DNA from: Klebsiella phage KpLz-2_45
Length of the DNA stretch: 64,000 nucleotides
Sequence record: MN871446.1
Strand: one strand, 5' to 3'
A program made the translations under genes and the position numbers. Under the pieces are notes generated by a model, which did not search any database, was not told where the DNA came from, and was given only the letters and a program-made list of their open reading frames with translations. Positions within the stretch are counted from its first letter, which is position 1; each line of letters opens with the position of its first letter. Of this stretch, positions 1-64,000 are shown piece by piece.

Positions 1-1167
1 AGCGAGGTTGATTTCGTTATTGATAACAATACGTTCCCAATAATACCCGGTACCGGAAGCAATTGAACCACCGTCATCAACTCCCGCGGCGAGATGACCG
101 ATAAAATAACCTGCTCCAGAAACACTTCCGGAGTAATAACCTTTCAGGTAGATCTTTTCTCCCTCAAAGGCAGGTTTACGTGACCGTAATGCATCAAAAG
201 ATTCTACGCCGTAAAATCCCTGTGCGACTTGATCAAGGTTGATACCATAACTAGTGTTAATTTTGGTCGCACCAGTGCTGAGCGCTAACGTTGCCAACAC
301 TTCCGCCGGCGTACCCGATACACTGACGGTAATCTCCGCACGGGAGCCGCCCAGAATGACTTCGACAATGTCATTCGTACTGAGTGCCTTCGCCAGCGAA
401 ATAGTAGTGCTGTTCAATACCTCAAAGTGTTTGTTCAAGATCTGGCGGCTACCGTTAATGTAGATAGCAGTGACGGTCTTAAACGACCACGGCGGCGTTA
501 ATGTCGTTTCACCGCCTACTGCTGCACCGTCGTTATACAACCAGGAAACATTAACATAATCAGTGATACCCGGTTCTACAGGTGTAACAGGCGTACCCGG
601 ATAAGGGCGCGTGTATAATACAACAGTTGCACCTGCTGTCAATGGTCCTGCTAGTTTGACTTTGTTGGTTTCATTATCAAAAGTATAGTTGGTCCCTTTA
701 ATCTGATGACTTCCGTTAAGGAACATTTCACCTATATCGAAACAATCAAAAGGGATCCCAATCTCAGTTTCACCGCCGACAGCAGAACCGTTATTGTACA
801 CGTAAGAGACGTAAGAAGTATACGCACCAAACTGACCACCGCCAATCAATTTCCCGGTACCGTAAATGACCGCTGTACCGTTTTTGTATAAAGCGGTAGC
901 AGAAGCTCCATTGACGTTAACGAAGGCTGCTACGTAGTGCCGAGTGTCGTCTGTGAAGACGTAGAAAATCTCGTCTTTAACGGTATTGGAAATACCGTTT
1001 GCGATGGACGAGTAAGCGTTTTCAAATAAAAGATTAGCACGGATGTCATTAAGAGAAACGCGATAAGTTTCGTTCGTTTGCCCCGCTAATGCGACGGGTA
1101 AAACTGCAGATTCAGGGACTTTCCCTGTACTGACTAATTCAGAAATCTTTTTGCTGTAATTGCTCAT
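1..1167 (-). CDS. Tailspike/tail fibre protein, truncated at the window edge. N-terminal anchor domain and a shared linker module, followed by duplicated ~60-aa GGET repeats
   Basis: Manual reverse translation from the ATG at 1167 gives MSNYSKKISELVSTGKVPESAVLPVALAGQTNETYRVSLNDIRANLLFENAYSSIANGISNTVKDEIFYVFTDD. This is the same N-terminal KISEL...LLFENAY...FYVF domain seen in the four complete tailspikes downstream. Further along, the VESFDALRSRKP...SGTGYYWERIV module matches those at 5449..7493 and 7805..9763. The gene runs off the window start and is absent from the ORF track because no stop lies inside the window. Confidence 0.6.
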   Translation of the reverse strand, partial: MSNYSKKISELVSTGKVPESAVLPVALAGQTNETYRVSLNDIRANLLFENAYSSIANGISNTVKDEIFYVFTDDTRHYVAAFVNVNGASATALYKNGTAVIYGTGKLIGGGQFGAYTSYVSYVYNNGSAVGGETEIGIPFDCFDIGEMFLNGSHQIKGTNYTFDNETNKVKLAGPLTAGATVVLYTRPYPGTPVTPVEPGITDYVNVSWLYNDGAAVGGETTLTPPWSFKTVTAIYINGSRQILNKHFEVLNSTTISLAKALSTNDIVEVILGGSRAEITVSVSGTPAEVLATLALSTGATKINTSYGINLDQVAQGFYGVESFDALRSRKPAFEGEKIYLKGYYSGSVSGAGYFIGHLAAGVDDGGSIASGTGYYWERIVINNEINLA

Positions 1168-1205
1168 TGCAAGAAACCTCGTCTTAGGCAATGGGGAGGA
1201 AAATA

Positions 1206-1220
1206 GTCATAGGAAAACAA
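1206..1220 (-). promoter_or_regulatory. Conserved box TTGTTTTCCTATGAC (minus strand) 41 nt upstream of the ATG at 1167, immediately 3' of the terminator hairpin
   Basis: Variant of the repeated TTGTTTCGTATGAC motif; contains TATG; candidate phage late promoter. Confidence 0.35.
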
Positions 1221-1222
1221 AT

Positions 1223-1248
1223 AGAGAGGAGCCAAAAGGCTCCTCTCT
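1223..1248. terminator. Rho-independent terminator hairpin agagaggagcc-aaaa-ggctcctctct
   Basis: 11-bp perfect stem with a 4-nt loop; T-run on the minus strand after it. Follows the stop of the 1275..2999 gene. Confidence 0.7.
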
Positions 1249-1274
1249 ATAGTTTAAGATCTAGGATGTTATCA

Positions 1275-2999
1275 TTAATTTTGTTCGTACCACTTACCAT
1301 TAAAATAGTTAAACGTAACAATTTCATTTAAAGTAAGAGTGCGAGATGCGGATCCTTTCAAAACAATGGTGCTGTTATTGGCTAACGTAACGTTAGTATT
1401 CGCTGCATGGACCTTGATCTCTTGGGTATTGACGCCCCCAGTAAAGTTAGTTATTGTAGTAGCGGAACTCATGTTAAGGTACAAATAAGAAATACCATCA
1501 ACGGCTAAAGTGGTGCCCGATGTAAAAACCATGGATTTTTTAGACATGTTAAAAGGGCTGCCTAAATAATCATTGTTCTTATATTTTTGAGTACCTACTG
1601 CGGCTTGTACGTTTGGGGCGACCCAGTTATTCCATTGACTGTTAGATGAAGTTGTATCGTTAATCCCGTATCTTGGTGTAGTGCCATCTTGAGAATAAAC
1701 GCCAGCACCGACAAAAGTATTCAAAACACCGGAGACCGAGAAGCCATCATGGGTGTTAGCTGCGGCGGAACCGATACCAATTGCAGTAGGGTTACTGAAA
1801 GTGTTCGTTGAGCCAGTAACAACGAAACCATCACCCATACATCTATCTGCACGCGCCCCTGAAAAACGAGACCGCGTGCCATCGACGTAAATCCCGATTT
1901 CACCAAACTCACCGATAGTATCAGTGATGAAATGATTACTACCGCCGATCCTGAGAGCAACTGCCAATTTATTACCAGCTATAGTACTAAAACCACTTTG
2001 TCCATTAGCTTCGATTCTGAATAAGAAATGATCTGTCCCTAATATATCAACTGCCCCTTTCAATGTAGTGAAATTAGCTCTGTCATACATTGTGTTTAAA
2101 ACAATGATGTCCTGGATTACACAAGCTATAGAGCTAGAGAGGAGGCGTATACCTTGATTCTTTGTACTGTTAACGCCTACATGACTAATTACACAATTGC
2201 CTGAGGCTACTTCTATTCCACAGTCCAAATTAGCCGAACCAATAATAGTTATATTTCTGATGGCTGAGCTATAACCATTAACTACAATACCGCGACCAGA
2301 ATGTGTACACTTAATCGCAGAAGGATCATTCTGTGAATAATTACGCATTCCGTTGATACCAGAAAGATGGTGTCCAGAAGGAATTATAATTTCTTTGCCA
2401 GAGATCCATAACCCTTCGGAAATTTCACAATGGGTCGCGTCAGAAAGAACTTCATTGATCAAGTCACCAAAATCATCGGTGCTAACTCTTAACTTAATAT
2501 CATTGTACTTATTTTTTGTAACTGCGCGAGCTAGTTCAAATTTAGAACCATTACGCATGTCCGATAAAGTAGGTAAATAAAGTCCACCTACGTAATCCGC
2601 AAAACGTAAACTATCAACATCGGATGATAAGGTGGTCGGTAATGTTGCAATTGAACGCACTTGTCTACTTGTTGGTAATCTGACTTGTTCATTGTCATAA
2701 CCCAGAATAGGATTAGCCACACCACTATTATTTTGGTATTGCAACACCCACAATTTCGCCGCGCTTTCATAGACGAAAAATACGTCCCCTGACGCGGTTC
2801 CGTTCAGGCCCGCATCCACAGACAGGAAAGCGTTCTCGAAACCCAGCGTTTGACGAAGGTCGTTAATTTTGGTGGATTTAGTGAAAGGAACCCCTGCACT
2901 GGTTTTGGCGTTAATCGGGACGACGTCATTCTCTTTGATGACGCCTGCGTCACCGAGTTCAGAAATTTTGATTCCGATAGAATCTGAAGTCTTAGGCAT
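1275..2999 (-). CDS. Tailspike with a right-handed beta-helix (pectate-lyase-like) C-terminal domain
   Basis: 574 aa. N-terminal IKISELGD...LRQTLGFENAFLS...FFVYE anchor motif. Downstream repeats such as IVVNGYSSAIRNITIIGSANLDCGIEV...NCVISHVGV are typical beta-helix glycanase/depolymerase repeats. Confidence 0.8.
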   Translation of the reverse strand: MPKTSDSIGIKISELGDAGVIKENDVVPINAKTSAGVPFTKSTKINDLRQTLGFENAFLSVDAGLNGTASGDVFFVYESAAKLWVLQYQNNSGVANPILGYDNEQVRLPTSRQVRSIATLPTTLSSDVDSLRFADYVGGLYLPTLSDMRNGSKFELARAVTKNKYNDIKLRVSTDDFGDLINEVLSDATHCEISEGLWISGKEIIIPSGHHLSGINGMRNYSQNDPSAIKCTHSGRGIVVNGYSSAIRNITIIGSANLDCGIEVASGNCVISHVGVNSTKNQGIRLLSSSIACVIQDIIVLNTMYDRANFTTLKGAVDILGTDHFLFRIEANGQSGFSTIAGNKLAVALRIGGSNHFITDTIGEFGEIGIYVDGTRSRFSGARADRCMGDGFVVTGSTNTFSNPTAIGIGSAAANTHDGFSVSGVLNTFVGAGVYSQDGTTPRYGINDTTSSNSQWNNWVAPNVQAAVGTQKYKNNDYLGSPFNMSKKSMVFTSGTTLAVDGISYLYLNMSSATTITNFTGGVNTQEIKVHAANTNVTLANNSTIVLKGSASRTLTLNEIVTFNYFNGKWYEQN

Positions 3000-3023
3000 T
3001 ATACTACCCTCAAGTGAAAGAAT

Positions 3024-3037
3024 CTCATACGAAACAA
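3024..3037 (-). promoter_or_regulatory. Conserved box TTGTTTCGTATGAG (minus strand) 28 nt upstream of the ATG at 2999
   Basis: Near-identical to the boxes at 5407..5420 and 7767..7780; immediately follows the terminator at 3040..3065. Confidence 0.4.
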
Positions 3038-3039
3038 AA

Positions 3040-3065
3040 GAGAAGAGGGTCGTAGCCCTCTTCTC
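3040..3065. terminator. Terminator hairpin gagaagaggg-tcgtag-ccctcttctc with T-runs on both sides
   Basis: 10-bp perfect stem; TTTTTT 3' on the plus strand and CTTTTGTTT on the minus strand. Confidence 0.7.
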
Positions 3066-3074
3066 TTTTTTAGA

Positions 3075-5288
3075 TTACCAACTAGAAAGAGCAGCTCTTA
3101 CCCAAGTATTAGTTGCAATACAAACGTAGTAATAACTACTATCAGCCGCCCATTGTCCTACAGTACCGGGAGCTGTTGCATTAGCAGGTACTGCGACTTT
3201 AACGCCAACTGGATTCCCTGCCACGGTAACGGCTCTTGAAAAATAACCATCCCGCCACTGAAGAGCACTTGTCCCAAAATCATAAAGGTTCGTCGCATTA
3301 GGGACTACTGTCCCCATGAAGTTGAACTGACTGGCGCCTCCGTTAGCAACAAAATTCATACCGGATAAATAACTGGTTAATGTCATCGGTCCGGTGTTAC
3401 CAAGTAAGATTCTACCCCCTAAAGTCGTGTTACCGTAAGGATAAAAATCCAGTCTCCTGTCTCCACTTGTAGTGTTATTATTTCCTATTTGGAGAATATT
3501 ACCACTGGAGATAGAGGCTGTTGTTTTAATAAGGTAACCGCTTATCGTCCCATCCTGAGCCACCGAAAGAATAGGTGTTGTCGGGTTGAAAGCACCATCT
3601 GTATTGGTGTAATAAATAGAAAGGGCGCTGTTATTATCGCTATCCACATCGATAATAAATTTTCTCGTCGCTACTTTGACGTCGTTAATGATCAGGCCGC
3701 TAGTAATTCTTCTCGTAAAGTTATTGATGGCGCAGTTTATCAGCTGATAAGCTCTTTTACCTTGTGTACTAGCGCTGACGTCAAAGATAGGGGCTACTGT
3801 AGAGTTACCGGAAACTTCAGAGAATGCGCTGGAGAAATAACAGCTATCGAAAACACGCCCGGTATTAGTACTTGTACCAAATCTAATCATTGGTACGTGG
3901 ACAGCGCTGTCATAACCAACTGCGGACTTCCTTAAAGTTTGGAAAGTACATCCAGTGAATTTAATAATCCCTTGGTTGATGAATCCTAATTCGTAAGTGC
4001 CCGCTGAATCTGTTCCGCCAGAACCATTATCGGTAAAAATTACTGTATCGAAATTAAACTGCGTACCGCCGCCCAAATTAAACCATTTTGCACCGTAGAA
4101 GTGAGTCTCAATATGACCGCCTTCAAATTTAATGTTGTGGTGCGTACTGGAGGTAGGAGTTGGGTCTACTTTAATAGCTACGTAGTTTTTAGTGTACGTC
4201 GTTTCAATGTGTGGCCTGATGAACACAATGTTGTTGGAGTTGTCCGTGGCCTGAGGTAAGAAATGAATCCCTGTCGCAGGATTGTTTGTATCATTATCAT
4301 CAACGGCAACAAACCCAGTCATGTAGATACAGTCGAAAACCGCATCGTAACACTGACCGAATGTTAAAGCTTTAGTGGGCGACATGAAGTTAAGGTTTGA
4401 AAATCTTCCACCAACAGCCATTGAGTTAGCGGTTACTTCACTTCCGAGTTTAATGTAATAAGCAAAAATGCCCGGTTCTTTAATAAACGTTAACCCGTCC
4501 ATTTCAAGGCGCCCGCCCGTGAAAGTAAAGAGAAAATCTTTATTCACGTTAGAAGAAATATAAGCACCTTTTCCTAGAATCCTAAACCTTGGTTTTCCAG
4601 TCTCATAGCTGATAGCGCTTAAGTCTTTAACTATTTTACTGTCGAGTCGATATTTACCTGGCGGGAAAAATAACCACCCCGAGGCATATCGTTGAGCGTT
4701 AGAGATATTGATTTCTTTTTGATAAATACATTTATCTATTGCTGCGCTAACTGCCGGAGACCAATCCCAAGTAGAGGGGTCATTAGGATTATCTTTTTTG
4801 GTGACTAGACTTGAAAACTCCCAAATATTGATAGGTAGGCTATTTAATGCTTTAGCCGCGCTCTCCGCGCTTAACTCGATCTCTTTACGTTGATAGCCAA
4901 CTTCATCAGCTCCATTATTAGACATAATTCCATCAACGTCACCACGTATTACTTTTATACCGTAACCGGTATAATTAATTTTAGCAGTACCGTCCGAGTT
5001 AAAAATCTGTTCTGCAACTCCGTTGCGGTTGACATATGCTTTAACTGTCGTTTTTTCTGCATCGACATAAACGTAGAAAATTTGATTAGGGACAGTACCC
5101 GCAAGACCCGCTACTGTCGTAGTGAATGCGTTTTCGAAATTTAGCAGGGAGCGTAAATCAGAAATCTCCATCGCTTTAGATTCGGTTATTCCCGCTTCAT
5201 TCTGAGCGATAAATACGACATCAGAATCATTTACCGGTTTCGATGGTCGATCCATTTCACTGAGTTTTACAAAGATCTCACTGGCCAT
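3075..5288 (-). CDS. Tailspike, pectate-lyase_3-like beta-helix protein
   Basis: 737 aa. N-terminal KLSEM...LRSLLNFENAFTT...IFYVYVD anchor. The segment ...AVSAAIDKC...FFPPGKYRL...GKGAYISSN... is typical of P22-like/pectate-lyase-3 tailspikes. Confidence 0.8.
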   Translation of the reverse strand: MASEIFVKLSEMDRPSKPVNDSDVVFIAQNEAGITESKAMEISDLRSLLNFENAFTTTVAGLAGTVPNQIFYVYVDAEKTTVKAYVNRNGVAEQIFNSDGTAKINYTGYGIKVIRGDVDGIMSNNGADEVGYQRKEIELSAESAAKALNSLPINIWEFSSLVTKKDNPNDPSTWDWSPAVSAAIDKCIYQKEINISNAQRYASGWLFFPPGKYRLDSKIVKDLSAISYETGKPRFRILGKGAYISSNVNKDFLFTFTGGRLEMDGLTFIKEPGIFAYYIKLGSEVTANSMAVGGRFSNLNFMSPTKALTFGQCYDAVFDCIYMTGFVAVDDNDTNNPATGIHFLPQATDNSNNIVFIRPHIETTYTKNYVAIKVDPTPTSSTHHNIKFEGGHIETHFYGAKWFNLGGGTQFNFDTVIFTDNGSGGTDSAGTYELGFINQGIIKFTGCTFQTLRKSAVGYDSAVHVPMIRFGTSTNTGRVFDSCYFSSAFSEVSGNSTVAPIFDVSASTQGKRAYQLINCAINNFTRRITSGLIINDVKVATRKFIIDVDSDNNSALSIYYTNTDGAFNPTTPILSVAQDGTISGYLIKTTASISSGNILQIGNNNTTSGDRRLDFYPYGNTTLGGRILLGNTGPMTLTSYLSGMNFVANGGASQFNFMGTVVPNATNLYDFGTSALQWRDGYFSRAVTVAGNPVGVKVAVPANATAPGTVGQWAADSSYYYVCIATNTWVRAALSSW

Positions 5289-5319
5289 AATTGTACCTTA
5301 CTTTGTCTCTAATAGTCAA

Positions 5320-5334
5320 TTGTACATACGATTG
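5320..5334 (-). promoter_or_regulatory. Degenerate box CAATCGTATGTACAA (minus strand) about 35 nt upstream of the ATG at 5288
   Basis: TCGTATG core shared with the conserved late box; sits in the divergent region between two tailspike genes. Confidence 0.25.
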
Positions 5335-5406
5335 ACAGCTTGAAAGAATACGTTTCGGTTTATTATACATTAACTAGAGAAGGATGCGGAAAAGCTCCTC
5401 TCTTTT

Positions 5407-5420
5407 TTGTTTCGTATGAC
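5407..5420 (+). promoter_or_regulatory. Conserved box TTGTTTCGTATGAC, 31 nt upstream of the ATG at 5449
   Basis: Exact 14-mer repeated at 7767..7780; an imperfect hairpin-like GAGAAGG...CTCCTCTC element precedes it. Confidence 0.45.
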
Positions 5421-5448
5421 CATTTTTATTTACGTTGGAGTTGTGAAA

Positions 5449-7493
5449 TGACCGATATCACTGCATTGAAAATCTCTGAACTATCGCCCAGTTCTAATCC
5501 GTCAGAGAATGCGTTTCTTCCGCTCTCAGAAGCGAACGGAATCGCTTCTGAAAAAGTCAGTATTGGTACCCTCAGAGAAACGTTAGGTTTTGAGAACGCG
5601 TACAGCACGATTGCTGGCGCGCTCAATGTAACTACGGAAGGGAATGTTTTCTTTGTTTACGAAGACAGTACGCGAGACTATGTTTTGGGGTATGTAAACC
5701 AAGGGAACGGAACCTATTCTGCATTAATGTCAGACAGTACGACACAAGTTCGCTACGCGACGAATGCGCATATTGTCAACTCTTTATTCATGTTACAAGG
5801 AGTAGAAAGTTTCGATGCGTTACGTACCCTCAAACCGTGGTACGAAGGACAACGTGTCACGTTGAAGAGTTACTACAAAGACGGGGTTACGGGTGCTGGT
5901 ATCTTCATTGCGCGTTTAGGAGTAAATGCAGATGACAACGGCACGATTGCCGCGGGGAACGGATTCTACTGGCAACGGATTATTTCTGATAAGTTGTCTT
6001 TTGAGGACTTTGGTGCAGTCGGGGGCGGCGTACTGGACGATACTAGTAATATTCAAAAAGCGGTCAACTACTGTGCCAAAAATGGCATTGCACTAACGTG
6101 TTTAGGGAAAGTATACGCGGTCAGTACCGTAAATTTCCCAACCGATTTAGTGATCGATATGCGTAATGCAGTACTTTTGTCGCTGCCCTCTGTTACGACG
6201 GGTTATACCTTAACAATCAGCGGCTATTTGTCACCTGCGGCTAATCCAGGGAAATTTGATAATATTCGCGTTCAGCGTACCTTAATTAATACTCATCAAC
6301 CCGACACTAACAGTGTCGTAGACGGCGTGTCATTTGGTGTCGATGCGCACAATATTTCCTTCTACAATCTTAAGGTCTCTGGGTTTAGGGACGGGGTTTG
6401 TTTTAACGGGAAGAGTGCTTACCTCATTCGTTTATACAGCCCAATCATCGGACAATGTTGGCGCCGAGGGATGGCCTTTTATGCGAATACTGATTCTAAT
6501 GAGAACGTGACTATTTACGGTGGCGTGATTGCAGATTGTTGTAATTTTACTTTCGACGGTACCGGGCTCTACTTATCAGGGAGTGCCTCGAGTATCGATG
6601 TCAGGTTCTTTGGAACCAGTTTTGATTATTGCGACATCTCAGTTGATATTTATCAGTCTAACGTCGAGCTCCACGGTTGTCACTTGGAAAACAATAACAA
6701 CAACCCTCATATTCGACTTTCGTACACCTCAACCAAAAACCAACCCTATCTGATCATGAAAGGGGGAACAATGGGCGGCGGACCGAACGCGAACTCGTGG
6801 AGCGGTATTCCGATAGAAAATAGTACGGGTCGCCCTTACCTCGTCTTCATTACTAACACTGGCGGTGCCCACGTAGATATTGATGGAACTGACACCAGTA
6901 AATACATGACAGGAGTCAGGAGAACTACCGAGATCGTAGGTGTAGAAGGGGATAACTACCAGTTGATCGGGACCTTAAGGGTGAGGAACAAAATGACCTC
7001 TGGAAACATGGATAACGCCAGCCGCCCCATGCGACCTTGTAGTGCTCTTAACGTGATTCTGATCAACCAGTATCAAACTGCCGCATGGACACCGAGTTAC
7101 ACTAACGCAGACCTAACTTATACGATTGATACTACGAATTACTCTAACCCTAATTCACCGCACTCACGAAAAATTACACAAGGAAGCGTACGTAACGTCT
7201 CTTACTGGCAGGACGTGACACTGCGCGGCGGAGATATCTTCCACGCGGAGGCCGAAATCAAAATTACTTCGTTGACGGCTGGTTACGTCGCACTTCGAGT
7301 GGATTTTTACGACTCTGCCGGGAACGTAATACAATCGTCAATCAAATCTGTATCTGCGGTGACGACCGATTGGAATAACGTGTGGGTCTGGTTACGTGCG
7401 CCAAACGGTACAGTCAAGGCAAAAGTTCAAGAGTACTTAAACGGCTTTGTTGGAACAGCATATTTCACCAATGAACACGTTTGGATTTCTTAA
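5449..7493 (+). CDS. Tailspike with a beta-helix C-terminal domain and a C-terminal carbohydrate-binding-like domain
   Basis: The ORF track starts at 5340, but GGAG-N9-ATG at 5449 gives MTDITALKISEL...LRETLGFENAY...FFVYED, matching the shared anchor. The VESFDALRTLKPWYEGQRV...AAGNGFYWQRII linker module is also present. Beta-helix repeats follow (HNISFYNLKVSGFRDGVCFNG...). Confidence 0.8.
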
Positions 7494-7506
7494 GAAGGAA
7501 CTCACT

Positions 7507-7728
7507 ATGTTTCAAGTAGGCGACACCGTTCGCATCCTTTCTTGTCAAACTCGAGAAGACTTAGTTGGGAAAGAAACGACCATCAGTGCACTGGACGCTA
7601 AACTGAAAGATTTGGCTTGGGCAGATATCTACGGAATGGATCAATATATTTCGGTGGTCATCGATACCGATGCACGGTTTATTGCGGCTCAATTGGAACT
7701 CGTAGCCAGTGACATTGAAGGCTCTTAA
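7507..7728 (+). CDS. Small 73-aa protein between two tailspike genes (hypothetical; possible fibre assembly/chaperone)
   Basis: The ORF track starts at 7447 inside the upstream gene. AAGGAA-N8-ATG at 7507 gives MFQVGDTVRIL.... Ends 6 nt before the terminator. Confidence 0.4.
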   Translation: MFQVGDTVRILSCQTREDLVGKETTISALDAKLKDLAWADIYGMDQYISVVIDTDARFIAAQLELVASDIEGS

Positions 7729-7734
7729 GTTATA

Positions 7735-7766
7735 GGCAATGAGGGGACCTAAGTCCCCTCATTGCC
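7735..7766 (+). terminator. Terminator hairpin ggcaatgaggggac-ctaa-gtcccctcattgcc
   Basis: 14-bp perfect stem followed by TTGTTT. Confidence 0.75.
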
Positions 7767-7780
7767 TTGTTTCGTATGAC
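7767..7780 (+). promoter_or_regulatory. Conserved box TTGTTTCGTATGAC, 27 nt upstream of the ATG at 7805
   Basis: Identical 14-mer to 5407..5420; directly abuts the terminator stem. Confidence 0.45.
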
Positions 7781-7804
7781 AATCCTCTTTCAGGAATAAA
7801 AAAC

Positions 7805-9763
7805 ATGTCTAATGAAACACAGAAAATTAGCGAGTTGCTCAATACGTCCATCATTTCAGAGAACACTATTCTTCCCGTAGTTGCTGCTGAAGGTGAGACC
7901 AATTCCATCGATATTATCACTTTACGCTCGGCGTTGTTATTTGATAAAGCGTTTGAGACTAACGCAGCGGGTAATGCAGCGACTAGTAAAAACGATTCTT
8001 ATTTTGTTTATACCGATGCCACCAAAACAGCCGTATTGGGCTGGATGAACCAAGGCGGGGATTCTTACTCGCCTCTCCTCGATATTAATGGTGCACAAAT
8101 CCGTTTTATTGCAGGTCAAACTATTCGAGGTCTGGATTATTTCACAAATGGAGTTAACTCGTTTGCGGATCTGAGAACACTGACTCCGTTGTATTCCGGG
8201 CAACGCATTAAATTAAAGGCTTGGACAGCGGGAGAAAAGACAGGCGGCGGTGAATTTATTGCTGTCTTCGGAACTGCGACTGACGATGCGGGCACTATCG
8301 CGGCCGGAAACGGCTTTTATTGGGAAAGAGTGATCAATGGTGGGCTAAATCCAGAGATGTTTGGTGCTATCGGAAACGGTGTAGTTGACGACAGTAATAG
8401 TTTATCTAAATTTCTACTGGCTTTAGCAAATAGAGCCAAATATTTAACCCCAATAACATTTGTTCCGGCCATAGGTTATCTCAACGGTATCTATAGAATA
8501 ACAAAGACTATTACTGTAGATGGCGGTAAAGTAAGATTAACTACCAACACTGTTGGTTGCATCTTTTGTGACCCTACAGGGACTTACGAAAGTACCGGAT
8601 GTATTAAAGTAACCAATAATTACCTTAACTCTGCTTTTGTTGGACAGTACGCAGCACTATTTGAAAATATTTCTTTCGTCAGTACAGGAAGAACACTCAC
8701 CGCAATTTACGCTGTGAGGGGAGATGCTGTGAGCGGTAATAACGGTGCGTGTCTTCATAATGTTTTTAAATGTTCGTTTAAAGGCTTCAGTAAAATTTTT
8801 ACACATGGACCTGGCGGTTGGGGTTGGAACTGGGCAGGTTGTCAATTTTCTGATAGTACCAATTTGATGGTAATTGAGGATCAAGACGACACTTATGAAA
8901 GGCATAGTTTTGATGGATGTATTTTCCAAAACGGAGGGGTTGCATTTACAATAAATAACCCCGATGGGAAAGTCTATTGGAAAAATGGTTCTATGGACTA
9001 CTGCACCGGCGCAGCTACAATTACCGCCGGTTTCATAGAACTTAATGGTCATTTCGAGTGGACAGCCAGAACCGTAGATTTCATTACACTTTTATCAAGT
9101 AATGCGGCTGCTTCTATCTCGGGTGCAATGTTTATTCGTAACAATACTTCTGGTTCTACCTATTACGTCATTAATCAATACCAAGATAAGCAAGTAAAAG
9201 TAGATAATTTGGTCGTTATATCTGACGGTAATTACATTGCCAATGGAGTACTCTCAAATAGAGAGTTGTTAAAGGGAACAATTTTTGCGCAGAACGACGC
9301 GTCTAAATCTGTGCTCTATCACTCCTCTGATGAAAATCTGATATCGGGAACTACGTCTTACCCTCAAGTAACTTTAACTAACACCACTCAGTTTTCTTAT
9401 TCGGTGGCTGATGGTTCTTTGACGATTAGTTGTTCTGCGGGCGGACAAAGTGGTTTTCTTTACTTAGATGTCCCGGTAAATAATAAAAAATTCTACGCTT
9501 ATAAAATGACGGCGAGTAATACGTCTAATGGTTCTGTGTTCCTAGAAAAAACCGTATTGAATGCAAATAAAGATACGATAAGAACCGATACCAGTTCAGG
9601 TACTACCAGCTGGGCAGCAGGCTCTAGTTCGGTGGCAGGAGGTACTGTGACTCTTTTATCTTTACCTGCGGCGGCGGCTTTTATACGAATTAGATTTAAT
9701 CTCTCAAGTATGACAACAGGAAGTACGTTTACTATCAGTTCATTGAAAACTTTCACTTTTTAA
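7805..9763 (+). CDS. Tailspike with beta-helix domain
   Basis: The ORF track starts at 7739, but the ATG at 7805 gives MSNETQKISELLN...LRSALLFDKAFE...YFVYTD anchor. The shared VNSFADLRTLTPLYSGQRI...AAGNGFYWERVI module and beta-helix repeats follow. Confidence 0.8.
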   Translation: MSNETQKISELLNTSIISENTILPVVAAEGETNSIDIITLRSALLFDKAFETNAAGNAATSKNDSYFVYTDATKTAVLGWMNQGGDSYSPLLDINGAQIRFIAGQTIRGLDYFTNGVNSFADLRTLTPLYSGQRIKLKAWTAGEKTGGGEFIAVFGTATDDAGTIAAGNGFYWERVINGGLNPEMFGAIGNGVVDDSNSLSKFLLALANRAKYLTPITFVPAIGYLNGIYRITKTITVDGGKVRLTTNTVGCIFCDPTGTYESTGCIKVTNNYLNSAFVGQYAALFENISFVSTGRTLTAIYAVRGDAVSGNNGACLHNVFKCSFKGFSKIFTHGPGGWGWNWAGCQFSDSTNLMVIEDQDDTYERHSFDGCIFQNGGVAFTINNPDGKVYWKNGSMDYCTGAATITAGFIELNGHFEWTARTVDFITLLSSNAAASISGAMFIRNNTSGSTYYVINQYQDKQVKVDNLVVISDGNYIANGVLSNRELLKGTIFAQNDASKSVLYHSSDENLISGTTSYPQVTLTNTTQFSYSVADGSLTISCSAGGQSGFLYLDVPVNNKKFYAYKMTASNTSNGSVFLEKTVLNANKDTIRTDTSSGTTSWAAGSSSVAGGTVTLLSLPAAAAFIRIRFNLSSMTTGSTFTISSLKTFTF

Positions 9764-9770
9764 CAGACAT

Positions 9771-9798
9771 AGACAGAGGAGCAGAAGCTCCTCTGTCT
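9771..9798. terminator. Bidirectional terminator agacagaggagc-agaa-gctcctctgtct between convergent genes
   Basis: 12-bp perfect stem; TATTTTCTTT 3' on the plus strand. Confidence 0.75.
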
Positions 9799-9806
9799 TA
9801 TTTTCT

Positions 9807-10373
9807 TTATTCGTCGGTTTGTTCAACCAAAATGAATTTGCTGTCTTCGGTGTTAATCGCTTTACCGGATTCGGTAAGCAGAGAACCACGAGGAATCTTA
9901 CTACCGCCACTACACGTGACGTCAAGGTTACCTGACCAAACGTGACTATTATAAGTCGTACCAGCTTTGGTCTGGATAGTCACAACCGCGGTTTCTCCGG
10001 ACGGAATGAACGGCAGGTAATCGTCCGCATTCGCAATATCTTCAACGTCAATATAGAGACTGTATTTTGCTTTGATCAACGGTAAAAGATCAGCGATTGT
10101 CGATGCTGTTTCCGGCAGGACTAAAGTAGGGCCAACCGACGCCATCAGTTTGTTCAGTTCGATACGGGTGTAAGTAAAGGTCTTACTCCCGGTTACCGGA
10201 GAACGACCTGTAACGAGCACGGAGACACGATCTTCTGTACCCGGTACCGTAGAACCAGTGATGTTACCAAAGCTCAGGTAGCTGGCGTTGAGCGGCGTAG
10301 TGAGGTTATTCTGCTGACTGATCAGATCAGCGAGAATCTCGTATTTGGGACGACCGAATAAATCGACGTACAT
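9807..10373 (-). CDS. Hypothetical protein (188 aa)
   Basis: Complete ORF convergent with the tailspike gene; no recognisable motif. Confidence 0.5.
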   Translation of the reverse strand: MYVDLFGRPKYEILADLISQQNNLTTPLNASYLSFGNITGSTVPGTEDRVSVLVTGRSPVTGSKTFTYTRIELNKLMASVGPTLVLPETASTIADLLPLIKAKYSLYIDVEDIANADDYLPFIPSGETAVVTIQTKAGTTYNSHVWSGNLDVTCSGGSKIPRGSLLTESGKAINTEDSKFILVEQTDE

Positions 10374-10422
10374 TGTGTATACTCCATCTTAATTTTGTAA
10401 GCTTACACAGTAATGCGTGCTA

Positions 10423-10809
10423 TCACCAAATCGGCTCGCCACGATCAATAAACTGAATTCTTTCTTTTCTACAGAGTTTTTCTAAGATATCTTTTAAGAG
10501 GTGACGATGACAGAAGCAGTCGTGTTTACAATAGCAGGCTAAACAAATTCGTTCCTGATTAATCAACCACAGCCACGGTTCCGGATTTTTGATAAACCGT
10601 TCACGGGTCAACCGGTAATAGATATCAACGTATTCCGCTTCACTGACAATGCCTTGCTTAAATGGCCAGAGTAATTCTGGAGTGGGTGCAAAGTCTTTTA
10701 TTCCGCTTTTTAAGGTGGTATCGACAAAGACAATATCCAGTCCTTCCCAAACTCGCCAATCTGGTATTCTGCCTGTCCATACTTCGAGTTGCTTGAATGA
10801 ACGAAACAT
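10423..10809 (-). CDS. DUF488-like protein
   Basis: GGAGGAGAG-ATG at 10809 gives MFRSFKQLEVW.... The C-terminal ...LACYCKHDCFCHRHLLKDILEKL resembles the LlCaEk..CHR tail typical of DUF488 proteins. The longer track ORF (to 10881) lacks an RBS. Confidence 0.45.
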   Translation of the reverse strand: MFRSFKQLEVWTGRIPDWRVWEGLDIVFVDTTLKSGIKDFAPTPELLWPFKQGIVSEAEYVDIYYRLTRERFIKNPEPWLWLINQERICLACYCKHDCFCHRHLLKDILEKLCRKERIQFIDRGEPIW

Positions 10810-10873
10810 CTCTCCTCCGTTCAATGAAACCAAAAAAAACAATGAGACGATTAACCTGCTTAGGTCAAAAGAC

Positions 10874-11395
10874 CTAAGCATAGAAGTTTAACCATTCCAG
10901 AAAACGCCGGCTGCGTTTTTCGATATTCCCCTCAACTGGGTATCTTGATGCGTAATCTTCGTTGAGGGTCAGCGGATAAAACTCCGGGTCTCTCTCGGTG
11001 GCGTACATTAAATGGAGTACGTAATGCCGAGTCCCGTAAACGTCCAGGAAGGTCCAGAGTACATAACGTTGAAATGCGTGCTTAAACGTATCCAGTCTCA
11101 GCTTTTTGAACAGTCGATAAAATTCCGTGATATCGATTTTAAGCGCTTCGAGACTGGTGACCTGCACCGGGACACCGAGTTGAAGCGATAACCGGAATCC
11201 CCGGCAACGATATTCCCTCGCATTCATTCCCAGATATTCAATGATCAGTTTAGACCCGATGCGTTTATACGTTATATCCGTGGTCGCACGTGTCGTTTCA
11301 CCTACACGTCTACCGAAGGTGGTGGTGTCAATTCGATATTTTGCCAGGTCTTCTACGGCTTTCAGAAAGGACAATTTACTGACTTTGAGGCGCAT
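10874..11395 (-). CDS. Hypothetical protein (173 aa)
   Basis: ORF with an upstream terminator and a T-rich leader; no motif recognised. Confidence 0.5.
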   Translation of the reverse strand: MRLKVSKLSFLKAVEDLAKYRIDTTTFGRRVGETTRATTDITYKRIGSKLIIEYLGMNAREYRCRGFRLSLQLGVPVQVTSLEALKIDITEFYRLFKKLRLDTFKHAFQRYVLWTFLDVYGTRHYVLHLMYATERDPEFYPLTLNEDYASRYPVEGNIEKRSRRFLEWLNFYA

Positions 11396-11422
11396 AGTTT
11401 CTCTCTTCGAAAAATAAAAGAA

Positions 11423-11442
11423 AGAGAGGCCAGCGCCTCTCT
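11423..11442 (-). terminator. Terminator hairpin agagaggc-cagc-gcctctct, part of a 33-nt element repeated at 14930..14962
   Basis: Perfect 8-bp stem; the minus strand continues TTCTTTTATTTTT. Confidence 0.65.
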
Positions 11443-11448
11443 TGATAA

Positions 11449-12000
11449 TTACGCTCTGACCTGTTTCAGCCAGGCGTCGTCGAGACCCGCTACTGCCGCG
11501 GTTTTACGATTAACGTACTCGGTCAGGTCTGGGTCGTGGCGCGTCACCAGGAAATGGAGGGCACGCAGACCGGCTAACCAGAAATCGGTTTCGAGGAATT
11601 TGTATTCGCACGCCGGATGCAGGACAGTGAATTCCCAGCATTCCGCTTCATCAGATTCCGTTTCCGTCACGTTACGGTATTTGATCTGGCCGCTGGTTGA
11701 TTCCAGATAACGGTTAACGGCATGGATTGACAATGCGTGACCTTTAGGGACATCGAAGCCCAAACCGATGAACAGTGAATGAGTCAGAGACATCTTGGAG
11801 ATACGATCAACGTAATCTTCGTGTTTGGTGATGATCTCTTCTTTGCTCAGCGGGGTTTCGCCGTCTTTGATGATTTCCGGGTAAGAGGAATCAACCAGCA
11901 CGAAGTCTTCGTGTTTGAAATCCTTCAGGACTTCCTGTTTCATTTCGCTGTCAATAGCTGCGGCGGCAGAGATTGCTTCGTTTACAACGGTGTTTTCCAT
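11449..12000 (-). CDS. Hypothetical protein (183 aa)
   Basis: ORF only; acidic N-terminal half. Confidence 0.5.
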   Translation of the reverse strand: MENTVVNEAISAAAAIDSEMKQEVLKDFKHEDFVLVDSSYPEIIKDGETPLSKEEIITKHEDYVDRISKMSLTHSLFIGLGFDVPKGHALSIHAVNRYLESTSGQIKYRNVTETESDEAECWEFTVLHPACEYKFLETDFWLAGLRALHFLVTRHDPDLTEYVNRKTAAVAGLDDAWLKQVRA

Positions 12001-12033
12001 TTGATAATTAACCTAATTGAAAGAAAAGAAAAA

Positions 12034-12050
12034 GCGGGGAATTTCCCCGC
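12034..12050. terminator. Short hairpin gcgggga-att-tccccgc flanked by an A-run and a T-run
   Basis: 7-bp GC-rich stem; AAAGAAAAGAAAAA 5' and TTTATT 3'. Confidence 0.55.
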
Positions 12051-12076
12051 TTTATTAAACTACCTGGCCGCCGAAA

Positions 12077-12538
12077 TTAATCGGACAGTTCGGAAGTTTT
12101 GGATTCGATCATACGGCGAACTGCGACGTGATCTTCGCGCTCTTTACGGCGATACGCCACGGTCACCGACGGGTCTTTCATGGTGCCGTCAGCCTTTTTA
12201 CCGGTCGGCGGAGTATAGTTAACCGCAACGCCTGTTTTACCCGTCTGGATAACACCCCAAACGCGTTTGGTGTCGCGATGAGTTTTCAGGTGATCGATGG
12301 CTTTAGGGCCGGCGTTATGCAGCAGCGCAGTAGCGAACAGGCTTTCATATTCCTGAACCGCTTCGATCTTGTCTTTGATATCCGCCGGCGCGTTATCCAT
12401 GAAACAGTCTACGCCTTCTTTCTGCGAGATGGTTCCATGTTCTGAGACGAAAATGCTGTCGCCGATTTTAGCGGAAAGGTCCAGTACCTCTTTAGAAATT
12501 TCCAGTACGGTTTCTTTCTTTTCTTTTACATCTGACAT
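12077..12538 (-). CDS. Hypothetical protein (153 aa)
   Basis: GAGGAA-N6-ATG start; no motif. Confidence 0.5.
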   Translation of the reverse strand: MSDVKEKKETVLEISKEVLDLSAKIGDSIFVSEHGTISQKEGVDCFMDNAPADIKDKIEAVQEYESLFATALLHNAGPKAIDHLKTHRDTKRVWGVIQTGKTGVAVNYTPPTGKKADGTMKDPSVTVAYRRKEREDHVAVRRMIESKTSELSD

Positions 12539-12675
12539 TTGTATTTCCTCAATTGAGTGTGTTTCGATGAGATTAATGAGAACTGCAGTTCTACTACTTC
12601 ACTATCGACCGATGATCAGTTCGGCGCGATGGGAATTTTATCTTTAGCGCCGAGTATCTTTGAGTTTAACTCAAC

Positions 12676-13074
12676 TTACTCAGCTTCTTTCTGTCCTTGG
12701 AGTTTCCACCGCGGGATTGAAGGGTTCGTAGAAGCTTCGATATAATCTACGAGGGCCGTGTTTACGTAAAAAAGATTACGATAAACATAAACCCAATCAA
12801 TCGATACGCGTCTGTACTCTTTAGCACCTTTATTAGAAATAAGATGCCCTGTTTCGGAGATAATGCACGAGATAGCTCGAGTTAATTCAAAATCGTTAAT
12901 TTTGCTATCAAGTACCCGAACTGACGCTATTACTTGTTCAAGTAATTTAAGATGCGCGAACTGGCCAAAGCGTCCTTCGGGTAGAATAATAAAGTCAGCT
13001 ACCCGAAGACGGAGATCAGCTACCTGGTTTATAGCTGTAATAAAATCGTTTTGAACGGAATTTTCTTCAAGCAT
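12676..13074 (-). CDS. Hypothetical protein (132 aa)
   Basis: ORF only. Confidence 0.4.
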   Translation of the reverse strand: MLEENSVQNDFITAINQVADLRLRVADFIILPEGRFGQFAHLKLLEQVIASVRVLDSKINDFELTRAISCIISETGHLISNKGAKEYRRVSIDWVYVYRNLFYVNTALVDYIEASTNPSIPRWKLQGQKEAE

Positions 13075-13145
13075 GTCTCACTCCTTTTAATGATTGAAAG
13101 GTAGATTTCTCTACCTTATTTCAATAGAGTGATATAGATGTTAAA

Positions 13146-13877
13146 TTAGTTTGAAATGGCACCGAGACATTCAAACAGATAGCCGGTCATGAATTCTGCC
13201 GAGGTAGGCTTCGTGTATTGGCCGGTGCTGTTATCGGAACGGATAATAGTTTGGTAGATGTTACCAAACGTCGTGGCGTTACTGTCGTCAAATAACACCT
13301 TAAACAGCCCCTGATGGATCGCAGCGTAAAGGTCAGTAGCTTTTACCGCTTCCGTTACAAAGTCGCTCACAAAGCTGTCTACTTCGTTATACTGATCAAC
13401 AAGTAACGGGTGAGCGTTCTTCAGGAGGAAGTAAAACTCTTTCGCCAACGACGTCAGTAATTCACTCCGTTTGTCTTCATTACTGAGGTAGATTTTATAC
13501 AGCTCATTACTGTAACCGGTCACCCAATTGGTACCGACAGTACGCGCTTCTTCGCGGAATTTCGTTTCCGGTTTCAGGTAATATCCGATCCCTTCGGTCA
13601 GGGAAAGGTAGGTCAGTGCATCTGGGTTATCGATCGGCGCATTCAGGTAAAGGACATTTCCTTCAACGCGATACGTTTCAACGCTCGGGTCGATGACGAT
13701 TTCCACGTTTTCGAGTTGATACTTTTCACCGATAGCATGGACGCCGTACACGAAGACTTGACCCGGGACAATCACTCCTTCGATAGTTTCCTTCACCGCC
13801 TGTGCTAAAGCAACTAGACGTTGGGTTTCACTGGCGTTGAGACCCTTGATGCCGTTGAGCAGACTAGATGGTTGCAT
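13146..13877 (-). CDS. Hypothetical protein (243 aa)
   Basis: ORF only. Confidence 0.5.
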   Translation of the reverse strand: MQPSSLLNGIKGLNASETQRLVALAQAVKETIEGVIVPGQVFVYGVHAIGEKYQLENVEIVIDPSVETYRVEGNVLYLNAPIDNPDALTYLSLTEGIGYYLKPETKFREEARTVGTNWVTGYSNELYKIYLSNEDKRSELLTSLAKEFYFLLKNAHPLLVDQYNEVDSFVSDFVTEAVKATDLYAAIHQGLFKVLFDDSNATTFGNIYQTIIRSDNSTGQYTKPTSAEFMTGYLFECLGAISN

Positions 13878-13949
13878 GGCTACACCTCAATAAGTTTTAC
13901 GTTTACATAGTAGGAACGGTAACTGTAAGGTTTGAAATGTTACAGCATA

Positions 13950-13975
13950 GAGAGGAGGGCGTCTGCCCTCCTCTC
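13950..13975. terminator. Terminator hairpin gagaggagggc-gtct-gccctcctctc
   Basis: 11-bp perfect stem. Confidence 0.7.
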
Positions 13976-13982
13976 ATCTGGT

Positions 13983-14144
13983 TAATGTCTCTGCGGTTTA
14001 TTTGTCGGCGTAGGAAGTGTTACTCCTTTAAACCGACATTCTTTGTAAACATTGCGTAAAAAGCGTTGGCGGTCTTCTTCACGTTGTTTCTCGATTCGTT
14101 CGTCACCAGGGAATCTGGCGATATAGCAGGGGCGTTTCACCATA
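13983..14144 (-). CDS. Small 53-aa ORF, not in the ORF track (below its cutoff)
   Basis: AAGGTG-N8-ATG; reverse translation MVKRPCYIARFPGDERIEKQREEDRQRFLRNVYKECRFKGVTLPTPTNKPQRH; fills an otherwise empty 300-nt gap. Confidence 0.3.
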
Positions 14145-14181
14145 GCGTTCACCTTTTGTTCATGTGGGCTTTACCGGCCCG

Positions 14182-14859
14182 TTAGACAGTCGGGTTACTC
14201 TTGCTCGTTATCCACTGACTCGCAAGTGTTTTGAGTGATCCGCCGCGATCGACGAAGACACTCAAATTACTGTTGTCAGTGTAGACTACATTGCGGTCTT
14301 CGCTATTGACGGTAGCGGAGACAATGACATGGTTTCCTTTCACAAGTGCATTTTCGCTTATGATAGTACGAAGCGTGTAACCCACGATATCAATAAGATC
14401 AGACAACTGCTTATAGCGGTATTGTCCATCGTTGGTTGTGTCCTCTTCGTAGTCAGTACGTAAGGATTCGAATAAATAGTATCCTACCCACAGCGATGCC
14501 ACCGCGTAGATACTCGGGTTAAAAACGTTGTCGAGTCGGGGAAGGAGACTATAGTGGTACAAAGTCGTCACGCCGTAACCCAGATTTGCCAACATGTTAA
14601 GAACAAATCCATCCGGGAGGGCGTTGATCTTGGCGTCAATTCCTGGAAATTTAGTTCCCAGGTGACTGATAAGACGGGAGCGTACTTCCGTTTCTCGCAT
14701 ATTGATTGGCCAAGATAAAATAGGAACTTGCTTAAACGGTTTATTCTCGCCTGCAAAATCCGAAGCACTCGGCGTTCTTGTCCAAGGAGTTAATAACTCA
14801 ATCGACTGGATAATAGCAGGGAGCGTACTGTCGTCGTAAATTCCAACTGAAGTGGGCAT
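14182..14859 (-). CDS. Hypothetical protein (225 aa)
   Basis: ORF only. Upstream TAGTTTTATGATAA (14914..14927) is a weak variant of the conserved box. Confidence 0.5.
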   Translation of the reverse strand: MPTSVGIYDDSTLPAIIQSIELLTPWTRTPSASDFAGENKPFKQVPILSWPINMRETEVRSRLISHLGTKFPGIDAKINALPDGFVLNMLANLGYGVTTLYHYSLLPRLDNVFNPSIYAVASLWVGYYLFESLRTDYEEDTTNDGQYRYKQLSDLIDIVGYTLRTIISENALVKGNHVIVSATVNSEDRNVVYTDNSNLSVFVDRGGSLKTLASQWITSKSNPTV

Positions 14860-14941
14860 GATAAATCCTCTCTTCGTAATAAGTGTCTCTTAAATTAAAT
14901 CAGATTTTAAGTATTATCATAAAACTAAGAAAATAAAAGAA

Positions 14942-14961
14942 AGAGAGGCCAACGCCTCTCT
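14942..14961 (-). terminator. Terminator hairpin agagaggc-caac-gcctctct (near-identical copy of 11423..11442)
   Basis: 33 of 34 nt identical to 11411..11443. Confidence 0.65.
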
Positions 14962-14968
14962 TTTCTAT

Positions 14969-15716
14969 TTACCAACGTGCAACCAGACCACTTTTCCCGG
15001 AAAGTAAGGTAGCGCGATCTAAGTTACGAATCGCATCAATCGTCCCTTTAAAACTGGACTCTACCGAAACCAGACTTTTATCTTCCGCCATACTACGAAT
15101 GATTGCCGGTTGAACCGGAACCACCAACGCCGATTCGCAAGACGGCGACATGTATTTGTTCGCAACAGAAAGACCCGGTTCGTTAACGAGATCCCAGGTG
15201 ATGATGTTATCAACGTACTTACGTACCTTCCCGCCCACGACTCTGTCGGTCGCCATGCTGCGAATACTGAAGGCCAGATTCTCGTCCGGGTTAGCCATGA
15301 TTTTATCAAAGTCATCACGACGTGCACCAGTAGAACAGACTTCGCCCATGATCGCGCAAATGCGCTGACCATTCGGTAACACGAAGTTCGGTACTACCCA
15401 AACTTTACGGATATGGATCGCCCAGTTCCGCTCATCAATCGTGTGGATGCGCTGAATGAACTTACGGTAGTCAGGGTAGTCATACTCTTTTGGATGACCC
15501 CACTCACCACGCAAATACCCTTCGTTAATCCGCTTCTGGAACAAGCCGTTTGCAGCGAGGATACGTTCTACACGCTGCTGGTCATAAACTGCCCCGATGC
15601 TGTTATCAAACTCTAACGCACCCAGGATAACTTCCAGGTAGTTATTATCGAGGCGTTTAATGTTACCGACCCGGTTCACTCCTTTCAGCGCCGTTACTTC
15701 AAATGACATTCCCATG
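14969..15716 (-). CDS. Hypothetical protein (~249 aa)
   Basis: The track ORF extends to 15823 and overlaps the upstream gene. GGTGA-ATG at 15716 (MGMSFEVTALKG...) avoids that overlap and leaves the conserved box upstream. Confidence 0.45.
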
Positions 15717-15719
15717 ATT

Positions 15720-16445
15720 TCACCATCGTACAATATTAGAGAAACTCGACTCATACGAAAGCAGTCCCGCCTTGCGTTCCTTGGCAGCGTTGAATTCTGT
15801 CTTCGATAACGGGAACATCTCAACTTGGCTTTGGTCGAACGGCTCTTCTTTGTACCGTTCTAGCGCAGGGAGCACCATCTGATAATACCCGCGTTTCAAC
15901 GAAAAGAACGGCGAGAACTTTAAGGACGGACCCGTCACCTCAATGAGGATTCGGGTTTCAATACTTTTCTGGTAGTCATCTTTGATCAAACGAAGTTCGT
16001 CGATAAAACACTTCCCGACGACCCGCGCTGGGTAGGGTTGGTCTTCCTGATCGACATTCACTAACCAACGTTCTTCTGACCACTCTGCCATCGGGCAGAT
16101 AGATTTCCCTGGTCGCAAAGAACCCTCTACATCAATGGCGTAGATCGTATAGCCACCGAGCCATGTGTCATCACCCGCGCAGTGGGCTTTACTGTCGAGA
16201 AAGTCCCGTAACGCGACACCGTATCCTCGCAGACAATCCACCACAGTGATTCCGGTACAAACCCGTTTCACACTTTCATCTTCTCCCGCCATCGTCCGTT
16301 GAATTTCACGCGGAACGAAAACGTCGATCTTTGGATTAGGCGAGATATGATAAAGGACGCGGTGGTGCGTATCGACCTGTAAGGCGTTGATGGCGTGCTC
16401 TTGCTGTTTACGGACGAAAGCAGTTAACCGTTCAAATGGTGACAT
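15720..16445 (-). CDS. Hypothetical protein (241 aa)
   Basis: ORF only. Confidence 0.5.
   Translation of the reverse strand: MSPFERLTAFVRKQQEHAINALQVDTHHRVLYHISPNPKIDVFVPREIQRTMAGEDESVKRVCTGITVVDCLRGYGVALRDFLDSKAHCAGDDTWLGGYTIYAIDVEGSLRPGKSICPMAEWSEERWLVNVDQEDQPYPARVVGKCFIDELRLIKDDYQKSIETRILIEVTGPSLKFSPFFSLKRGYYQMVLPALERYKEEPFDQSQVEMFPLSKTEFNAAKERKAGLLSYESSFSNIVRW
15750..15762 (-). promoter_or_regulatory. Conserved box GCTTTCGTATGAG (minus strand) about 36 nt upstream of the ATG at 15716
   Basis: TTTCGTATGAG core identical to the tailspike boxes. Lies in the 3' end of the 15720..16445 ORF. Confidence 0.35.
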
Positions 16446-16447
16446 AC

Positions 16448-17173
16448 TTACGCCCTCAAGAGTCGTTCAATCGGCTGCGTGACTTCGTTAGGGTTCACAA
16501 TCGCCGAATCCAAGCCATCGCCAGTGTAGCTCCCTGAGATCTTCGCTGTGGTATCAGACGAACCATCAATTACGTTACGTAACGGAATCCACGTGAACGG
16601 CGTTGTTTTGAGTTCGTTGTAGCTGAAGAGTTTCTCACGAAGTGGGACTTTACGGTCATGCGATAAACGCGCAATCTGTGCGATAATCATCTCGCCGATG
16701 GTCGGGGTCGCCACCAATTGCGTACCGGTGTATTTTTTCGTTTCTTCAAAGAACCCGCTGAGCGAGATATAGTTGTAGAAGAATGGGATTCTTCCTCGGG
16801 CCAGAATCTCTTCAAACAGGTAATAAAGAAGGGTGTTGTCTTTGACCAGGTTCAAGTTTTTGATCACGGTACTACCGGGAGTAAAATGGAAGTCGTAATA
16901 GCTCCGACCTTGGTACTCTAACTGACGAATTTCAGCCGGGGCGATTTCCATCATACTGGGTGTGGTTGAAACTGCGTATTCACCCGCTTCGTTACAGATC
17001 GCAAAGAAGCCGATGATCATAATACGCTTACCCATACTGATCAATTGTTTTGCGCGAAAGGACTCTTGGATCACAATCCGGCAGCCGGTCGTAGTGACCA
17101 GACTGCCGTTTGGGAGTTCACGTAACGTCGCTTTCATCGCATCAGGTTTATGTTTCCACTGAGCGATATCCAC
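16448..17173 (-). CDS. Hypothetical protein (241 aa)
   Basis: Tightly packed with its neighbours (2-nt gap). Confidence 0.5.
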   Translation of the reverse strand: MDIAQWKHKPDAMKATLRELPNGSLVTTTGCRIVIQESFRAKQLISMGKRIMIIGFFAICNEAGEYAVSTTPSMMEIAPAEIRQLEYQGRSYYDFHFTPGSTVIKNLNLVKDNTLLYYLFEEILARGRIPFFYNYISLSGFFEETKKYTGTQLVATPTIGEMIIAQIARLSHDRKVPLREKLFSYNELKTTPFTWIPLRNVIDGSSDTTAKISGSYTGDGLDSAIVNPNEVTQPIERLLRA

Positions 17174-17184
17174 ACTCGACTCCT

Positions 17185-18717
17185 TTAAGCTACCGTAACA
17201 TCATCCGCTTCGATGATACCGATCTTTTCCGCTGCACTGAAACTCAGGACGTCAAAGTTGGCCACTAACCATTTCGCCAGGTAACGTACCGCGGCGGTAT
17301 AGGCTGCGGTAGTCCCGTCTTCCTGATTCTCTTGCATCTCCGTTTCCACGATGTCGATAATGTCCTCGGCATCGATAAAGGTGAAGATGTGCTGGCAGAC
17401 TTTCTGTTTGACTAACTCGAACAGGTTCGGGTCGTTGTCAATGTTCCAGTTAACGTAAAACTTACCGGACTTGAGATCTTCAATCACCCGTGCCATCGCT
17501 TCTTCTTTACTGAAGCCACCCGGGAGTTGGTCATCGTTCAGTTCACCCAGCGCTGCTGAAAGTTCCGGTACGAAACAGTTAGATAGGCGTTTAAGGAACG
17601 TGTCGCGCGAATAACGTTGACGTTGCACTTCGAGTGCCTGCCAGCGTTTAAGGTTCAGTTCATTATTGGACAGGAACTGGGTCAGTAAACGCTGACCGCC
17701 TTTCGGGTCTAGAACGCCGCCAATCACGCTCTCCGGGGTTAAACCCTGGCTGAGCCCCTGACGGTAGACCGGGCCGAATACAACGATCTCTGCGTCTTCT
17801 GAGGTCGTTGCAATCTGACTTTTACCGGTGAAGCGAATCACCAGCTGTCCACGACGACTGCAACCGCTGAGCCAACCCAGGCCGTTCTGAATCAGGTAGC
17901 CGTACTGGAGTTTCATCGCGTTGATCGTCGCGTTGAATTCCGGTAAGGTTAACCCGGTACCCGGCAGCGGGTCTTGACTAAAGCTGTCAATCAGGAAATA
18001 GGTAATAATACCCAGATCAGTCATTGACGCATCGGTAAAGGTACCAACACAACGCTGGCCTTCTTTCTGCTGCACTAAACCAGCAATGAACCGGGTCACC
18101 GGACAAACCGGTACAACCGTCTCGTTACGGAAGAGGACGTTGTAGATTGCAACAACGGTATCGGCGCCGTATTTCGCAATAGCATCCGCTAACCCGTCGT
18201 CCAGTTCGCTCACACCGGTCTTCATTCCGTCAATCAGATCGACGTCAGTTTTTTCCGGGGCATTTTTGATTCGGGTAAACAGCGGCGCATTCGGTTTGTA
18301 CTGACCGAACGTATCGATGACGTACGGGTTGTAGATGATCGGCGACGGGTCGTATTGAGTGATGGTGAACTCTTTCGGTTCCACACCCTTCATGCGATCG
18401 AGGATCTTCCCGGTAACGTCGCTGATCAACGGAACAACGGTGTTACGGACATACCCGATCTGACGCAGTAACGCTCCGCCGACTACCTCTGCTGCACCGG
18501 CCACCGCTCCTTCGTGCGGTTCCGCCATCCCAATGGTACGCTGGGCGTTGTTGAACAACACCGCGTCGTAGTTCTCCATGGACGGTTTATGGCTCTGGAA
18601 GAGCGGTAAAGATTCGGCCACCGGACTAAACATCACGCTACCGGTGCGCGGGAAAAGAAACAGTCCTTCATTACTGACGACCGTTTTCGCCAAGGCGATA
18701 GATTTTTTATTTAACAT
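17185..18717 (-). CDS. Hypothetical protein (510 aa) downstream of the RNAP genes
   Basis: ORF only. Checked for beta' C-terminal motifs and found none. Confidence 0.5.
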   Translation of the reverse strand: MLNKKSIALAKTVVSNEGLFLFPRTGSVMFSPVAESLPLFQSHKPSMENYDAVLFNNAQRTIGMAEPHEGAVAGAAEVVGGALLRQIGYVRNTVVPLISDVTGKILDRMKGVEPKEFTITQYDPSPIIYNPYVIDTFGQYKPNAPLFTRIKNAPEKTDVDLIDGMKTGVSELDDGLADAIAKYGADTVVAIYNVLFRNETVVPVCPVTRFIAGLVQQKEGQRCVGTFTDASMTDLGIITYFLIDSFSQDPLPGTGLTLPEFNATINAMKLQYGYLIQNGLGWLSGCSRRGQLVIRFTGKSQIATTSEDAEIVVFGPVYRQGLSQGLTPESVIGGVLDPKGGQRLLTQFLSNNELNLKRWQALEVQRQRYSRDTFLKRLSNCFVPELSAALGELNDDQLPGGFSKEEAMARVIEDLKSGKFYVNWNIDNDPNLFELVKQKVCQHIFTFIDAEDIIDIVETEMQENQEDGTTAAYTAAVRYLAKWLVANFDVLSFSAAEKIGIIEADDVTVA

Positions 18718-18908
18718 TACACGATCCCCTCTTGAACACGACGCGCGGCGATGGCAGCACCAATGGCGGCGGCCAGGTCTTCTTCGATGTTAGCGCCATC
18801 GGGGATTCTGAGGTCTTCGCTACGGGCATCAAGCATAATGCGACGCCCTACTTCGAGAATATTGGCGACGCTAGTCTGCGCAATTTCCTGTAAACCTTCG
18901 TTATTCAT
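18717..18908 (-). CDS. Small 63-aa protein translationally coupled to the 510-aa gene
   Basis: Its stop overlaps the downstream start; alanine-rich C-terminus. Confidence 0.35.
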   Translation of the reverse strand: MNNEGLQEIAQTSVANILEVGRRIMLDARSEDLRIPDGANIEEDLAAAIGAAIAARRVQEGIV

Positions 18909-18951
18909 CTTCTTAACCTTATTTTACAAAGCGCTTTGAAAAGTAGGGAAT

Positions 18952-18976
18952 CAGGGCGAGTACGTTTCTCGCCCTG
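18952..18976 (-). terminator. Hairpin cagggcgag-tacgttt-ctcgccctg after the RNAP beta-like gene
   Basis: 9-bp GC-rich stem. The nearby palindrome caaagcgctttg (18929..18940) may add to it. Confidence 0.5.
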
Positions 18977-18983
18977 TGGTCAG

Positions 18984-21900
18984 TTACTGTTCATTATCGT
19001 AGGCTTTCAGCATCTCCTGCTGAATGTTTTCAATAAGAACGTTACCCATCCCAAGGAGTAATGCGGAGTTTACGATACGTGCGTTGATCGCGCGATACGA
19101 GAACTGAAGGTCGATGTCCCACGGTTCTCCGCCAGGCAGTACAGGGTTACGTGTACGGCAAATACCGTTATACACACCACTTACCACCGACTTCTTCTGG
19201 TTACCCACCACCAGTTTATCGCCGTCCCCCATACCACGCTGATGCGTGATATAAATACGAATCGCCATCATATCAATCTCTAACGGCAAACCGTCGATCC
19301 GGCTCGGCGTGAAGACCTGTCCGGTCGGACTCGTTTCTTGCTTGAGTACCTTGACGTTTTTCGCACGAATCGCGTCGTATTTATCCGCCACCTTACGAAC
19401 CGAATCCGACATGTCCTCTTTCTCACCGAAATAGAACACCTCAATCTTCTCAACCGTTCCTACGTGTTTTGCACGAGGGGCTGGGTTACCGAGTCGCGCT
19501 AAGGTTTCCATAGAACTGGCATCAAAGTAATCAAAGTTCGCTGAGATTTCGTCTTCGATAAACGCGAGGGTGTCGTCGATGTCAACGTGTTGTCCTTCGC
19601 TCACCAAATTACGGATTGCCTGATTAAAGTTCACCATCAGGACACGGGTATGCGTCACCAACGTCGCCATCTTCTTAGAGAGCCGTTCTGAAATCAGACT
19701 GGCGTCTTCGAAGGTGTTGTTGTTTTCCATCAACGCGATGTTTGTGGTGATCCCGTTCTTGAACGCGACCTGACCTGGCTCACGCCAGTCTTTCGCAAAG
19801 AACCCCGGATGGTAAGCGATAATGGTATCCTTCTTCACGCTCGCACCGACTTCCAGATCACAACGCATCTCATGCGGGACGGTATGACCTGTCACGATAC
19901 CGAACTTACGTCCAATCTCGATACGGTCTTCACCGAGCGCGGGATCATCGTATTTCACGACAACGTAATTCTTTCCTTTCTCTGTTACCACGCCCTGACC
20001 TTTTGCGCTGGCAGCGAAAAGATCATCATTACGGTGGGCCATCATTAACTCGTAACCCGTGCGGATATAACCGAGGTCATCTCCTACACTGCTTATTTTG
20101 TGGCTACTCTGAATACCGATAAAGTTAACGCGCTTCGGGTCGTCATAAGTCGCAAAGGGTGATACCAATGCGCTAGTAGAAAGGATATTACTAAACCCTT
20201 TCTCTTTACTCAGGTCTTTCTCAGTCCGTGCTGTACCACGTAAACTGGTGAGGTTAGGGTTCGCTGACAGGAAGCAGTTAATCCCAACGTCGCCGTTATC
20301 CACCGAGGATTCAGAACGAATACCAATATCACTCGGATGGAACGCACGGGTACGTCTCGTCATGGAACGCTTACCGCGGCCGCCAGTACCGGAATAAGTC
20401 AGGTTCTCTTTCTCTTTCAGGTTTTGGATAGGGTTAGAATCTTCTACCAGAGAAACAGAGGGATCTTTCTGTATCGCGGACAATACCTCGAACGGTGGGA
20501 AATCCAAAGACGCCCTTGAACTGAGGTTACTGGAAGATTGTCTCCGGACGGCTTCTGAGAAGGTACGGTAGACCGCTCCTGCCATACGCTCGTAACCTTT
20601 GAATAACGAGCCCTCTGAACTCAGGTCACTCGGGTATTCATCGGTCGCCAAGTAAAAGGCGGCTTTCTTCAACAGCGGGATGAACGTGGTGGGTTCGTTC
20701 ATCATCTCCAGGTTCTCTTCTGCGATCGGGTCGATAAAGATTGCATTAAGGTTAGTGAACTCGTAGAGATAGCGTCCTGATAACTGCATGTCAGAAAGCA
20801 GTGCGTTGTAGTTGTCCCGATTGTCCAGTTCTGCAACAGAATAGTTTTTCAGGGCAGCCTTCCACAGAAGCAACGAAGCGTAGATCAAGACATCAGGGTG
20901 TGTCTTTCTTGGGATACGCCAGATCTCATCGGCAAAGACGATCTCGAAGGTATTCGGGTCGGGTTGTACACGCGCCCCTTTCGTTCTCCGTTCCGGCTGA
21001 ATCTCTAACCCTTCTACCATCTGACTGAATCCTTCCAGATAAGCCAATACAATGGCTAACGGGAACTCTTGTCCTAAGATAGAGATTGTCACCAATTCAT
21101 TCGGACGGTCATCTGGGTTAGCTCCAAGGAGTTTTGCGATATGCCCGAGGTTGTCAGCACCGGCGCGCAGGTAACCCTCTTTATCCATCGTGACCGTAGT
21201 TTTCCCGCGTTTTCCTACTGGGATATCCGTTGTTCCATTCCAATCCGGGAAATTTTTCTTGATGTTCTCGTAGTCGAAAATAAACTGTATGCCCACTGCC
21301 TCAAACGAGATGACCTCTTTGGCGATAGCCGAATAGGTTCTGGGCACCGGTTGGGAATCTTTGAACGAGTTACCGTAAACAATTTCCGTCATGATCGGCG
21401 GGTTAGTTAACGCCGCGCGGTTCATGGCATCTTTAAGCCACTCTCCGTAATCGTAACGACGTTTATCGCTGCGGTCGACAAACAGCTTGCCGTAATACGT
21501 GGACAGCGCTACGGTCGATGGAGAGATCTTACGGATGGGTTTATCAAAACGCAATTTGCGCATGAAGTATTTAATCCCACCGATTTTATATTTCCCATTT
21601 TTATCGATGACCGGTAACTGGAAACGAACCGTAGAAGGCGCGCCTTTAACCGGCGAGATTTTCACCGTGTAATCGTAAAGGTCATTTAACGCATCGACTT
21701 GGCGTTCCACTTTAAAGTCGGTAATGGCAAACCCGGCTTTCTGGAAATTAAGGATTAAATTGATCACGTCCTTTTGCATGACTTCTTTAACGTACTTTTG
21801 ATCGAAGTCGATCAAGGTACTTTTTAACATGCTTTTATCTTTGACGTGGGTAATATCCTCGATGACCTTCGGTTCAAAATTCCAGACGACTTCTTTCGGG

Positions 21901-23471
21901 ATCTGTCGGTAGTCTTCCAGCGAAACGCTTTCGTTGAACGGGGAAGGAATAACCTTGTAACTTTCGGCCAAACGAAGATGACGCTTGTACTCGGCATTGC
22001 TAATCAGCCCTTTACTCAGGAGCGATTCTGCTTGGGTTCGAATCCCTGAAACCAAAGGCGATTCCTGAACCGCTTCTTGCGGTGGGTCGATAATGACCTC
22101 TGCGTCAATGTCAGGGGCAGCAACCAGACGAACAGCGCGAGGCGGTTCAGTGGTCTCAATCTCCTCAGTGACGCTCTTAAAGGCATCAACTAACTGCGTA
22201 CGAAGACCGGGTTTCCCTTGGTTAATCTTTTCCCTGAGCGCTTTGACTGTGGTGGTTTTAACGACAGGTTCTTCTGGGTTGTTTTCTTGGGTTTCTGTTT
22301 CCGTTGTTTCCACCACAACCGTTTCTTCCGCGTCACCGGTGATCTCGAGGATTTCACTTTCCCCGGTATTCTCATCCGGGATAGTTTCTTCGATGGTGAC
22401 CTGTTCCTGCACACCGGTCAGCAATTTCAGCGCAGTGATGTGTTGTAGCATCAATCGGGAGATCTGTGCGTAAGCATCGCCTTTCGGGTTAGTTTCTGAT
22501 TTGGTCCATTGGTGAAGCAGGCCCAGATTCAGAACCGTGAATTTCCCCATTCGCATAAAGACGAAATTAATCTTGCTGTAATGTTCGACCGGGATCATGT
22601 TCAACAGCGAGTTTTCCCGTTTCTCAGCAAGCCACTGCCAGAGGTCTTGAATAAAGAGCGCATCGTCATTCTGGAAATACCCGAGACGAATACGATTCAT
22701 CTCTTCCAGTGAAACACCGGACGCCGCAATGAAACTGTCGTCGCTTTCAAAGCCCAGCGCTGACTCATCAAATGCCTCTCGCGCCACGTCAGCCGGTAAC
22801 TCACTCGATAACCCTGGCATATGGAGATCGAAGACATCTGCGTACGAGAGGGCAACGGGACGTGCTCGGAGCTGATTCTGATACGCATTGAGGATAGGGA
22901 TACCCGCATCCTCAACTGAAATGTTTAACTGCATCTTCGTTGGGAGTTCATCCGGGACATTGACCAGAATAAACTGATGGCGGTCAGAATGTTCAGCGTA
23001 GAACTTAGCCTGTCCGTATAACGTAGCGAGCAGGTTTTGGAAACGCCAGAATCGGGCCATCGGTAACGGCAGGTAACGCCACTGCATGGGGATGAGCGAG
23101 TAGTTGGCGACAATCGCAGCGTTACGGTCGTCTAATGCTCTGGCGATATCGGTAACCCGACGGAAACCACGGCGCTTTTGCAACCACGTCCGTTTTAGGT
23201 TAGCAACATTGAACGCTCCTTTCCGACGAGGACTGCCGTTAAAGAGTGTCATTTCCGTAATGTTATCGGCGTAGGGACGTAGTCTTTCTTTTTGGATTGC
23301 GAAGAACGTCTCGTCAGGACCTAAGTCAGTGGCATTACTGGGAAGATAATGGACGATGCTATTCTTAGGGAGAATAAAGTTCTCGACATTGAACGCTCTT
23401 GGGTTAGCCAGTCGCGTTTTATTACGTGTCCCGTAGGACATGTAAAATTGCTGGTATTGAATATTACTCAT
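18984..23471 (-). CDS. Multisubunit RNA polymerase beta-subunit homologue (1495 aa, apparently unsplit)
   Basis: C-terminal [21 protein letters not shown] resembles beta [42 protein letters not shown] resembles [37 protein letters not shown] resembles EGPNIGLINSL. No search was run. Confidence 0.6.
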   Translation of the reverse strand: [1495 protein letters not shown]

Positions 23472-23486
23472 TGCAGAGAAACTCCT

Positions 23487-25118
23487 TTAAGCTTCACCAG
23501 TAATGTTACGTAAGACTAATTGTACGTTATCAACATCCGCGCTCTTAGAGAGAGTACCGCGGGAAGAGAGGAACCATTCTTTACGACCTTTTAGCATTTC
23601 GTATTCAGCAATAGAATCCGAGGCATAGATCGCTGTAAAGGTACAACGGTCGCCATCGAAGTCGGCACCCAATGGAGAGAGATAGCTGACGCCTATCCCC
23701 ATAGAGTTAACGTACTCTACCGATTTGCTTTGATCAGGGAATTCGAAACAAATGAAATCGTCACCCAGTCTCCGCCAGTCGTGGCCGAGTTCAGCTTTTA
23801 CGCTAGAAACAATAGTCGGTTTGCAGTAAATGTTTGCTATGAAAGTCGACCCTTGTCCTGTAACAGGGTAACGAGTCACTACGCCTGCTAACTTACCCCA
23901 TTCACGATACCCGGACAGGTAATAAAGCGAGGTCATGTTAATCGGGCTAACAAACCGCTTATCAAAACCCGCTGGGAGTTCGTTGATATCAGCGAAGAAC
24001 CGGAACCCTTCTTCACCCCAATAGAGCAGTCCTAAGTAATAACCGTCTATTAAAATTGGTTTATTTCTGAAAGCCGGGGTTTTATAGCGGGTGATCTGGG
24101 CATCTAAACCGTCACGGGTTGTCCAACGTTCAACGGCCTCCGGGGAGGGCTGTACGTATTCAGCACGGAGAGTTTTGGGGTTCGTCAAACGGATTTCATC
24201 TTCGCTGTTACCCGAGAAAACTTCACCTAGCCAACCTGAGCGTAAGAAATAGCGTGTCTTAGGCAGGACCGCTTTGATGGTCTGGTAGAGCCCTAACTGA
24301 ACGTGGTTGATCCCTGGCGTATTCGTTTCACCGATCCGAGTCCCTGTGATCTTCATTGGCGAAATAACGTTTGCTGTACCGTTAATGATTTTACGTGACG
24401 CCCATTTCGCAGCCGCAAAACCTTTCTTTCCTTTAATCATGTTAAAGATACTTTCGAATATCTCGTTGAACTGTCGTTGTAATTGTAAACGACTGTTATT
24501 GATTAAAGGGTCTTCAGAAGGCTCACGACCCATCTCCAGACTGTTGGAGATTGAGATGATAGAACGATAGAATTTGTTGATTTCGTCTTCACTCGTACGC
24601 CCTGAGGTTTCTACCATCAGATCACGCAGACCTGCCGGCATGACCAGGACTTTATCAGTCAGCGCTTTGTCTTTATTTTTGTTGATGAGCTTCACGCGGA
24701 GATTACGGAGTTCGGAATCGCCTTCTTCTAATTTCAAATCGGGGAAATGACGTACAAAAAAGGAGAAGCCGGTTTCGCCCTCCATTTCGTTGCTGGGTTC
24801 GAAATCGAAGGTTTCTGTGTTAAAGACGGCATAACGTCGCCCTTCCAGAATATCCAAATAAAGACGTTTTAATGAACCGAGTCGTTTATAAACGAGCGGG
24901 TGAAAAACACGGGTATGGAGTTCGATATAACTGAAACGCCCATCGCGTTCAGGTGAACCTAAGGGACCGAATGTTTCTACTGAGAATAAACCGTCCTTAT
25001 GGAAATTACGGGTACCGGTTTCAAAGATCTCGGTCGTACTGGTCGGTCGCATACTCCGTATCAGTTGAGGGGTTAAATCCATGAGGAAGATATTGAATGG
25101 GATATCGTTAGTACGCAT
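23487..25118 (-). CDS. RNA polymerase beta' N-terminal fragment homologue (543 aa)
   Basis: ...SPLGADFDGDRCTF... about 70 aa from the C-terminus matches the universal beta' catalytic NADFDGD motif. The size and motif position fit a phiKZ-type split beta' N-terminal piece. Confidence 0.65.
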   Translation of the reverse strand: MRTNDIPFNIFLMDLTPQLIRSMRPTSTTEIFETGTRNFHKDGLFSVETFGPLGSPERDGRFSYIELHTRVFHPLVYKRLGSLKRLYLDILEGRRYAVFNTETFDFEPSNEMEGETGFSFFVRHFPDLKLEEGDSELRNLRVKLINKNKDKALTDKVLVMPAGLRDLMVETSGRTSEDEINKFYRSIISISNSLEMGREPSEDPLINNSRLQLQRQFNEIFESIFNMIKGKKGFAAAKWASRKIINGTANVISPMKITGTRIGETNTPGINHVQLGLYQTIKAVLPKTRYFLRSGWLGEVFSGNSEDEIRLTNPKTLRAEYVQPSPEAVERWTTRDGLDAQITRYKTPAFRNKPILIDGYYLGLLYWGEEGFRFFADINELPAGFDKRFVSPINMTSLYYLSGYREWGKLAGVVTRYPVTGQGSTFIANIYCKPTIVSSVKAELGHDWRRLGDDFICFEFPDQSKSVEYVNSMGIGVSYLSPLGADFDGDRCTFTAIYASDSIAEYEMLKGRKEWFLSSRGTLSKSADVDNVQLVLRNITGEA

Positions 25119-25162
25119 TGTCTAATCCTGTTAACAGACGATTAACCTTTTAAGGGAACAAA

Positions 25163-28100
25163 ATGGCCAAAAGAGAAAAAATAGATCTGGATCGTTTTGA
25201 CGATTTTGATCTCGAAGATAATTGGGGCATGGACAAAGAACCTCAAAGTGCGAAAGACGGAAGCGGTAAACGCGAGGCTGTAAAAAAGGCAGGAAAGACC
25301 GTTCTCCGTGAGATGGGGAAAACGACCTTTACCAGTCAGATGGCGAAAACCATCCTGAAAGAGGCCATGCCGCGTTCTTTCACTACAACCTTAGATAACG
25401 TTGATAAAGGTTTAATCGACGTTCGATCGCTTTACGCTGACGTCCGTAAAGATGCCGCCCCGATGCTGCGAGAAATGAAAGCGTTGGGTCGTACCGTCAA
25501 CCGTCTTGTTCCTACACCGTATCAGAAAAAGATCGATGCGTTTCTGACGAGAAACAACGGGACAGATAAATCAGGTTCTCAACTGGCAGCGCTCAATATT
25601 GAAGACGCAGCGGTACTCCAGTCGTTAGCTCAAGTCTTCAATCAAGACGATGACAAACCGAAGCAGATGAGCCCTGAGGAACTGACTGAGAAACTGACCG
25701 ATCAGCAGTATAAAATAAAACTGGGTACGGCCATTGCGAGTATCCAGAATCTCCTGGCGAAGCAGACCGCTTATCAGTTTGGTGCACAGCGTGCATTTCA
25801 AAAGAAAAGTATGGAGCTTCAAATTCGACAGCTGATGGTTTCGCGTGCCCATTTAGACGTGGCACAGAAGTCTGCGGTTGAAACCTCCAACCTGCTCAGA
25901 AGCGTTGTCGAAAACACCGCGTTACCTGACGTAGTAAAACAGCACCGTTCGGAAGAATTCCTTCGGATGGGCCGTGAGAAAATCTTTGGTCGCATCCAAC
26001 AGTCAATGTACGACTGGACGAGTAATTATCGTAACCAGTTCAAAGACCGTGCGAAACAAGCCATTAACGACAGAATGCAAAAACTCACTATGGGTTTTTC
26101 AATGGCCAACGATTCTCTCGAACAGCTCGAGGCGCAACGGGAATTACTGGCGTCAATGGGTGTCACCCCGGAGGAGTTTTTAGCAGGGGCAGCAGGGAAC
26201 TGGGGTGCGTTACAAATCGGTAAACGTATCGGAAAACGCATTAATAAAAGTGCGCCTTCGCTACGTCGATTGGACGGTACATTCCAGGGCGTCAACTACC
26301 TCTTTAACAACAAAGAACGTTTAGCGTCAGATTGGGGAAATTCCGGTTACCGTTACGGGAAATGGTATAATCCCATCGAGAACTTTGTTAAAGACACCTT
26401 ACGTGGCGGTTACCGTGACGAAGGCGTAGTTCGCGCCGGAGGATTGGGGAACGGAGAAAAAATCTCGACTGTAGACGAGCGTAAACTCAGCTATATGGAA
26501 GAGATGTCCGGGTACCTGTCCCGAATCTTACATAGTATCGACGTCCTCAGGACGGGCGATAATAACACGCAGCGCACGGTTTTCAACCGTCAGAAGGGCA
26601 TTTTTACCTCCTTTAATGAATCGGTGGCGTCGACGCGTCAGGCGTTGATTAAAGACACCGATATCAATTCACAGCGTGAGAATATTAATCGTCTTATCGA
26701 GAACATCGATAACAACAACCGGTTATCTCCCGACGCTAAAGGTAAAATTTCTGATCACCTGATGACAAGGGCAAGAACCTCGAAAGCCTTTAACCCGGCA
26801 GCCCTAGCTAATGAGAAAATCTCAGGGTTATCCCGTGACGACCAACGCCTTTGGCAAGGACTGATGGCGAAACGTTATGGACTGAAACTGAACGAGAAAA
26901 GTGAATGGTCGCTTAACCCGTTCTCTTCTTCAAACGTTAACCTTAATATCGATGCCGGTCAGTATAACTACGCCTCTAACCAAACGCAGGGTATCTTTAA
27001 TCGTGCCCATGCGTTAGCGCAAACCGGTAACCTTGAAGAACTGATCTCAGAAGGCGCAGTGGTCTTTAAGAACGGTAATTGGGAAGTTAACCCAGACTAT
27101 TACGGTTCACGCGTATCTGGTAAACCTTCACCGGGTAACAACGACTCGACTAACCCTAACGACATGGGTCCACATCGTCCTCGTAACCCACCGCCGGGTA
27201 CCCCGCCTATCACTGAACTCCGTCGCTTCGGACAAGATTGGACCAACCCGAATTCGGTTAACTTTAATCTTAACGGGAACCAACAAAATTCTTTCGGGAC
27301 GGCGTTAGCGGAACAAACCGATAGAATCCTTGAGTCCATGAAACACTCTCAGTTGTTCTGGGATGAGCAAATGGCCAGAATAGAGGCACAGCTTACCGCG
27401 CTGGAAGGGTGCTGTCTCAACGGAGGAGGTGGCGGTGGTCAAGGTGGCCAAGGCGGTGATACTGGCGATCAAGGCGGGCGTCGTCGTTTCTCACGGAACT
27501 GGGCTAAACGCGGGCTCCGTGCGGGTATCGGCGGTATTCGTCGTGGTGTGAAAGGGATGTGGGATCTTGGCGGTTTACCGCTTAAAGCAGCAGGAGAGAT
27601 CTTTAAGCGAGTACGTCGCCCGGCTTTCAATGCAGCGATGACGATCGGTACCTTTGGCCTGAATAAAGTCTTAGGTTTCGGGATGCAGGCGTTTGAGAAA
27701 GTTCAAGACGGCTATATCGCGACGGCACAGGGTTTAAAGAAAGTCATTGAAAAAGAAGGACTGGCAGCGGGTCGTTACGTTGACCAAGCCACCGGGAAGG
27801 TTATCAAGAAACTTTCTGACGTACGGGGCGCAGTCTGGGACGTGGTAAATAACACTCAGGTCCTGACCGACGACGAAGCGAGACGGGGTTTGTTTAACGC
27901 CGCAGGAAACCGCATTAAGACATCCTTTAACAAAGTACTCGGTGCGGTGGGGAGTCTATTAAACGGAAGGTTTACCCCTTATCATTTACTCAAAGGTGCT
28001 GCAGGCGGATTAGGGAAAGGTCTCTTTTCCTTATTCGGTCGCTTACCAGATATTTACGTGCTCGGAGAAATGAAACCGCGTCTCTACGCCAGTAAGTTGG

Positions 28101-31100
28101 CGAATGGGGAATATTTCTCGATGCGTACTGGGAAAGTCATCAAGAAACTTTCCGATATTGACGGTGACGTCGGGGTGATTGACCCTCGCACCAGAACCAT
28201 GACACCTGTACTTTCTGCTGAGGATGCTGCTAAAGGATTGGTTGATAAGAATGGCCGTAGCGTTCGTACTGGACTGGCTAAACTTACGGGGATGATCGGC
28301 AACGGTCTCCGCGGGGTGGGCGGTTTACTTACAACCCCGTTTAAGATTTTAAATGGACTGAAAAACGGTGCGATTAATTTAGCTTCTAACGGTTTGAGTG
28401 CAGTAGGCGGTGTTTTAAATAGGGGCTTGAATACAGGGATAGGATTCTCTGGCGGGTCGACACCGTGGCTAAAACGTATCTATCGACTCTTAGTTAATCA
28501 GTTCACCGGGAAAGATCCACTTGACGGCCTCGATACCGAAACAGGTAGTGTTTCGGGTATCAAGAATCGCTTAACGGGCGGGTTCGAGAAACTCAAGAAT
28601 CGTACCGGAAGTTGGTGGCAGCGTCTTCAGAAAAAGAAACCGGAAGAGACCAAACCTGAACACGCTGAGAAAGCGGCGAAGGAAGGGGGTGGTTGGGGTA
28701 AACTGATCTGGGCCGCTATCACGGGAGTTGGTGCCATTGTCGGGAAAATTGCAACCGGATTCGGGAATTTCTGGAAATGGATCAAAGAACTTCCTCGCTG
28801 GATAAGCGGTGCGAAAGCGTTAGATGCTGCTGGGGATTTGGCAGGGGATGTAGCAGGCTCAGGAGGTAGGAGAGGCGGTCTGCTACGTAGAACCGGTAAC
28901 GTACTGAAGAAAGTCGGGAAAGGGGCGCTAGGGGTTGCGGGCTTCTTAGGAAGAGGGTTATTTAGCGGAGTCGGAATGTTAGCAAGGGGCGCCGCGGTAG
29001 CGGCAGGGTCATTGCTCTCTGCGCCTGTTCTGGTCACAGCGGCGGTAGCTGCGGGTGTAGGTTATCTGATTTATAAAGGATACCAAGCCTACAAGAACAG
29101 AATGACATCGCTGAGAAACTACCGTGCAGCACAGTACGGCGTCAACCCGAAAGACAGTGACCGGGCGGGTAAAGTACTTGCATTAGAAGAAGCGGTTCTG
29201 AAAAACAGTCAGATCTCAGGGCAAGGGAAACTCAAGATTGGTTCGTTACCTTTCCAAGAGTTACTGAGTGCCTTTGATGTTGAGATCACTGACCAGCGTA
29301 GTGTACAGCGTTGGACACGATGGTATCAGATGCGTTTCGTTCCAGTCTTTACCCGTAACGTTGAAACACTTTATCGGATGGACCCTAAAGCTAAAATCAC
29401 CGAGAGTGAATTCCTGAAACCGAGTCAACGAGGGGACTTCGCTAAAGCCACTTTCATTGCATCCGGCGGAAAAGAATCTCCTTATCTGGTCTCTGACTCG
29501 CCATTCCCTAATATGTCTTCAGTAACAGGTGATCGGTTTGTTGCCGGTTTCCGTGACCAGGTCATTGCTGAGTTTGCGGAAGCAGAGAAAAAGGCGATCG
29601 CCTCGGGCGAGAAGAAACTGGTCACTGCTTCAGACGTGAAGCAACCGAAGGGAATCGAATTACTGAACAAAAAGGCACAGGAAGCACAAGCCAATAATGC
29701 TAACCGGACAGTAAATCCAACAACCGATCTCTACTATTCACCGGGCGATACCCGGAAAGGGCTAACTTCCCTGACCGGCGATAAGCGCAAGGATGAATTG
29801 ATCGAGATGGGGAACCGCATTGATGACCTGACCTCGATACGTGTTAAACTTTACGGTTTACGCGAGCTGTTGAAAGGGGACGTTAACGCCTTACTCGCAT
29901 TAGAGACTGAGGCGTTGAAATTCATTCGATACGGTGATAAAGGAGTAGCCCTCTGGACAGGGAACAGCGAACAGTTCTTCGCTAACTGGAACGGTCAATT
30001 CGGTATTAACAGTAATAACGCCAATGAAAAGGCACAGTGGCTATTCTGGTTCACGAAACGTTTCCTACCTGTCTTCTTGAACTTCTGTTCTGAAAGCAAT
30101 TTCATCGCGCCTAATAGTTCGCCGATGGTCGCATGGAAGAAACTGAACGCGAGCGATCTCCTGAAGATTGCAAACTTCATGAACAGCGCGACGACCGAGG
30201 TCAATGGCGGGAAAGTCTCAGTCTGGACCATTAAAGCGTCACCGTGGCCTAACCGCTTCTCAAACACGGACAGTAGTGTTATTCAGTCTAACCTGGATGC
30301 ATTACGTCTCGAAGGGAAAAAGGAAGTTTACCAAGAGAAAGTGAAGACAGAAGCGGAAATCGCCAAGATGACCTTTGATGGTAAAGCGCTTCGTAACTCG
30401 TCACTGGGTAACAAGATTGCTGACCTTTATAGCGATAACCGTGCGTTAACCGCCGATACGCGAGGACGCGCTACTGGCGCTAACGGTGTCGGTGTTTACG
30501 GTCAACGTGTGGGTTCAATGGGAACCTCCTTTGAACGTTCGGAAGCGGGTAGCAGTTTCACGGATACCAACTTACTGCATTCCGGTGAAGGTACCGGCGG
30601 GTCGATTAATGATATCCCTGATCCGAAAGGAGACGGTTGGGATAACGTGAAAGATTCGATTGCAGCAGTGGCTAAGATGGTCGGCGTTGATGCCGGTTCA
30701 TTGGCGGCAATGGTGGCGCAGGAATCTCGCTTTGAGATTCGGGCGAAGAACGGTAACTCTTCGGCAGCAGGACTCGGTCAGTTCCTTGATGGAACCTGGA
30801 AAGAGATTCTCCCTACTCTTGTTAAGAAATATGGTGTGAACCCGAATACGTCTCAGTATGACCCACGTGCGTCGTTATTGGCCACGGCGGAATACATGAA
30901 ACAGAACGCGAAGATCATCGGTGACATTGGTAGACCATTGACGACCACTGATATCTATATGGCGCACTTCTTAGGGCCAGGGGGTGCAAGGAACGTACTG
31001 CGTGTACCGACCAACACACCGATTCAATCGGCGATGGGTGATAGGTATGCTGCAGTCGCGAGAGCGAACCCTGAGATCTTTAAGAACGTCAGGACGACGG

Positions 31101-31756
31101 GCGACCTTGTAGCGAGTCTTGGTGGTTATCTCTCCAGAAACGGTGGGCAATACGCGCAGCTGGCGAACGGGATGACAGGGAAGGCTGGACCAGCCGTTCC
31201 GGGTGGGGGAAGTGATGCGGTCAGTACCAGTGCCCCGAAAGAGACAGAGACAACTCCGCCTGTTGCACCATCGACGGGATCAAACACTATCGTCAGCAAT
31301 CCGGCGAAAGGTGAGATGCCTGTCGGTAGTACGACAAGTACGTCTGTCACGACAAGGGGGACCGATACGGTCACACCGGCAACGACCCGAACCACGGATA
31401 GCCGTGACGCTAAAGCATTGGCTCAGCAGGCAGTACAGCGCGAGAACACTGCGGAAGCTAATCGCATTGCTGTGGCAGCATCCAGAAAACAATCAGCTGA
31501 AACGGCGAGTACGACAAGTACATGGGCCGACACGTTGAATGAACAGCTTGAGACGCAGAAATCTATGGACAGTACGTTGAAGTTGATCAAAGGTCTTCTG
31601 GAGAAAGGGGTGCCGGTAACCGGTGGGGAAAATAATTCTTCCCCTAAGACCAATCCTAACAGCAGCGAATTAAGAGGGAAAGATATCAGTACGGGGAGTC
31701 GAGGGAAACAACCTTTTGAACCGTTCGATACGAGTATCTCGCAGAACTTTCGTTAA
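25163..31756 (+). CDS. Giant virion-associated protein (2197 aa) with a C-terminal lytic transglycosylase (SLT) domain
   Basis: C-terminal ...AQESRFEIRAKNGNSSAAGLGQFLDGTWKE...YMAHFLGPGGA is an SLT catalytic-Glu/GLGQF signature. Contains a GGGGGQGGQGGDTGDQGG glycine tract, a hydrophobic segment LLSAPVLVTAAVAAGVGYLIY, and a tandem ~110-aa internal repeat (TGKVIKKLSD appears twice). Confidence 0.75.
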   Translation: MAKREKIDLDRFDDFDLEDNWGMDKEPQSAKDGSGKREAVKKAGKTVLREMGKTTFTSQMAKTILKEAMPRSFTTTLDNVDKGLIDVRSLYADVRKDAAPMLREMKALGRTVNRLVPTPYQKKIDAFLTRNNGTDKSGSQLAALNIEDAAVLQSLAQVFNQDDDKPKQMSPEELTEKLTDQQYKIKLGTAIASIQNLLAKQTAYQFGAQRAFQKKSMELQIRQLMVSRAHLDVAQKSAVETSNLLRSVVENTALPDVVKQHRSEEFLRMGREKIFGRIQQSMYDWTSNYRNQFKDRAKQAINDRMQKLTMGFSMANDSLEQLEAQRELLASMGVTPEEFLAGAAGNWGALQIGKRIGKRINKSAPSLRRLDGTFQGVNYLFNNKERLASDWGNSGYRYGKWYNPIENFVKDTLRGGYRDEGVVRAGGLGNGEKISTVDERKLSYMEEMSGYLSRILHSIDVLRTGDNNTQRTVFNRQKGIFTSFNESVASTRQALIKDTDINSQRENINRLIENIDNNNRLSPDAKGKISDHLMTRARTSKAFNPAALANEKISGLSRDDQRLWQGLMAKRYGLKLNEKSEWSLNPFSSSNVNLNIDAGQYNYASNQTQGIFNRAHALAQTGNLEELISEGAVVFKNGNWEVNPDYYGSRVSGKPSPGNNDSTNPNDMGPHRPRNPPPGTPPITELRRFGQDWTNPNSVNFNLNGNQQNSFGTALAEQTDRILESMKHSQLFWDEQMARIEAQLTALEGCCLNGGGGGGQGGQGGDTGDQGGRRRFSRNWAKRGLRAGIGGIRRGVKGMWDLGGLPLKAAGEIFKRVRRPAFNAAMTIGTFGLNKVLGFGMQAFEKVQDGYIATAQGLKKVIEKEGLAAGRYVDQATGKVIKKLSDVRGAVWDVVNNTQVLTDDEARRGLFNAAGNRIKTSFNKVLGAVGSLLNGRFTPYHLLKGAAGGLGKGLFSLFGRLPDIYVLGEMKPRLYASKLANGEYFSMRTGKVIKKLSDIDGDVGVIDPRTRTMTPVLSAEDAAKGLVDKNGRSVRTGLAKLTGMIGNGLRGVGGLLTTPFKILNGLKNGAINLASNGLSAVGGVLNRGLNTGIGFSGGSTPWLKRIYRLLVNQFTGKDPLDGLDTETGSVSGIKNRLTGGFEKLKNRTGSWWQRLQKKKPEETKPEHAEKAAKEGGGWGKLIWAAITGVGAIVGKIATGFGNFWKWIKELPRWISGAKALDAAGDLAGDVAGSGGRRGGLLRRTGNVLKKVGKGALGVAGFLGRGLFSGVGMLARGAAVAAGSLLSAPVLVTAAVAAGVGYLIYKGYQAYKNRMTSLRNYRAAQYGVNPKDSDRAGKVLALEEAVLKNSQISGQGKLKIGSLPFQELLSAFDVEITDQRSVQRWTRWYQMRFVPVFTRNVETLYRMDPKAKITESEFLKPSQRGDFAKATFIASGGKESPYLVSDSPFPNMSSVTGDRFVAGFRDQVIAEFAEAEKKAIASGEKKLVTASDVKQPKGIELLNKKAQEAQANNANRTVNPTTDLYYSPGDTRKGLTSLTGDKRKDELIEMGNRIDDLTSIRVKLYGLRELLKGDVNALLALETEALKFIRYGDKGVALWTGNSEQFFANWNGQFGINSNNANEKAQWLFWFTKRFLPVFLNFCSESNFIAPNSSPMVAWKKLNASDLLKIANFMNSATTEVNGGKVSVWTIKASPWPNRFSNTDSSVIQSNLDALRLEGKKEVYQEKVKTEAEIAKMTFDGKALRNSSLGNKIADLYSDNRALTADTRGRATGANGVGVYGQRVGSMGTSFERSEAGSSFTDTNLLHSGEGTGGSINDIPDPKGDGWDNVKDSIAAVAKMVGVDAGSLAAMVAQESRFEIRAKNGNSSAAGLGQFLDGTWKEILPTLVKKYGVNPNTSQYDPRASLLATAEYMKQNAKIIGDIGRPLTTTDIYMAHFLGPGGARNVLRVPTNTPIQSAMGDRYAAVARANPEIFKNVRTTGDLVASLGGYLSRNGGQYAQLANGMTGKAGPAVPGGGSDAVSTSAPKETETTPPVAPSTGSNTIVSNPAKGEMPVGSTTSTSVTTRGTDTVTPATTRTTDSRDAKALAQQAVQRENTAEANRIAVAASRKQSAETASTTSTWADTLNEQLETQKSMDSTLKLIKGLLEKGVPVTGGENNSSPKTNPNSSELRGKDISTGSRGKQPFEPFDTSISQNFR

Positions 31757-31763
31757 CTAAATT

Positions 31764-31781
31764 GGGGAGAGAAATCTCCCC
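31764..31781 (+). terminator. Hairpin ggggaga-gaaa-tctcccc followed by a T-run
   Basis: 7-bp stem; TTATTTTTA 3'. Confidence 0.6.
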
Positions 31782-31801
31782 TTATTTTTAAAGGAACAGA
31801 A

Positions 31802-33946
31802 ATGGCGACATTAGATACAGTAACTGACGATAGCTGGACGCGTCAGGCATTCTTACTTCCTGCCGATGCGGTTGATGATGACGACATTTATTACCGTAAC
31901 CACTCCAGCGCCTATTTTAAATACACCGATACTACGTTGGGCGGAAACTGGGCATTGAATGCACCACCCCAACCCTGTCTCTTTTCAGACCCTGTCTTAG
32001 ACCGTTATGTTGAAATCGGCGAGGGCCAAGGTGCGTGGTATTCTGAAAACATTGATGACAACTCAGTTTTACTCCACATGCGATTTGGTGTACCGAACTA
32101 TAACAGTCTGGCGAGTTTCTTCGGTAACTTCTACAGCTCCGACGATGCGCGTTTGGTTCGTACTGGACGGGCATCCGGTGTAGGGAATTTAATTGGCCGG
32201 GCGATCGGCTGGGCGTTCTCTGTTCGACTTGTTCCGTTTATCATGACGTTCACCGCCATCAAATGGTTTACCGGAACGGTCAGTACGAAATTCTATTACC
32301 TTAAACCGACGATGGGGCTGTACTGGAAATATGTCAACGATTTTGCCAACAACATTGCCTCCAACCTTGATCTCGCAGCAAAGCCTACTACGGATTCATG
32401 GCTTAAACTTACAGAAGGTGCGAATTTAAACGGTACCACACCGATGTCTGAATCTGGTGACCCTGGTGTGGAGTCTATCGAACAAGCAACAAAAACAGCG
32501 TTTGAGATTGGCGCCAGAGAGAAGTCGGTTTATGACCAGATGGTACCGGAACTTTTCCGTGCTGACGGTTTAACTGGTATCGATATCTACGCGACAGCGA
32601 CACGGGCGCAGGCATACGCTAACGCGTGGCATGAGGCAATTAATGAAATTGCCGCACAAAACCAGAGTAACGGTAATGGCGTGATGTCAAGTATCTACGC
32701 GTGGATGACTGGCGGAGGTGCAACGGCATCACTGAACAAGGCCAAAAAGAAAACTTACGCGACCACTGAAGAGTTCCTTAACGCTTATCTGAAAGACCCA
32801 GACGGACGTCTCACTGAATCACCTGCTACGGCGGGGAATGAAGCCAGCAATGCCGAGGTTAACACCGCTCAGCAATCCACGGCGACAACGACCGATGCCA
32901 ACGGTAATGCGATTAGTCCCGTGGCTGATAACGGAACTAATGAAGCGCAGAAAGGTGTTATTGAACAAGCGTACGAAAGCGTCAAAGACTATTTCACTGA
33001 TGAGGTCATTGGTCGTGCTTATGCGACCTTTAAAGCGGCGCAGCGCGATGGTTCTCAATGGCTAACCCTTCGAATCGATGGACGTGAGTCGGCCAGTGAA
33101 TCTTTCTCAAACAGTGTACGCGAGTCCGATCTCCAGTCGACGATCAACAGCACTTCTTCCAGAGCGGCCAGTATGCGTTTCAGTATGGCAGAAGGGAATT
33201 TCCTTGGTATTCCAGGGATGCAAGAGATCGTTAACACAGTGAAAGACATAGCGGGCGGGATTATGGATTCTCTTCATATCTCGGGTGTTGGCGCTATTGC
33301 AGGGAACGCCTTTGTCGATATTCCTAAACATTACGACAGTTCTTCTGCGAGTTTTAACCAGATGTCGCTAACGATTCCGTTACGAGCATGGGCGGGAGAT
33401 AACTTCAACCGTTTCCAATGTGAAATCCTTCCGCTGATCACAATGTTAGTGGGGGCGTTACCAAGGGCAACGGGGACTGGTTCGTATACAGCACCTTTCA
33501 TTGGTGAGTTTTATTGCCAGGGTCGTTGTTCGATTCCTTTGGGGATGATCACGGCCATCGATATTACTCGTGCAACCTCGAATATGCCTTGGACGAAAAA
33601 CGGGGAATACCTCGGGATTGATGTCAGGTTAACGATCACTGACCTTTCGTCAGTGGCGGCCATGAACCTTAACGAGGCATTTGGTCTGCGTAACTTTGAC
33701 CCAACGACATGGAACCGGCTGCTGTTCCCGCAAGATTCGTCGTTTGAAATGTACACTAACGTATTATCCAGTCTGGGTCTCCATGACCAGATTTACATGT
33801 TACCGCGCTTCAAGCGTAACTGGAACAGGGTAGTGAACAGTTTCGATAGATTCTTCTCGTACTCTAACCTGGCCAACACTATCTTCAGCGGTAATATGGG
33901 CGGGCAAATACTTTCTGCGCTCAGTAAAACTGACCGTGGCTTGTAA
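31802..33946 (+). CDS. Hypothetical virion structural protein (714 aa)
   Basis: Co-oriented with and immediately downstream of the giant protein; no motif. Confidence 0.5.
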   Translation: MATLDTVTDDSWTRQAFLLPADAVDDDDIYYRNHSSAYFKYTDTTLGGNWALNAPPQPCLFSDPVLDRYVEIGEGQGAWYSENIDDNSVLLHMRFGVPNYNSLASFFGNFYSSDDARLVRTGRASGVGNLIGRAIGWAFSVRLVPFIMTFTAIKWFTGTVSTKFYYLKPTMGLYWKYVNDFANNIASNLDLAAKPTTDSWLKLTEGANLNGTTPMSESGDPGVESIEQATKTAFEIGAREKSVYDQMVPELFRADGLTGIDIYATATRAQAYANAWHEAINEIAAQNQSNGNGVMSSIYAWMTGGGATASLNKAKKKTYATTEEFLNAYLKDPDGRLTESPATAGNEASNAEVNTAQQSTATTTDANGNAISPVADNGTNEAQKGVIEQAYESVKDYFTDEVIGRAYATFKAAQRDGSQWLTLRIDGRESASESFSNSVRESDLQSTINSTSSRAASMRFSMAEGNFLGIPGMQEIVNTVKDIAGGIMDSLHISGVGAIAGNAFVDIPKHYDSSSASFNQMSLTIPLRAWAGDNFNRFQCEILPLITMLVGALPRATGTGSYTAPFIGEFYCQGRCSIPLGMITAIDITRATSNMPWTKNGEYLGIDVRLTITDLSSVAAMNLNEAFGLRNFDPTTWNRLLFPQDSSFEMYTNVLSSLGLHDQIYMLPRFKRNWNRVVNSFDRFFSYSNLANTIFSGNMGGQILSALSKTDRGL

Positions 33947-33962
33947 AAGTAAACAAAAAAAA

Positions 33963-33984
33963 AGAGAGGGTTTTCACCCTCTCT
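33963..33984. terminator. Bidirectional terminator agagagggt-tttc-accctctct flanked by A9 and T6 runs
   Basis: 9-bp perfect stem; between convergent genes. Confidence 0.75.
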
Positions 33985-33987
33985 TTT

Positions 33988-34791
33988 TTATACTGTTTCT
34001 AATTTTAACGTACTCACGGTACGTTTTGCTACCCGCGGAGCGAGTCGTTGACAACTCTCGTCTATTGGATTAAACCAGTCCTCTTTCGGCCAACCTTTCT
34101 TCACTCGATAAAGTAATGTAGTATAAGGAATTGCCTTTTCTCTGGCGAGTTCTGCAACAGAAACCTGCTGACCTTCCCACTCAACGTTGATACTTGCTAT
34201 TCTCCCTGGTTGCGTTGTGTACCGCGTATAGTCAGCGCGTCTTTCAGCGGGTGCCCAGTAACAACTCATTGCATTGAGGGGCTCATCTGTTTTTTCAATC
34301 CACAAGAAATCAGTTTCTTCTCTAGGATAACCTATTTCGTCAAACGCCTTTCTGTACGAAGTCCAATGAACTGGAAGAGTCAACGATTTCCCGCTGCGGT
34401 TCTTTATCCTTGAGAAACTTGCTCTCAATTTTGCGCGGGTCTTCGGGTGTATAATTTCTGGTCGACTCTTTTTGGCTCGGCGTTCCAATACGGTAAGAAC
34501 ACTATCTCCTCGGAATAAAGAAGATTGTGTTTTCCTGTAATCTAACCGGTACCGGACAACGATCTCACTTAACGTAAGGACTTCACTCAATACAGGATAA
34601 AGTCTTTTCTTGTACCCCACTAAATTTACGAAGAGGGGTCCGACATCCTTCATACCGGGAGTTTTTACCAACGCTCTCTTTATTCTCTGGTAAACCGTGA
34701 TTCTTTTCATACCCGTAATCTCTACGATTTCCGGGACAGTGCGTTTAACACCGTTGTAAAGATATACAGGTTGGTTTTTAACAGCAGGCAT
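33988..34791 (-). CDS. Putative DNA-binding protein with two helix-turn-helix-like segments (267 aa)
   Basis: TVPEIVEITGMKRITVYQRIKRAL and VSVAELAREKAIPYTTLLYRVKKGW look like HTH motifs; a basic protein. Confidence 0.4.
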   Translation of the reverse strand: MPAVKNQPVYLYNGVKRTVPEIVEITGMKRITVYQRIKRALVKTPGMKDVGPLFVNLVGYKKRLYPVLSEVLTLSEIVVRYRLDYRKTQSSLFRGDSVLTVLERRAKKSRPEIIHPKTRAKLRASFSRIKNRSGKSLTLPVHWTSYRKAFDEIGYPREETDFLWIEKTDEPLNAMSCYWAPAERRADYTRYTTQPGRIASINVEWEGQQVSVAELAREKAIPYTTLLYRVKKGWPKEDWFNPIDESCQRLAPRVAKRTVSTLKLETV

Positions 34792-34850
34792 CTCATTATC
34801 CTTATCAAAATGATATTTTCTACATCAATAAACGGTGCTGTGTAAATAGA

Positions 34851-34878
34851 GTAGAGAGGGCAATTAAGCCCTCTCTAC
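34851..34878 (-). terminator. Hairpin gtagagagggc-aattaa-gccctctctac
   Basis: 11-bp perfect stem. Confidence 0.7.
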
Positions 34879-34882
34879 TGTT

Positions 34883-35950
34883 TTATGCAAGTGCGATAAA
34901 CGTGTATTGTTGTTTTGCTAATCCAACCACAGTGTTCTCTGTAAAGTGCTGAACCACTGCAATCTGATAAGCGTATTCCGGTAATGTATTCAGTACCGTT
35001 TTCGCATTGGTGGAAATATTCCGGAAGACACTCAGACGATGTCCTGTAGGAGTGAACTGCGAAGCATTCCAACGTGGGTCAATGGAGGATAAGACCGAGA
35101 CTAACTCTGTCGCGTAAGTACTGTACTGGTTCGCGTCAATGACTTTACCAAAACGATAGTTCTGGAGAATCTGTTGTACGGCATCAGGGGCTTTCTGTAA
35201 GATGTAGACACCGCCTAAACTTTCTACCATCGCCTTGACCATTGACAGGTTCCCAGAAGCCAACACCGTCGGTAGACTGTCGCCCATTGCCGCGGTCAGT
35301 GTCGGATTAGAGGAATCGCTACTGTAGACAGCGGAGACAACGTTAGAGAGTCCGAGAAATGAAGCCTGCTGGAGAATAGAAGATTTCAGTGCCGTCATCG
35401 ACAGTTTGTCTTCCAAATTCTGAAAGGTCATATCCGCATTGGCCAATAAGGTATTAACACTACTGATCAGATTATTCGCGTTCAGGATATCCCCGGCAGA
35501 GGTCAACTGGGTAACCGCGCCATTGACATCGCTAAAGGTACTATCGACGGTGCTGTTAATTTCCTGAAGCGTACTGGTAGCACCATTGATAACCTCATCA
35601 GAGATCCCTTTGACGGTACTGATACTTTGACCAATCTCGTTACTCAGCTGACTGGTATATTCGCTGATGTCTTTCTTTACTGCGCTGGCTTGAGTGAGCA
35701 GGTCATTCAACGACCCTAAATCACTGATAGTGGTGTTTAAAAGATAATTCTTTGTTTCAGCGAGTTTCCCTAAAACCATATTCTTCATGTTACTCAATAC
35801 GGTTTTCGTTTCCTTTCCGTAACCATCTACGGCCACCATCGAATCCTTAACACCCGTTGCCACTAATGAGCTTTGGGTTTGCGCGGCAGCCTTAGCAGTT
35901 TGCGCTGAGTTACTTAAGGTCTTAACGTAATTACTGACGCCTAACGCCAT
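34883..35950 (-). CDS. Ser/Thr/Ala-rich low-complexity protein (355 aa), possibly structural or scaffold-like
   Basis: Composition only. Confidence 0.45.
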   Translation of the reverse strand: MALGVSNYVKTLSNSAQTAKAAAQTQSSLVATGVKDSMVAVDGYGKETKTVLSNMKNMVLGKLAETKNYLLNTTISDLGSLNDLLTQASAVKKDISEYTSQLSNEIGQSISTVKGISDEVINGATSTLQEINSTVDSTFSDVNGAVTQLTSAGDILNANNLISSVNTLLANADMTFQNLEDKLSMTALKSSILQQASFLGLSNVVSAVYSSDSSNPTLTAAMGDSLPTVLASGNLSMVKAMVESLGGVYILQKAPDAVQQILQNYRFGKVIDANQYSTYATELVSVLSSIDPRWNASQFTPTGHRLSVFRNISTNAKTVLNTLPEYAYQIAVVQHFTENTVVGLAKQQYTFIALA

Positions 35951-36236
35951 ATGTCCTCCTTACTAAAAATAAAGCGAATCTTCTCCCAAAGGGTTTTTGG
36001 TGTCCTGTTACGGTATCGGGTTAAACCGTGGCTGTAGAAATGACTGGCGGCAATGGCGACGAATTCTATCTTTTCTTCTTTGGTGAAAATGGTGCTAAAA
36101 ATACGGTTATTCAACTGCTCTAGAAAATACACTGCATCCGCTTCCGAGTGACGGTCTTCCTTGAAAAAATTTTCAATGTCCTCTTCGATCGTTTTAAGTA
36201 AATTTTTTACAGCGGTAGAATTTGTTCCGGACATAG
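35941..36236 (-). CDS. Small hypothetical protein (~98 aa)
   Basis: The track start at 36273 abuts the terminator and has no RBS. GGAG-N10-ATG at 36236 (MSGTNSTAV...) is preferred. Confidence 0.35.
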
Positions 36237-36276
36237 CGGGAGCGCTCCAAAAAATAAAAGAGTGAAGGTGCATAAA

Positions 36277-36304
36277 GAAGAGTGGGGTAAAGACCCCACT
36301 CTTC
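36277..36304 (-). terminator. Hairpin gaagagtggggt-aaag-accccactcttc
   Basis: 12-bp perfect stem followed by TTTTATT. Confidence 0.7.
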
Positions 36305-36316
36305 TTTTATTCTCGA

Positions 36317-37072
36317 CTACTCATCCGGGTCATCAGCAACGTTCAAGAACCGGCCGTCCATTCTGACTTCATGGAATGTAACGACATCGTCCGGGAACGT
36401 CAGTTCTAACATCAGATAAACACGTAACGGGTCAATGACCTTTAACGCCTTCGTAAAGACCTTAATGGACATATCCGCATTCCGTATCCCACGGTTCAAG
36501 TTAGACCGTTCCGTACTCTGTCGGTTACGTTCAACAAAACCGTTTAACGGGTCATTGACATAACGATTAACACGTTCCGCCCAATCAGCTTCGTCTTTGA
36601 TGATTTGACGTTTAATGTCACTGAACAAACGATGGAGGACATTATACCGTGTTGGGTATTTCTCGTTATGGTATTCCGTGTATAGGTCTTCTTCGTCAAT
36701 CTCGTCGATATGAGAAGTTCGTGTTCCGTCACGATGTTCGAGGAGAAGAATAAACTTCAGATTAATGGGGCGAATTACTCGCATCCCACGAATGAAGTTA
36801 TGCAGCGTCATCTCTTGCTTTGCCAGCTCACGGTTAAGATTACTGCGTTCTGTCGATTTTCCACGGCTCGTCTGTACGACATTGTTCCGTGGATCTTTAA
36901 CGTATTGCGATAACCGATTATTCCAAAATAACGACGAAATGTTCAGGTCATTTCTGACTTCTCTGAACATTAGCGATAACAGGTTCATGGGCCCGGTGTG
37001 TTCATTTACACGGTTACGTCGCAACTCTTCTGCCAAACGAAATCGGGCTGGGATTCCTCGGCTTTTGATCAT
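36317..37072 (-). CDS. Protein with a tandem internal duplication (~251 aa), unknown function
   Basis: Two about 80-aa repeats: VKDPRNNVVQTSRGKSTERSNLNRELAKQEM... and VNDPLNGFVERNRQSTERSNLNRGIRNADM.... Start chosen at AAGG-N10-ATG (MIKSRGIPARF) to avoid overlap with the upstream gene. Confidence 0.45.
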   Translation of the reverse strand: MIKSRGIPARFRLAEELRRNRVNEHTGPMNLLSLMFREVRNDLNISSLFWNNRLSQYVKDPRNNVVQTSRGKSTERSNLNRELAKQEMTLHNFIRGMRVIRPINLKFILLLEHRDGTRTSHIDEIDEEDLYTEYHNEKYPTRYNVLHRLFSDIKRQIIKDEADWAERVNRYVNDPLNGFVERNRQSTERSNLNRGIRNADMSIKVFTKALKVIDPLRVYLMLELTFPDDVVTFHEVRMDGRFLNVADDPDE

Positions 37073-37085
37073 GGAGTAGACCTTT

Positions 37086-37601
37086 TTAACGTTGACTAAA
37101 ATAACGTAGGTGTACCTCGGCGATAGACAACATATCACAGTGCACCGTATAGAGAGAAAGAAGCATCCCTTGATATTGATTTTTATTCATCCCTTTTTTC
37201 AGTTGGTCGAGCAAAAGCAAATGTTCGACAACGGAAGGGATTAACACATCAATAAACGCATAATAATCAGCGCGGCGTTTTTCGTGGTCAACTAACCACT
37301 CGTCGAGCTTATAGCGCGTGAGTGCTTGTTTCAGATTGTAGTTCTCTACAACGGCCTGATGCTCACTAAGGATTTCGTTTATTCGGTTAACGGTATCAGT
37401 GAACTCTTTCAATGGCCGGTAAAGATCTACATACTGCTCTCGGTAAGCTACGTCGTTAGGGACACTTTCACGGAGCTTGGCCATAGCGGTATAGAGGGTT
37501 TCAATGTTGTCACGAGTAACGGCATATTTCTCTCCTTTGTTGATTAATTTAAGGGCGGCTTTAACAGGGTCTAATTTCTGGCGGCGGAAGAACGAAAGCA
37601 C
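37086..37601 (-). CDS. Hypothetical protein (171 aa)
   Basis: AGGAGGA immediately precedes a GTG/TTG start. Confidence 0.45.
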   Translation of the reverse strand: MLSFFRRQKLDPVKAALKLINKGEKYAVTRDNIETLYTAMAKLRESVPNDVAYREQYVDLYRPLKEFTDTVNRINEILSEHQAVVENYNLKQALTRYKLDEWLVDHEKRRADYYAFIDVLIPSVVEHLLLLDQLKKGMNKNQYQGMLLSLYTVHCDMLSIAEVHLRYFSQR

Positions 37602-37673
37602 AACTCCTCCTGTTATTGATTATGAAATGATTTTACTTTACATAGAAGTGAAGTCAGCATCTTTTTAAACAGA

Positions 37674-37703
37674 TTTAAACCTTTCTCAATAAGGTGATAT
37701 AGT
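37674..37703 (+). promoter_or_regulatory. Sigma70-like promoter candidate: TTTAAA (-35), 18-nt spacer, TGaTATAGT extended -10
   Basis: Read directly from the sequence, 24 nt upstream of the ATG at 37727. It is the only plus-strand gene inside a long minus-strand block. Confidence 0.35.
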
Positions 37704-37726
37704 CTTGAAAAATAATGGAGTTTAAC

Positions 37727-38242
37727 ATGGCCGCGTATGAGCAAGTCGAAGAGTTTGAACCTATCCCGGAAGAAAAAGAAGGTGAAGTCCTGAGCGCCAG
37801 ACCTGCCGACGGAATGCCGCAAGACAGCGATGATCGTTTGGATTTTACCCAGAATGTTCGTGCGCTGATTGTCAATGAGATTATCAAAGGCGGGAAGGTT
37901 CCAGTTAATGACAAAGACCAGATGAGCATCCTGAAAGATGCGTTAGATGGCATCGACCGTCAGGAATTAGGGAAGAAGAAAATCTCAGCCAAGAAAGAAG
38001 AGACCGCTGCAAACATTAATAACGTGGCTAAGATGTTGGAACGCTTCAGTATGGAAGTGAGTCGTAGCACCAACGGGGCACCAATGGAAAAAATGTTGGC
38101 AGAGAAACCGAAACGCGACCCTTCCGTTTTCAATCGTGACGTAAGAGCCCAGTTCCCCGATATCAATGAATCAGAACTGGAACTGACGCGCCGTGAAGAA
38201 AGCAGTGAAGAATTCTTCGAGCGGATGAAAGAAGACGAATAG
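37727..38242 (+). CDS. Small acidic protein (~171 aa), orphan plus-strand gene
   Basis: GGAG-N6-ATG gives MAAYEQVEEFEPIPEEKEGE.... Very acidic N- and C-terminal stretches (EESSEEFFERMKEDE). Confidence 0.5.
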   Translation: MAAYEQVEEFEPIPEEKEGEVLSARPADGMPQDSDDRLDFTQNVRALIVNEIIKGGKVPVNDKDQMSILKDALDGIDRQELGKKKISAKKEETAANINNVAKMLERFSMEVSRSTNGAPMEKMLAEKPKRDPSVFNRDVRAQFPDINESELELTRREESSEEFFERMKEDE

Positions 38243-38248
38243 CGCATA

Positions 38249-38276
38249 AGACAGAGAGGGGAATCCCTCTCTGTCT
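38249..38276. terminator. Bidirectional terminator agacagagaggg-gaat-ccctctctgtct between convergent genes
   Basis: 12-bp perfect stem. Confidence 0.75.
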
Positions 38277-38280
38277 ATAA

Positions 38281-38982
38281 TCAAAAGGGGGCATTGAAAT
38301 ATTCAACACTGATAAATCTGATTGTCCAGGAAGGGGAGACATATTGTTCAGACAATTGGTGAACGTCATCAAGAAGATCTTTAAAATACGCAAAATCTTC
38401 AACGTTCGGTTTGGTCTGGAATAACGCCGGACCAATCAATTCTGTATTAAGAAGATTGACCGACTCCTGTGTCTCGATATGCTCCTCCAGCCAGCCAATG
38501 ATATCGTAATGAATAAAATGCGTAAAATCACTGGCCACAGATTGCGGGGTCAGTTGTTTATCGCTTTTTCTCACCCAATCTATTTTGGTCTGCGGGTGAA
38601 GGAACGTTTTGATGGCCTTGGACAATGATTCCCTGACGTTATTGGTGAGTCGATATGGGTATTCGTTTACCGTCACGGAAACGTTGAGGTCTGTAGGTGA
38701 GATACGTGGACCTTGCTCCGACCCTTCAATAATTTCCTTAATGACCCCGATCAATTTCGATCTGACCGATTTCTTCAGGATCTCGGAATCACGTCCCCGA
38801 TAAGCCTTTCTCCATGCCTCTTCTGTAATTCCTAACCCTTCCCAAATCACCCAATCACCACGACGACGACCATAGCCCTTGGCGATCATGTTAACGGCTT
38901 TGTCAAAATTAAGACTCAATGCCACCGACATTCGAGTATCGAGTAGATCGTCTAGCCTGAGGTGGATACGTAGCGGTCTCAT
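38281..38982 (-). CDS. Hypothetical protein (233 aa)
   Basis: ORF only. Confidence 0.5.
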   Translation of the reverse strand: MRPLRIHLRLDDLLDTRMSVALSLNFDKAVNMIAKGYGRRRGDWVIWEGLGITEEAWRKAYRGRDSEILKKSVRSKLIGVIKEIIEGSEQGPRISPTDLNVSVTVNEYPYRLTNNVRESLSKAIKTFLHPQTKIDWVRKSDKQLTPQSVASDFTHFIHYDIIGWLEEHIETQESVNLLNTELIGPALFQTKPNVEDFAYFKDLLDDVHQLSEQYVSPSWTIRFISVEYFNAPF

Positions 38983-39455
38983 CCCTGTTCACCCAGTTCA
39001 GTGAAACTCGGGTAAACAAACCCAAGGGACATCAACGGAATAATCCACGTGTTCGCTTCGTAGAGCGAGAGGATTTCGTTAAACTTCACAGTCCACATCT
39101 GAGCGTCATTAGGGACAACAGAAAGGTCTTGTATTTCTGACTGCGTCGGTCGATTCGCTGACGCGTTAGCAAACGAGTCAATGATCTGACTGAGTTCTTT
39201 ACGCGTGAATGGGCTCAATGCAAAGAACCGTAAACCAAATACGTAGTTAACCAGTATATCCCGGGAATGAATCTCATTTTGAACCGAGATTAACTGATCA
39301 CGGGTAACCAGTAATGGTTGCGCAGTTACGGAATAATATTGCGATACAAACCCGGTAAAGACATCGATGTCAGTTGGGTCTTTCAGGTCGTTCTTAAAAG
39401 CCAGTGTGAACTGATGTGCCTGGCCAGAGAGAATTTCAATTTCTTCTTTGATCAT
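38979..39455 (-). CDS. Hypothetical protein (158 aa)
   Basis: 4-nt overlap with the downstream gene (translational coupling). Confidence 0.5.
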   Translation of the reverse strand: MIKEEIEILSGQAHQFTLAFKNDLKDPTDIDVFTGFVSQYYSVTAQPLLVTRDQLISVQNEIHSRDILVNYVFGLRFFALSPFTRKELSQIIDSFANASANRPTQSEIQDLSVVPNDAQMWTVKFNEILSLYEANTWIIPLMSLGFVYPSFTELGEQG

Positions 39456-39457
39456 GG

Positions 39458-40132
39458 CTATTTATCCAACGTGGTGTCGAGGTGAGCTGTACGCAGGAGC
39501 GTGGCGAAGTTTTTCGTGGCAGTAACGCCTGTACCCCATTCTTTGGCGTTCGCCACAGTTCCTTCACCGGTAAGCGAGATATCGGTTTCCAGTTTCTGGT
39601 TAGCGCCTTCATCACCCCCACGTACCGAGATCAGTTCGCGGATTAATACATTACCGCCCAGGGATTCAATGTTGTTGAGTTCCGGGAAGGAAATACGTGA
39701 GCCTTTCGACGGACCCGTCACCTGGCCAGTGAGATCATCCACGTGTGTATTATCGTCGGGGATACTCTGCTTATCTTCGATCATCTGCTGTAAGCGAATA
39801 ACGCCCTCACGAATGACCATATAGCGAACAGGCGTAGTAAAGACCTTTTTCGTTTCCGGGTCTTCCATTTCAAGGTACTGGAAGAATTCCACACCCCAGC
39901 GTTTTGCCACGGCCTTAAGATGGGCGTTGTCGTAGATTGGTGACGTTAGGTTAGGTAAGGTAGCGGAGATCATGGGTTTTCCTTGGCGGATACCTTCCAT
40001 GATGCCGTCAAACTCTTCGTCACTCAGTGCTTCCAGATCTTTGCCAATTTGCATGGCGTTTCCTGATCCGGGAAAGAGTTCTTCCATCAGCCTTACGCAA
40101 ACCGCTGTGGCGGCGACGCGGTTTTTCATTTT
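39458..40132 (-). CDS. Hypothetical protein (~224 aa)
   Basis: AAAGAGG-N6-ATG at 40132 (MKNRVAATAV...) is preferred over the track start at 40222. Confidence 0.45.
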   Translation of the reverse strand, partial: KMKNRVAATAVCVRLMEELFPGSGNAMQIGKDLEALSDEEFDGIMEGIRQGKPMISATLPNLTSPIYDNAHLKAVAKRWGVEFFQYLEMEDPETKKVFTTPVRYMVIREGVIRLQQMIEDKQSIPDDNTHVDDLTGQVTGPSKGSRISFPELNNIESLGGNVLIRELISVRGGDEGANQKLETDISLTGEGTVANAKEWGTGVTATKNFATLLRTAHLDTTLDK

Positions 40133-40505
40133 TAACCTCTTTAGGAATAGTGATACTGCGATGGGAAACGCGGTATTCGGATATCCGGCGAACCACGTCA
40201 CCTGTCCCCTTAGATTCCCCATCCCAGAACGTTACACAGTGTGTAGCCACTGCCATCATTTCGGCATTACGAATAAATCCTGCGCCTTTCCCCTTTCCGT
40301 CCCAATCTGCTGGGAAGGTTAAACAACGGAGTCCTCTCCGTAATGCATATAGGAACGCCAGGTAATCCGTCCCGTTAGCACCGCCTTCCAGAATGACAAT
40401 TTCTTCTGGGGGGAACCGAGACGTGAGTTTATCCATATGTTTTGCAAACTGGTAATAGTTACGGTAATGACGGCAACCCGAAACCATCACCTTGAACCGT
40501 GCCAT
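40020..40505 (-). CDS. DUF2493/SLOG-family (Smf/DprA-LOG-like) protein
   Basis: ILEGGANGTDYLAFLYALRRGLRCLTFPADWDGKGKGAGFIRNAEMMAVATHCVTFWDGESKGTGDVV closely matches the DUF2493 pattern sGGAkGADrlae.wA...g.pv.vfpAdWdrhGkaAGpiRN..M......v.afwdGkSrGT. The Arg-rich C-terminal tail overlaps the next gene by about 113 nt. Confidence 0.55.
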   Translation of the reverse strand: MARFKVMVSGCRHYRNYYQFAKHMDKLTSRFPPEEIVILEGGANGTDYLAFLYALRRGLRCLTFPADWDGKGKGAGFIRNAEMMAVATHCVTFWDGESKGTGDVVRRISEYRVSHRSITIPKEVKNEKPRRRHSGLRKADGRTLSRIRKRHANWQRSGSTE

Positions 40506-40792
40506 TATTTACCCCAACGGAAAATAATATCTGGGAGGACACGGTCTGAGAAATCCGATAGCCAGGCATCGATGCCGTTATCGGTTGAAATCTGTAGTAC
40601 ATTACGAGACGCTCTCGGAGAGATGGTTTTTAGTTCCTTCTCCCAGAACGCATTGATCTCTTGCATCTCGACCCGATTACTGGAGCGTACTCGCTCTTCG
40701 TGATTAAATTTGCGATCAAACAAATTCGCCACGCCGTGCGAGTACTGCGACAGTAACATGGTCATGTGAAAACGTGCTTCTTGACGTACCAT
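40505..40792 (-). CDS. Small hypothetical protein (95 aa)
   Basis: ORF only; abuts the DUF2493 start. Confidence 0.35.
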   Translation of the reverse strand: MVRQEARFHMTMLLSQYSHGVANLFDRKFNHEERVRSSNRVEMQEINAFWEKELKTISPRASRNVLQISTDNGIDAWLSDFSDRVLPDIIFRWGK

Positions 40793-40812
40793 GTTACACC
40801 TCGATAACTACA

Positions 40813-42228
40813 TTACTGTTTCCAGTAAGGTTTGTATTTACCCATTGCAATTCTGATCAGGTCATAGCTGCTCAGGAAATGTTTCTCTTCTTTGATTTCC
40901 TTGAACTGCCAATGGCCGCGAGTTTCCCCTAACAGCTCGTCCCAATCGTAACCTTGCTCTTTGATCTTTTCGAAGATCTCTGGCGGGGTCATCGCGTAAC
41001 CTTCCAATTTCCACATGAAGTTACGAATCTGACACAGACCAGAGGTCAGCTCTAACGCACGGCGCAGTTTATAGTCGTCGTCGATTTTGTCACGGACGGC
41101 GTTACGCGTGAAAGATACTTCCGGGTAGATCGCCAGAGAGAGGTTAGTTGTATTACTACCCATCCCGTAATACTTATTCGTTTCGCGCAGGTAGTGTAGC
41201 TGAGTTAAGTGAACGAGTAAGCCTTCTGCCTGAGAGAAGACCAGCTCAAACGGTGCACCGGATTGACCGTATTTACCGCGCAGGTTCATACAACGGACTT
41301 TAACGAGGTCTTTGTCTTCCTTCGATCCCATTTCACCGCGACCGTAAAGCGGAAGACGCGAGCCGTCAGTTAGCGGAGAACGACCGTGAACAAACCACAT
41401 GTTATTCGGAATAAAGGTGAATTTTTCGGTGGCGTTCTTGATCGTCTTACCGGACTGGAGGTCGGCCATGATCTTGTGCGGTGGCGCATTCGGGTCCATG
41501 TTCGCTTTCGCCCCGATATGGGCAGTTAACATGGAATAGAACGAATGGCGGCCATTGAGCCCCGGCATCTGCATCATGATCTGGGTTTTGTAACGCCCGT
41601 CGTTCATGAAGATCATGTTGTTGTCTTTCGAGCCGATTTCGTTATCGCCAAATTTTTCTTCAATGGCATCAAAAGACATCATTGACCAGGAATCGATTTC
41701 TTCCATGGTTGGCGGATACATCTTGATCAGCTGTCCGTCATGGTTAGGGAACGGAGTGGTCAACATAGGGACTTTCGTTTTCTTATCGACTTTCATTTCG
41801 CCGTATTTTTTACGGACGTCCCAATAGTCGTTCCCGGACATTTTTAACATGTTAGTGAAGAGAAACTTTTCATTCTCTTCGAGACCGTGTTCGGTGATAC
41901 GCGGCATTCTGGCAGCACGGTACCCTAAACCTTCAATATCTTTAGAGCCTTCGGTCTCGTAGAAAAAGCTGTTGACGGCATCGTAGTACAGTTCCTGAGG
42001 CTGTAACATCATGAAATCAGCCAGGGTCGATTTAAACTGGTTGTTCTCGCCTACGACGGCGTTGATATTCGCCACCCCACCGTTTAAATACATTTCCCCG
42101 GCTTCGCCTTCGACGTAACGACCAGAGAAATGATCAAACAAACAGTTGGTGTTCAGTTTAGGGGTAGAGGCATCGGCTTTCTTATCTTCGCTCATGACAC
42201 CCGCCGGGCTCAGTGAAAATCCGCTCAT
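40813..42228 (-). CDS. Hypothetical protein (471 aa)
   Basis: Long ORF; no motif. Confidence 0.5.
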   Translation of the reverse strand: MSGFSLSPAGVMSEDKKADASTPKLNTNCLFDHFSGRYVEGEAGEMYLNGGVANINAVVGENNQFKSTLADFMMLQPQELYYDAVNSFFYETEGSKDIEGLGYRAARMPRITEHGLEENEKFLFTNMLKMSGNDYWDVRKKYGEMKVDKKTKVPMLTTPFPNHDGQLIKMYPPTMEEIDSWSMMSFDAIEEKFGDNEIGSKDNNMIFMNDGRYKTQIMMQMPGLNGRHSFYSMLTAHIGAKANMDPNAPPHKIMADLQSGKTIKNATEKFTFIPNNMWFVHGRSPLTDGSRLPLYGRGEMGSKEDKDLVKVRCMNLRGKYGQSGAPFELVFSQAEGLLVHLTQLHYLRETNKYYGMGSNTTNLSLAIYPEVSFTRNAVRDKIDDDYKLRRALELTSGLCQIRNFMWKLEGYAMTPPEIFEKIKEQGYDWDELLGETRGHWQFKEIKEEKHFLSSYDLIRIAMGKYKPYWKQ

Positions 42229-42334
42229 TGATAATCCTTGGTTCTGTTTTATGAATTGTCTTCATTACAATTAAGGAAGGTATTTAATTTTATGTTAACG
42301 CTCTTTAGATTACTGACTACATAAGGTATAGATC

Positions 42335-43207
42335 ATGCCATTCTCAATGGAATATTTGAACGCTGAAAAAAATGCTATTATTGCAATGACCAAAGAAATC
42401 CCTGTCCACTCCACGCCCAGTAACGAAGCGCTCTCTATCCAACGGGCAGCGATGGGTGTCGTCGATCGCTTTGCTGGGTTCCTGAATAAAATTGCGGGGC
42501 GCTTTAGCAGTCCAGTTGATAAACTGAGCGATTTTAAAGACAGTGCGAAACCTAAAACCAGTCAACAGATCAAACTGGAAAAAGCACTGGATTCTATACT
42601 GTACGCGGATATCACCGGTCAGCGTGTACAAGTGGTTCCGGGTTTATCTGGTACCTGGCTGGAACTGCTAGATTCATGGAGACTCCCGGTGAAATTTTCC
42701 GTGGACTTTTACGACGATTACCTGAATCCGTTTGAAAAATTCCTGGCAGTCGCCATTACTGACCCAGAAAAATTCACTACCGTAGGGACAGTGAATCGTA
42801 TCAGTCAAATTGACATTGATTCTCACATTCAGTCGTTGACCGCTTATCTGAAAGGGAATGTGAAAACTAACCTTCGCGCTTACGGTGAATGTACCGAACG
42901 TAACGGTGATACGGTTAAGGTTTACGCTAAGACCCAAGAGATTTCTACCGCACTTCATAAGGGTAATTTGGACCTCGTGAAAGGCACCGTTGATCGCTGT
43001 GCAGAGATGTTGGAAACTCTGTCTAAACAAATCAAGGACAGTAACTTACCCTATCGTCTTAATGCTAAGACCATTAACGATCTGACCGAGGTCGTTTTCC
43101 AGATGGCGAAAATGGCGGAGCTTTACGCAGCGACTTACACCTACGTTGAATCCCAACGGACGGCAATGGATGAAACTGCTGAGAAACTGATTGCTTTAGC
43201 AAAATAA
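42335..43207 (+). CDS. Hypothetical protein (290 aa)
   Basis: Divergent from the 40813..42228 gene across an AT-rich 106-nt region. Confidence 0.5.
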   Translation: MPFSMEYLNAEKNAIIAMTKEIPVHSTPSNEALSIQRAAMGVVDRFAGFLNKIAGRFSSPVDKLSDFKDSAKPKTSQQIKLEKALDSILYADITGQRVQVVPGLSGTWLELLDSWRLPVKFSVDFYDDYLNPFEKFLAVAITDPEKFTTVGTVNRISQIDIDSHIQSLTAYLKGNVKTNLRAYGECTERNGDTVKVYAKTQEISTALHKGNLDLVKGTVDRCAEMLETLSKQIKDSNLPYRLNAKTINDLTEVVFQMAKMAELYAATYTYVESQRTAMDETAEKLIALAK

Positions 43208-43213
43208 ACATAA

Positions 43214-43246
43214 GAGAATGGGAGAGGGTTGACCTCTCCCATTCTC
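43214..43246. terminator. Bidirectional terminator gagaatgggagag-ggttgacc-tctcccattctc
   Basis: 12-13-bp stem between convergent genes. Confidence 0.7.
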
Positions 43247-43249
43247 ACT

Positions 43250-43627
43250 TTATGACACTGCCGACAACGAATGCATGTTGACAATATTTTTCAGTTCCTG
43301 ACGAAGTGTGAACTCGCCATCCTCCACGCCTTCTTTTAACCAGCGGGGGATCATCTCTTCGAAGTAATTAGCGACCTTTTCGTGCGGTAAGGTTCTAATC
43401 GCTTCGCACTGTTTTTCATCCCAAAGAATCTCAGGGAGAATCGTACCTAGCAATAATCCTTTGGAATCCGTTGTCAAGTTTAAGCGACGATTCATACTCG
43501 AAGCTAATCGTTGACATCCACCCGAACGACCAGAGAGTAGCGTGTAAAAAGAACCCAATATTAAAACACGTCGACCTTTCGTCGTAAAGAGTTTAGGTCC
43601 GAAGACCGCTAAAAGTATTTTGATCAT
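43250..43627 (-). CDS. Hypothetical protein (125 aa)
   Basis: ORF only. Confidence 0.4.
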   Translation of the reverse strand: MIKILLAVFGPKLFTTKGRRVLILGSFYTLLSGRSGGCQRLASSMNRRLNLTTDSKGLLLGTILPEILWDEKQCEAIRTLPHEKVANYFEEMIPRWLKEGVEDGEFTLRQELKNIVNMHSLSAVS

Positions 43628-45282
43628 AGTTTACCCGTGATCTCAAAAAGGTTAGAATTGAGCGACGCAGTAAACAGCGTGTCACCGTCCACTTCCATTA
43701 ACGTGGCGTAACGGAAAGCACGCGTGCCATCTGGCCATGTGATGACGCGTATTCTGAGGTCTTCAGAACCCAACGCGTTGACCGTATTCCTTAACGGGAT
43801 ATCTTGTCCTATTTTTAATTTGATTGTGGCTTTCCCTGTTGTCCCGTCAGCCAGTTGGTAATTAGCTGTAACAGAAATTGCCTTATTCGGCGGGTCCATG
43901 GCCTCAGTGGGTTTTGTAACAGGTTTCTTTTTCCCTTCTTGGGTCGTCTTCACACAGTATGAAGTGATATCCGTGATCGTCGTTTTTCCCTTGCCTGTAA
44001 ACCCGTATCCTAACATGGTCAGAAGTGTCTCAAACCGCGTCAACAGACGGAAACCTAAAAAGGTCGGTCTCAGCTCCTCAATAAGCGCAACTTTATCCGG
44101 AGACCGGATAGTGCTCTTCTCGGCGTCGTCCCATAAGACAGAACGTTTGTCCTGTATCAGACTGACGTATCGATCTGCGTTAAGGATATTTTCAAGATGA
44201 CCCAGCGTCATGATCTGAGTGCCGTCGTAGTACCGGCTCTTCAGAAACTCTCCGAGTAATTCCAGGACAGGTTCTTTTTCCTTAGCGAAGAGGATGGCTA
44301 CTTTAGCAGTGGCAGTGGCCTTACCGATCATGTCGACTTCGGTGTCGTTACCGTGGTTCCCGAAGAAATAAACGTAGCGATCGTCATAGTCAACTTTGTA
44401 ATGTGTCCGGTCAGTTAACGCATACCACCAACGTTGTTCCAGTAAGCGATTACTGGTTTTGGTGTTTTGTACGTATCCTTTACGGTCTGAAATGAGATAA
44501 ACGGTTTTACCGGGTTCATCGCGTTCCAGAATCATTCCGCGGTTGGCGTTGTAATCAGCACGTTCATTCCCTGTATAACCAGCGTGACCTGGGATATACC
44601 CAAATAACATTCTGGTTTTCCCTTCCTCAACAATACTGTCGAAGAGAGAACAGAGCAATTGCCAAAGATCTTTGTTTTGGACAGGTCGACGGTCAGCAGT
44701 TAACCAACCGTTTCTTTCCCAGTTAACACGATAGAAAAGTAACCCTTCTAAAACATATTTCGAGTCCGCAAAAATAACAGACTCTTTTGGGCTCTTTTCT
44801 TTGACAATTGTGAGACTGTTTAACATCCCCATTAACTCAGTAAAGTTATTACTGGTTTTGTACTGACCACCGTATGCATCAATAAAGCTGATGGGGTTGA
44901 CAGGCTTCACCGTTTTATTTTCATCGGCGTGTAAGATAAGATAGTTTTTATCTACCTGCCCAGTGAAGCCCGTCTCTTCATCTGCCTTAGTGACGACATC
45001 TTTACACCGGTGTTGTCTACCGTCGACATAACCGATGTTAGTAAACGCACCCTTAGCCTTTTTAATCTTCGCTTCTTTCTTGTCCGCAACCGGGTACGAA
45101 TATCCGTGAATGCCCCAGCCAGAAAGTAACGTTTGGGTATTACTTCCGCCGTCGCAGAATAAAACAAGATTAAAACTGCCCGGTTCTGGGAATTCACCTT
45201 CCCACGGTTGCTCAATCTTCATGTTCAGAAGTTCCTGTTTCAAAGTATGTTCAGAAGAATAAAGCGTCGCGTAAGAAATCAA
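43624..45282 (-). CDS. RNase HI-like domain, interrupted by an insertion and fused to a ~300-aa C-terminal region of unknown function
   Basis: LVLFCDGGS...GWGIHGY is the N-terminal RNase H strand motif. ...LWQLL...GYIPGHAGYTGNERADYNANRG matches the C-terminal GH.G..NE.AD.LA motif. A ~60-aa lysine-rich insert lies between them. 552 aa in total. Confidence 0.55.
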   Translation of the reverse strand: MISYATLYSSEHTLKQELLNMKIEQPWEGEFPEPGSFNLVLFCDGGSNTQTLLSGWGIHGYSYPVADKKEAKIKKAKGAFTNIGYVDGRQHRCKDVVTKADEETGFTGQVDKNYLILHADENKTVKPVNPISFIDAYGGQYKTSNNFTELMGMLNSLTIVKEKSPKESVIFADSKYVLEGLLFYRVNWERNGWLTADRRPVQNKDLWQLLCSLFDSIVEEGKTRMLFGYIPGHAGYTGNERADYNANRGMILERDEPGKTVYLISDRKGYVQNTKTSNRLLEQRWWYALTDRTHYKVDYDDRYVYFFGNHGNDTEVDMIGKATATAKVAILFAKEKEPVLELLGEFLKSRYYDGTQIMTLGHLENILNADRYVSLIQDKRSVLWDDAEKSTIRSPDKVALIEELRPTFLGFRLLTRFETLLTMLGYGFTGKGKTTITDITSYCVKTTQEGKKKPVTKPTEAMDPPNKAISVTANYQLADGTTGKATIKLKIGQDIPLRNTVNALGSEDLRIRVITWPDGTRAFRYATLMEVDGDTLFTASLNSNLFEITGKL

Positions 45283-45704
45283 GGGTGACGGCGTTGAAAT
45301 TCCTCAATGATGTGATGGCTTTGGGCGTCGCACGCGCTGGGCGTCTTGGTACAAATTCTCTGGAGTTCAGAGAGTTCCAGACGGGCGTCATTTTCCCAGC
45401 CAAATTTTTCCATGGTCAACGTATGAATATCGGCTTCATAACGATCGCGGCTGATTCCTGATACCGGTTGATTACTGGCATCGGAAAGACGTTTTAACGC
45501 GGCATTATAATTACGATATAATTCACGGTATTTGACATAACCTACCGTTGACGACAAACCAAGAGTGAAAATTAAAATGGTTATTATCGTACGATAGAAG
45601 TAACGCTTCCTTTTCGGGGGTGGTTCTCTGGTATTATCCAAACGGTATTGCTCCCGTATGAAATAATACAAGTACGGTAAAAAACGCAAGAAAAAGTAAT
45701 TCAC
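45279..45704 (-). CDS. Membrane-anchored protein (141 aa)
   Basis: A basic N-terminus, then the hydrophobic segment IITILIFTLGLSSTVGYV; its stop overlaps the start of the RNase H-like gene. Confidence 0.45.
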   Translation of the reverse strand: MNYFFLRFLPYLYYFIREQYRLDNTREPPPKRKRYFYRTIITILIFTLGLSSTVGYVKYRELYRNYNAALKRLSDASNQPVSGISRDRYEADIHTLTMEKFGWENDARLELSELQRICTKTPSACDAQSHHIIEEFQRRHP

Positions 45705-45763
45705 GGCGGTACCTCCGCTGACAGGTTCTTTTCCTGTTTAATAATAATTATGGAGTAGAAACA

Positions 45764-47065
45764 ATGTTGAATGTGTATAGTTTTGTAACTATTAAAAATT
45801 TTATCAATAACGCAGTGGGACAGACTGCAAAAGTAGGTGAACTTACCACCCACGGTGAAACCTACAGCACAGACGTAGGGACATATTCTGTTGCCGATTA
45901 CACCGATGTCATTTTAAAGACGCTGTCTGTCACCCGCGACGGTACCAAAAGTAATCTAGGGTTGACTTACTACACGCAGATCCTGGAAGTCTCACAGTGG
46001 CTCTATCAGCGAAGCATTAATGGTCTGATCACCACAGACACCGCCGCACTACTTCAGAACCTGAACGCGCAGTTTTCGGATTACCTCACTGTAAAATCAG
46101 TTGGGGCAATTGTCAACAATGGATCATATAATTTTCCTTCTAATCTCCAAATGTCCTTTAGTAACTCTGGGGAAGAGAACGAACTGTTTGTCTGGTACGC
46201 GATCGATAATTTCCTGGTGGAATATCCGCTTTATGAACTTAGCGTCGTAATGCCGTTTGATGACATTGATCTGTTGGTTGGTGATTCTGACGCTGCGGTG
46301 GCGGCGATCAAAGCTATTACCCCGGTGAGTAACACCGCACGCATCACGAACGCTATCGGTCAGAACCCGCAGACGGATATCTGGACCGGCTACTTTACGT
46401 GGGTGGCAAAAGATAACGACGAAGTCACGTTGCAAATTCCGATCAACGTCGTGATCTACGGGTCTGCCGGTAAGAACCTTGATTACATCAAAAACGCGAT
46501 TCGTGAACATATCCTAGGGAACAGCACGGCAGGTACTGACACGTGGGAGATTGTATTACCAGATCTCTTTACACCGACTGAATATTACGTGGTGCCGGTT
46601 TGGGACAGAATCTCTCTCCCTAATCAGCTGGATACTACCGCGCTCTATTCCCCGGTGTTACCGTATAAGGATTTCCTGACTTATACCGATAAGTACATGG
46701 CGGACTATGAACAACAGCATGTCATTGACGCTGGGGAAATTGCGTTTAACACGTATCAGAACCTTCAGCTCTTGGTTTGTGGTCACGTAAGGAACTATAA
46801 CGTTTCCTACGTCTTCTCCGAACTCTGGCCGCGCTATGCAGCAATCGCACCAACCAGCTCTGAATTCGGTAAGATTCCAGAAGCGACCCGAAACTTCATT
46901 ATCAACTTGATTGCGCTTCTGAAGATTGCAGAAACGGCAACGGCTACTTCTATCCTGCCGACAGGATACACTCGTGCCACGCGTAACGGGGTGGTTTACA
47001 TCACCATGACGGTCAATACCGTTCAGTATCTGGTTCCGGTGAAAAACGGTTTCAGTAAGGATTAA
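45764..47065 (+). CDS. Hypothetical protein (433 aa), possibly structural
   Basis: ORF only. Confidence 0.5.
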   Translation: MLNVYSFVTIKNFINNAVGQTAKVGELTTHGETYSTDVGTYSVADYTDVILKTLSVTRDGTKSNLGLTYYTQILEVSQWLYQRSINGLITTDTAALLQNLNAQFSDYLTVKSVGAIVNNGSYNFPSNLQMSFSNSGEENELFVWYAIDNFLVEYPLYELSVVMPFDDIDLLVGDSDAAVAAIKAITPVSNTARITNAIGQNPQTDIWTGYFTWVAKDNDEVTLQIPINVVIYGSAGKNLDYIKNAIREHILGNSTAGTDTWEIVLPDLFTPTEYYVVPVWDRISLPNQLDTTALYSPVLPYKDFLTYTDKYMADYEQQHVIDAGEIAFNTYQNLQLLVCGHVRNYNVSYVFSELWPRYAAIAPTSSEFGKIPEATRNFIINLIALLKIAETATATSILPTGYTRATRNGVVYITMTVNTVQYLVPVKNGFSKD

Positions 47066-47070
47066 AACGA

Positions 47071-47670
47071 ATGGCTAAGACACGTAACACCCCTGCCTTA
47101 GGGTTGAAAGGGAAATGGTCATTAATACAACCGTGGACCGCCAGCCAGTCGTTAATTTATCAATGTACCGCTATTCGTTTCTTTACCGAGATGGTAGCGG
47201 AAGGGATTGATATCTTTAACGTCTACTATTCTCCTAAGGGCCTCACGGAGTCTGACTATAACGCAGACCTGTCTGCTGGCGCGGCGATGTGTGTACTGTA
47301 TTCGTCCTCTGGTAGTGTCATTACGGTTCCCGATACCTACATTGAAACTTTCCCGGGGATCGGGATGTCGAACTGGGGGCAGGTGATCCTCTCTGCGTCT
47401 TTGGGTCCGATGCGTTTAGACCTCGATTACTCGTTCTTGAAAGAACAGATGGGCAACTTGATCTCTGACACGATCGGCGTTGTTCCTGAGATCTACGTAG
47501 ATCAACTGGCCACAATTGAAGCGATCAGTACGGAAGAGGCAGACGCGATCGAAGCAGCGAGACTGTCAGCTATCACCAATCGCACGTCGACCTACGCGCA
47601 GAACTTGGCGCTACAAAAAGAGAACGCTGAGTTACGTATCAAGATTCAGGCGTTATTGGCAGCAAAATAA
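47071..47670 (+). CDS. Hypothetical protein (199 aa) with a C-terminal coiled-coil-like region
   Basis: 5-nt gap after the previous gene. Heptad-like C-terminus (QNLALQKENAELRIKIQALL). Confidence 0.5.
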   Translation: MAKTRNTPALGLKGKWSLIQPWTASQSLIYQCTAIRFFTEMVAEGIDIFNVYYSPKGLTESDYNADLSAGAAMCVLYSSSGSVITVPDTYIETFPGIGMSNWGQVILSASLGPMRLDLDYSFLKEQMGNLISDTIGVVPEIYVDQLATIEAISTEEADAIEAARLSAITNRTSTYAQNLALQKENAELRIKIQALLAAK

Positions 47671-47688
47671 AAAAAAGAAGCATAGAGA

Positions 47689-47718
47689 CTCTCTCCTCCG
47701 CAGAAGCGGAGGAGAGAG
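47689..47718. terminator. Bidirectional terminator ctctcctccgc-agaa-gcggaggagag
   Basis: 11-bp perfect stem, extendable to about 14 bp with one mismatch. Confidence 0.7.
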
Positions 47719-47740
47719 CTTATGTTCCTAATACGCAGAA

Positions 47741-47995
47741 TTACTCTGCGTCAGGCGCTTCGTCGGTGGACGGGCGATAGAGTTCGTTCAGCACTTCGGT
47801 TGCCGGGTAGAACTCTTCTTCTACCCAACCGTCGTCAGAGGCTTTTGCAGCCATGACGCTTTTACCCTGGTCAAGTGAAGACTTAACCCAGGTCAGCGAA
47901 TCGACTGCCATGTCAATGACCGTTTCAGCAGAGACGGTATCGGTGGTCAGCGCATTGATCTTTTCAGCGGTAGTTTCGTTCAGAGTTACTTTCAT
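47741..47995 (-). CDS. Small acidic protein (84 aa)
   Basis: AGGAAA RBS; pI clearly acidic (DDGWVEEEF, DEAPDAE). Confidence 0.45.
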   Translation of the reverse strand: MKVTLNETTAEKINALTTDTVSAETVIDMAVDSLTWVKSSLDQGKSVMAAKASDDGWVEEEFYPATEVLNELYRPSTDEAPDAE

Positions 47996-48094
47996 GTTCA
48001 GTTTCCTGTATACGTGTTAATAGTCACATGTGTGTTATGGTTTGTTCAAAAGATAACCGAGCGGTTTAAAACTTGAAATTGACGGAGGGGATAA

Positions 48095-48334
48095 TTAAGC
48101 CTGCGATAGTAACGGCTGATTCATCAGCATTTTCAGACGAGTGATTTCCGCTAAGAGTTGTTCTTCTTTCACGGTTGTCTCGACTTCACGTACGACAACC
48201 TTATAGCCGTTATCCGCTAAGACGAGAGACTCTCTCTTCAACTTGATGATCTCTTCCGGCTTTCGGTTCGCCTTCAATTCAACGAGTTGACGTTTCAGCT
48301 CTCTGCGCTTCCTCATTAATTCAAAGTAGTCCAT
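48095..48334 (-). CDS. Small coiled-coil protein (79 aa)
   Basis: ORF only. Confidence 0.4.
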   Translation of the reverse strand: MDYFELMRKRRELKRQLVELKANRKPEEIIKLKRESLVLADNGYKVVVREVETTVKEEQLLAEITRLKMLMNQPLLSQA

Positions 48335-48335
48335 G

Positions 48336-48659
48336 TTAACCTCTTTGGTTCTCGTCAGGGGAATCGCCTATAACCGTATTCAGATCGCTCTCAAAGAGCG
48401 TTTCGTTCCCAATGTAGATTGGGAAGGGATTAGGCTGTTCGAGCTTCTCCGTGAGGTTGACGAGCTCTGGGATAATCATCGGCGTATACCCCAGGAACTT
48501 AACGACTTTCTTCGCCGCTAAGGTCTTAACGGTCTCGTCGTAACCTCTGACTTCCGCACGAATGACCTGGATATAAGGTAGATTTTCAGCGGCGCGACTT
48601 TCACGCGTTCTTTCTAACGCCAGCAGGATTTCTCCGGCTTCAGATTCCTTAAAGCGCAT
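48336..48659 (-). CDS. Small hypothetical protein (~107 aa)
   Basis: The internal Met (MRFKESEAGE) minimises overlap with the upstream gene; the start is uncertain. Confidence 0.3.
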   Translation of the reverse strand: MRFKESEAGEILLALERTRESRAAENLPYIQVIRAEVRGYDETVKTLAAKKVVKFLGYTPMIIPELVNLTEKLEQPNPFPIYIGNETLFESDLNTVIGDSPDENQRG

Positions 48660-49293
48660 AGCGGTTATCTCGCGTGATTTGACTGAAGTTACCGATAACC
48701 CGGCCCGGTACAAACATGGCTTCTTTTGCGGTCTCACGCAGCAGAATGCTGAGGATCGTCATGACCTCATACATCTGACTGAGTGTGGTCGAGGTATGAC
48801 AGGTAAAGATCAGATTGACCGTTTCTGCCGGGAGATCGTTTTCCGCCAACATCTGACGGAACTGGTCTTCAAACTCGGTTACGTCCTTTTTATTCTTCAC
48901 GAAATAATAGACGTTCTGAGAGAAGACCTGCGCCTGGCGAATTTCAATGCGCAAATCTGAAATTTCAGGCAGCGTTTTAACGACCGTCTGACGGAGCTTT
49001 TCGTAACCCGCATTGAAATCAATGACCGGGAAGAATTGCTCGTCGACATTGGCGACGTTGTCTTCGAAACATTGCGCGATGTTGTTGACGGCTACCTGGA
49101 ACGGTGCAGAATGAAGGATGTCAGTGAGTCGGGCATCGGAAAAACCCGAGTAGTTATTGTCGACCAGATCATCGTCACCTAACGCTGCGGTACGAATGAA
49201 CACGGTCTGATGTTGGATCGCAATTTCACCGGTACGTGTCGGCTTCCCGTAACTGGTTAAACGGTCTGTCATTTTCGAAATGTTTTGCATGAT
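48649..49293 (-). CDS. Hypothetical protein (~214 aa) immediately downstream of the Rad50-like ATPase
   Basis: GGAG-N8-ATG gives MQNISKMTDRL.... No metallophosphatase (D.H/GD..D/GNHE) motifs seen. Confidence 0.45.
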   Translation of the reverse strand: MMQNISKMTDRLTSYGKPTRTGEIAIQHQTVFIRTAALGDDDLVDNNYSGFSDARLTDILHSAPFQVAVNNIAQCFEDNVANVDEQFFPVIDFNAGYEKLRQTVVKTLPEISDLRIEIRQAQVFSQNVYYFVKNKKDVTEFEDQFRQMLAENDLPAETVNLIFTCHTSTTLSQMYEVMTILSILLRETAKEAMFVPGRVIGNFSQITRDNRYAL

Positions 49294-49372
49294 TGCAACT
49301 CCTTTAGTTGGGGTAATTACACTAGAGTGATATATGCATAAAGCGGACTGGAAAAGACCAGTCCGTTTATGT

Positions 49373-51844
49373 TCAGTAAAATTCAGCCACGGTGTTGACA
49401 CCGTCTTTAGGGTGACGGAAATCAAAGTCAATGATGTCCGAGAAAGGCAAAGCGCCATGCGATACTGCGTGATGCGAAATCAAGAACACCTGTGAGAATC
49501 GCCCGTTCTCAACACCGCGTGTAATGAACTGCATCAGTCTCGCTTTGTGCTCAGGCGAAAGAGGGCGGTCGACTTCGTCTAAACAGAGTGGGACATTGTT
49601 CAGGTTCAGGTAGAGCATCGCTGTGATCTGAAACGCGAAATCAATGATCTTCTGTTGACCGTCTGACCCAGTCCGCATATCCGGTACAATGTAATCGTCG
49701 GAGTCATGGAGACGTAACGGGAACTCGTACGACAGATCACTGTCGTTTGGCTTCCCAATTAACAGTTCCATCGAATGCGTCCAGATATCCGCAATGACTT
49801 CGTTGACCTGACCGATAAAGACTTTGATAAATTCGTTCATCTGCTCGGCCACTGCCCCTGACTTTGGTGACAGTGTCCCAACCAACAGACGGTAACAATC
49901 CACTTTCTCTTTTTGTTTCTCCAGTTGTTTCCGGGTATCGTTAATCTGGTCTTCCAGTGTCTTGGCATCATTAAGGGTTTTGGTCAATGTGCCAATATGA
50001 CCCTGTAAGTCCTGAATGAGCAGTAAACGGGTTTCGTTGAACAAGTATTGAATACCACTGACAGTATCCTTGACCAGTTTTTCGTAGTTACCCGTGACTG
50101 CCTCGACAGCGTTGGTATATTGGTCAGCCAGATTCAACCCTCTTTCGTAGAGTTTTCCTTCCTCTTTAGAACGCGCTAATTCGCTATAGATGTCCTCCAG
50201 CGTCTCTTTGACTTTGACGAAACGTACTCTGACTCCATCAATCCCGGTGACGACGTTCTCTTGTAATTGCGAAAGCACTAATTGCGCTTCTCGTAATTTA
50301 TTTTTTGCCCGATATACCTCAAGGTGTTTTTCCAGGTCTTCTTTGAGTAACAACATCACCTGGACGGCTCGTAACGGTTCGTCTTTTAACGTGACTTGTT
50401 TATCCAATTGAGCAAAAAGACCTTTGGCGGCAGGGGCTTGGTTCCGCAGTCCTATCAAATTACGGTACTGGGACAACCACTGTTCAACCTCTTCAATGTT
50501 CCGTTGGTTTTCGGCAATGGCCTTTTCACCCTGTATCATGCTCTCCTTGAGTTCCTCTGCCTGCTTAGTTAACCGCGGGCGTGAGTCCGAAGATACTCCA
50601 GGGATAAACTGAAAACGACATTGTGGACACTGAACTTCTTTCCCTTGATTGATGTGGTCAATCTGCTCTAACGTTTGCGCGTACTTAGCAGAGAGGCTAT
50701 TGTAATGCTCCTGGAAACGCTGGCGGTTATTCAAGAGTATTTCGTAGCCTTGTCGAGTAAACCGTCCTTCTGGGTCAGGTTGAATTTCCGTCAGGGTTTT
50801 TGACCACTCCGGGAAGATCATGGCGAGTTGTTCTAACGCCATTTCCAGAGTGGTCTCTTCGATGGCCATTTCTGGGGCGTAGAGCTTTTCCAGTGACGCC
50901 TGTTGAAACTGCCGATCCCAATGATTCACTTCGTTACGCAACCGTGCTAAGTTTTCTTCACTGGCATCGGCATTCCGTTTTAGTATCAGTTCCAGTTCGT
51001 CATATTCTTCCTGTAATGCCTTCTTACGCGTTTCTAAACCAAAGACATACTCTTTTAGCTTATTTATCTTTTCAAGCCATAGAGAGCGATTGGTGGCGTT
51101 TAACGGGGTATCTGGTAATTGTTTTAAGGTTTCTTTTATTTGTTGGGGCAATTGTTGCCACTGGTACTGGATTCCGGCGGAGTCTTGACTGCGGTTTTGC
51201 TCCTCATTGTAATCCTTTAATACCTCAGTAACGATACTTTGGTATTCCGTCAGACGAGCGGTAAGAGTGGTTCTCTCGTCGTCAGACATTCGTTGGGTTT
51301 CTTTTTCTGCTAACGACTCCTCTAGCGCATTAACTGCGCCGATAGAGTGTGACAGTTTCTTTCTGGCTTTACCGAATAATGAGTTAGCGAACGACATATC
51401 GGAATCGGCCAAGGCAGTTAATACTTCCTGGCGTTTTGCCGCGCCGGCACCAGAGAATGAGAACTGCCCTGCCTGGATCATCGCGGAGAGTTTATCAACC
51501 GCCAGATATTTCTGCACCAGATCTTTTTGAACGGTAGAAGTTCCGCCGTCGTTTAGGTTTTCCCCGTTCAACCAAAACTCGTGTTTAACATCACTGCCGA
51601 CAATGGTTTTCGTTTCAATTAACCCGTGATCAGTTTCTAACAAAAGGCGAGAGAAACCATTTTTATCGAACATGTTAGACGCAGAAGGGAAAGCCGTGAT
51701 TTCGTCTAAGAGTGCAGATTTCCCAAAACCGTTGGGGCCGATGATAATTTGATAAGGACTTTTTGGTTTGTAAAGGATACGCTCAATCAACCCGGATCGC
51801 AGGCGCTTGTTATGAGAAATTTCGGTTTCAATCACTTTGATCAT
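49373..51844 (-). CDS. Rad50/SbcC-like ABC ATPase with long coiled coil and CxxC zinc hook (823 aa)
   Basis: Walker A IIIGPNGFGKS near the N-terminus. Heptad-rich middle with a central VQCPQCRFQF hook. C-terminal signature-like GSDGQQK, Walker B/D-loop LCLDEVD and H-loop FLISHH. Confidence 0.65.
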   Translation of the reverse strand: MIKVIETEISHNKRLRSGLIERILYKPKSPYQIIIGPNGFGKSALLDEITAFPSASNMFDKNGFSRLLLETDHGLIETKTIVGSDVKHEFWLNGENLNDGGTSTVQKDLVQKYLAVDKLSAMIQAGQFSFSGAGAAKRQEVLTALADSDMSFANSLFGKARKKLSHSIGAVNALEESLAEKETQRMSDDERTTLTARLTEYQSIVTEVLKDYNEEQNRSQDSAGIQYQWQQLPQQIKETLKQLPDTPLNATNRSLWLEKINKLKEYVFGLETRKKALQEEYDELELILKRNADASEENLARLRNEVNHWDRQFQQASLEKLYAPEMAIEETTLEMALEQLAMIFPEWSKTLTEIQPDPEGRFTRQGYEILLNNRQRFQEHYNSLSAKYAQTLEQIDHINQGKEVQCPQCRFQFIPGVSSDSRPRLTKQAEELKESMIQGEKAIAENQRNIEEVEQWLSQYRNLIGLRNQAPAAKGLFAQLDKQVTLKDEPLRAVQVMLLLKEDLEKHLEVYRAKNKLREAQLVLSQLQENVVTGIDGVRVRFVKVKETLEDIYSELARSKEEGKLYERGLNLADQYTNAVEAVTGNYEKLVKDTVSGIQYLFNETRLLLIQDLQGHIGTLTKTLNDAKTLEDQINDTRKQLEKQKEKVDCYRLLVGTLSPKSGAVAEQMNEFIKVFIGQVNEVIADIWTHSMELLIGKPNDSDLSYEFPLRLHDSDDYIVPDMRTGSDGQQKIIDFAFQITAMLYLNLNNVPLCLDEVDRPLSPEHKARLMQFITRGVENGRFSQVFLISHHAVSHGALPFSDIIDFDFRHPKDGVNTVAEFY

Positions 51845-51915
51845 TTATTCGTACCGTAACAAAAAGTGGACTCTATTACAATAGCCGGAAAAGTGAAAAA
51901 TAATAAGGGGACTTA

Positions 51916-52905
51916 ATGAACAACCACGATATCGTCGAGAGGACGTTTGGCATCGTTGCCGAGAATAAACCCCTAGGACAAAACAACATTTTAGTCTGGG
52001 CTCACCAGAAGACACCGTGGATGCAAGGGGACGTACAAAGCCAGTTACAGAAACTTACTGTTGAGAGCGTCGATGCTTCGGGGAAAAAGATTGAAGCTAC
52101 TGCGGTGACCGACACCGCGATCGAAGCTCAGTGGCGACCAGTGGACAGCAGTTGGAGTACTGCCCCTGATGTTCAGCGTGGCGAGGTAGTAGAACTGATT
52201 CGTTACGCAGACATGAATACCTACTACTGGCGTGAGCGCGGTGACGGTGCGGTTGCCAGACGACTCGAAACCAAACGGCTGTTGGTCTCTGCGAATCGAG
52301 AAGCGGGTATCCCTAGTCCTGACACCCATTACATGATTGAAATCTCCGGCCATACCGGCGCGATCAATATTACCACCTCAAAAGCCAATGGCGAGATCAG
52401 TAAGTACCATATCACTTTGAATGGGGCGGGAGGTGCGATTAGCCTTGGCGACGATGAAGGGAATGAGTTTTATCTCGAGACCAAAGAGAAGCTTATTCGT
52501 ACCCGAAACAGTTCGGGATCAATGGTGGAAATGAGCGACAAGAAAATTGGCGTCTTTTGCTTAGAGGATTTGATTCTGGTTGGTAAAGAAAAAATCATCA
52601 TGCAAGCGGAAAATATTCTGATTGAAGCGACGGAGAATTTGGAAGTAGAGGCAGGAAAAAGGATCGCGTTGACTGCCGGGGAGCGGTTTGATACAACCGC
52701 GCCGATTATTGCCTTAAACGGCGCTATCCAATTAAACGGACCGATCAGTCAAGAAACGACAGACAGTAACTACGATGCAACGTTGAAAGGTACTGTGACC
52801 ACCACCGTGGACGTTATTGCCGCGGGCGTGAGTCTGGTTAAACACCCGCACAAAGGCGTGGAAAGAGGTAACGACGAATCGGGATCACCGGTACCAACAG
52901 CATAA
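51916..52905 (+). CDS. Baseplate central spike (gpV/gp5-like) with a beta-helix and a His-rich apex
   Basis: Repetitive VxV beta-helix segments (ILIEATENLEVEAGKRIALTAGERFDTTAPIIALNGAIQLNGPI). The C-terminal VKHPHKGVERG resembles the HxH iron-binding tip of P2 gpV-type spikes. Confidence 0.55.
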   Translation: MNNHDIVERTFGIVAENKPLGQNNILVWAHQKTPWMQGDVQSQLQKLTVESVDASGKKIEATAVTDTAIEAQWRPVDSSWSTAPDVQRGEVVELIRYADMNTYYWRERGDGAVARRLETKRLLVSANREAGIPSPDTHYMIEISGHTGAINITTSKANGEISKYHITLNGAGGAISLGDDEGNEFYLETKEKLIRTRNSSGSMVEMSDKKIGVFCLEDLILVGKEKIIMQAENILIEATENLEVEAGKRIALTAGERFDTTAPIIALNGAIQLNGPISQETTDSNYDATLKGTVTTTVDVIAAGVSLVKHPHKGVERGNDESGSPVPTA

Positions 52906-52909
52906 AAGG

Positions 52910-52937
52910 AGACTGGAGGACGAAAGTCCTCCAGTCT
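52910..52937. terminator. Bidirectional terminator agactggagga-cgaaag-tcctccagtct
   Basis: 11-bp perfect stem between convergent genes. Confidence 0.7.
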
Positions 52938-52943
52938 GTGATG

Positions 52944-53474
52944 TCAACCGTAAATCACATCCACTAATGTAATATTACGCAAGTTCTTTCCGTCACCTTT
53001 GTCAGATCCACCGCCGTATGCCCAGACTGTGATTCTTTCACCGGCCGCGAATGAACACGGTAAAACAGGGGAACGTTTTACCCCGGAACCCGACGGGGCA
53101 TCCCAGGACCAATCACCCGGTCGAGTTTGGTTCGCACCGTATTTACCTCCAGAACCGTGCCATCCGCCCTGGTTACCATCGAGGGTAATGTCGATGACCA
53201 CGCCCACGACTCGCTTCGCTGTCGGGAGATCCCAATACGTGGAGTAAACCGAGTTACCCCAAAGAACCCCGCCGATAGAACCGCTTCGTCCACCTTCGTG
53301 CGTGCTGTTCCAGAAACTCTGCGGAAGATCGATCTTATCCCACAGTGGTTGCCACACACCGCCATTAACTACCCAGGCATTATCAACACGATGCCAACTT
53401 CCGCCGTTAACGATCCACGGAAGATCAACACCACGCCAGCCGCCACCATTGACTAATCTAGGGTAACTACGCAT
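52944..53474 (-). CDS. Gly/Trp-rich protein with VNGGxW repeats (176 aa), putative tail-fibre distal adhesin/tip
   Basis: LVNGGGWRGVD / IVNGGSWHRVD / VVNGGVWQPLWD repeats. It is the last gene of the fibre operon, in the gp38-like position. Confidence 0.4.
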   Translation of the reverse strand: MRSYPRLVNGGGWRGVDLPWIVNGGSWHRVDNAWVVNGGVWQPLWDKIDLPQSFWNSTHEGGRSGSIGGVLWGNSVYSTYWDLPTAKRVVGVVIDITLDGNQGGWHGSGGKYGANQTRPGDWSWDAPSGSGVKRSPVLPCSFAAGERITVWAYGGGSDKGDGKNLRNITLVDVIYG

Positions 53475-53487
53475 TTACTCTACTCCC

Positions 53488-54843
53488 TTAGAAAAGTTTA
53501 TACCAGATGTGGCCTTCGCGGTAACCCGATGTACTACCAGGCGGGGTGCTGTAAGAGAACGTACGGTAACCGTCTGTGTAACGTCGAATACTGTACGGCG
53601 TAGCGAAGACGCTCCCGGCATTACCATCATAGTTTTCCTGATCGGTAGCTTCTCGCCAGTTTGGGACACTTCCTAAACCCACTTGCGCTTTAGTAACGCT
53701 GTGGGGGTTAGACTTATTATTCGCGTGCGAGGCAATATTCGGGTCCGGCTGATTCGTGGTGTGTACGCGACCCATCGAGGTGTTGTCAACCTGCGCCAGA
53801 ATTTGCGTGCCATCCCACCCAATACGAATCGTGTTGGTTAACATGTTCGTGCCACCACCACGAATTACCTGCGCGTTATTCGTCACGTTACCTAACCCGA
53901 CTTGGGCGGCAGTGGTGTTATGCGGGTTACTGGTGTTTTGTACGTGGCTCGTTATGGTTGGAGTGACGTTGGTCGCAATGTACTTAGTGATCTGTTGGAT
54001 CCCGCGTAAAGGGGTCATAATCACGTTCAGTGCTGTGCCAGCTTCCGCCTCATCCTGCGTCGCGGGACGATAGTTCTCAACTGCCCCCAGCCCCACTTGT
54101 GCCTTGGTAACTTTATGGGGATTGCTAACATCGTCGATATGCGTGGTCAAATTCGTTTGAACACCATTGATGCTGTTAATCACCCCGTCAATCCGATTAT
54201 CTAAACGCTCAATTTCTGCGTAAAGATCTGTATCGGTCTGGTGCAGGGCATCGAGATTATCGTCGAGGTACGCTTTGATACGGTCGATGTAGTTGTAAAG
54301 AACATCATGCGAAGAAACGTCACCGGTATAGGCCGCCTGAACCAATTCTTCTAAGGCCAACACCACGTACTCAAGACCGTAAAGGTCAGTCGCGGAGTGA
54401 AGGTGTTTAGACGGGTTAAACTCAATCGGTTTACCGAGAATGGCGTCCCACGTCACCGCACGGTTGTCCTGCTGTAGATCAGAGATCAACTGAACAAGGA
54501 CATCGCGGGCAGTGGTGTAGGGACCCCCTACACATTGGTAAGTCAGATAGACTGCGGTCACGTTAGCGTTGAGAATCTGTACGATCGTACAAATAGGTTT
54601 ACCGATTTCCAATTCCGCTTCTTGATACGGATAAAGGATTTTATAATCGGTATTCAGGGTCAACACTGCGCCCGTGGCCTGATCGACCACAACCATGCTC
54701 TTGGTAAAGAATGCGCCAGCGTAAGGCGCAATGGCGCGATAAACTTCGCGCCCTACCGTACGTGCCTCGTTGATAATTTTATTACTCGCTGCGGCGCCTG
54801 TCCGATCAAGCGGGTATTTCAAAGCTGCCGTACTTACTGTCAT
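53488..54843 (-). CDS. Tail fibre protein with T4 gp12/gp34-like repeats (451 aa)
   Basis: Three copies of SNPH(K/N/S)VT(K/A)AQVGLG(A/N/S)V.N. This is the HxH-containing fibre repeat known from T4 short and long tail fibres. Confidence 0.65.
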   Translation of the reverse strand: MTVSTAALKYPLDRTGAAASNKIINEARTVGREVYRAIAPYAGAFFTKSMVVVDQATGAVLTLNTDYKILYPYQEAELEIGKPICTIVQILNANVTAVYLTYQCVGGPYTTARDVLVQLISDLQQDNRAVTWDAILGKPIEFNPSKHLHSATDLYGLEYVVLALEELVQAAYTGDVSSHDVLYNYIDRIKAYLDDNLDALHQTDTDLYAEIERLDNRIDGVINSINGVQTNLTTHIDDVSNPHKVTKAQVGLGAVENYRPATQDEAEAGTALNVIMTPLRGIQQITKYIATNVTPTITSHVQNTSNPHNTTAAQVGLGNVTNNAQVIRGGGTNMLTNTIRIGWDGTQILAQVDNTSMGRVHTTNQPDPNIASHANNKSNPHSVTKAQVGLGSVPNWREATDQENYDGNAGSVFATPYSIRRYTDGYRTFSYSTPPGSTSGYREGHIWYKLF

Positions 54844-54855
54844 TTTAAACCTCGC

Positions 54856-57099
54856 TTAAAGGGAAGTCGGTGGATTCAGGACCGCAAATTGATTGTTGGG
54901 TAAAGGCATGAAAACTTCTTTGGACCCTAAGTTACAAATAGTACGTCCTACGCGCAGATCGGTGTCCAACGTAGTCATGTCAGCGGTTTCGTCGATCGCC
55001 CAAGCGGAACCGGAATATTTATAACTTTGACGAGAGATCACATCGACAATACTATAAACCAAACCACCGAAGGTAGTAGGCGTAAAGATCAGCGAATCTT
55101 TACCATTGACGATAAACCCACCCATGTTCGCAAAAGCGGATGAACTGAAGGTCACCGAACTCACGTCAACCGTGACGGTCGTAGAGGCTACGGTCACGGA
55201 CATACTGGTCCCGGATTTCGTACAGGTAACCTGAATAGAGGAACCCGTTAACGCCGCGATTGCAACGTCACTTCCTTTGGTCCAAGTACCGGCGATATAC
55301 GTACCGAGATAGACCGCACCGTTTTTAAAGAAGATACCGGCGTAATTGTCATTACCGCTAGTGTCTTGATAGTAACCGAAAATAAACCCAGGTACTGAAG
55401 TACCCGTCGCCACATCGACATACCCTTTCTGGGAGTAAGTAGAAGGCGCCGCAATCAACAATGCCGATACTTTATCCGCGGCCTGTAACGGGGAAGTCAA
55501 CGTACGCAGGGTAGCATCCCACGTTTTGTTAATCCCCGTTGAATGCGTTACCGCCGCATCGAGTAGCCCGCCGGCCGGGAACCCGGCCGTGAGTTTAGCG
55601 ATATAACTCGGCTGGCAGGAATAATCACGAACGATTACGTTGTTCTTAATAGCCGTCACCACACCTGCGGGATCGACGTATTTCTGAGTGACGGTACCGG
55701 CGGCGTTCTCTGCACTTGAGGCAAAGCCGGCATTAACCACGTTTCCTAAGCCTACATCCGCTGCCGTTAAGTTAGTCCCTTGTTCAATCGCTTGGTCGAC
55801 ATAAATTTTCGCAGCATTGGTCCACCAATACGCAATTCCCGCTGGAGTGGTATAGAGGTTGGCGGCAGTCCCTAAAACGGTTTGGTCGTTCGTTGCCGTT
55901 CCGTAGTTCTGAACGTTACCTAACCCGACTTGGGCCGCGGTCACACTGTGCGGATTATTTTTATCCAGTAAGTGCGCGGCCAGCGGTTGGTCAGTTGAGT
56001 TTGTCAACATCAGGTTGGCCAGATACGGGGTCAGTAAAGTCGTTTTACTCACACCCGCTAACGCTTCTTCTTCCGTTGCTGTGGTGTAGTTAGGGACATT
56101 CCCCAAGCCCACTTGTGCTTTAGTGACGCCATGCGGGTTATTGGTGTTCGTGGTGTGGAACTCCATGATACCCGGAACCAGCGCGTTTGCCAGAATCCTG
56201 CCGCCCGACGGGGTCAGGTACAGGTTATCCGCTACCCCTGCCGAAGATTCGAGGGTGTTCGCAACACGGTAGTTTTGTACCAGATCTAACCCAACTTGGG
56301 CTTTATTCACCTTGTGCGGGTTACTGTCGTCGTTCTCGTGTGCTTCCAGTAACGGCAAGTAAATTGCCTGGAATTGCTGAGACGTTCTTAAAGACGTCAT
56401 GTAGTACGTATTATCTGTACCGCCTTCTGCCTGCTCTTTATTCGCCGGAACCAGATTACCCAGATCGTCAATACCCAAATCGGCCAATGTGATTTTGTGT
56501 GGGTTGTTGTGGTCGGCAATGTGTTCTAGCAAAGATTGCATGGCTTTATTAAAGCCGGCAGATTGTGCATCAGAAAGCGAATAGATCGCAGAAATCACTT
56601 CGCTGAAGCCCGTCATGTCATCAACGTCATGACGGTGGGCGATAGTCGGGAATTCCGTTGGGAGATCAACCACGGCACCCCATTGCAAGGAACGCGGGTC
56701 TTGCGCTTTGTTCGCCATGAGCTGGAGAATTTTATTCTCGTCTAAACAGAATTCTCCCCCTAGGGTGTGGTATTCAATTTCGATATTGGCGCTGAGTGAT
56801 TTATCGTTAAAGACAATCGCACCGTAGACCGGTAACTGACTTCCAGAAACCGTAATTTGGTCGAAACGGAAACCAAAGAAATAATCGACGTCAGGGCGTA
56901 AGGTGACGCCGGTGGTCGTATTGCGGCAGACAAAGCCGCGACGGAAGAACGGTGCGTAACGCGGGACAATAAAGTTAAAGTCGGTTCCGTTAGCTGCTGT
57001 TATCGTATGAGCCTCACCTGAGATCTGGTTACTTTCATTCTCTTGGTAAGGATCGAAGTCATATGGGAATACAATTTCGTCGCTCATGATTATCCTCAA
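54856..57099 (-). CDS. Tail fibre protein with gp12/gp34-like repeats (747 aa)
   Basis: Four or five copies of NNPH.VT.AQVGLGNV.NY. The N-terminus is related to that of the 451-aa fibre. GAGGATAATC-ATG start. Confidence 0.65.
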   Translation of the reverse strand: MRIIMSDEIVFPYDFDPYQENESNQISGEAHTITAANGTDFNFIVPRYAPFFRRGFVCRNTTTGVTLRPDVDYFFGFRFDQITVSGSQLPVYGAIVFNDKSLSANIEIEYHTLGGEFCLDENKILQLMANKAQDPRSLQWGAVVDLPTEFPTIAHRHDVDDMTGFSEVISAIYSLSDAQSAGFNKAMQSLLEHIADHNNPHKITLADLGIDDLGNLVPANKEQAEGGTDNTYYMTSLRTSQQFQAIYLPLLEAHENDDSNPHKVNKAQVGLDLVQNYRVANTLESSAGVADNLYLTPSGGRILANALVPGIMEFHTTNTNNPHGVTKAQVGLGNVPNYTTATEEEALAGVSKTTLLTPYLANLMLTNSTDQPLAAHLLDKNNPHSVTAAQVGLGNVQNYGTATNDQTVLGTAANLYTTPAGIAYWWTNAAKIYVDQAIEQGTNLTAADVGLGNVVNAGFASSAENAAGTVTQKYVDPAGVVTAIKNNVIVRDYSCQPSYIAKLTAGFPAGGLLDAAVTHSTGINKTWDATLRTLTSPLQAADKVSALLIAAPSTYSQKGYVDVATGTSVPGFIFGYYQDTSGNDNYAGIFFKNGAVYLGTYIAGTWTKGSDVAIAALTGSSIQVTCTKSGTSMSVTVASTTVTVDVSSVTFSSSAFANMGGFIVNGKDSLIFTPTTFGGLVYSIVDVISRQSYKYSGSAWAIDETADMTTLDTDLRVGRTICNLGSKEVFMPLPNNQFAVLNPPTSL

Positions 57100-57112
57100 T
57101 GTACCATCGGCC

Positions 57113-57126
57113 GATGGATCAACATA
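57113..57126. promoter_or_regulatory. Perfect 14-nt palindrome CCATCGGCCGATGG in the divergent region between the fibre operon and the 57153 gene
   Basis: Seen directly in the sequence; it sits between two divergent start codons 54 nt apart. Confidence 0.3.
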
Positions 57127-57152
57127 CCAATACTCATCAAAAAGGACCGGAC

Positions 57153-58397
57153 ATGTATCAGCTTATTCAGGCACAAACACGAACGAAAGGTAGTTTTAAT
57201 GATTGGGAAGAAAAGGCACTGGGTGAAGTACGACTGATTACCATCTTCACTTTGTACAGTAATGTTCTGGTTTACCTCTTCGACGCGACTAACGAGAAGA
57301 ACGGATGGCTGGATCTCTATAGCCTCCCGGTGTCGGTGCGCGATTCTGTCGCCACGTTAAATCAATACCTTGAATTAGCATCTGGTCTGACTTTGGTGGA
57401 AGACGACCCTCGTGGTCAACGCGGTGACAGTTACGTTCGCTTTCTGAATGCAATGGCGTACAAGTTCACCTTTAAAGGGACTAACGCTAATTTCAGTACC
57501 GACGAAAACCTGTTACCAGATCAACGTATTGACCTTCTGGTGCAACGGGACGGCATTACCGATTACAGTACTATTGTTGACCAATCTCTTTGGACAGTCA
57601 ACGGACTCTGTTTCCGAGCATGGCCGATTGATGGCGAAGGGATTACACTGAACCACGCTGGTAAGTTTGCGTCCAAGTTTAACGACTTACGTGTAGGGAT
57701 TCTGGATTTTAGTTCAATTGGGAAAGTAGAGACTTACCCTATTTCGGCGAGTATGATTCAGGGCGGTGGGGAAGCGTTACCATTAGCTAAAGGGTTTTAC
57801 TTACGTTCTCCGGTGGCGCTGACCGGGAAAACCGTTGGTCTGGTAGTAGCGGGGAAACTGTATCTTCTCGATAAAGAAGTCTCTGTTACTGGGGAAACCC
57901 GTATCCAAGTCCATATGCAGAATATCAACCTGATCAACCACTTTTTTGAAACGCACCAATATTTGGACTACAGTGACATTCCGCTTTCTAAAGATGAGAA
58001 TGAAACAGAACAGGTGGTTGCAAATCAGTTCATCACTGACGCAGTGATCAAAGCGTTTATGACTTCGGTTTATTCTTTCCTGGTGGTGATCGACAGCGTG
58101 AACCTTGAGAAAGAATACCTCAGTTTGAAACGGACGTTGATTGATGGGACTTATCTCTCGCCGGGCGAGGCTTTACCAGACCTTCCGGCACAAATCGGTA
58201 ACGGGTATCTGGCGGAGTATACCTTGTGGAAGCAAGATGGGTTCTACGCACTGCGTCTCCCGCATTCGTTAGTCAGTCGTTGGTTTTACGAAACCATTCC
58301 AATGAATGAGCGCCAACTGGTTCAGAACCAACGTTACGGTTATAAACCGACGTTCTCTTCTGAAGCACGGCTTCTCTTAATTAAAAAGGTGGCCTGA
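57153..58397 (+). CDS. Hypothetical protein (~415 aa), possibly baseplate/fibre-associated
   Basis: The track start at 57099 overlaps the divergent fibre start. AGGA-N7-ATG at 57153 (MYQLIQAQ...) is preferred. Confidence 0.45.
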   Translation: MYQLIQAQTRTKGSFNDWEEKALGEVRLITIFTLYSNVLVYLFDATNEKNGWLDLYSLPVSVRDSVATLNQYLELASGLTLVEDDPRGQRGDSYVRFLNAMAYKFTFKGTNANFSTDENLLPDQRIDLLVQRDGITDYSTIVDQSLWTVNGLCFRAWPIDGEGITLNHAGKFASKFNDLRVGILDFSSIGKVETYPISASMIQGGGEALPLAKGFYLRSPVALTGKTVGLVVAGKLYLLDKEVSVTGETRIQVHMQNINLINHFFETHQYLDYSDIPLSKDENETEQVVANQFITDAVIKAFMTSVYSFLVVIDSVNLEKEYLSLKRTLIDGTYLSPGEALPDLPAQIGNGYLAEYTLWKQDGFYALRLPHSLVSRWFYETIPMNERQLVQNQRYGYKPTFSSEARLLLIKKVA

Positions 58398-58399
58398 GT

Positions 58400-58999
58400 A
58401 TGTGGACTTCATTTTTCAACAACAAGTTGGTCAGGTGGCTTCTGGTCATTCTCTCTATTTTGCTCTTTATCTACGGTGTATTTAAAGCCGGGGAATACGC
58501 ACAGAAAAAGATCACTGAAACAATCGCCGACGTCACGAACCAAATGACGCAAACCATCCAAAAGAATTTGCAACAGTCGCTTGATGAGCACATGGGCGTG
58601 TTACAAAACGAATTGGATAATAACTTGTCTTCAATCAATGGTAAATTCGATGAACAACAAAAAGCGATTAAAAATACTCAGTCTAAGCTTGATGGTATTG
58701 GTGATGTGTGGTTGCGCGTCGAAAGAGTACGTACCGACCAAAAACACGTCGGTAACGCTCAAGGTACCGGAAGTCAAACTCCCGGAAGTTCGGGAGGAAG
58801 TGATGGAACCTATTACGCCAAACTTCCAGCTGAGAATGTGCAATTTCTTAAAGGGGAAGCCTTTAGAGCAGATCAATGCGCCGTGCGATTAAACGCCGCG
58901 CAGCAGGTCATCGTTCAGTATAAAGGGGCGTTTGTAAAATACCAGGAACTCGTGGAAGTTTACCTTAACGCCGCCCAACTTGACGGTAAGACAAAATAA
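58400..58999 (+). CDS. Rz: i-spanin (Rz-like)
   Basis: AAGGTGG RBS. N-terminal transmembrane segment LVRWLLVILSILLFIYGVF, coiled-coil periplasmic domain, and an o-spanin gene embedded in the +1 frame. Confidence 0.7.
   Translation: MWTSFFNNKLVRWLLVILSILLFIYGVFKAGEYAQKKITETIADVTNQMTQTIQKNLQQSLDEHMGVLQNELDNNLSSINGKFDEQQKAIKNTQSKLDGIGDVWLRVERVRTDQKHVGNAQGTGSQTPGSSGGSDGTYYAKLPAENVQFLKGEAFRADQCAVRLNAAQQVIVQYKGAFVKYQELVEVYLNAAQLDGKTK
58650..58892 (+). CDS. Rz1: o-spanin (Rz1-like), entirely embedded in the +1 frame of the i-spanin gene
   Basis: MNNKKRLKILSLSLMVLVMCGCAS is a lipoprotein-type signal peptide with Cys. The mature part is proline-rich (PTKNTSVTLKVPEVKLPEV...EPITP) and ends with a cysteine (APCD), as in lambda Rz1. 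Confidence 0.65.
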   Translation: MNNKKRLKILSLSLMVLVMCGCASKEYVPTKNTSVTLKVPEVKLPEVREEVMEPITPNFQLRMCNFLKGKPLEQINAPCD

Positions 59000-59004
59000 A
59001 ATAA

Positions 59005-59029
59005 AGGTAGAGGGTCAAACCCTCTACCT
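59005..59029. terminator. Bidirectional terminator aggtagaggg-tcaaa-ccctctacct
   Basis: 10-bp perfect stem, then TTTTATAAT. Confidence 0.7.
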
Positions 59030-59037
59030 TTTATAAT

Positions 59038-59634
59038 CTATCGTCTGCTACGTAACGCGGTGATAACGTCTGCTACTACACTGCTGTTGATCTTATCGCC
59101 TACCACTGCCGAAAGGATATCTCGGCGCTCTCGGTTAATGATGCCCATGTAATACCACGTCACCATCATCGTCGGTAAGATAATGATCCCTGCTAACGTC
59201 GCCGAGGGGAGTTCTTTTCTATCGATACACACCACGGCCACTACTGAGGTGAAGATCAAAATAGTGAAGGCCAGTACCATTGCGAACATAGCACCAACCA
59301 AACGCCGTGACCTGACTTCGTATTTATCCGGTTTAGCGATCGCACCAATCACTTCTGGATGAATACCGGGTACCGTCTTATCTGTTTGGTCATTAACTGG
59401 TTCTTCTTTTCCTTGTTCCGGTAAAGGTGCGATTTCCATTTCTAACCATATTGTCTTGTTATCGTCATCGGGATGACTGTCCAGATATTCCCGCAGGTCT
59501 TTCACGGTGGCGGTTTCTGGGTGAATAGCGGGCGCAAAAAGATGCGCGCGATCCGCAAGCGAGATACCATCCTTATCAACGTAATTACCCAGGACGGTAT
59601 CGTCAGGGAGTGAAAGGAGTTCATTTAATGTCAT
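59038..59634 (-). CDS. Membrane protein with an acidic cytoplasmic N-terminal domain and two C-terminal transmembrane segments (198 aa)
   Basis: Hydrophobic stretches LVGAMFAMVLAFTILIFTSVVAVVCI and LAGIIILPTMMVTWYYMGII; ATGA overlap with the tmk stop. Confidence 0.5.
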   Translation of the reverse strand: MTLNELLSLPDDTVLGNYVDKDGISLADRAHLFAPAIHPETATVKDLREYLDSHPDDDNKTIWLEMEIAPLPEQGKEEPVNDQTDKTVPGIHPEVIGAIAKPDKYEVRSRRLVGAMFAMVLAFTILIFTSVVAVVCIDRKELPSATLAGIIILPTMMVTWYYMGIINRERRDILSAVVGDKINSSVVADVITALRSRR

Positions 59635-60251
59635 TGATAGACCTCATCATAACTTGCCATCAGTTGAAGAAAGACCTCGGACAACGGACGAGTGGCGTCA
59701 ATGAGGGCGACCTTTCCGTTAGCCTCAGGCGCAAGGTCATTCAAAACCGTTAAGTAACGGTCACGGTAGAAATCAAATTGAGTCGCCAATTCTTCTTCGA
59801 TGACATCTTTTTTGCGGCGTCCTAACCGAGCAACGTGGGTGGCGTAATCGATATCCAAGAAAAAGATTGAGTGGTGGTGATCGAAGAGTCCTAATCCTTC
59901 GTGGAGATTGAAAATCCAATCCCATTCTTCTTTCGGACTATAGGCGAAAGTCGAAGGCCATGAGCGGTCAAGAATAACGGTATGTCCACCCTCCAGAGCA
60001 AAGTTAACTTGACTGTCGAAGATCTCTTTACGTGCCGAGACGAACAGCAGAGCACGAGCAGCGGGGGAAGACGGGCGATCAGACGACTGTGTTAATTCGC
60101 GGATTTTTTCTGCAGGGACATTGCCGCCAGGCTCACGAAACACCACGACAGATTCACCACGTTCTTTCAACGCCTGTCGGAGTAATGAGACCGCTTCTGT
60201 TTTCCCTGCGCCATCGAGTCCTTCAATGATCAATAGTTTTGCTCTTGCCAT
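59631..60251 (-). CDS. tmk: Thymidylate kinase (dTMP kinase)
   Basis: N-terminal LLIIEGLDGAGKTEAV P-loop, then DR..S and ...LDRS motifs typical of Tmk; 206 aa. Confidence 0.8.
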   Translation of the reverse strand: MARAKLLIIEGLDGAGKTEAVSLLRQALKERGESVVVFREPGGNVPAEKIRELTQSSDRPSSPAARALLFVSARKEIFDSQVNFALEGGHTVILDRSWPSTFAYSPKEEWDWIFNLHEGLGLFDHHHSIFFLDIDYATHVARLGRRKKDVIEEELATQFDFYRDRYLTVLNDLAPEANGKVALIDATRPLSEVFLQLMASYDEVYQ

Positions 60252-60261
60252 GTTTACCTTC

Positions 60262-60843
60262 TTAAATTATACCCGTTAATTCCCGTTTCCATTTAAGGAA
60301 CAACCAATACCCGATGGCGATTGAATCGATGCTGTGTTCATCGAGTTCATCGATATCTAATTCGCTATCAACATACAACGTCTTTTCTGCAATCAATTTT
60401 TTCACCGCTTTACGAACGGCTTCTTTGTCCCCGCCTTTACCTGGTGCACCAACCGCCTTTTTTGCCGTGGGTGGATCAACTAAAAATAACGGTAATGTAT
60501 TTTTAAAATCCCAGACTGCCTCGCGCGCCATCACAATCCCTTCTACCAGAGACTGGAAAGCGGAGACAAATTTCAATTTCATGAACGCCGATTCGCAAGA
60601 GACTAAGACAGGGTTAAAATAATGCAAACGTTCGATAAGGAACTCTCTGCACTTTGCATGTCGCGCACCTCGGTCCCCTAAGACCAATTCCGGACTAACG
60701 TCAGTTAAGAAGCGATCAGCGTGGAAAGTCTCAGCGTGACGGAGGTAAACTTTCCCGGTATCGAGATCGTAATCTAAAATCGAAATCCCAAAACAACGAC
60801 TCCCTGGGTCAATACCCATGATTCTAAAAAATTGGTCATTCAT
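60262..60843 (-). CDS. RuvC-like Holliday-junction resolvase
   Basis: N-terminal RIMGIDPGSRCFGISILD matches the RuvC catalytic-Asp motif (iLGIDPGsr.tG.av); 193 aa. Confidence 0.7.
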   Translation of the reverse strand: MNDQFFRIMGIDPGSRCFGISILDYDLDTGKVYLRHAETFHADRFLTDVSPELVLGDRGARHAKCREFLIERLHYFNPVLVSCESAFMKLKFVSAFQSLVEGIVMAREAVWDFKNTLPLFLVDPPTAKKAVGAPGKGGDKEAVRKAVKKLIAEKTLYVDSELDIDELDEHSIDSIAIGYWLFLKWKRELTGII

Positions 60844-60890
60844 TGTCGTTCCTTAACACTATTTCAAAATAAATACATGGTCTATAAAAT

Positions 60891-60918
60891 AAGAAAGGGG
60901 ACCGAAGCCCCCTTTCTT
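60891..60918 (-). terminator. Hairpin aagaaagggg-accgaagc-cccctttctt
   Basis: 10-bp stem; T-rich on the minus strand downstream. Confidence 0.65.
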
Positions 60919-60925
60919 TTGTCTG

Positions 60926-62071
60926 TTATTCTTCGGTTTCGATATCGTAACGCAGTGAAGCCTGACCGACAACAAACGACACCGTAGACGGCGTCACATT
61001 GACTGTCTCTGTCCAGCCATGAATAGACCGTTTACGCGTGATCGAGGTGACTCTGGCGTTAGTGAACGCGGTGGTCAATTTCGCTTTGTTCGCTTCGGTA
61101 TTCATCGTAGCCCAGTTTGCGGCAATCATGTTCACGATTGCTTTAACCAGACTAGCGTCCGTGATTTCACTGCCTACACGGAACTGCTGAATCGCATTCT
61201 GATAATCCGAGAAATCCAGAGGACGAGTCAAGACCAAGGCCGAGTAACGATTGGTACCGACACCAGTCGGATAATCAAATCCTACCAACGCACCCGTGCG
61301 CAGGCTGCTCAGGTCAATCACCGGCGGGTATTCCAAGCCATTGAGTTCGGAAGTGAAATTATTCAGGGCGATGTCACTTGGGTACTCAAGGCCATTAAGT
61401 TCTGTAACCGTGATTAACGTATTGAGGTCCTGACTTCCTGGGTACTCCAGACCGTTCAGATCAGTTTCAACAATCACCTTATCAAGATCAAAGATCGACG
61501 GGTAGTATAACCCTTCCATCGCCGTCTGACGAATTGACCACGTAATACCCGAGAAACTATTGCCTTTGAAGGCATCCAGATTATCGGTAATAATGCTGCT
61601 GAGAGAAGTTTTCGTATTACGGAGGTAAAACTCGACAGAGCCTGTCCAACTCCAGCTGGTTTCTGCAATCGGCCACGAGATAAAGATTTCTTCATCTCCG
61701 GCATCCGTGTTCAGATCCAACAAGCCGGCGGCAAAATCGCTGTCCTCAAATGGTGGTAGACCATACGTTTCACAGAGCGACGCGAGGATTTTCCGATTAT
61801 TTAATCCTGAGCCTGCCTGAACGTGTAATTCAATCCCTTTGAACAACGTTTGGAAGTTACGTTTAAACAACGAGATATCATCACGGACACCGTAATACTT
61901 GCCCGAGGTGTCTTTAACGATGAACTTCTGACGTGCCTCGAAACTATCGTATTCGCCCCTTTCAATTGATAACGTATCAACTGTGAACGCTGCGCCGTGA
62001 TCCGCGTTAGCTTTGTTGATGAGACCAACAATTTCTGCTTCAATCGTAGGGTAACCAAAAACGGTACTCAT
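60926..62071 (-). CDS. Hypothetical structural protein (381 aa) with a triple ~20-aa repeat
   Basis: Three copies of ...(D/E)LNGLEYP.S(Q/D)(D/I)(A)LN. near residues 200-260. Confidence 0.5.
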   Translation of the reverse strand: MSTVFGYPTIEAEIVGLINKANADHGAAFTVDTLSIERGEYDSFEARQKFIVKDTSGKYYGVRDDISLFKRNFQTLFKGIELHVQAGSGLNNRKILASLCETYGLPPFEDSDFAAGLLDLNTDAGDEEIFISWPIAETSWSWTGSVEFYLRNTKTSLSSIITDNLDAFKGNSFSGITWSIRQTAMEGLYYPSIFDLDKVIVETDLNGLEYPGSQDLNTLITVTELNGLEYPSDIALNNFTSELNGLEYPPVIDLSSLRTGALVGFDYPTGVGTNRYSALVLTRPLDFSDYQNAIQQFRVGSEITDASLVKAIVNMIAANWATMNTEANKAKLTTAFTNARVTSITRKRSIHGWTETVNVTPSTVSFVVGQASLRYDIETEE

Positions 62072-62084
62072 TGGTCACCTCCTG

Positions 62085-63002
62085 TTAAGCCAGTGAACGG
62101 ATGGTGGCCGTAATGCTGGATGTTGTAGACAGGGTCGCTACGCTATTCGAGGTCAGCATCGGTTCGTTAGCGCCCATTTCCAGCGTGATAACAAAGCCTT
62201 GGTTATCGAAGGACAGCTGGCGATACGTCGACAGCCAGGTCAATACCTGGGCGTAGATCGCTTCATTCATGTTGATTTGCGCGCCGCCCGGACCCACCGC
62301 TTGTACAGTACGCTGGATAGCGGAAACCAAACCGATCTCCGAGATAATCGCACGCTTCTGTGAACCGTAGAGAATGCTGGCGACATTATTCAGTTCCGCA
62401 ACATCGTTCTCGTCGAAAGGTACGTCAACTTCCATACTGGCAGTCAGGTACTCAGAGTTCGTTGTGGTCGCCTGGGCAGAGGTCAGCGTTGGGCGGGTCG
62501 GGAACAGGTTCGATGAGTTCGGGACAAATTCGGTAGTGGTTGCTTCCCCGTCCACTACAACGGTATGGCGCAAGGTCGGTTTCGCAGCAGAGAGATCAAC
62601 CTTTTTCAAATAGTAAGAAAAATAGTTCACGCCGTTCAGATTCTCTAATTTACGGAGACCGTAGTTCGCCCGTTCAGCAACAGAGAGATCATTGGTTTCC
62701 AGACGCATGACAAACGGGATCATGTTGAACGGCCCAAAGTCGGCGGCGGTGTGTTGCGCAGGTTCGATAATGATTTCGTTATCGGCGGTCGGGACGTTAT
62801 AATGTCCTTTATCACCGATACAGTAGTAAGCAAACGTAGGACGATCAGTGGTAGCAATTTGGGCATCGCTATTTACCGCGAGTCTTTCGTTTAGCGTGGT
62901 GTACTTTAATGCAGTCAACGGCAGGCCCGCTAACAGATGGGTCTGGAGCAGTCCGCTTAACGCCGTCCGGGCGATGAGATTCGTATTTGTGCTGGCACTC
63001 AT
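62085..63002 (-). CDS. Hypothetical structural protein (305 aa)
   Basis: 13-nt gap to the upstream gene (operon). T/S-rich. Confidence 0.5.
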   Translation of the reverse strand: MSASTNTNLIARTALSGLLQTHLLAGLPLTALKYTTLNERLAVNSDAQIATTDRPTFAYYCIGDKGHYNVPTADNEIIIEPAQHTAADFGPFNMIPFVMRLETNDLSVAERANYGLRKLENLNGVNYFSYYLKKVDLSAAKPTLRHTVVVDGEATTTEFVPNSSNLFPTRPTLTSAQATTTNSEYLTASMEVDVPFDENDVAELNNVASILYGSQKRAIISEIGLVSAIQRTVQAVGPGGAQINMNEAIYAQVLTWLSTYRQLSFDNQGFVITLEMGANEPMLTSNSVATLSTTSSITATIRSLA

Positions 63003-63062
63003 GTTTAAGTCCTATGCGAAAAATTCAATCGAGAAGAAGGTACGCCGACTCAGGACGGCGAA

Positions 63063-63073
63063 TGTCATAAAAA
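63063..63073 (-). promoter_or_regulatory. Box TTTTTATGACA (minus strand) directly 3' of the terminator, about 60 nt upstream of the ATG at 63002
   Basis: Weaker variant of the conserved TTTCGTATGAC box. Confidence 0.25.
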
Positions 63074-63075
63074 GC

Positions 63076-63102
63076 GAAGGAGAGCGCTAAGCGCTCTCCT
63101 TC
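63076..63102. terminator. Hairpin gaaggagagcgc-taa-gcgctctccttc
   Basis: 12-bp perfect stem; a T-run follows on the plus strand. Confidence 0.7.
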
Positions 63103-63118
63103 CGTATCTTTTTCTTAA

Positions 63119-63655
63119 TTAGCTACCAAAGCCATCCTGGGTACCAGGGATGTCGGTGGTGTTCATTCGCGTTTCAGCGGCGGTGATGGTCAGAGTGATC
63201 GTACCGAAAAGGGTCAGGTGGTTTTCAGCCATCGTCACTTTAACGGAAACGGTACTATCTTCATTGGTGACCGGCGCGTCGACGACAATGTCACTCGCTA
63301 CCATTGAAGAGGAAAATTTATCGACCAGGTACGCTAACGCACTGGCGGCGGCATCAGCTTCGTCCCAATTAGCCAGGTCATCAGTGATCGCCTTTTCAAT
63401 AGCGTAACCCGCGATATCTTTACGGAGGTAATACACCGTTTTCGCTTCACCGTAAACCAGCGTTGAACTGGCCACCGGGGTTAACAGTACTGATGTGTTC
63501 GCGCCATCTTCACGTCCAGAAACGGCGGTGATATTGGACGCGGTCAAATCGGCGTCAGTGAATACTTCACCCTCAGGGAGAGCAGTGGTTGATTTAGTCA
63601 ATAAATCATAGAAGGCCGCTTTGGGGGTTTTCGTTAAATCTAATGAGACCGCCAT
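63119..63655 (-). CDS. Hypothetical protein (178 aa)
   Basis: ORF only. Confidence 0.5.
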   Translation of the reverse strand: MAVSLDLTKTPKAAFYDLLTKSTTALPEGEVFTDADLTASNITAVSGREDGANTSVLLTPVASSTLVYGEAKTVYYLRKDIAGYAIEKAITDDLANWDEADAAASALAYLVDKFSSSMVASDIVVDAPVTNEDSTVSVKVTMAENHLTLFGTITLTITAAETRMNTTDIPGTQDGFGS

Positions 63656-63674
63656 CGTCTATTTTCCTCTTTGA

Positions 63675-63995
63675 TCAACTTAAATTGTAGTGCAGAATTA
63701 AATGTCCTGCAACATTAGTACATAAGGTACTGTCTAAATGGATCACGACGCAACGCTCGTAGTTAGTGTTGACGTAAACGGGAGCAGAGGTTGTTAGTCC
63801 GTTAAAGTACACGGTGGCGCCAGCCATGTTCCATGCGGCGGGTGTTGGGGTATTAACCCAGGCTTCTGGAGACTTACGGTTGAGGATCGTGAGGAGTTCC
63901 CCCTCGATCAAATCACCGTAACCAAACCGCTGCATGTTATCGGCGTCGTAAGTGTAATCCTGAGCATAGAGGTAGAGCGGGCCCTGAATCTTCAC
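63675..63995 (-). CDS. Hypothetical protein (106 aa)
   Basis: ORF only; close to the window edge. Confidence 0.4.
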   Translation of the reverse strand: MKIQGPLYLYAQDYTYDADNMQRFGYGDLIEGELLTILNRKSPEAWVNTPTPAAWNMAGATVYFNGLTTSAPVYVNTNYERCVVIHLDSTLCTNVAGHLILHYNLS

Positions 63996-64000
63996 TGACT

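Follow-up and report, generated by a model that had tools for sequence, protein, structure and literature searches.

The window analyzed here is a 64,000-nucleotide stretch of Klebsiella phage KpLz-2_45 (MN871446.1), whose first 9,763 positions hold five fiber genes. It comes from a phiKp24-like (Maaswegvirus-type) Klebsiella jumbo myophage, and the five genes are the right-hand part of a receptor-binding-protein array, the left part of which lies beyond the window edge, together with the C-terminus of gene 1. Bases 10001–34000 are 98.8–99.6% identical to phages LPKP23, MJ359, KpXa_1, KpYy_2_45, and KpSz_1; with FBKp24, the identity is 77%. The array shows synteny with gp306–gp312 of FBKp24, and in both phages it ends on the right at the same gene for a DUF7941 virion protein, found in the equivalent position in LPKP23, MJ359, Centimanus, and L007 as well. 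Genes 2–5 have predicted β-helix depolymerase-type bodies; that of gene 1 falls beyond the window edge. All five genes named in a sequence-only reading of this DNA are present, with one correction: a frame check places the ATG of gene 4 at 5448, not 5449.

1..1167, minus strand: gene 1, partial, first 389 aa of the predicted hub fiber; orthologue of phiKp24 gp306, slot-306 anchor cluster
1275..2999, minus strand: gene 2, 574 aa; slot-307 anchor, β-helix at aa ~160–460 and C-terminal β-sandwich in the AF2 model
2658..2999, minus strand: slot-307 anchor of gene 2, aa 1–114
3075..5288, minus strand: gene 3, 737 aa; slot-308 anchor (4968–5288) and predicted K46/KL146-type catalytic module
5448..7493, plus strand: gene 4, 681 aa; slot-309 anchor (5448–5762), connector (5763–6047), then predicted K61-type catalytic module
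7507..7728, plus strand: small 73-aa ORF accompanying the K61-type module
7805..9763, plus strand: gene 5, 652 aa; slot-310 anchor (7805–8113) and connector (8114–8398)
8399..9760, plus strand: predicted tailspike β-helix of gene 5 and C-terminal CBM-like β-sandwich (AF2, Foldseek)
9771..9798, no strand assigned: bidirectional terminator-like hairpin closing the array
9807..10373, minus strand: DUF7941 virion structural protein (PF25613, E 1.8e-16), outside the array; conserved right-hand boundary in all relatives

Anchors, connectors, and module exchange

The five proteins have a ~105-aa N-terminal domain in common, referred to here as the anchor. Residues ~1–105 align in all ten pairs (31–40% identity, 45–65 bits in pairwise BLASTP), and phrog_27731 matches positions 1–110 of every protein. 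Scored with a profile built from the remaining four, each N-terminus reaches 77–86 bits (E <= 1e-16 even for a database of 1.84e9 proteins), against a top score of 12.3 bits among 500 shuffles, which puts the similarity claimed by the sequence-only reading above background. No further ORF of the 64-kb window contains the domain, and its profile retrieved only 131 proteins from 1.84e9 protein representatives. Among sequenced phages, it is confined to phiKp24-like phages (5–7 copies each) and to Serratia/Pectobacterium jumbo phages of ~275 kb (2–4 each). In 154 of the 157 fetched proteins that have it, the domain begins no later than residue 30, and AF2 models it with low to moderate confidence. 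In CBA120-type phages, secondary spikes attach by a TSP1/Gp66-type N-terminal domain (PF18668). The anchor shows no detectable similarity to that domain or to any solved structure: none of the five N-termini has a Pfam match, and the anchor profile returned nothing credible from the PDB.

The domain is shared but, contrary to what had been supposed, is not one anchor: the five copies are diverged paralogues. Anchors fall into about six orthologous groups, generally with one member per phage, and identity is 57–94% inside a group versus 35% on average between groups. Judged by sequence, each anchor is orthologous to one ‘slot’ across the relatives, and it is the enzymes that change; protein lengths vary inside each group. 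A second module, also recognized earlier, is common to genes 1 (aa ~303–389), 4 (aa ~99–200), and 5 (aa ~97–198), with 44–56% identity. This ~90-aa connector appears to be of the PF27114 Phage_tail_beta type, for which precomputed matches exist on the near-identical proteins P0040 (97% to gene 5) and P0057 (gp310). Through the connector, a profile search with gene 4 reaches Depo32, DpK2, WceF, and CBA120 TSP2, where the module matches residues 258–364. Past aa ~230, no significant alignment was found among the four complete proteins. This agrees with the unrelated C-termini claimed earlier, whose parallel β-helix is seen by Foldseek for genes 2 and 5, and for genes 3 and 4 only via homology to published models.

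When six relatives are compared, DNA breakpoints fall at window positions 2658, 5010, 5931/5977, and 8326–8367, i.e., at codons ~93–114 (anchor end) and ~161–187 (connector end), in line with the earlier suggestion of module swapping at anchor/linker boundaries. The near-isogenic genomes are those of Klebsiella phages LPKP23 and vB_kp_MJ359 and of ‘Serratia’ phages KpSz_1, KpZh_1, KpYy_2_45, and KpXa_1. KpSz_1 has genes 2, 4, and 5 in common with the window (96–98%), LPKP23 has gene 3 (99.5%), and MJ359 has the visible part of gene 1 (90%). None of the deposited genomes carries this combination of cassettes; the best, KpSz_1, covers 72% of bases 1–10000. The K61-type module lies behind a slot-310 anchor in phiKp24 and behind a slot-309 anchor here, and the gene 2 anchor is joined to at least 12 different C-termini in metagenomes. 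Sequence comparison thus shows an array that evolves by exchange of enzyme modules, also between slots, with the joints where the anchor or connector ends.

Promoter-like elements and an inverted cassette

The following elements precede the five genes:

1208..1250, minus strand: terminator-like hairpin (1221–1250) then TTGTTTTCCTATGA, 47 nt ahead of the gene 1 start codon
3026..3069, minus strand: hairpin (3036–3069) then TTTGTTTCGTATGA, 33 nt ahead of the gene 2 start codon; inverted repeat I5 has its left arm here
5325..5331, minus strand: TCGTATG motif with no preceding hairpin, 43 nt ahead of the gene 3 start codon
5378..5418, plus strand: degenerate hairpin then TTTGTTTCGTATGA, 36 nt ahead of the gene 4 start codon; inverted repeats I1 and I5 have their right arm here
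7734..7778, plus strand: hairpin (7734–7767, 15-bp stem) then TTGTTTCGTATGA, 33 nt ahead of the gene 5 start codon

Every one of the five start codons thus has the motif TC(G/C)TATG 33–47 nt ahead of it. The motif occurs only eight times in 128 kb (both strands), and five of the eight are these. In phiKZ, the late promoter consensus is TATG, and transcription begins at its last G (PMC4666361). The genes had been read as two divergent transcription units. Because the motif lies before each gene, accompanied by a hairpin except at gene 3, they are probably five separately promoted genes instead, each with a putative promoter, although the motif could also be a remnant of cassette duplication.

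Terminator features are likewise annotated between the fiber genes of phiKp24. Relative to that phage, the gene 3 cassette is inverted: the FBKp24 alignment is reversed over 3025–5336, and inverted copies of the hairpin/motif element flank the cassette. Two fiber genes lie on the plus strand here, versus five in phiKp24.

The gene 1 product and the predicted enzyme modules

Gene 1 is 71% identical to FBKp24 gp306, and its residues 1–386 are the part that matches a 1019-aa protein of MJ359. The visible portion is organized as follows:

856..1167, minus strand: anchor, aa 1–104
619..822, minus strand: first T4 gp10-like (XD) putative branching domain, aa 116–183, from PDB sequence matches with HMM boundaries
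343..567, minus strand: second gp10-like domain, aa 201–275, 38% identical to the first copy (internal repeat)
1..261, minus strand: connector (putative PF27114 type), aa ~303–389, cut by the window edge

The gp10-like region matches PDB entries 9d80_D (E 6e-31) and 9d83_D, CBA120 TSP2 (6w4q, E 5.5e-12), and the N-terminal region of TSP4 (7rej, E 3e-11; 7rfo). No β-helix is found in the visible 389 aa; the fifth β-helix module of the sequence-only reading would have to lie beyond the left edge. In CBA120, T4 gp10-like domains are the docking points for other spikes. Gene 1 carries such domains, and is predicted to encode a branching hub, not one more spike. A hub with XD domains, conserved N-termini, and swapped β-helix enzymes are also features of the Ackermannviridae (TSP1–4 of CBA120 and Det7), which differ in having fewer fibers and in belonging to another virus lineage than this jumbo phage, which has multisubunit RNA polymerases of its own.

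Genes 3 and 4 are 84–85% identical overall to KP24gp308 and KP24gp310, respectively, and 91–99% in the catalytic part. Of the two, gene 3 is orthologous to gp308 (84% identity, 91% in the central domain). Gene 4 is composite: its anchor is 68.6% identical to gp309 and just 37% to gp310, and aa 181–681 are 98–99% identical to gp310. The catalytic module of gp309 itself is missing here. Depolymerase activity has been confirmed for 11 of the 14 phiKp24 fibers, among them gp306 (KL137), gp307 (KL114), gp308 (K46/KL146), gp309 (KL158), and gp310 (K61) (DepoCatalog 2026, PMC13385381). Genes 3 and 4 are accordingly named as predicted depolymerases of the K46/KL146 and K61 types, the activity having been measured on the orthologues. 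The small ORF, which corresponds to gp311, has no family match; it is 99–100% conserved and present only next to the K61-type module (FBKp24, KpSz_1, KpYy_2_45).

The 350-kb phage RCIP0023, a presumed Alcyoneusvirus relative, encodes relatives of the predicted catalytic module of gene 3; the RCIP0023 homologue has a terminal S74 chaperone domain that gene 3 lacks. Alcyoneusvirus phages (phiK64-1, RaK2) resemble the present phage in having many depolymerase fibers in a single array of a Klebsiella jumbo phage, but their anchors differ, as tblastn did not find the anchor family in them.

Genes 2 and 5 have putative catalytic modules that are not present in phiKp24, and both are predicted β-helix tailspikes. 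The gene 2 protein (98% identical in KpSz_1) shares the anchor alone with LPKP23, MJ359, KpYy_2_45, and FBKp24. Its AF2 model is of moderate quality (mean pLDDT 64), and Foldseek returned only right-handed β-helix proteins from the PDB, with the adhesin PfbA on top (E 1.6e-4), and fiber proteins of RaK2 and KpV2883 from BFVD (E 1.6e-11), the former a structural protein resembling the model. There is also a weak PF25692 match at aa 500–571. Gene 5 (97% identical to a Centimanus protein) is modeled with pLDDT mostly above 80 over aa 230–652. In the PDB, it matches the K2-2 tailspike (8iq5, E 2e-17), Kp7 gp52, CBA120 TSP4 and TSP2, Depo32, and DpK2, and its C-terminal ~135 aa match carbohydrate-binding modules. 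It contains the start motif GAIGNGVVDDS, typical of pectate-lyase-like spikes.

A probable branched depolymerase apparatus and its alternatives

phiKp24 (vB_KpM_FBKp24) has 14 putative fibers, gp300–gp313, for which a hyperbranched model was proposed (Ouyang et al. 2022, PMC9700779); gp306 and gp301 have gp10-like folds, and electron microscopy with modeling revealed a branched fiber complex on the baseplate (PMC9700779). Our window shares with this phage the locus, flanking genes, anchor family, and gp10-like hub, although the backbone is just 77% identical. The branched, multi-depolymerase apparatus expected by the sequence-only reading is supported by this synteny, by the gp10-like domains of gene 1, by the models of genes 2 and 5, and by the homology of genes 3 and 4 to active depolymerases. 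Its surprise at five genes in a row is not: relatives hold 9–11 fiber genes at this locus, and 14 genome-wide are reported for phiKp24. A fiber system of this kind has already been described, and what is new is one further way of combining capsule-degrading modules, some of them known and others not.

We consider it very probable that the locus is a phiKp24-like array of self-contained depolymerase cassettes around the gene 1 hub, with slot-specific anchors and module exchange. Each cassette would consist of the terminator-like hairpin of the upstream gene, the TC(G/C)TATG promoter-like motif, the ~105-aa anchor, in some genes the ~90-aa connector, and the enzyme, i.e., a variable right-handed β-helix capsule depolymerase with a C-terminal β-sandwich or fiber-like tip. 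The hub has its anchor followed by two T4 gp10-like domains of the docking kind. The fibers may all sit jointly on a single virion in a branched bundle, with each of the five anchor paralogues fitting its own docking position, as the conservation pattern suggests. Each enzyme might then open a different capsule type, widening the host range, and whole cassettes might invert through recombination between oppositely oriented hairpin/promoter elements.

The anchors could instead compete for one or a few docking sites, so that virions carry differing subsets of fibers and form a mixed population, not a fixed bundle. That all five domains are homologous would fit such competition, as would the count of gp10-like docking domains detectable by sequence, only three per genome versus 7–8 anchor-bearing fibers. 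Interchangeable anchors, however, would not be expected to be ~35% identical among paralogues yet 57–94% identical to orthologues found generally once per phage, and the regular, complex fiber structure seen by electron microscopy in phiKp24 (PMC9700779) also speaks against competition, which we regard as improbable. Slightly less probable still is that the N-terminal domain serves in trimerization, folding, as an assembly-chaperone handle, or as a targeting signal in a nucleus-forming phage, with attachment left to another part of the protein. The domain has no structural or sequence link to known attachment domains, and a function in attachment is deduced solely from its position. That position is nearly always the extreme N-terminus of β-helix fiber proteins, however, and the domain is retained while all downstream parts are exchanged, as in known virion-anchoring domains. 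Moreover, the orthologues of gp303 and gp304 are array members that lack it, and it is therefore not required for fiber folding in general.

Gene 2, gene 5, or both may encode β-helix adhesins that only bind; PfbA as the best PDB match of gene 2 points that way, as do the lack of any Pfam catalytic family above threshold in either protein and of any match for their probe peptides in the DepoCatalog supplement. Against this stand the match of gene 5 to enzymatically characterized Klebsiella tailspikes, its pectate-lyase-like start motif, and the proportion of phiKp24 fibers active on testing. We judge binding-only modules unlikely, with a larger chance than either alternative above, and favor depolymerases for genes 2 and 5.

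Within the favored reading of hub-centered cassettes, the anchors may act as an address code, in which the approximately six classes are fixed fiber positions, the enzymes are movable, and the hairpin with TTGTTTCGTATGA doubles as a recombination/inversion site for cassette shuffling. The K61-type module, in slot 310 in phiKp24 and in slot 309 here, would be an enzyme module that has changed address. We did not find this idea stated in the phiKp24 papers we consulted, and we put it forward tentatively, with its chances a little short of even. If true, this lineage would provide a natural plug-and-play scaffold with addressable positions, on which a single phage could carry many depolymerases.

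Five fibre genes and their N-terminal anchor

Five large consecutive tailspike genes had been proposed in a sequence-only reading, and the ORF list and translations bear them out, except that gene 4 starts at 5448, one base away from the 5449 first given:

1..1167, minus strand: gene 1, cut by the window edge, first 389 aa visible in the ORF list and translation
1275..2999, minus strand: gene 2, 574 aa
3075..5288, minus strand: gene 3, 737 aa
5448..7493, plus strand: gene 4, 681 aa
7805..9763, plus strand: gene 5, 652 aa

The common N-terminal domain (hereafter, the anchor) is equally well founded: residues ~1–105 align in all ten BLASTP pairs, with 31–40% identity and 45–65 bits. This similarity lies far above background. 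When each N-terminus was scored against a profile of the other four, the leave-one-out scores were 77–86 bits, compared to 12.3 bits for the best of 500 shuffles (E ≤ 1e-16, even scaled to 1.84 billion proteins), and all five proteins match phrog_27731 at positions 1–110. Among the five, a second module (VESFDALR...GFYWERI) is confined to genes 1, 4, and 5, as had been noticed; neither module occurs in any other ORF of the window. The C-terminal parts are unrelated, with no significant BLASTP similarity past residue ~230 among the four complete proteins. Overall, both the initial observation and its main interpretation were judged correct.

An HMM built from the five N-termini found the anchor in seven to eight array genes per related phage with a complete array, including both hubs (the fibres carrying T4 gp10-like docking domains), and did not detect it in some array members. 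The anchors form roughly six clusters, in each of which a phage is generally represented once, and share 57–94% identity within clusters and 35% on average between them. The five window genes fall into five different clusters, inside each of which protein lengths vary widely. Because of this clustering pattern, we infer that each anchor paralogue would fit its own docking position. The family is small, with just 131 members retrieved when 1.84 billion representative proteins were searched by profile. Of the 157 anchor-bearing proteins fetched in all, 154 have the anchor starting at or before residue 30. Sequenced phages carrying it belong either to the phiKp24-like group (5–7 copies in each genome) or to ~275-kb jumbo phages of Serratia and Pectobacterium (2–4 copies). 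The anchor has no Pfam match, and a PDB profile search gave only chance-level hits. In a 950-aa metagenomic protein (P0183), the anchor’s second half (HMM ~51–95) occurs internally four times, in place of a single N-terminal copy; this half may be an independent small fold.

Hub, connector, and catalytic modules

The Maaswegvirus phiKp24 (vB_KpM_FBKp24; here, FBKp24) was first described with nine host-binding proteins (PMC8386662). A later model has fourteen putative tail fibres in ‘hyperbranched’ layers, with gp306 as the primary fibre and the T4 gp10-like folds of gp306 and gp301 as docking sites (PMC9700779). DepoCatalog, which also characterised a second Maaswegvirus, KluzKp13, confirmed depolymerase activity for 11 of the 14 fibres, and its supplement assigns KP24gp306 (YP_010298943) to KL137, gp307 to KL114, gp308 (YP_010298945) to K46/KL146, gp309 to KL158, and gp310 (YP_010298947) to K61 (PMC13385381). 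Since these accessions agree with features of the FBKp24 record, the gene-number correspondence is fixed, and the anchor classes, or slots, of genes 1–5 are named 306 to 310. The array described here is a close relative of a published, partly experimentally characterised system.

Gene 1 residues 103–286, after the anchor, match PDB 9d80_D (E 6e-31) and 9d83_D, as well as CBA120 TSP2 (6w4q) and the N-terminal region of TSP4 (7rej, 7rfo); a literature search on 9D80 and 9D83 returned nothing relevant. HMM searches resolved this region into two gp10-like domains (aa 116–183 and 201–275). Orthologues of gp306 likewise have two such domains and those of gp301 one, so that just three are detectable per genome; none was found elsewhere in the window or in related loci. 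Having two gp10-like domains, as in gp306 orthologues, gene 1 is a gp306-type hub and not a plain spike. Tail-like proteins encoded at 53488..57099 were considered as docking platforms and rejected, as they have no PDB match and no BLAST similarity to the gp10-like domains of gene 1. They are adjacent paralogues with 30% identity (53488..54843 and 54856..57099, minus strand), have virion/tail PHROG matches and fibre-like internal repeats, and could be baseplate or fibre components. A 2197-aa protein encoded at 25163..31756 (plus strand) aligns along its entire length with phrog_3201 (‘tail fiber protein’), and its residues 1820–2107 are transglycosylase-like; its FBKp24 homologue is annotated as a tail fibre with transglycosylase activity.

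The second module matches residues 157–256 of WceF, ~187–326 of Depo32 and DpK2, and 258–364 of CBA120 TSP2, and in near-identical proteins the precomputed Pfam annotation names it PF27114 Phage_tail_beta. As a connector preceding the beta-helix, it is widespread rather than lineage-specific.

Five different beta-helix modules had been proposed downstream of the anchors. This holds, except that the supposed beta-helix of gene 1 falls outside the window; genes 2 and 5 are modelled as tailspike folds. The AlphaFold2 models of genes 2 and 5 were built on trimmed alignments. The gene 5 model has pLDDT mostly above 80 at residues 230–652, and Foldseek matched it to the Klebsiella K2-2 tailspike (8iq5, E 2e-17), Kp7 gp52, CBA120 TSP4 and TSP2, Depo32, and DpK2, with carbohydrate-binding modules matched by the last ~135 residues. 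The gene 2 model is weaker (mean pLDDT 64), and its top PDB matches are all right-handed beta-helices (PfbA, TSP2, AlgE4, the Det7 and HK620 tailspikes, and PL6 lyases); in BFVD, it matched RaK2 H6X4Y8 (E 1.6e-11) and a KpV2883 fibre protein. Sequence searches of the PDB with genes 2 and 3 found nothing. The one match of a gene 3-family profile was to the S74 chaperone region, a part that relatives have and gene 3 lacks. In hhalign comparisons of the gene 3 family with the gene 4 and gene 5 families, the anchor alone aligned convincingly, and a 339-column alignment at 83% probability was not decisive for a beta-helix.

Specificities can be predicted by homology for two of the genes. Gene 3 and gp308 share 84% identity overall and 91% in the central domain, and gene 4 residues 181–681 are 98–99% identical to gp310. 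Peptide probes from genes 3 and 4 also located KP24gp308 and KP24gp310 in the DepoCatalog supplement. By homology, these genes are predicted K46/KL146-type and K61-type depolymerases, respectively; in the DepoCatalog text searched, probe peptides from genes 2 and 5 gave no match. Directly after gene 4 lies a 73-aa ORF (7507..7728, plus strand) with a Shine–Dalgarno-like AAGGA upstream; neither Pfam nor PHROG gave a match. The ORF is 99–100% conserved, found only directly after the K61-type catalytic module (FBKp24 gp311, KpSz_1, KpYy_2_45), and missing from relatives without this module. Its product may act as a fibre-specific assembly factor.

Array layout and intergenic elements

Bases 1–10000 have patchy matches, solely to a small set of Klebsiella jumbo phages of ~300 kb: KpSz_1 covers 72% at 94% identity, LPKP23 41%, and FBKp24 19%. 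(KpSz_1 and several other genomes with Klebsiella hosts are deposited as ‘Serratia phage’.) Bases 10001–34000 are 98.8–99.6% identical over 98–100% of their length to LPKP23, MJ359, KpXa_1, KpYy_2_45, and KpSz_1, and ~77% identical to FBKp24 and Centimanus. Fibre array coverage is just 15–72% in deposited genomes with 99% identical backbones. In the FBKp24 record, the match sits within an annotated tail-fibre array with six fibre genes on one strand, five on the other, and annotated terminators between, ending at a DUF7941 ‘virion structural protein’ gene. LPKP23 and MJ359 share this layout with 9 and 10 fibre genes, respectively, and a more distant metagenomic relative has a single plus-strand fibre gene. 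Given this shared layout and boundary gene, the array extends beyond the window, which contains its right-hand end; the remainder, to the left, is expected from relatives to include the slot-301 hub and 3–4 anchor-less fibres. The boundary and intergenic features are:

9807..10373: DUF7941 gene, the same array boundary as in FBKp24
1208–1250, 3026–3069, 5325–5331, 5378–5418, and 7734–7778: conserved hairpin plus TTGTTTCGTATGA element, before every fibre gene

Strong hairpins follow gene 3, gene 2, the small ORF behind gene 4, and gene 5, and 16 terminator-like sites were found where 8.9 are expected by chance. The five aligned upstream regions have an invariant TCnTATGA core within TTGTTTCGTATGA, 33–47 nt before the start codons. 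The window contains exactly three copies of the 10-mer GTTTCGTATG, each ahead of a fibre gene, and five of the eight TC(G/C)TATG occurrences over both strands are at fibre-gene upstream sites. The first gene in each direction is without a good hairpin, consistent with a terminator-then-promoter layout. All relatives likewise carry the element ahead of array genes.

Host-type promoters are unsupported as array signals: sigma-70-like sites are not enriched (23 found, 21 expected). The core TATG agrees with the phiKZ late-promoter consensus TATG, whose G is the transcription start (PMC4666361). Like phiKZ, the phage also encodes multisubunit RNA polymerase subunits; two large genes at 18984..25118 (minus strand) are counterparts of those annotated as RNA polymerase beta subunits in FBKp24, LPKP23, and MJ359, which fits a phage transcribing with its own multisubunit polymerases. 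Given the consensus match and the phage polymerase, each fibre gene probably has its own late promoter.

The gene 3 cassette aligns in reverse to FBKp24 (3025–5336 vs. 17678–15369), and both FBKp24 and MJ359 encode the orthologue on the other strand. Copies of the element in opposite orientation flank the cassette in either arrangement; those in the window form an inverted repeat (3025–3043 and 5401–5419) with 95% complementarity. Plausibly, the cassette would have been inverted by recombination between these opposed copies.

Module exchange

Comparison with relatives shows module exchange directly, and breakpoints near the end of the anchor or connector recur across the array. The gene 2 anchor is 97% identical to LPKP23 and 86% to gp307, with 24% identity in the remaining protein; at the DNA level, similarity breaks at 2658 in three phages and 2665 in FBKp24, around codon 114. 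In metagenomes, a dozen or more distinct C-termini follow this anchor (58–95% identity). The gene 2 enzyme module, for its part, is also found with an unrelated N-terminus in front. The gene 3 anchor is common to MJ359 and KpYy_2_45 up to 5010 (codon ~93). Gene 4 is a chimera of a slot-309 anchor, with 68.6% identity to gp309 and 37% to gp310, and a gp310-type catalytic part, with a DNA breakpoint at 5931–5977, the connector end. In gene 5, the slot-310 anchor and connector are 61% and 75% identical to gp310, respectively, and followed by an unrelated enzyme; in Klebsiella prophages, this enzyme also follows other anchors, PF12571 and PF18668. Recent transfer is indicated by catalytic modules with 98–99% identity between phages that share 77% identity in their backbones. 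Genes for a UvsX-like recombinase (40813..42228), a ribonuclease/RNase H-like protein (43624..45282), and an SbcC-like nuclease subunit (49373..51844), all on the minus strand, provide the phage with recombination machinery of its own, a possible mediator of the cassette exchanges.

Relative to the phiKp24 literature, slot-specific anchor paralogy, enzyme movement between slots, per-gene hairpin/promoter elements, and cassette inversion are modest refinements, not found stated in the published descriptions consulted; the current picture of how multi-depolymerase jumbo phages work is unchanged. Such phages are candidates for broad-host-range therapy against encapsulated Klebsiella, and the window presents a new cassette combination, with two homology-predicted specificities (K46/KL146 and K61) and two cassettes without a predicted specificity. 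Near-isogenic phages with 99% identical backbones differ almost solely in the pairing of enzyme and anchor, and slot-specific anchors with defined breakpoints offer concrete junctions for engineering fibre swaps.

Follow-up and report, generated by a model that had tools for sequence, protein, structure and literature searches.

A candidate TATG-type late promoter preceding the tail-fibre genes of Klebsiella phage KpLz-2_45

A 14-nt box, TTGTTTCGTATGAC or a near copy, precedes four paralogous tail-fibre genes in a 64,000-nt stretch (the window) of Klebsiella phage KpLz-2_45 (MN871446.1), and is probably (roughly 0.7) a late promoter of the phiKZ type, read by the non-virion multisubunit RNA polymerase that the phage itself encodes. 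The G of its TATG lies 27-42 nt 5' of the A of each ATG. The source is a Klebsiella jumbo phage of ~300 kb from the phiKp24 (Maaswegvirus) group, and it encodes phiKZ-like split (beta/beta') multisubunit RNA polymerases. The 14-mer is the tail-fibre-specific form of a genome-wide element, TTNNTATGW (core TT-N2-TATG-W). The late promoters of phiKZ contain little beyond TATG, 5'-T(-3)ATG(+1)-3', with the G as +1 (Yakunina 2015, PMC4666361), in line with how a preliminary description of this DNA had characterised them. Promoters of this kind are already proven in phiKZ; the present find is sound, though unsurprising.

Boxes and hairpins at the tail-fibre genes

Exact copies of TTGTTTCGTATGAC, TTGTTTCGTATGAG and TTGTTTTCCTATGAC were found where the preliminary description had placed them, strands included, and the four related cores that it listed are all present, all on the minus strand (Table 1). 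The four downstream genes share a ..KISEL.. N-terminus and tail-fibre/depolymerase PHROG matches; the one starting at 1166 runs past the window edge. Distances to the ATG (27, 30, 27, and 42 nt) are essentially the 27-41 nt described. The claim that the box directly follows a terminator stem in the four best copies holds for three strong hairpins, which look like terminators of the upstream unit 5448-7728 (hairpin 7734..7767), gene 3075-5288 (3036..3069), and gene 1275-2999 (1221..1250). It does not hold for the weak hairpin 5377..5404 (z -1.2), which sits between two divergently transcribed genes and has no same-strand gene upstream to terminate.

Table 1. Boxes, hairpins, and other TATG sites in the window
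Feature	Position	Strand	TATG or G	Downstream gene, stability, or conservation
Box TTGTTTCGTATGAC	7767..7780	+	TATG 7775-7778; predicted +1 G7778	27 nt to ATG, tail-fibre gene 7805-9763
Hairpin, 15 bp, GC-rich (15 pairs, 9 GC)	7734..7767	+		-31 kcal/mol, z -7.5
Box TTGTTTCGTATGAC	5407..5420	+	TATG 5415-5418; predicted +1 G5418	30 nt to ATG, tail-fibre gene 5448-7493
Hairpin, weak, imperfect	5377..5404	+		-11.6 kcal/mol, z -1.2; 23/200 shuffles fold as well
Box TTGTTTCGTATGAG	3024..3037	-	TATG 3026-3029; predicted +1 G3026	27 nt to ATG, tail-fibre gene 1275-2999
Hairpin, 14 bp	3036..3069	-		-23.4 kcal/mol, z -6.2
Variant box TTGTTTTCCTATGAC	1206..1220	-	TATG 1208-1211; predicted +1 G1208	42 nt to ATG (1166)
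Hairpin, 13 bp	1221..1250	-		-26.3 kcal/mol, z -7.4
Variant site ..AATCGTATGTAC..	5320..5334	-	TATG 5325-5328	37 nt to ATG, tail protein gene 3075-5288
Site TTTCGTATGAG	15750..15762	-	G15752	37 nt to annotated start (15715), head maturation protease gene
Site TTTTTATGACA	63063..63073	-	G63066	64 nt to virion structural gene 62085-63002
Site TTTTATGATAA	14914..14927	-	G14918	59 nt to gene 14182-14859
Site TTGGTATGT	57122..57130	-		G 36 nt to virion structural gene 54856-57087
TATG(T), weaker candidate	13906..13909	-		29 nt to gene 13146-13877; CTACTATGTAAA in window, CTAATATGTAAA in FBKp24
TATG(T), weaker candidate	37641..37644	-		40 nt to gene 37086-37601; CTTCTATGTAA kept in FBKp24
TATG(T), weaker candidate	42291..42294	+		41 nt to gene 42335-43207; AATTTTATGTTAA kept in FBKp24

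When the regions upstream of the four fibre genes were aligned, only the box stood out as a run of invariant columns, with divergence in the hairpin, the 5'UTR, and the coding flanks alike. With up to 2 mismatches allowed, the box pattern had 3 matches where 0.6 were expected; at least 3 matches arose in 2 of 100 shuffles. Recurring 14-mers are not rare in the window (72 distinct against about 17 in shuffles), so the significance rests on the shared context and not on the repeat. The paralogy of the four fibre genes means that the 14-mer identity could in part reflect common descent or homogenising recombination. Between genomes, the box at 7767..7780 is identical in KpSz_1 and reads TTGTTTCGTATGACC before gp101 of FBKp24, whereas those at 5407..5420 and 3024..3037 form conserved islands against FBKp24 gp104 and gp106, respectively. 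The TTGTTTTCCTATGAC variant also precedes the orthologous MSNYSKKISEL/MANNTRKISEL genes in five other genomes.

The element in related genomes

Whole-genome statistics were obtained for KpSz_1 and FBKp24, which are mutually related and thus not independent replicates, using gene starts called in this analysis. TATG[A/T] sites whose G falls 22-48 nt ahead of a start codon numbered 43 in KpSz_1 (9.6 expected, p 2e-15) and 41 in FBKp24 (10.4 expected, p 6e-13), an excess of ~4-fold; the enrichment upstream of genes on which the preliminary description had staked its promoter proposal was therefore found in both. When a Markov-1 model of that intergenic DNA supplied the expectation, the excess was still about 2.2-fold (p 1e-5 and 2e-6). 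No TATG[A/T] excess was seen on the opposite strand of the same upstream zone in these two genomes, and TATG[C/G] gave no comparable upstream peak. TTNNTATGW has just 35 copies per ~300 kb genome, of which 20 (57%) lie between genes, at 20-70 nt from a start codon downstream on the same strand; in the window, the same is true of 7 of 10 copies.

The element is a conserved island in related genomes whose proteins are ~76% identical. Of 35 TATGs in the -60..-20 zone, 26 are fully conserved between KpSz_1 and FBKp24, compared with 46% of all tetramers (p 8e-4). Such a site is present at 47 of 60 genes in the fibre arrays of seven genomes, and 41 non-identical fibre-array sites gave the consensus T-rich/TATG/A (38/41)/C (28/41). 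FBKp24 sites precede genes for terminase, tail sheath, a head structural protein, head protease, virion proteins, lytic transglycosylase, and fibres; the major head gene has TATGA 65 nt upstream, beyond the counted window. At 17 of the 41 FBKp24 sites, the gene that follows has a structural, packaging, or lysis annotation, compared with 12% of all genes (p 4e-7); the bias persists when fibres are removed (p 0.005).

Synonymous-codon shuffles served as the reference for counter-selection in coding DNA. No other of the 256 tetramers is as depleted as TATG, whose ratio is 0.63 on each strand of KpSz_1 (sense z -17) and 0.70/0.66 in FBKp24, compared with 1.0 in RaK2, a Klebsiella jumbo phage dependent on the host polymerase. 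The ratios fall toward the consensus: TATGW 0.59, TNNTATGW 0.31, and TTNNTATGW 0.12. The hexamer CATATG does not account for the effect. For the full consensus, the ratio is 0.12 on the sense and 0.44 on the antisense strand, and avoidance of promoters alone would not lead one to expect this deeper sense-strand depletion.

Proposed late promoter and competing explanations

Genome-wide position, strand specificity, conservation, gene class, and coding depletion all support the late (non-host) promoter put forward in the preliminary description, as do the polymerase genes that it noted. In addition, relatives encode, outside the region corresponding to the window, a homologue of phiKZ gp123 (E 7e-64, overall identity 29%), the non-virion polymerase subunit that binds TATG (PMC12809450). 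Of the 14 TATG-contact residues known from the promoter complex structure (PMC12809450), 6 are identical and 3 conservative in this homologue, Phe151, His331, and aromatics at 185 and 406 being among those kept or conservatively replaced. If initiation proceeds as in phiKZ, the beta-like subunit of the non-virion polymerase would bind the four bases of the invariant TATG core on the non-template strand, and transcription would begin at the G, presumably late in infection. Leaders of 27-42 nt containing the ribosome-binding site would result. The group-wide form is TT-N2-TATG-(A/T), extended at tail-fibre genes to a T-rich run, (C/T)(G/C), and TATGAC. Behind a co-oriented gene, the T-rich half adjoins the strong hairpin that would close the previous unit, so that fibre genes, singly or as short operons, would each form an insulated terminator-promoter cassette. 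The three strong hairpins fit the cassette arrangement as first described, but TATG also follows hairpins that have no gene behind them.

This last observation bears on an alternative that we consider unlikely, in which the box would form the 3' half of a terminator for the phage polymerase, with the T-rich run and UAUG serving as its release or pause site. In the 14 nt past terminator-like hairpins, TATG is the top tetramer in KpSz_1 (32 against 9.3, z 8) and the second in FBKp24 (24 against 9.4, z 5). It follows the hairpin at 13 of 49 convergent gene ends in KpSz_1 and 10 of 50 in FBKp24, positions at which a promoter would be hard to explain, so the link between hairpin and box is partly terminator-related. 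Mapped phiKZ terminators share a hairpin and YTTATKYYGT (PMC10914365), and the deeper sense-strand depletion also fits termination. However, at convergent ends TATG is found 0-6 nt past the stem with C or T as the next base, whereas in the fibre boxes it lies 8-10 nt past the stem and reads TATGAC, a form found after hairpins only where a co-oriented gene follows. The box is retained beside the weak hairpin, and at divergent sites in KpSz_1 and MJ359 it is present with no hairpin; its spacing is set by the start codon and not by the stem. Mosaic breakpoints also separate the two: homology stops at 3041 (MJ359) and 3042 (KpSz_1), resumes at 5409 (KpSz_1), and starts at 7775 (Centimanus). The box therefore moves with the downstream 5'UTR and N-terminal domain and not with the upstream hairpin, although at breakpoint 1250 the hairpin remains with the box. 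These four junctions match the box edge, as would be expected if the 14-mer had no regulatory role and merely bounded a recombining module (5'UTR and N-terminal anchor domain) of the fibre cassettes. Further breakpoints at N-terminal-domain boundaries (2658, three times; 5931/5977; 8367) and the paralogy of the four genes agree with such a module edge. The lack of any regulatory role is nevertheless improbable, since the box is far better preserved across the window than its neighbouring 5'UTRs and N-terminal codons, and neutral homology explains neither the core before unrelated head, sheath, terminase, and protease genes nor its purging from coding DNA.

A function in the RNA of a longer transcript, such as an RNase processing site or leader translation control 3' of a protective hairpin, is equally improbable. 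The stronger sense-strand depletion, the position fixed relative to the start codon, and the stable hairpin directly 5' at three of four sites would suit it, but an RNA-only signal does not predict depletion on the antisense coding strand (0.44-0.63), no Rfam family matched, and the core is an experimentally proven phiKZ initiator whose reader subunit is conserved. A host sigma70 or T4-type late promoter is very improbable. TATGAC loosely resembles a -10 hexamer, but it lacks the critical final T, TATAAATA is absent, such phages carry their own polymerases, and scanning the four boxes revealed no -35/-10 pair, as the preliminary description had judged.

As in phiKZ, an invariant TATG precedes structural (late) genes with no -35/-10 elements, split beta/beta' polymerases are encoded, and the gp123 homologue retains most stacking residues of the TATG pocket. 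The differences are a conserved TT at -7/-6, A/T at +2, and often C at +3, relative to a +1 that was mapped in phiKZ and is predicted from sequence here, and a stronger coding purge of TATG (0.63-0.70 compared with 0.87 in a 50 kb sample of phiKZ). Late promoters of another jumbo phage, AR9, are likewise short, near the start site, and read by a multisubunit polymerase. The AR9 non-virion enzyme recognizes 5'-AACA-N6-TW-3' on the template strand through the sigma-like gp226 and requires uracil DNA; the AACA element is absent upstream of the boxes here. A 2020 review stated that bioinformatics fails to predict the late promoters of such phages (PMC7598289); here, in contrast, the motif was detectable from sequence analysis alone. 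The conserved intrinsic terminators of phiKZ and 201phi2-1, a hairpin and then YTTATKYYGT (PMC10914365, PMC11512511), resemble the present GC-rich hairpins followed by a T-rich tract often with TATG, and many single-gene units likewise lie between a start and a stop signal. Their hairpin sequences are unlike those found here, and the TATG of the fibre boxes is tied to the downstream gene. The hyperbranched fibres of phiKp24 exemplify the modular tail-fibre/depolymerase cassettes of Klebsiella phages (PMC9700779), which the present array matches in its paralogy, conserved N-terminal anchor, swapped receptor-binding parts, and breakpoints at the domain junction. New here is that each cassette has its own conserved promoter-like box, which forms the 5' boundary of the conserved module.

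Other TATG sites in the window

The site at 15750..15762 lies within the 3' end of gene 15720-16445, and its conservation (FBKp24 has TCGTATGAG 39 nt before gp090) is confounded by this coding position. That of site 57122..57130 is uninformative because the whole surrounding region is conserved in FBKp24. Site 14914..14927 is 18 nt past hairpin 14940-14963; in FBKp24, its TATG is retained and the adjoining bases are changed. The site at 63063..63073 is 3' of hairpin 63076-63102 (-23.1 kcal/mol), and its block CGCTTTTTATGACATTCGCCGTCCTG is identical in FBKp24. Site 5320..5334 has no hairpin but is flanked by the inverted repeat GTCAAT/ATTGAC (5315-5320, 5331-5336), and both TATG and repeat are kept in FBKp24 gp105 and LPKP23/KpYy.

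A TATG element before genes and its depletion in coding DNA

The conserved 14-mer that precedes tail-fibre genes in the window (the box) was followed in two whole related genomes, KpSz_1 (the closest overall) and the divergent vB_KpM_FBKp24 (phiKp24, genus Maaswegvirus), with genes called anew in this analysis. Intergenic k-mer enrichment, run with no prior assumption, recovered TATGA, TATGAC, TCGTATG, and TTTTATGA. A genome-wide motif search on both strands relative to start codons had been suggested in the preliminary description; it returned TATG(A/T) enriched upstream of genes on the sense strand only. TATG with its G at -50 to -21 occurred 61 and 57 times in KpSz_1 and FBKp24, respectively, against 22-28 expected, and ranked second and fourth by enrichment among all 256 tetramers in that interval. 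TATG(A/T) made up the whole positional peak, with the G 22-48 nt before the start (43 vs 9.6 and 41 vs 10.4 expected), and TATG(C/G) was flat in both genomes, with no upstream peak. The excess survived a first-order Markov model of the same intergenic DNA (38 vs 17 and 42 vs 19 expected), and this test gave no excess on the opposite strand of either genome. A 50-kb phiKZ sample meant as a positive control for the peak held 61 genes, too few to show one.

The logo showed T at both 4 and 3 nt ahead of TATG and, behind it, a stretch weakly rich in A. The general form TTNNTATGW (W, A or T) had 35 copies in each genome, 20 of them intergenic and 20-70 nt before a same-strand start; 7 of the 10 copies in the window were so placed. 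The box is one form of this genome-wide element. Orthologous proteins of KpSz_1 and FBKp24 share a median identity of 76%. Across 113 aligned upstream regions, 26 of 35 TATG copies at -60 to -20 were fully conserved, compared with 46% for all tetramers (p = 8e-4), and identity was raised from about -10 to +8 around TATG. The baseplate gene 51916-52905 has one further site, TTGTTATGA, 102 nt upstream, within the 5' end of gene 49373-51844 on the minus strand. This site is kept in FBKp24 and may represent a long-leader promoter.

Counts in coding DNA were compared with synonymous-codon shuffles that kept each protein and its codon usage. TATG was the most depleted of 256 tetramers on the sense strand (633 vs 1000 expected in KpSz_1, z -17) and equally depleted on the antisense strand (273 vs 432); the FBKp24 ratios were 0.70 and 0.66, respectively. 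Sense ratios fell toward the consensus, from 0.63 for TATG to 0.59 (TATGW), 0.31 (TNNTATGW), and 0.12 (TTNNTATGW), and the pattern without the upstream T gave just 0.79. Controls of the same composition were mostly at expectation, with one exception, TTNNTGTAW (10 vs 31 expected, sense strand). TATG/CATA ratios were 0.70/0.61 in SPN3US and, weakly, 0.87/0.86 in phiKZ; the TATG ratio was 1.0 in 50 kb sampled from RaK2, a jumbo phage of Klebsiella that depends on the host polymerase. Restriction avoidance of CATATG was ruled out because TATG outside CATATG was depleted equally. General TpA or codon-junction bias was ruled out by TTNNTATCW, TTNNGTATW, and TTNNATTGW, all at expectation, and by the undepleted RaK2. 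Such density before genes, coupled with removal from other sequence, is expected of a promoter core. The TATG/CATA depletion may be a genomic signature of TATG-reading polymerases, simple enough that jumbo phages not yet characterised could be screened for this promoter type by the purge.

Polymerases of the lineage and genes downstream

The first 9 kb of the window matched KpSz_1, KpZh_1, KpYy_2_45, LPKP23, MJ359, FBKp24, and Centimanus, all Klebsiella jumbo phages, only as a mosaic. Over 18000-42000, identity was 99% to most of these relatives and about 77% to FBKp24 and Centimanus. That the phage has its own multisubunit RNAP genes, as first proposed, was confirmed: three RNAP beta/beta'-like genes, annotated in the relatives and supported by PHROG profiles, lie within the window. 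Next to a small RNAP beta-type gene is an ORF whose product has a domain of the YspA/SLOG family (PF10686 in Pfam, E 2e-12). Also present in FBKp24 are a tubulin-like gene and a distant nuclear-shell homologue. Given these genes, the lineage is phiKZ-like with its own multisubunit polymerases and is probably nucleus-forming.

Late transcription in phiKZ requires TATG, the G of which is +1 (PMC4666361), in agreement with the earlier remark that phiKZ-like late promoters are reported to be little more than an AT-rich element with TATG. In a 2026 structure, the beta-like subunit gp123 of phiKZ clamps the four non-template TATG bases (PMC12809450). Homologues of gp123 were found outside the window in FBKp24 (E 7e-64) and KpSz_1 (E 1e-61), each with 29% identity; 6 of the 14 TATG-contact residues are identical and 3 conservative, including those stacking on G+1 and T-3/A-2.

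Downstream of the FBKp24 sites lie the genes for terminase, tail sheath, head protease, and a lytic transglycosylase, those for a head structural protein and several virion proteins, the tubulin-like gene, and the fibre genes. Upstream of the major head gene, TATGA lies at 65 nt, beyond the counted 22-48 nt. Structural, packaging, or lysis annotation followed 17 of 41 sites, compared with 12% of all genes (p = 4e-7; p = 0.005 with the fibre array removed). By annotation, the sites thus appear upstream of late-class (virion, packaging, and lysis) genes, as expected of phiKZ-type late promoters.

Fibre boxes, hairpins, and module edges

Sequence features in the window and in two related genomes
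Feature	Genome	Position (strand)	Remark
Box	Window	7767-7780 (+)	predicted +1, G7778
Box	Window	5407-5420 (+)	predicted +1, G5418
Box	Window	3024-3037 (-)	predicted +1, G3026
Box	Window	1206-1220 (-)	predicted +1, G1208
Hairpin	Window	7734-7767	intrinsic terminator type (GC-rich stem-loop, T-rich tract, co-oriented gene upstream)
Hairpin	Window	3036-3069	same type
Hairpin	Window	1221-1250	same type
Hairpin	Window	5377-5404	not of this type; before 5407 box; weak (z -1.2); divergent intergenic region, no co-oriented upstream gene
Hairpin	Window	9771-9798	perfect 12 bp, bidirectional
GTCAAT/ATTGAC repeat	Window	5315-5320/5331-5336	flanks TATG 5325-5328 (-)
RNAP beta/beta'-like gene	Window	18984-23471	
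RNAP beta/beta'-like gene	Window	23487-25118	
RNAP beta/beta'-like gene	Window	39458-40222	
YspA/SLOG ORF	Window	40020-40505 (-)	
gp123 homologue	FBKp24	301967-303577	
gp123 homologue	KpSz_1	103585-105201	
Counterpart of window	KpSz_1	113434-176425	
TATG for comparison with hairpin-proximal TATG	Window	13946-13949 (-), 36271-36274 (-), 49337-49340 (-)	
TTGTTATGA	Window	51807-51815 (+)	
CTATATCAC-N3-A(T/G)TGAA	Window	13129-13137 (-), 37694-37702 (-), 49327-49335 (-)	
Genes downstream of CAATATATACATCAAAAAAACTGCATTTCGATT	KpSz_1	103-1356 (-), 278292-278831 (-)	
Genes downstream of CAATATATACATCAAAAAAACTGCATTTCGATT	FBKp24	96728-97972 (+), 118389-118928 (+), 139828-141288 (+)	

All coordinates in the preliminary description were correct. 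TATG was present in all four boxes and in every related core of the window. The distance from the G of TATG to the A of ATG, described earlier as 27-41 nt for the box, was 27, 30, 27, and 42 nt at the four best boxes. The products of the genes that follow begin ..KISEL.. and match tail-fibre/depolymerase families. A terminator stem had been described before all four; this held for the three strong hairpins (-23 to -31 kcal/mol, z -6 to -7.5) and failed for the 5407 box, where the hairpin is weak and no co-oriented gene lies upstream. In the same divergent region, between two fibre genes, the GTCAAT/ATTGAC inverted repeat around a minus-strand TATG is kept in FBKp24 and could be an operator or a hairpin overlapping the candidate promoter there. 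The 12-bp hairpin closes the fibre array, with 7805-9763 (+), the final fibre gene, on one side and 9807-10373 (-), a convergent virion gene, on the other.

Exact recurrence of the 14-mer was ruled out as significant by itself, as repeated 14-mers are common in the window (72 recur vs about 17 in shuffles). The box is yet the sole invariant block in the alignment of the four upstream regions; hence, its importance rests on context. The exact 14-mer was found in at least 120 contigs in an IMG/VR scan, with one hit each among the matches listed, as chance predicts for 14 bases. At gathering thresholds, no Rfam family matched any part of the window; the box thus does not correspond to any known RNA element.

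The fibre boxes form clear islands of conservation: TTTTGTTTCGTATGA is kept between hairpin stems and leaders that have changed. Of 60 genes in the fibre arrays from seven genomes, 47 have such a site; the other 13 closely follow another fibre gene and look like operon members. The 41 non-identical sites consist of a T-rich run, C/T, G/C, invariant TATG, A (38/41), and C (28/41). Back-to-back divergent boxes without a hairpin occur in KpSz_1 and MJ359.

Local BLAST of window 1-11000 against six relatives placed homology breakpoints beside boxes at 3041 (MJ359), 3042 and 5409 (KpSz_1), 7775 (Centimanus), and 1250 (MJ359), at N-terminal-domain junctions at 2658 (three times), 5931/5977, and 8367, and at the array end at 9760/9778. 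At four of the five box-adjacent junctions, the box shares its descent with the leader and anchor domain that follow it, and the hairpin with the cassette before it, which fits the end of one unit meeting the start of the next; at the exception, 1250 (MJ359), box and hairpin stay together. Judging from these alignments, the clusters at the box/hairpin boundary and at the N-terminal anchor/receptor-binding junction show cassette-wise exchange of depolymerase modules.

Readings of the box and other promoter-like motifs

We consider the box a probable phiKZ-type late promoter (probability about 70%). The invariant TATG, the TATG-binding beta-like subunit, and the late-class genes downstream match that system, and the start at G is predicted by analogy. 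In the fibre array, the late promoter and the terminator before it would be joined into one element, making each fibre gene or short operon an insulated unit. A host sigma70 or T4-type promoter is hardly credible: the box had been described as unlike a -35/-10 pair, and indeed no predicted site (TTGACA and TATAAT 16-18 nt apart) overlaps any of the four boxes. T4-type late promoters have TATAAATA at -10, where the boxes have CGTATGAC or CCTATGAC; AR9-type late promoters have AACA-N6-TW ending at +1, whereas the boxes are T-rich (TTGTTTCG) before TATG and lack AACA at -11 to -8. The breakpoints beside boxes bear on neutral homology at a recombination edge, but the box also precedes unrelated late genes and is purged from coding DNA, which makes this account very unlikely. 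An RNA processing or translation element is just as improbable: the depletion extends to the antisense strand, and the motif is identical to an initiator already proven.

That the box is only a terminator tail is unlikely, although somewhat less so. TATG in the 14 nt after terminator-like hairpins is the most enriched tetramer in KpSz_1 (32 vs 9.3) and the second in FBKp24 (24 vs 9.4). Even at convergent gene ends, with no co-oriented gene next, hairpin-TATG occurs at 13 of 49 (KpSz_1) and 10 of 50 (FBKp24), so the association is partly terminator-related. The stop codon of the opposite gene (TTA+TG), tried as the cause, accounts for only 4 of the 13 and 2 of the 10. These copies echo the experimentally mapped phiKZ terminators, a hairpin followed by YTTATKYYGT (PMC10914365), in their TTAT(G/T) motif. 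However, at convergent ends the distance from the stem to TATG is 0-6 nt and the next base is usually C or T, whereas TATGA 6-11 nt from the stem is found only where a gene follows; spacing, bases behind TATG, hairpin-less copies, and breakpoints all disagree with a terminator tail alone. Three window TATG sites (Table) are available for comparison with hairpin-proximal TATG.

More tentatively, TATG might signal to the non-virion polymerase in two ways in jumbo phages that form a nucleus, as late-promoter initiator and as a post-hairpin pause/release aid to termination. We regard this as doubtful, yet it would jointly explain TATG after convergent hairpins, the sense-biased purge, and a depletion that tracks polymerase type. 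In coding DNA, the T-rich plus TATG consensus is depleted about 10-fold on the sense strand and less strongly on the antisense strand, a bias that fits a second, transcript-level role. Depletion of TATG/CATA occurs in genomes of the TATG-polymerase type (the phiKp24 group, SPN3US, and weakly phiKZ) and is absent from the host-polymerase-dependent jumbo phage. Under a dual signal, the fibre box would be a terminator tail and a promoter fused.

In the literature on phiKp24, Maaswegvirus, and Chimalliviridae late promoters, no transcription data for the group and no report of TATG depletion were found, and promoters of the phiKp24/Maaswegvirus group have not been described. Promoter entries in the public record of FBKp24 are generic software predictions only, none coinciding with these sites. 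The kind of promoter is known already; its presence in this genus, its extended consensus, its predictability from sequence, and the TATG purge were not found described in the literature searched, and the predictability contrasts with PMC7598289. If the box is a late promoter, it would give a sequence-level map of the late transcription units of a therapeutic-candidate Klebsiella phage of about 300 kb and a portable cassette of terminator and promoter with which depolymerase genes could be engineered or swapped. TATG recognition would then be conserved between Pseudomonas phiKZ and this lineage, despite an identity of only 29% between gp123 and its homologue.

Two other motifs were noted. A second promoter-like motif, CTATATCAC-N3-A(T/G)TGAA, is found in the window and across KpSz_1, where its matches are mostly intergenic, many 42-110 nt before small hypothetical genes; TATATCAC has 23 of 24 KpSz_1 copies on one strand. 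The copy at 49327 is kept in FBKp24 and the neighbouring TATG is not. This motif resembles the conserved AT-rich early (virion RNAP) promoters of other RNAP-encoding jumbo phages. The long repeat CAATATATACATCAAAAAAACTGCATTTCGATT, with no copy in the window, ends 10-13 nt before TATG(A/T), in one case before a head structural gene; it may bind a factor or mark a promoter class of its own (middle?).
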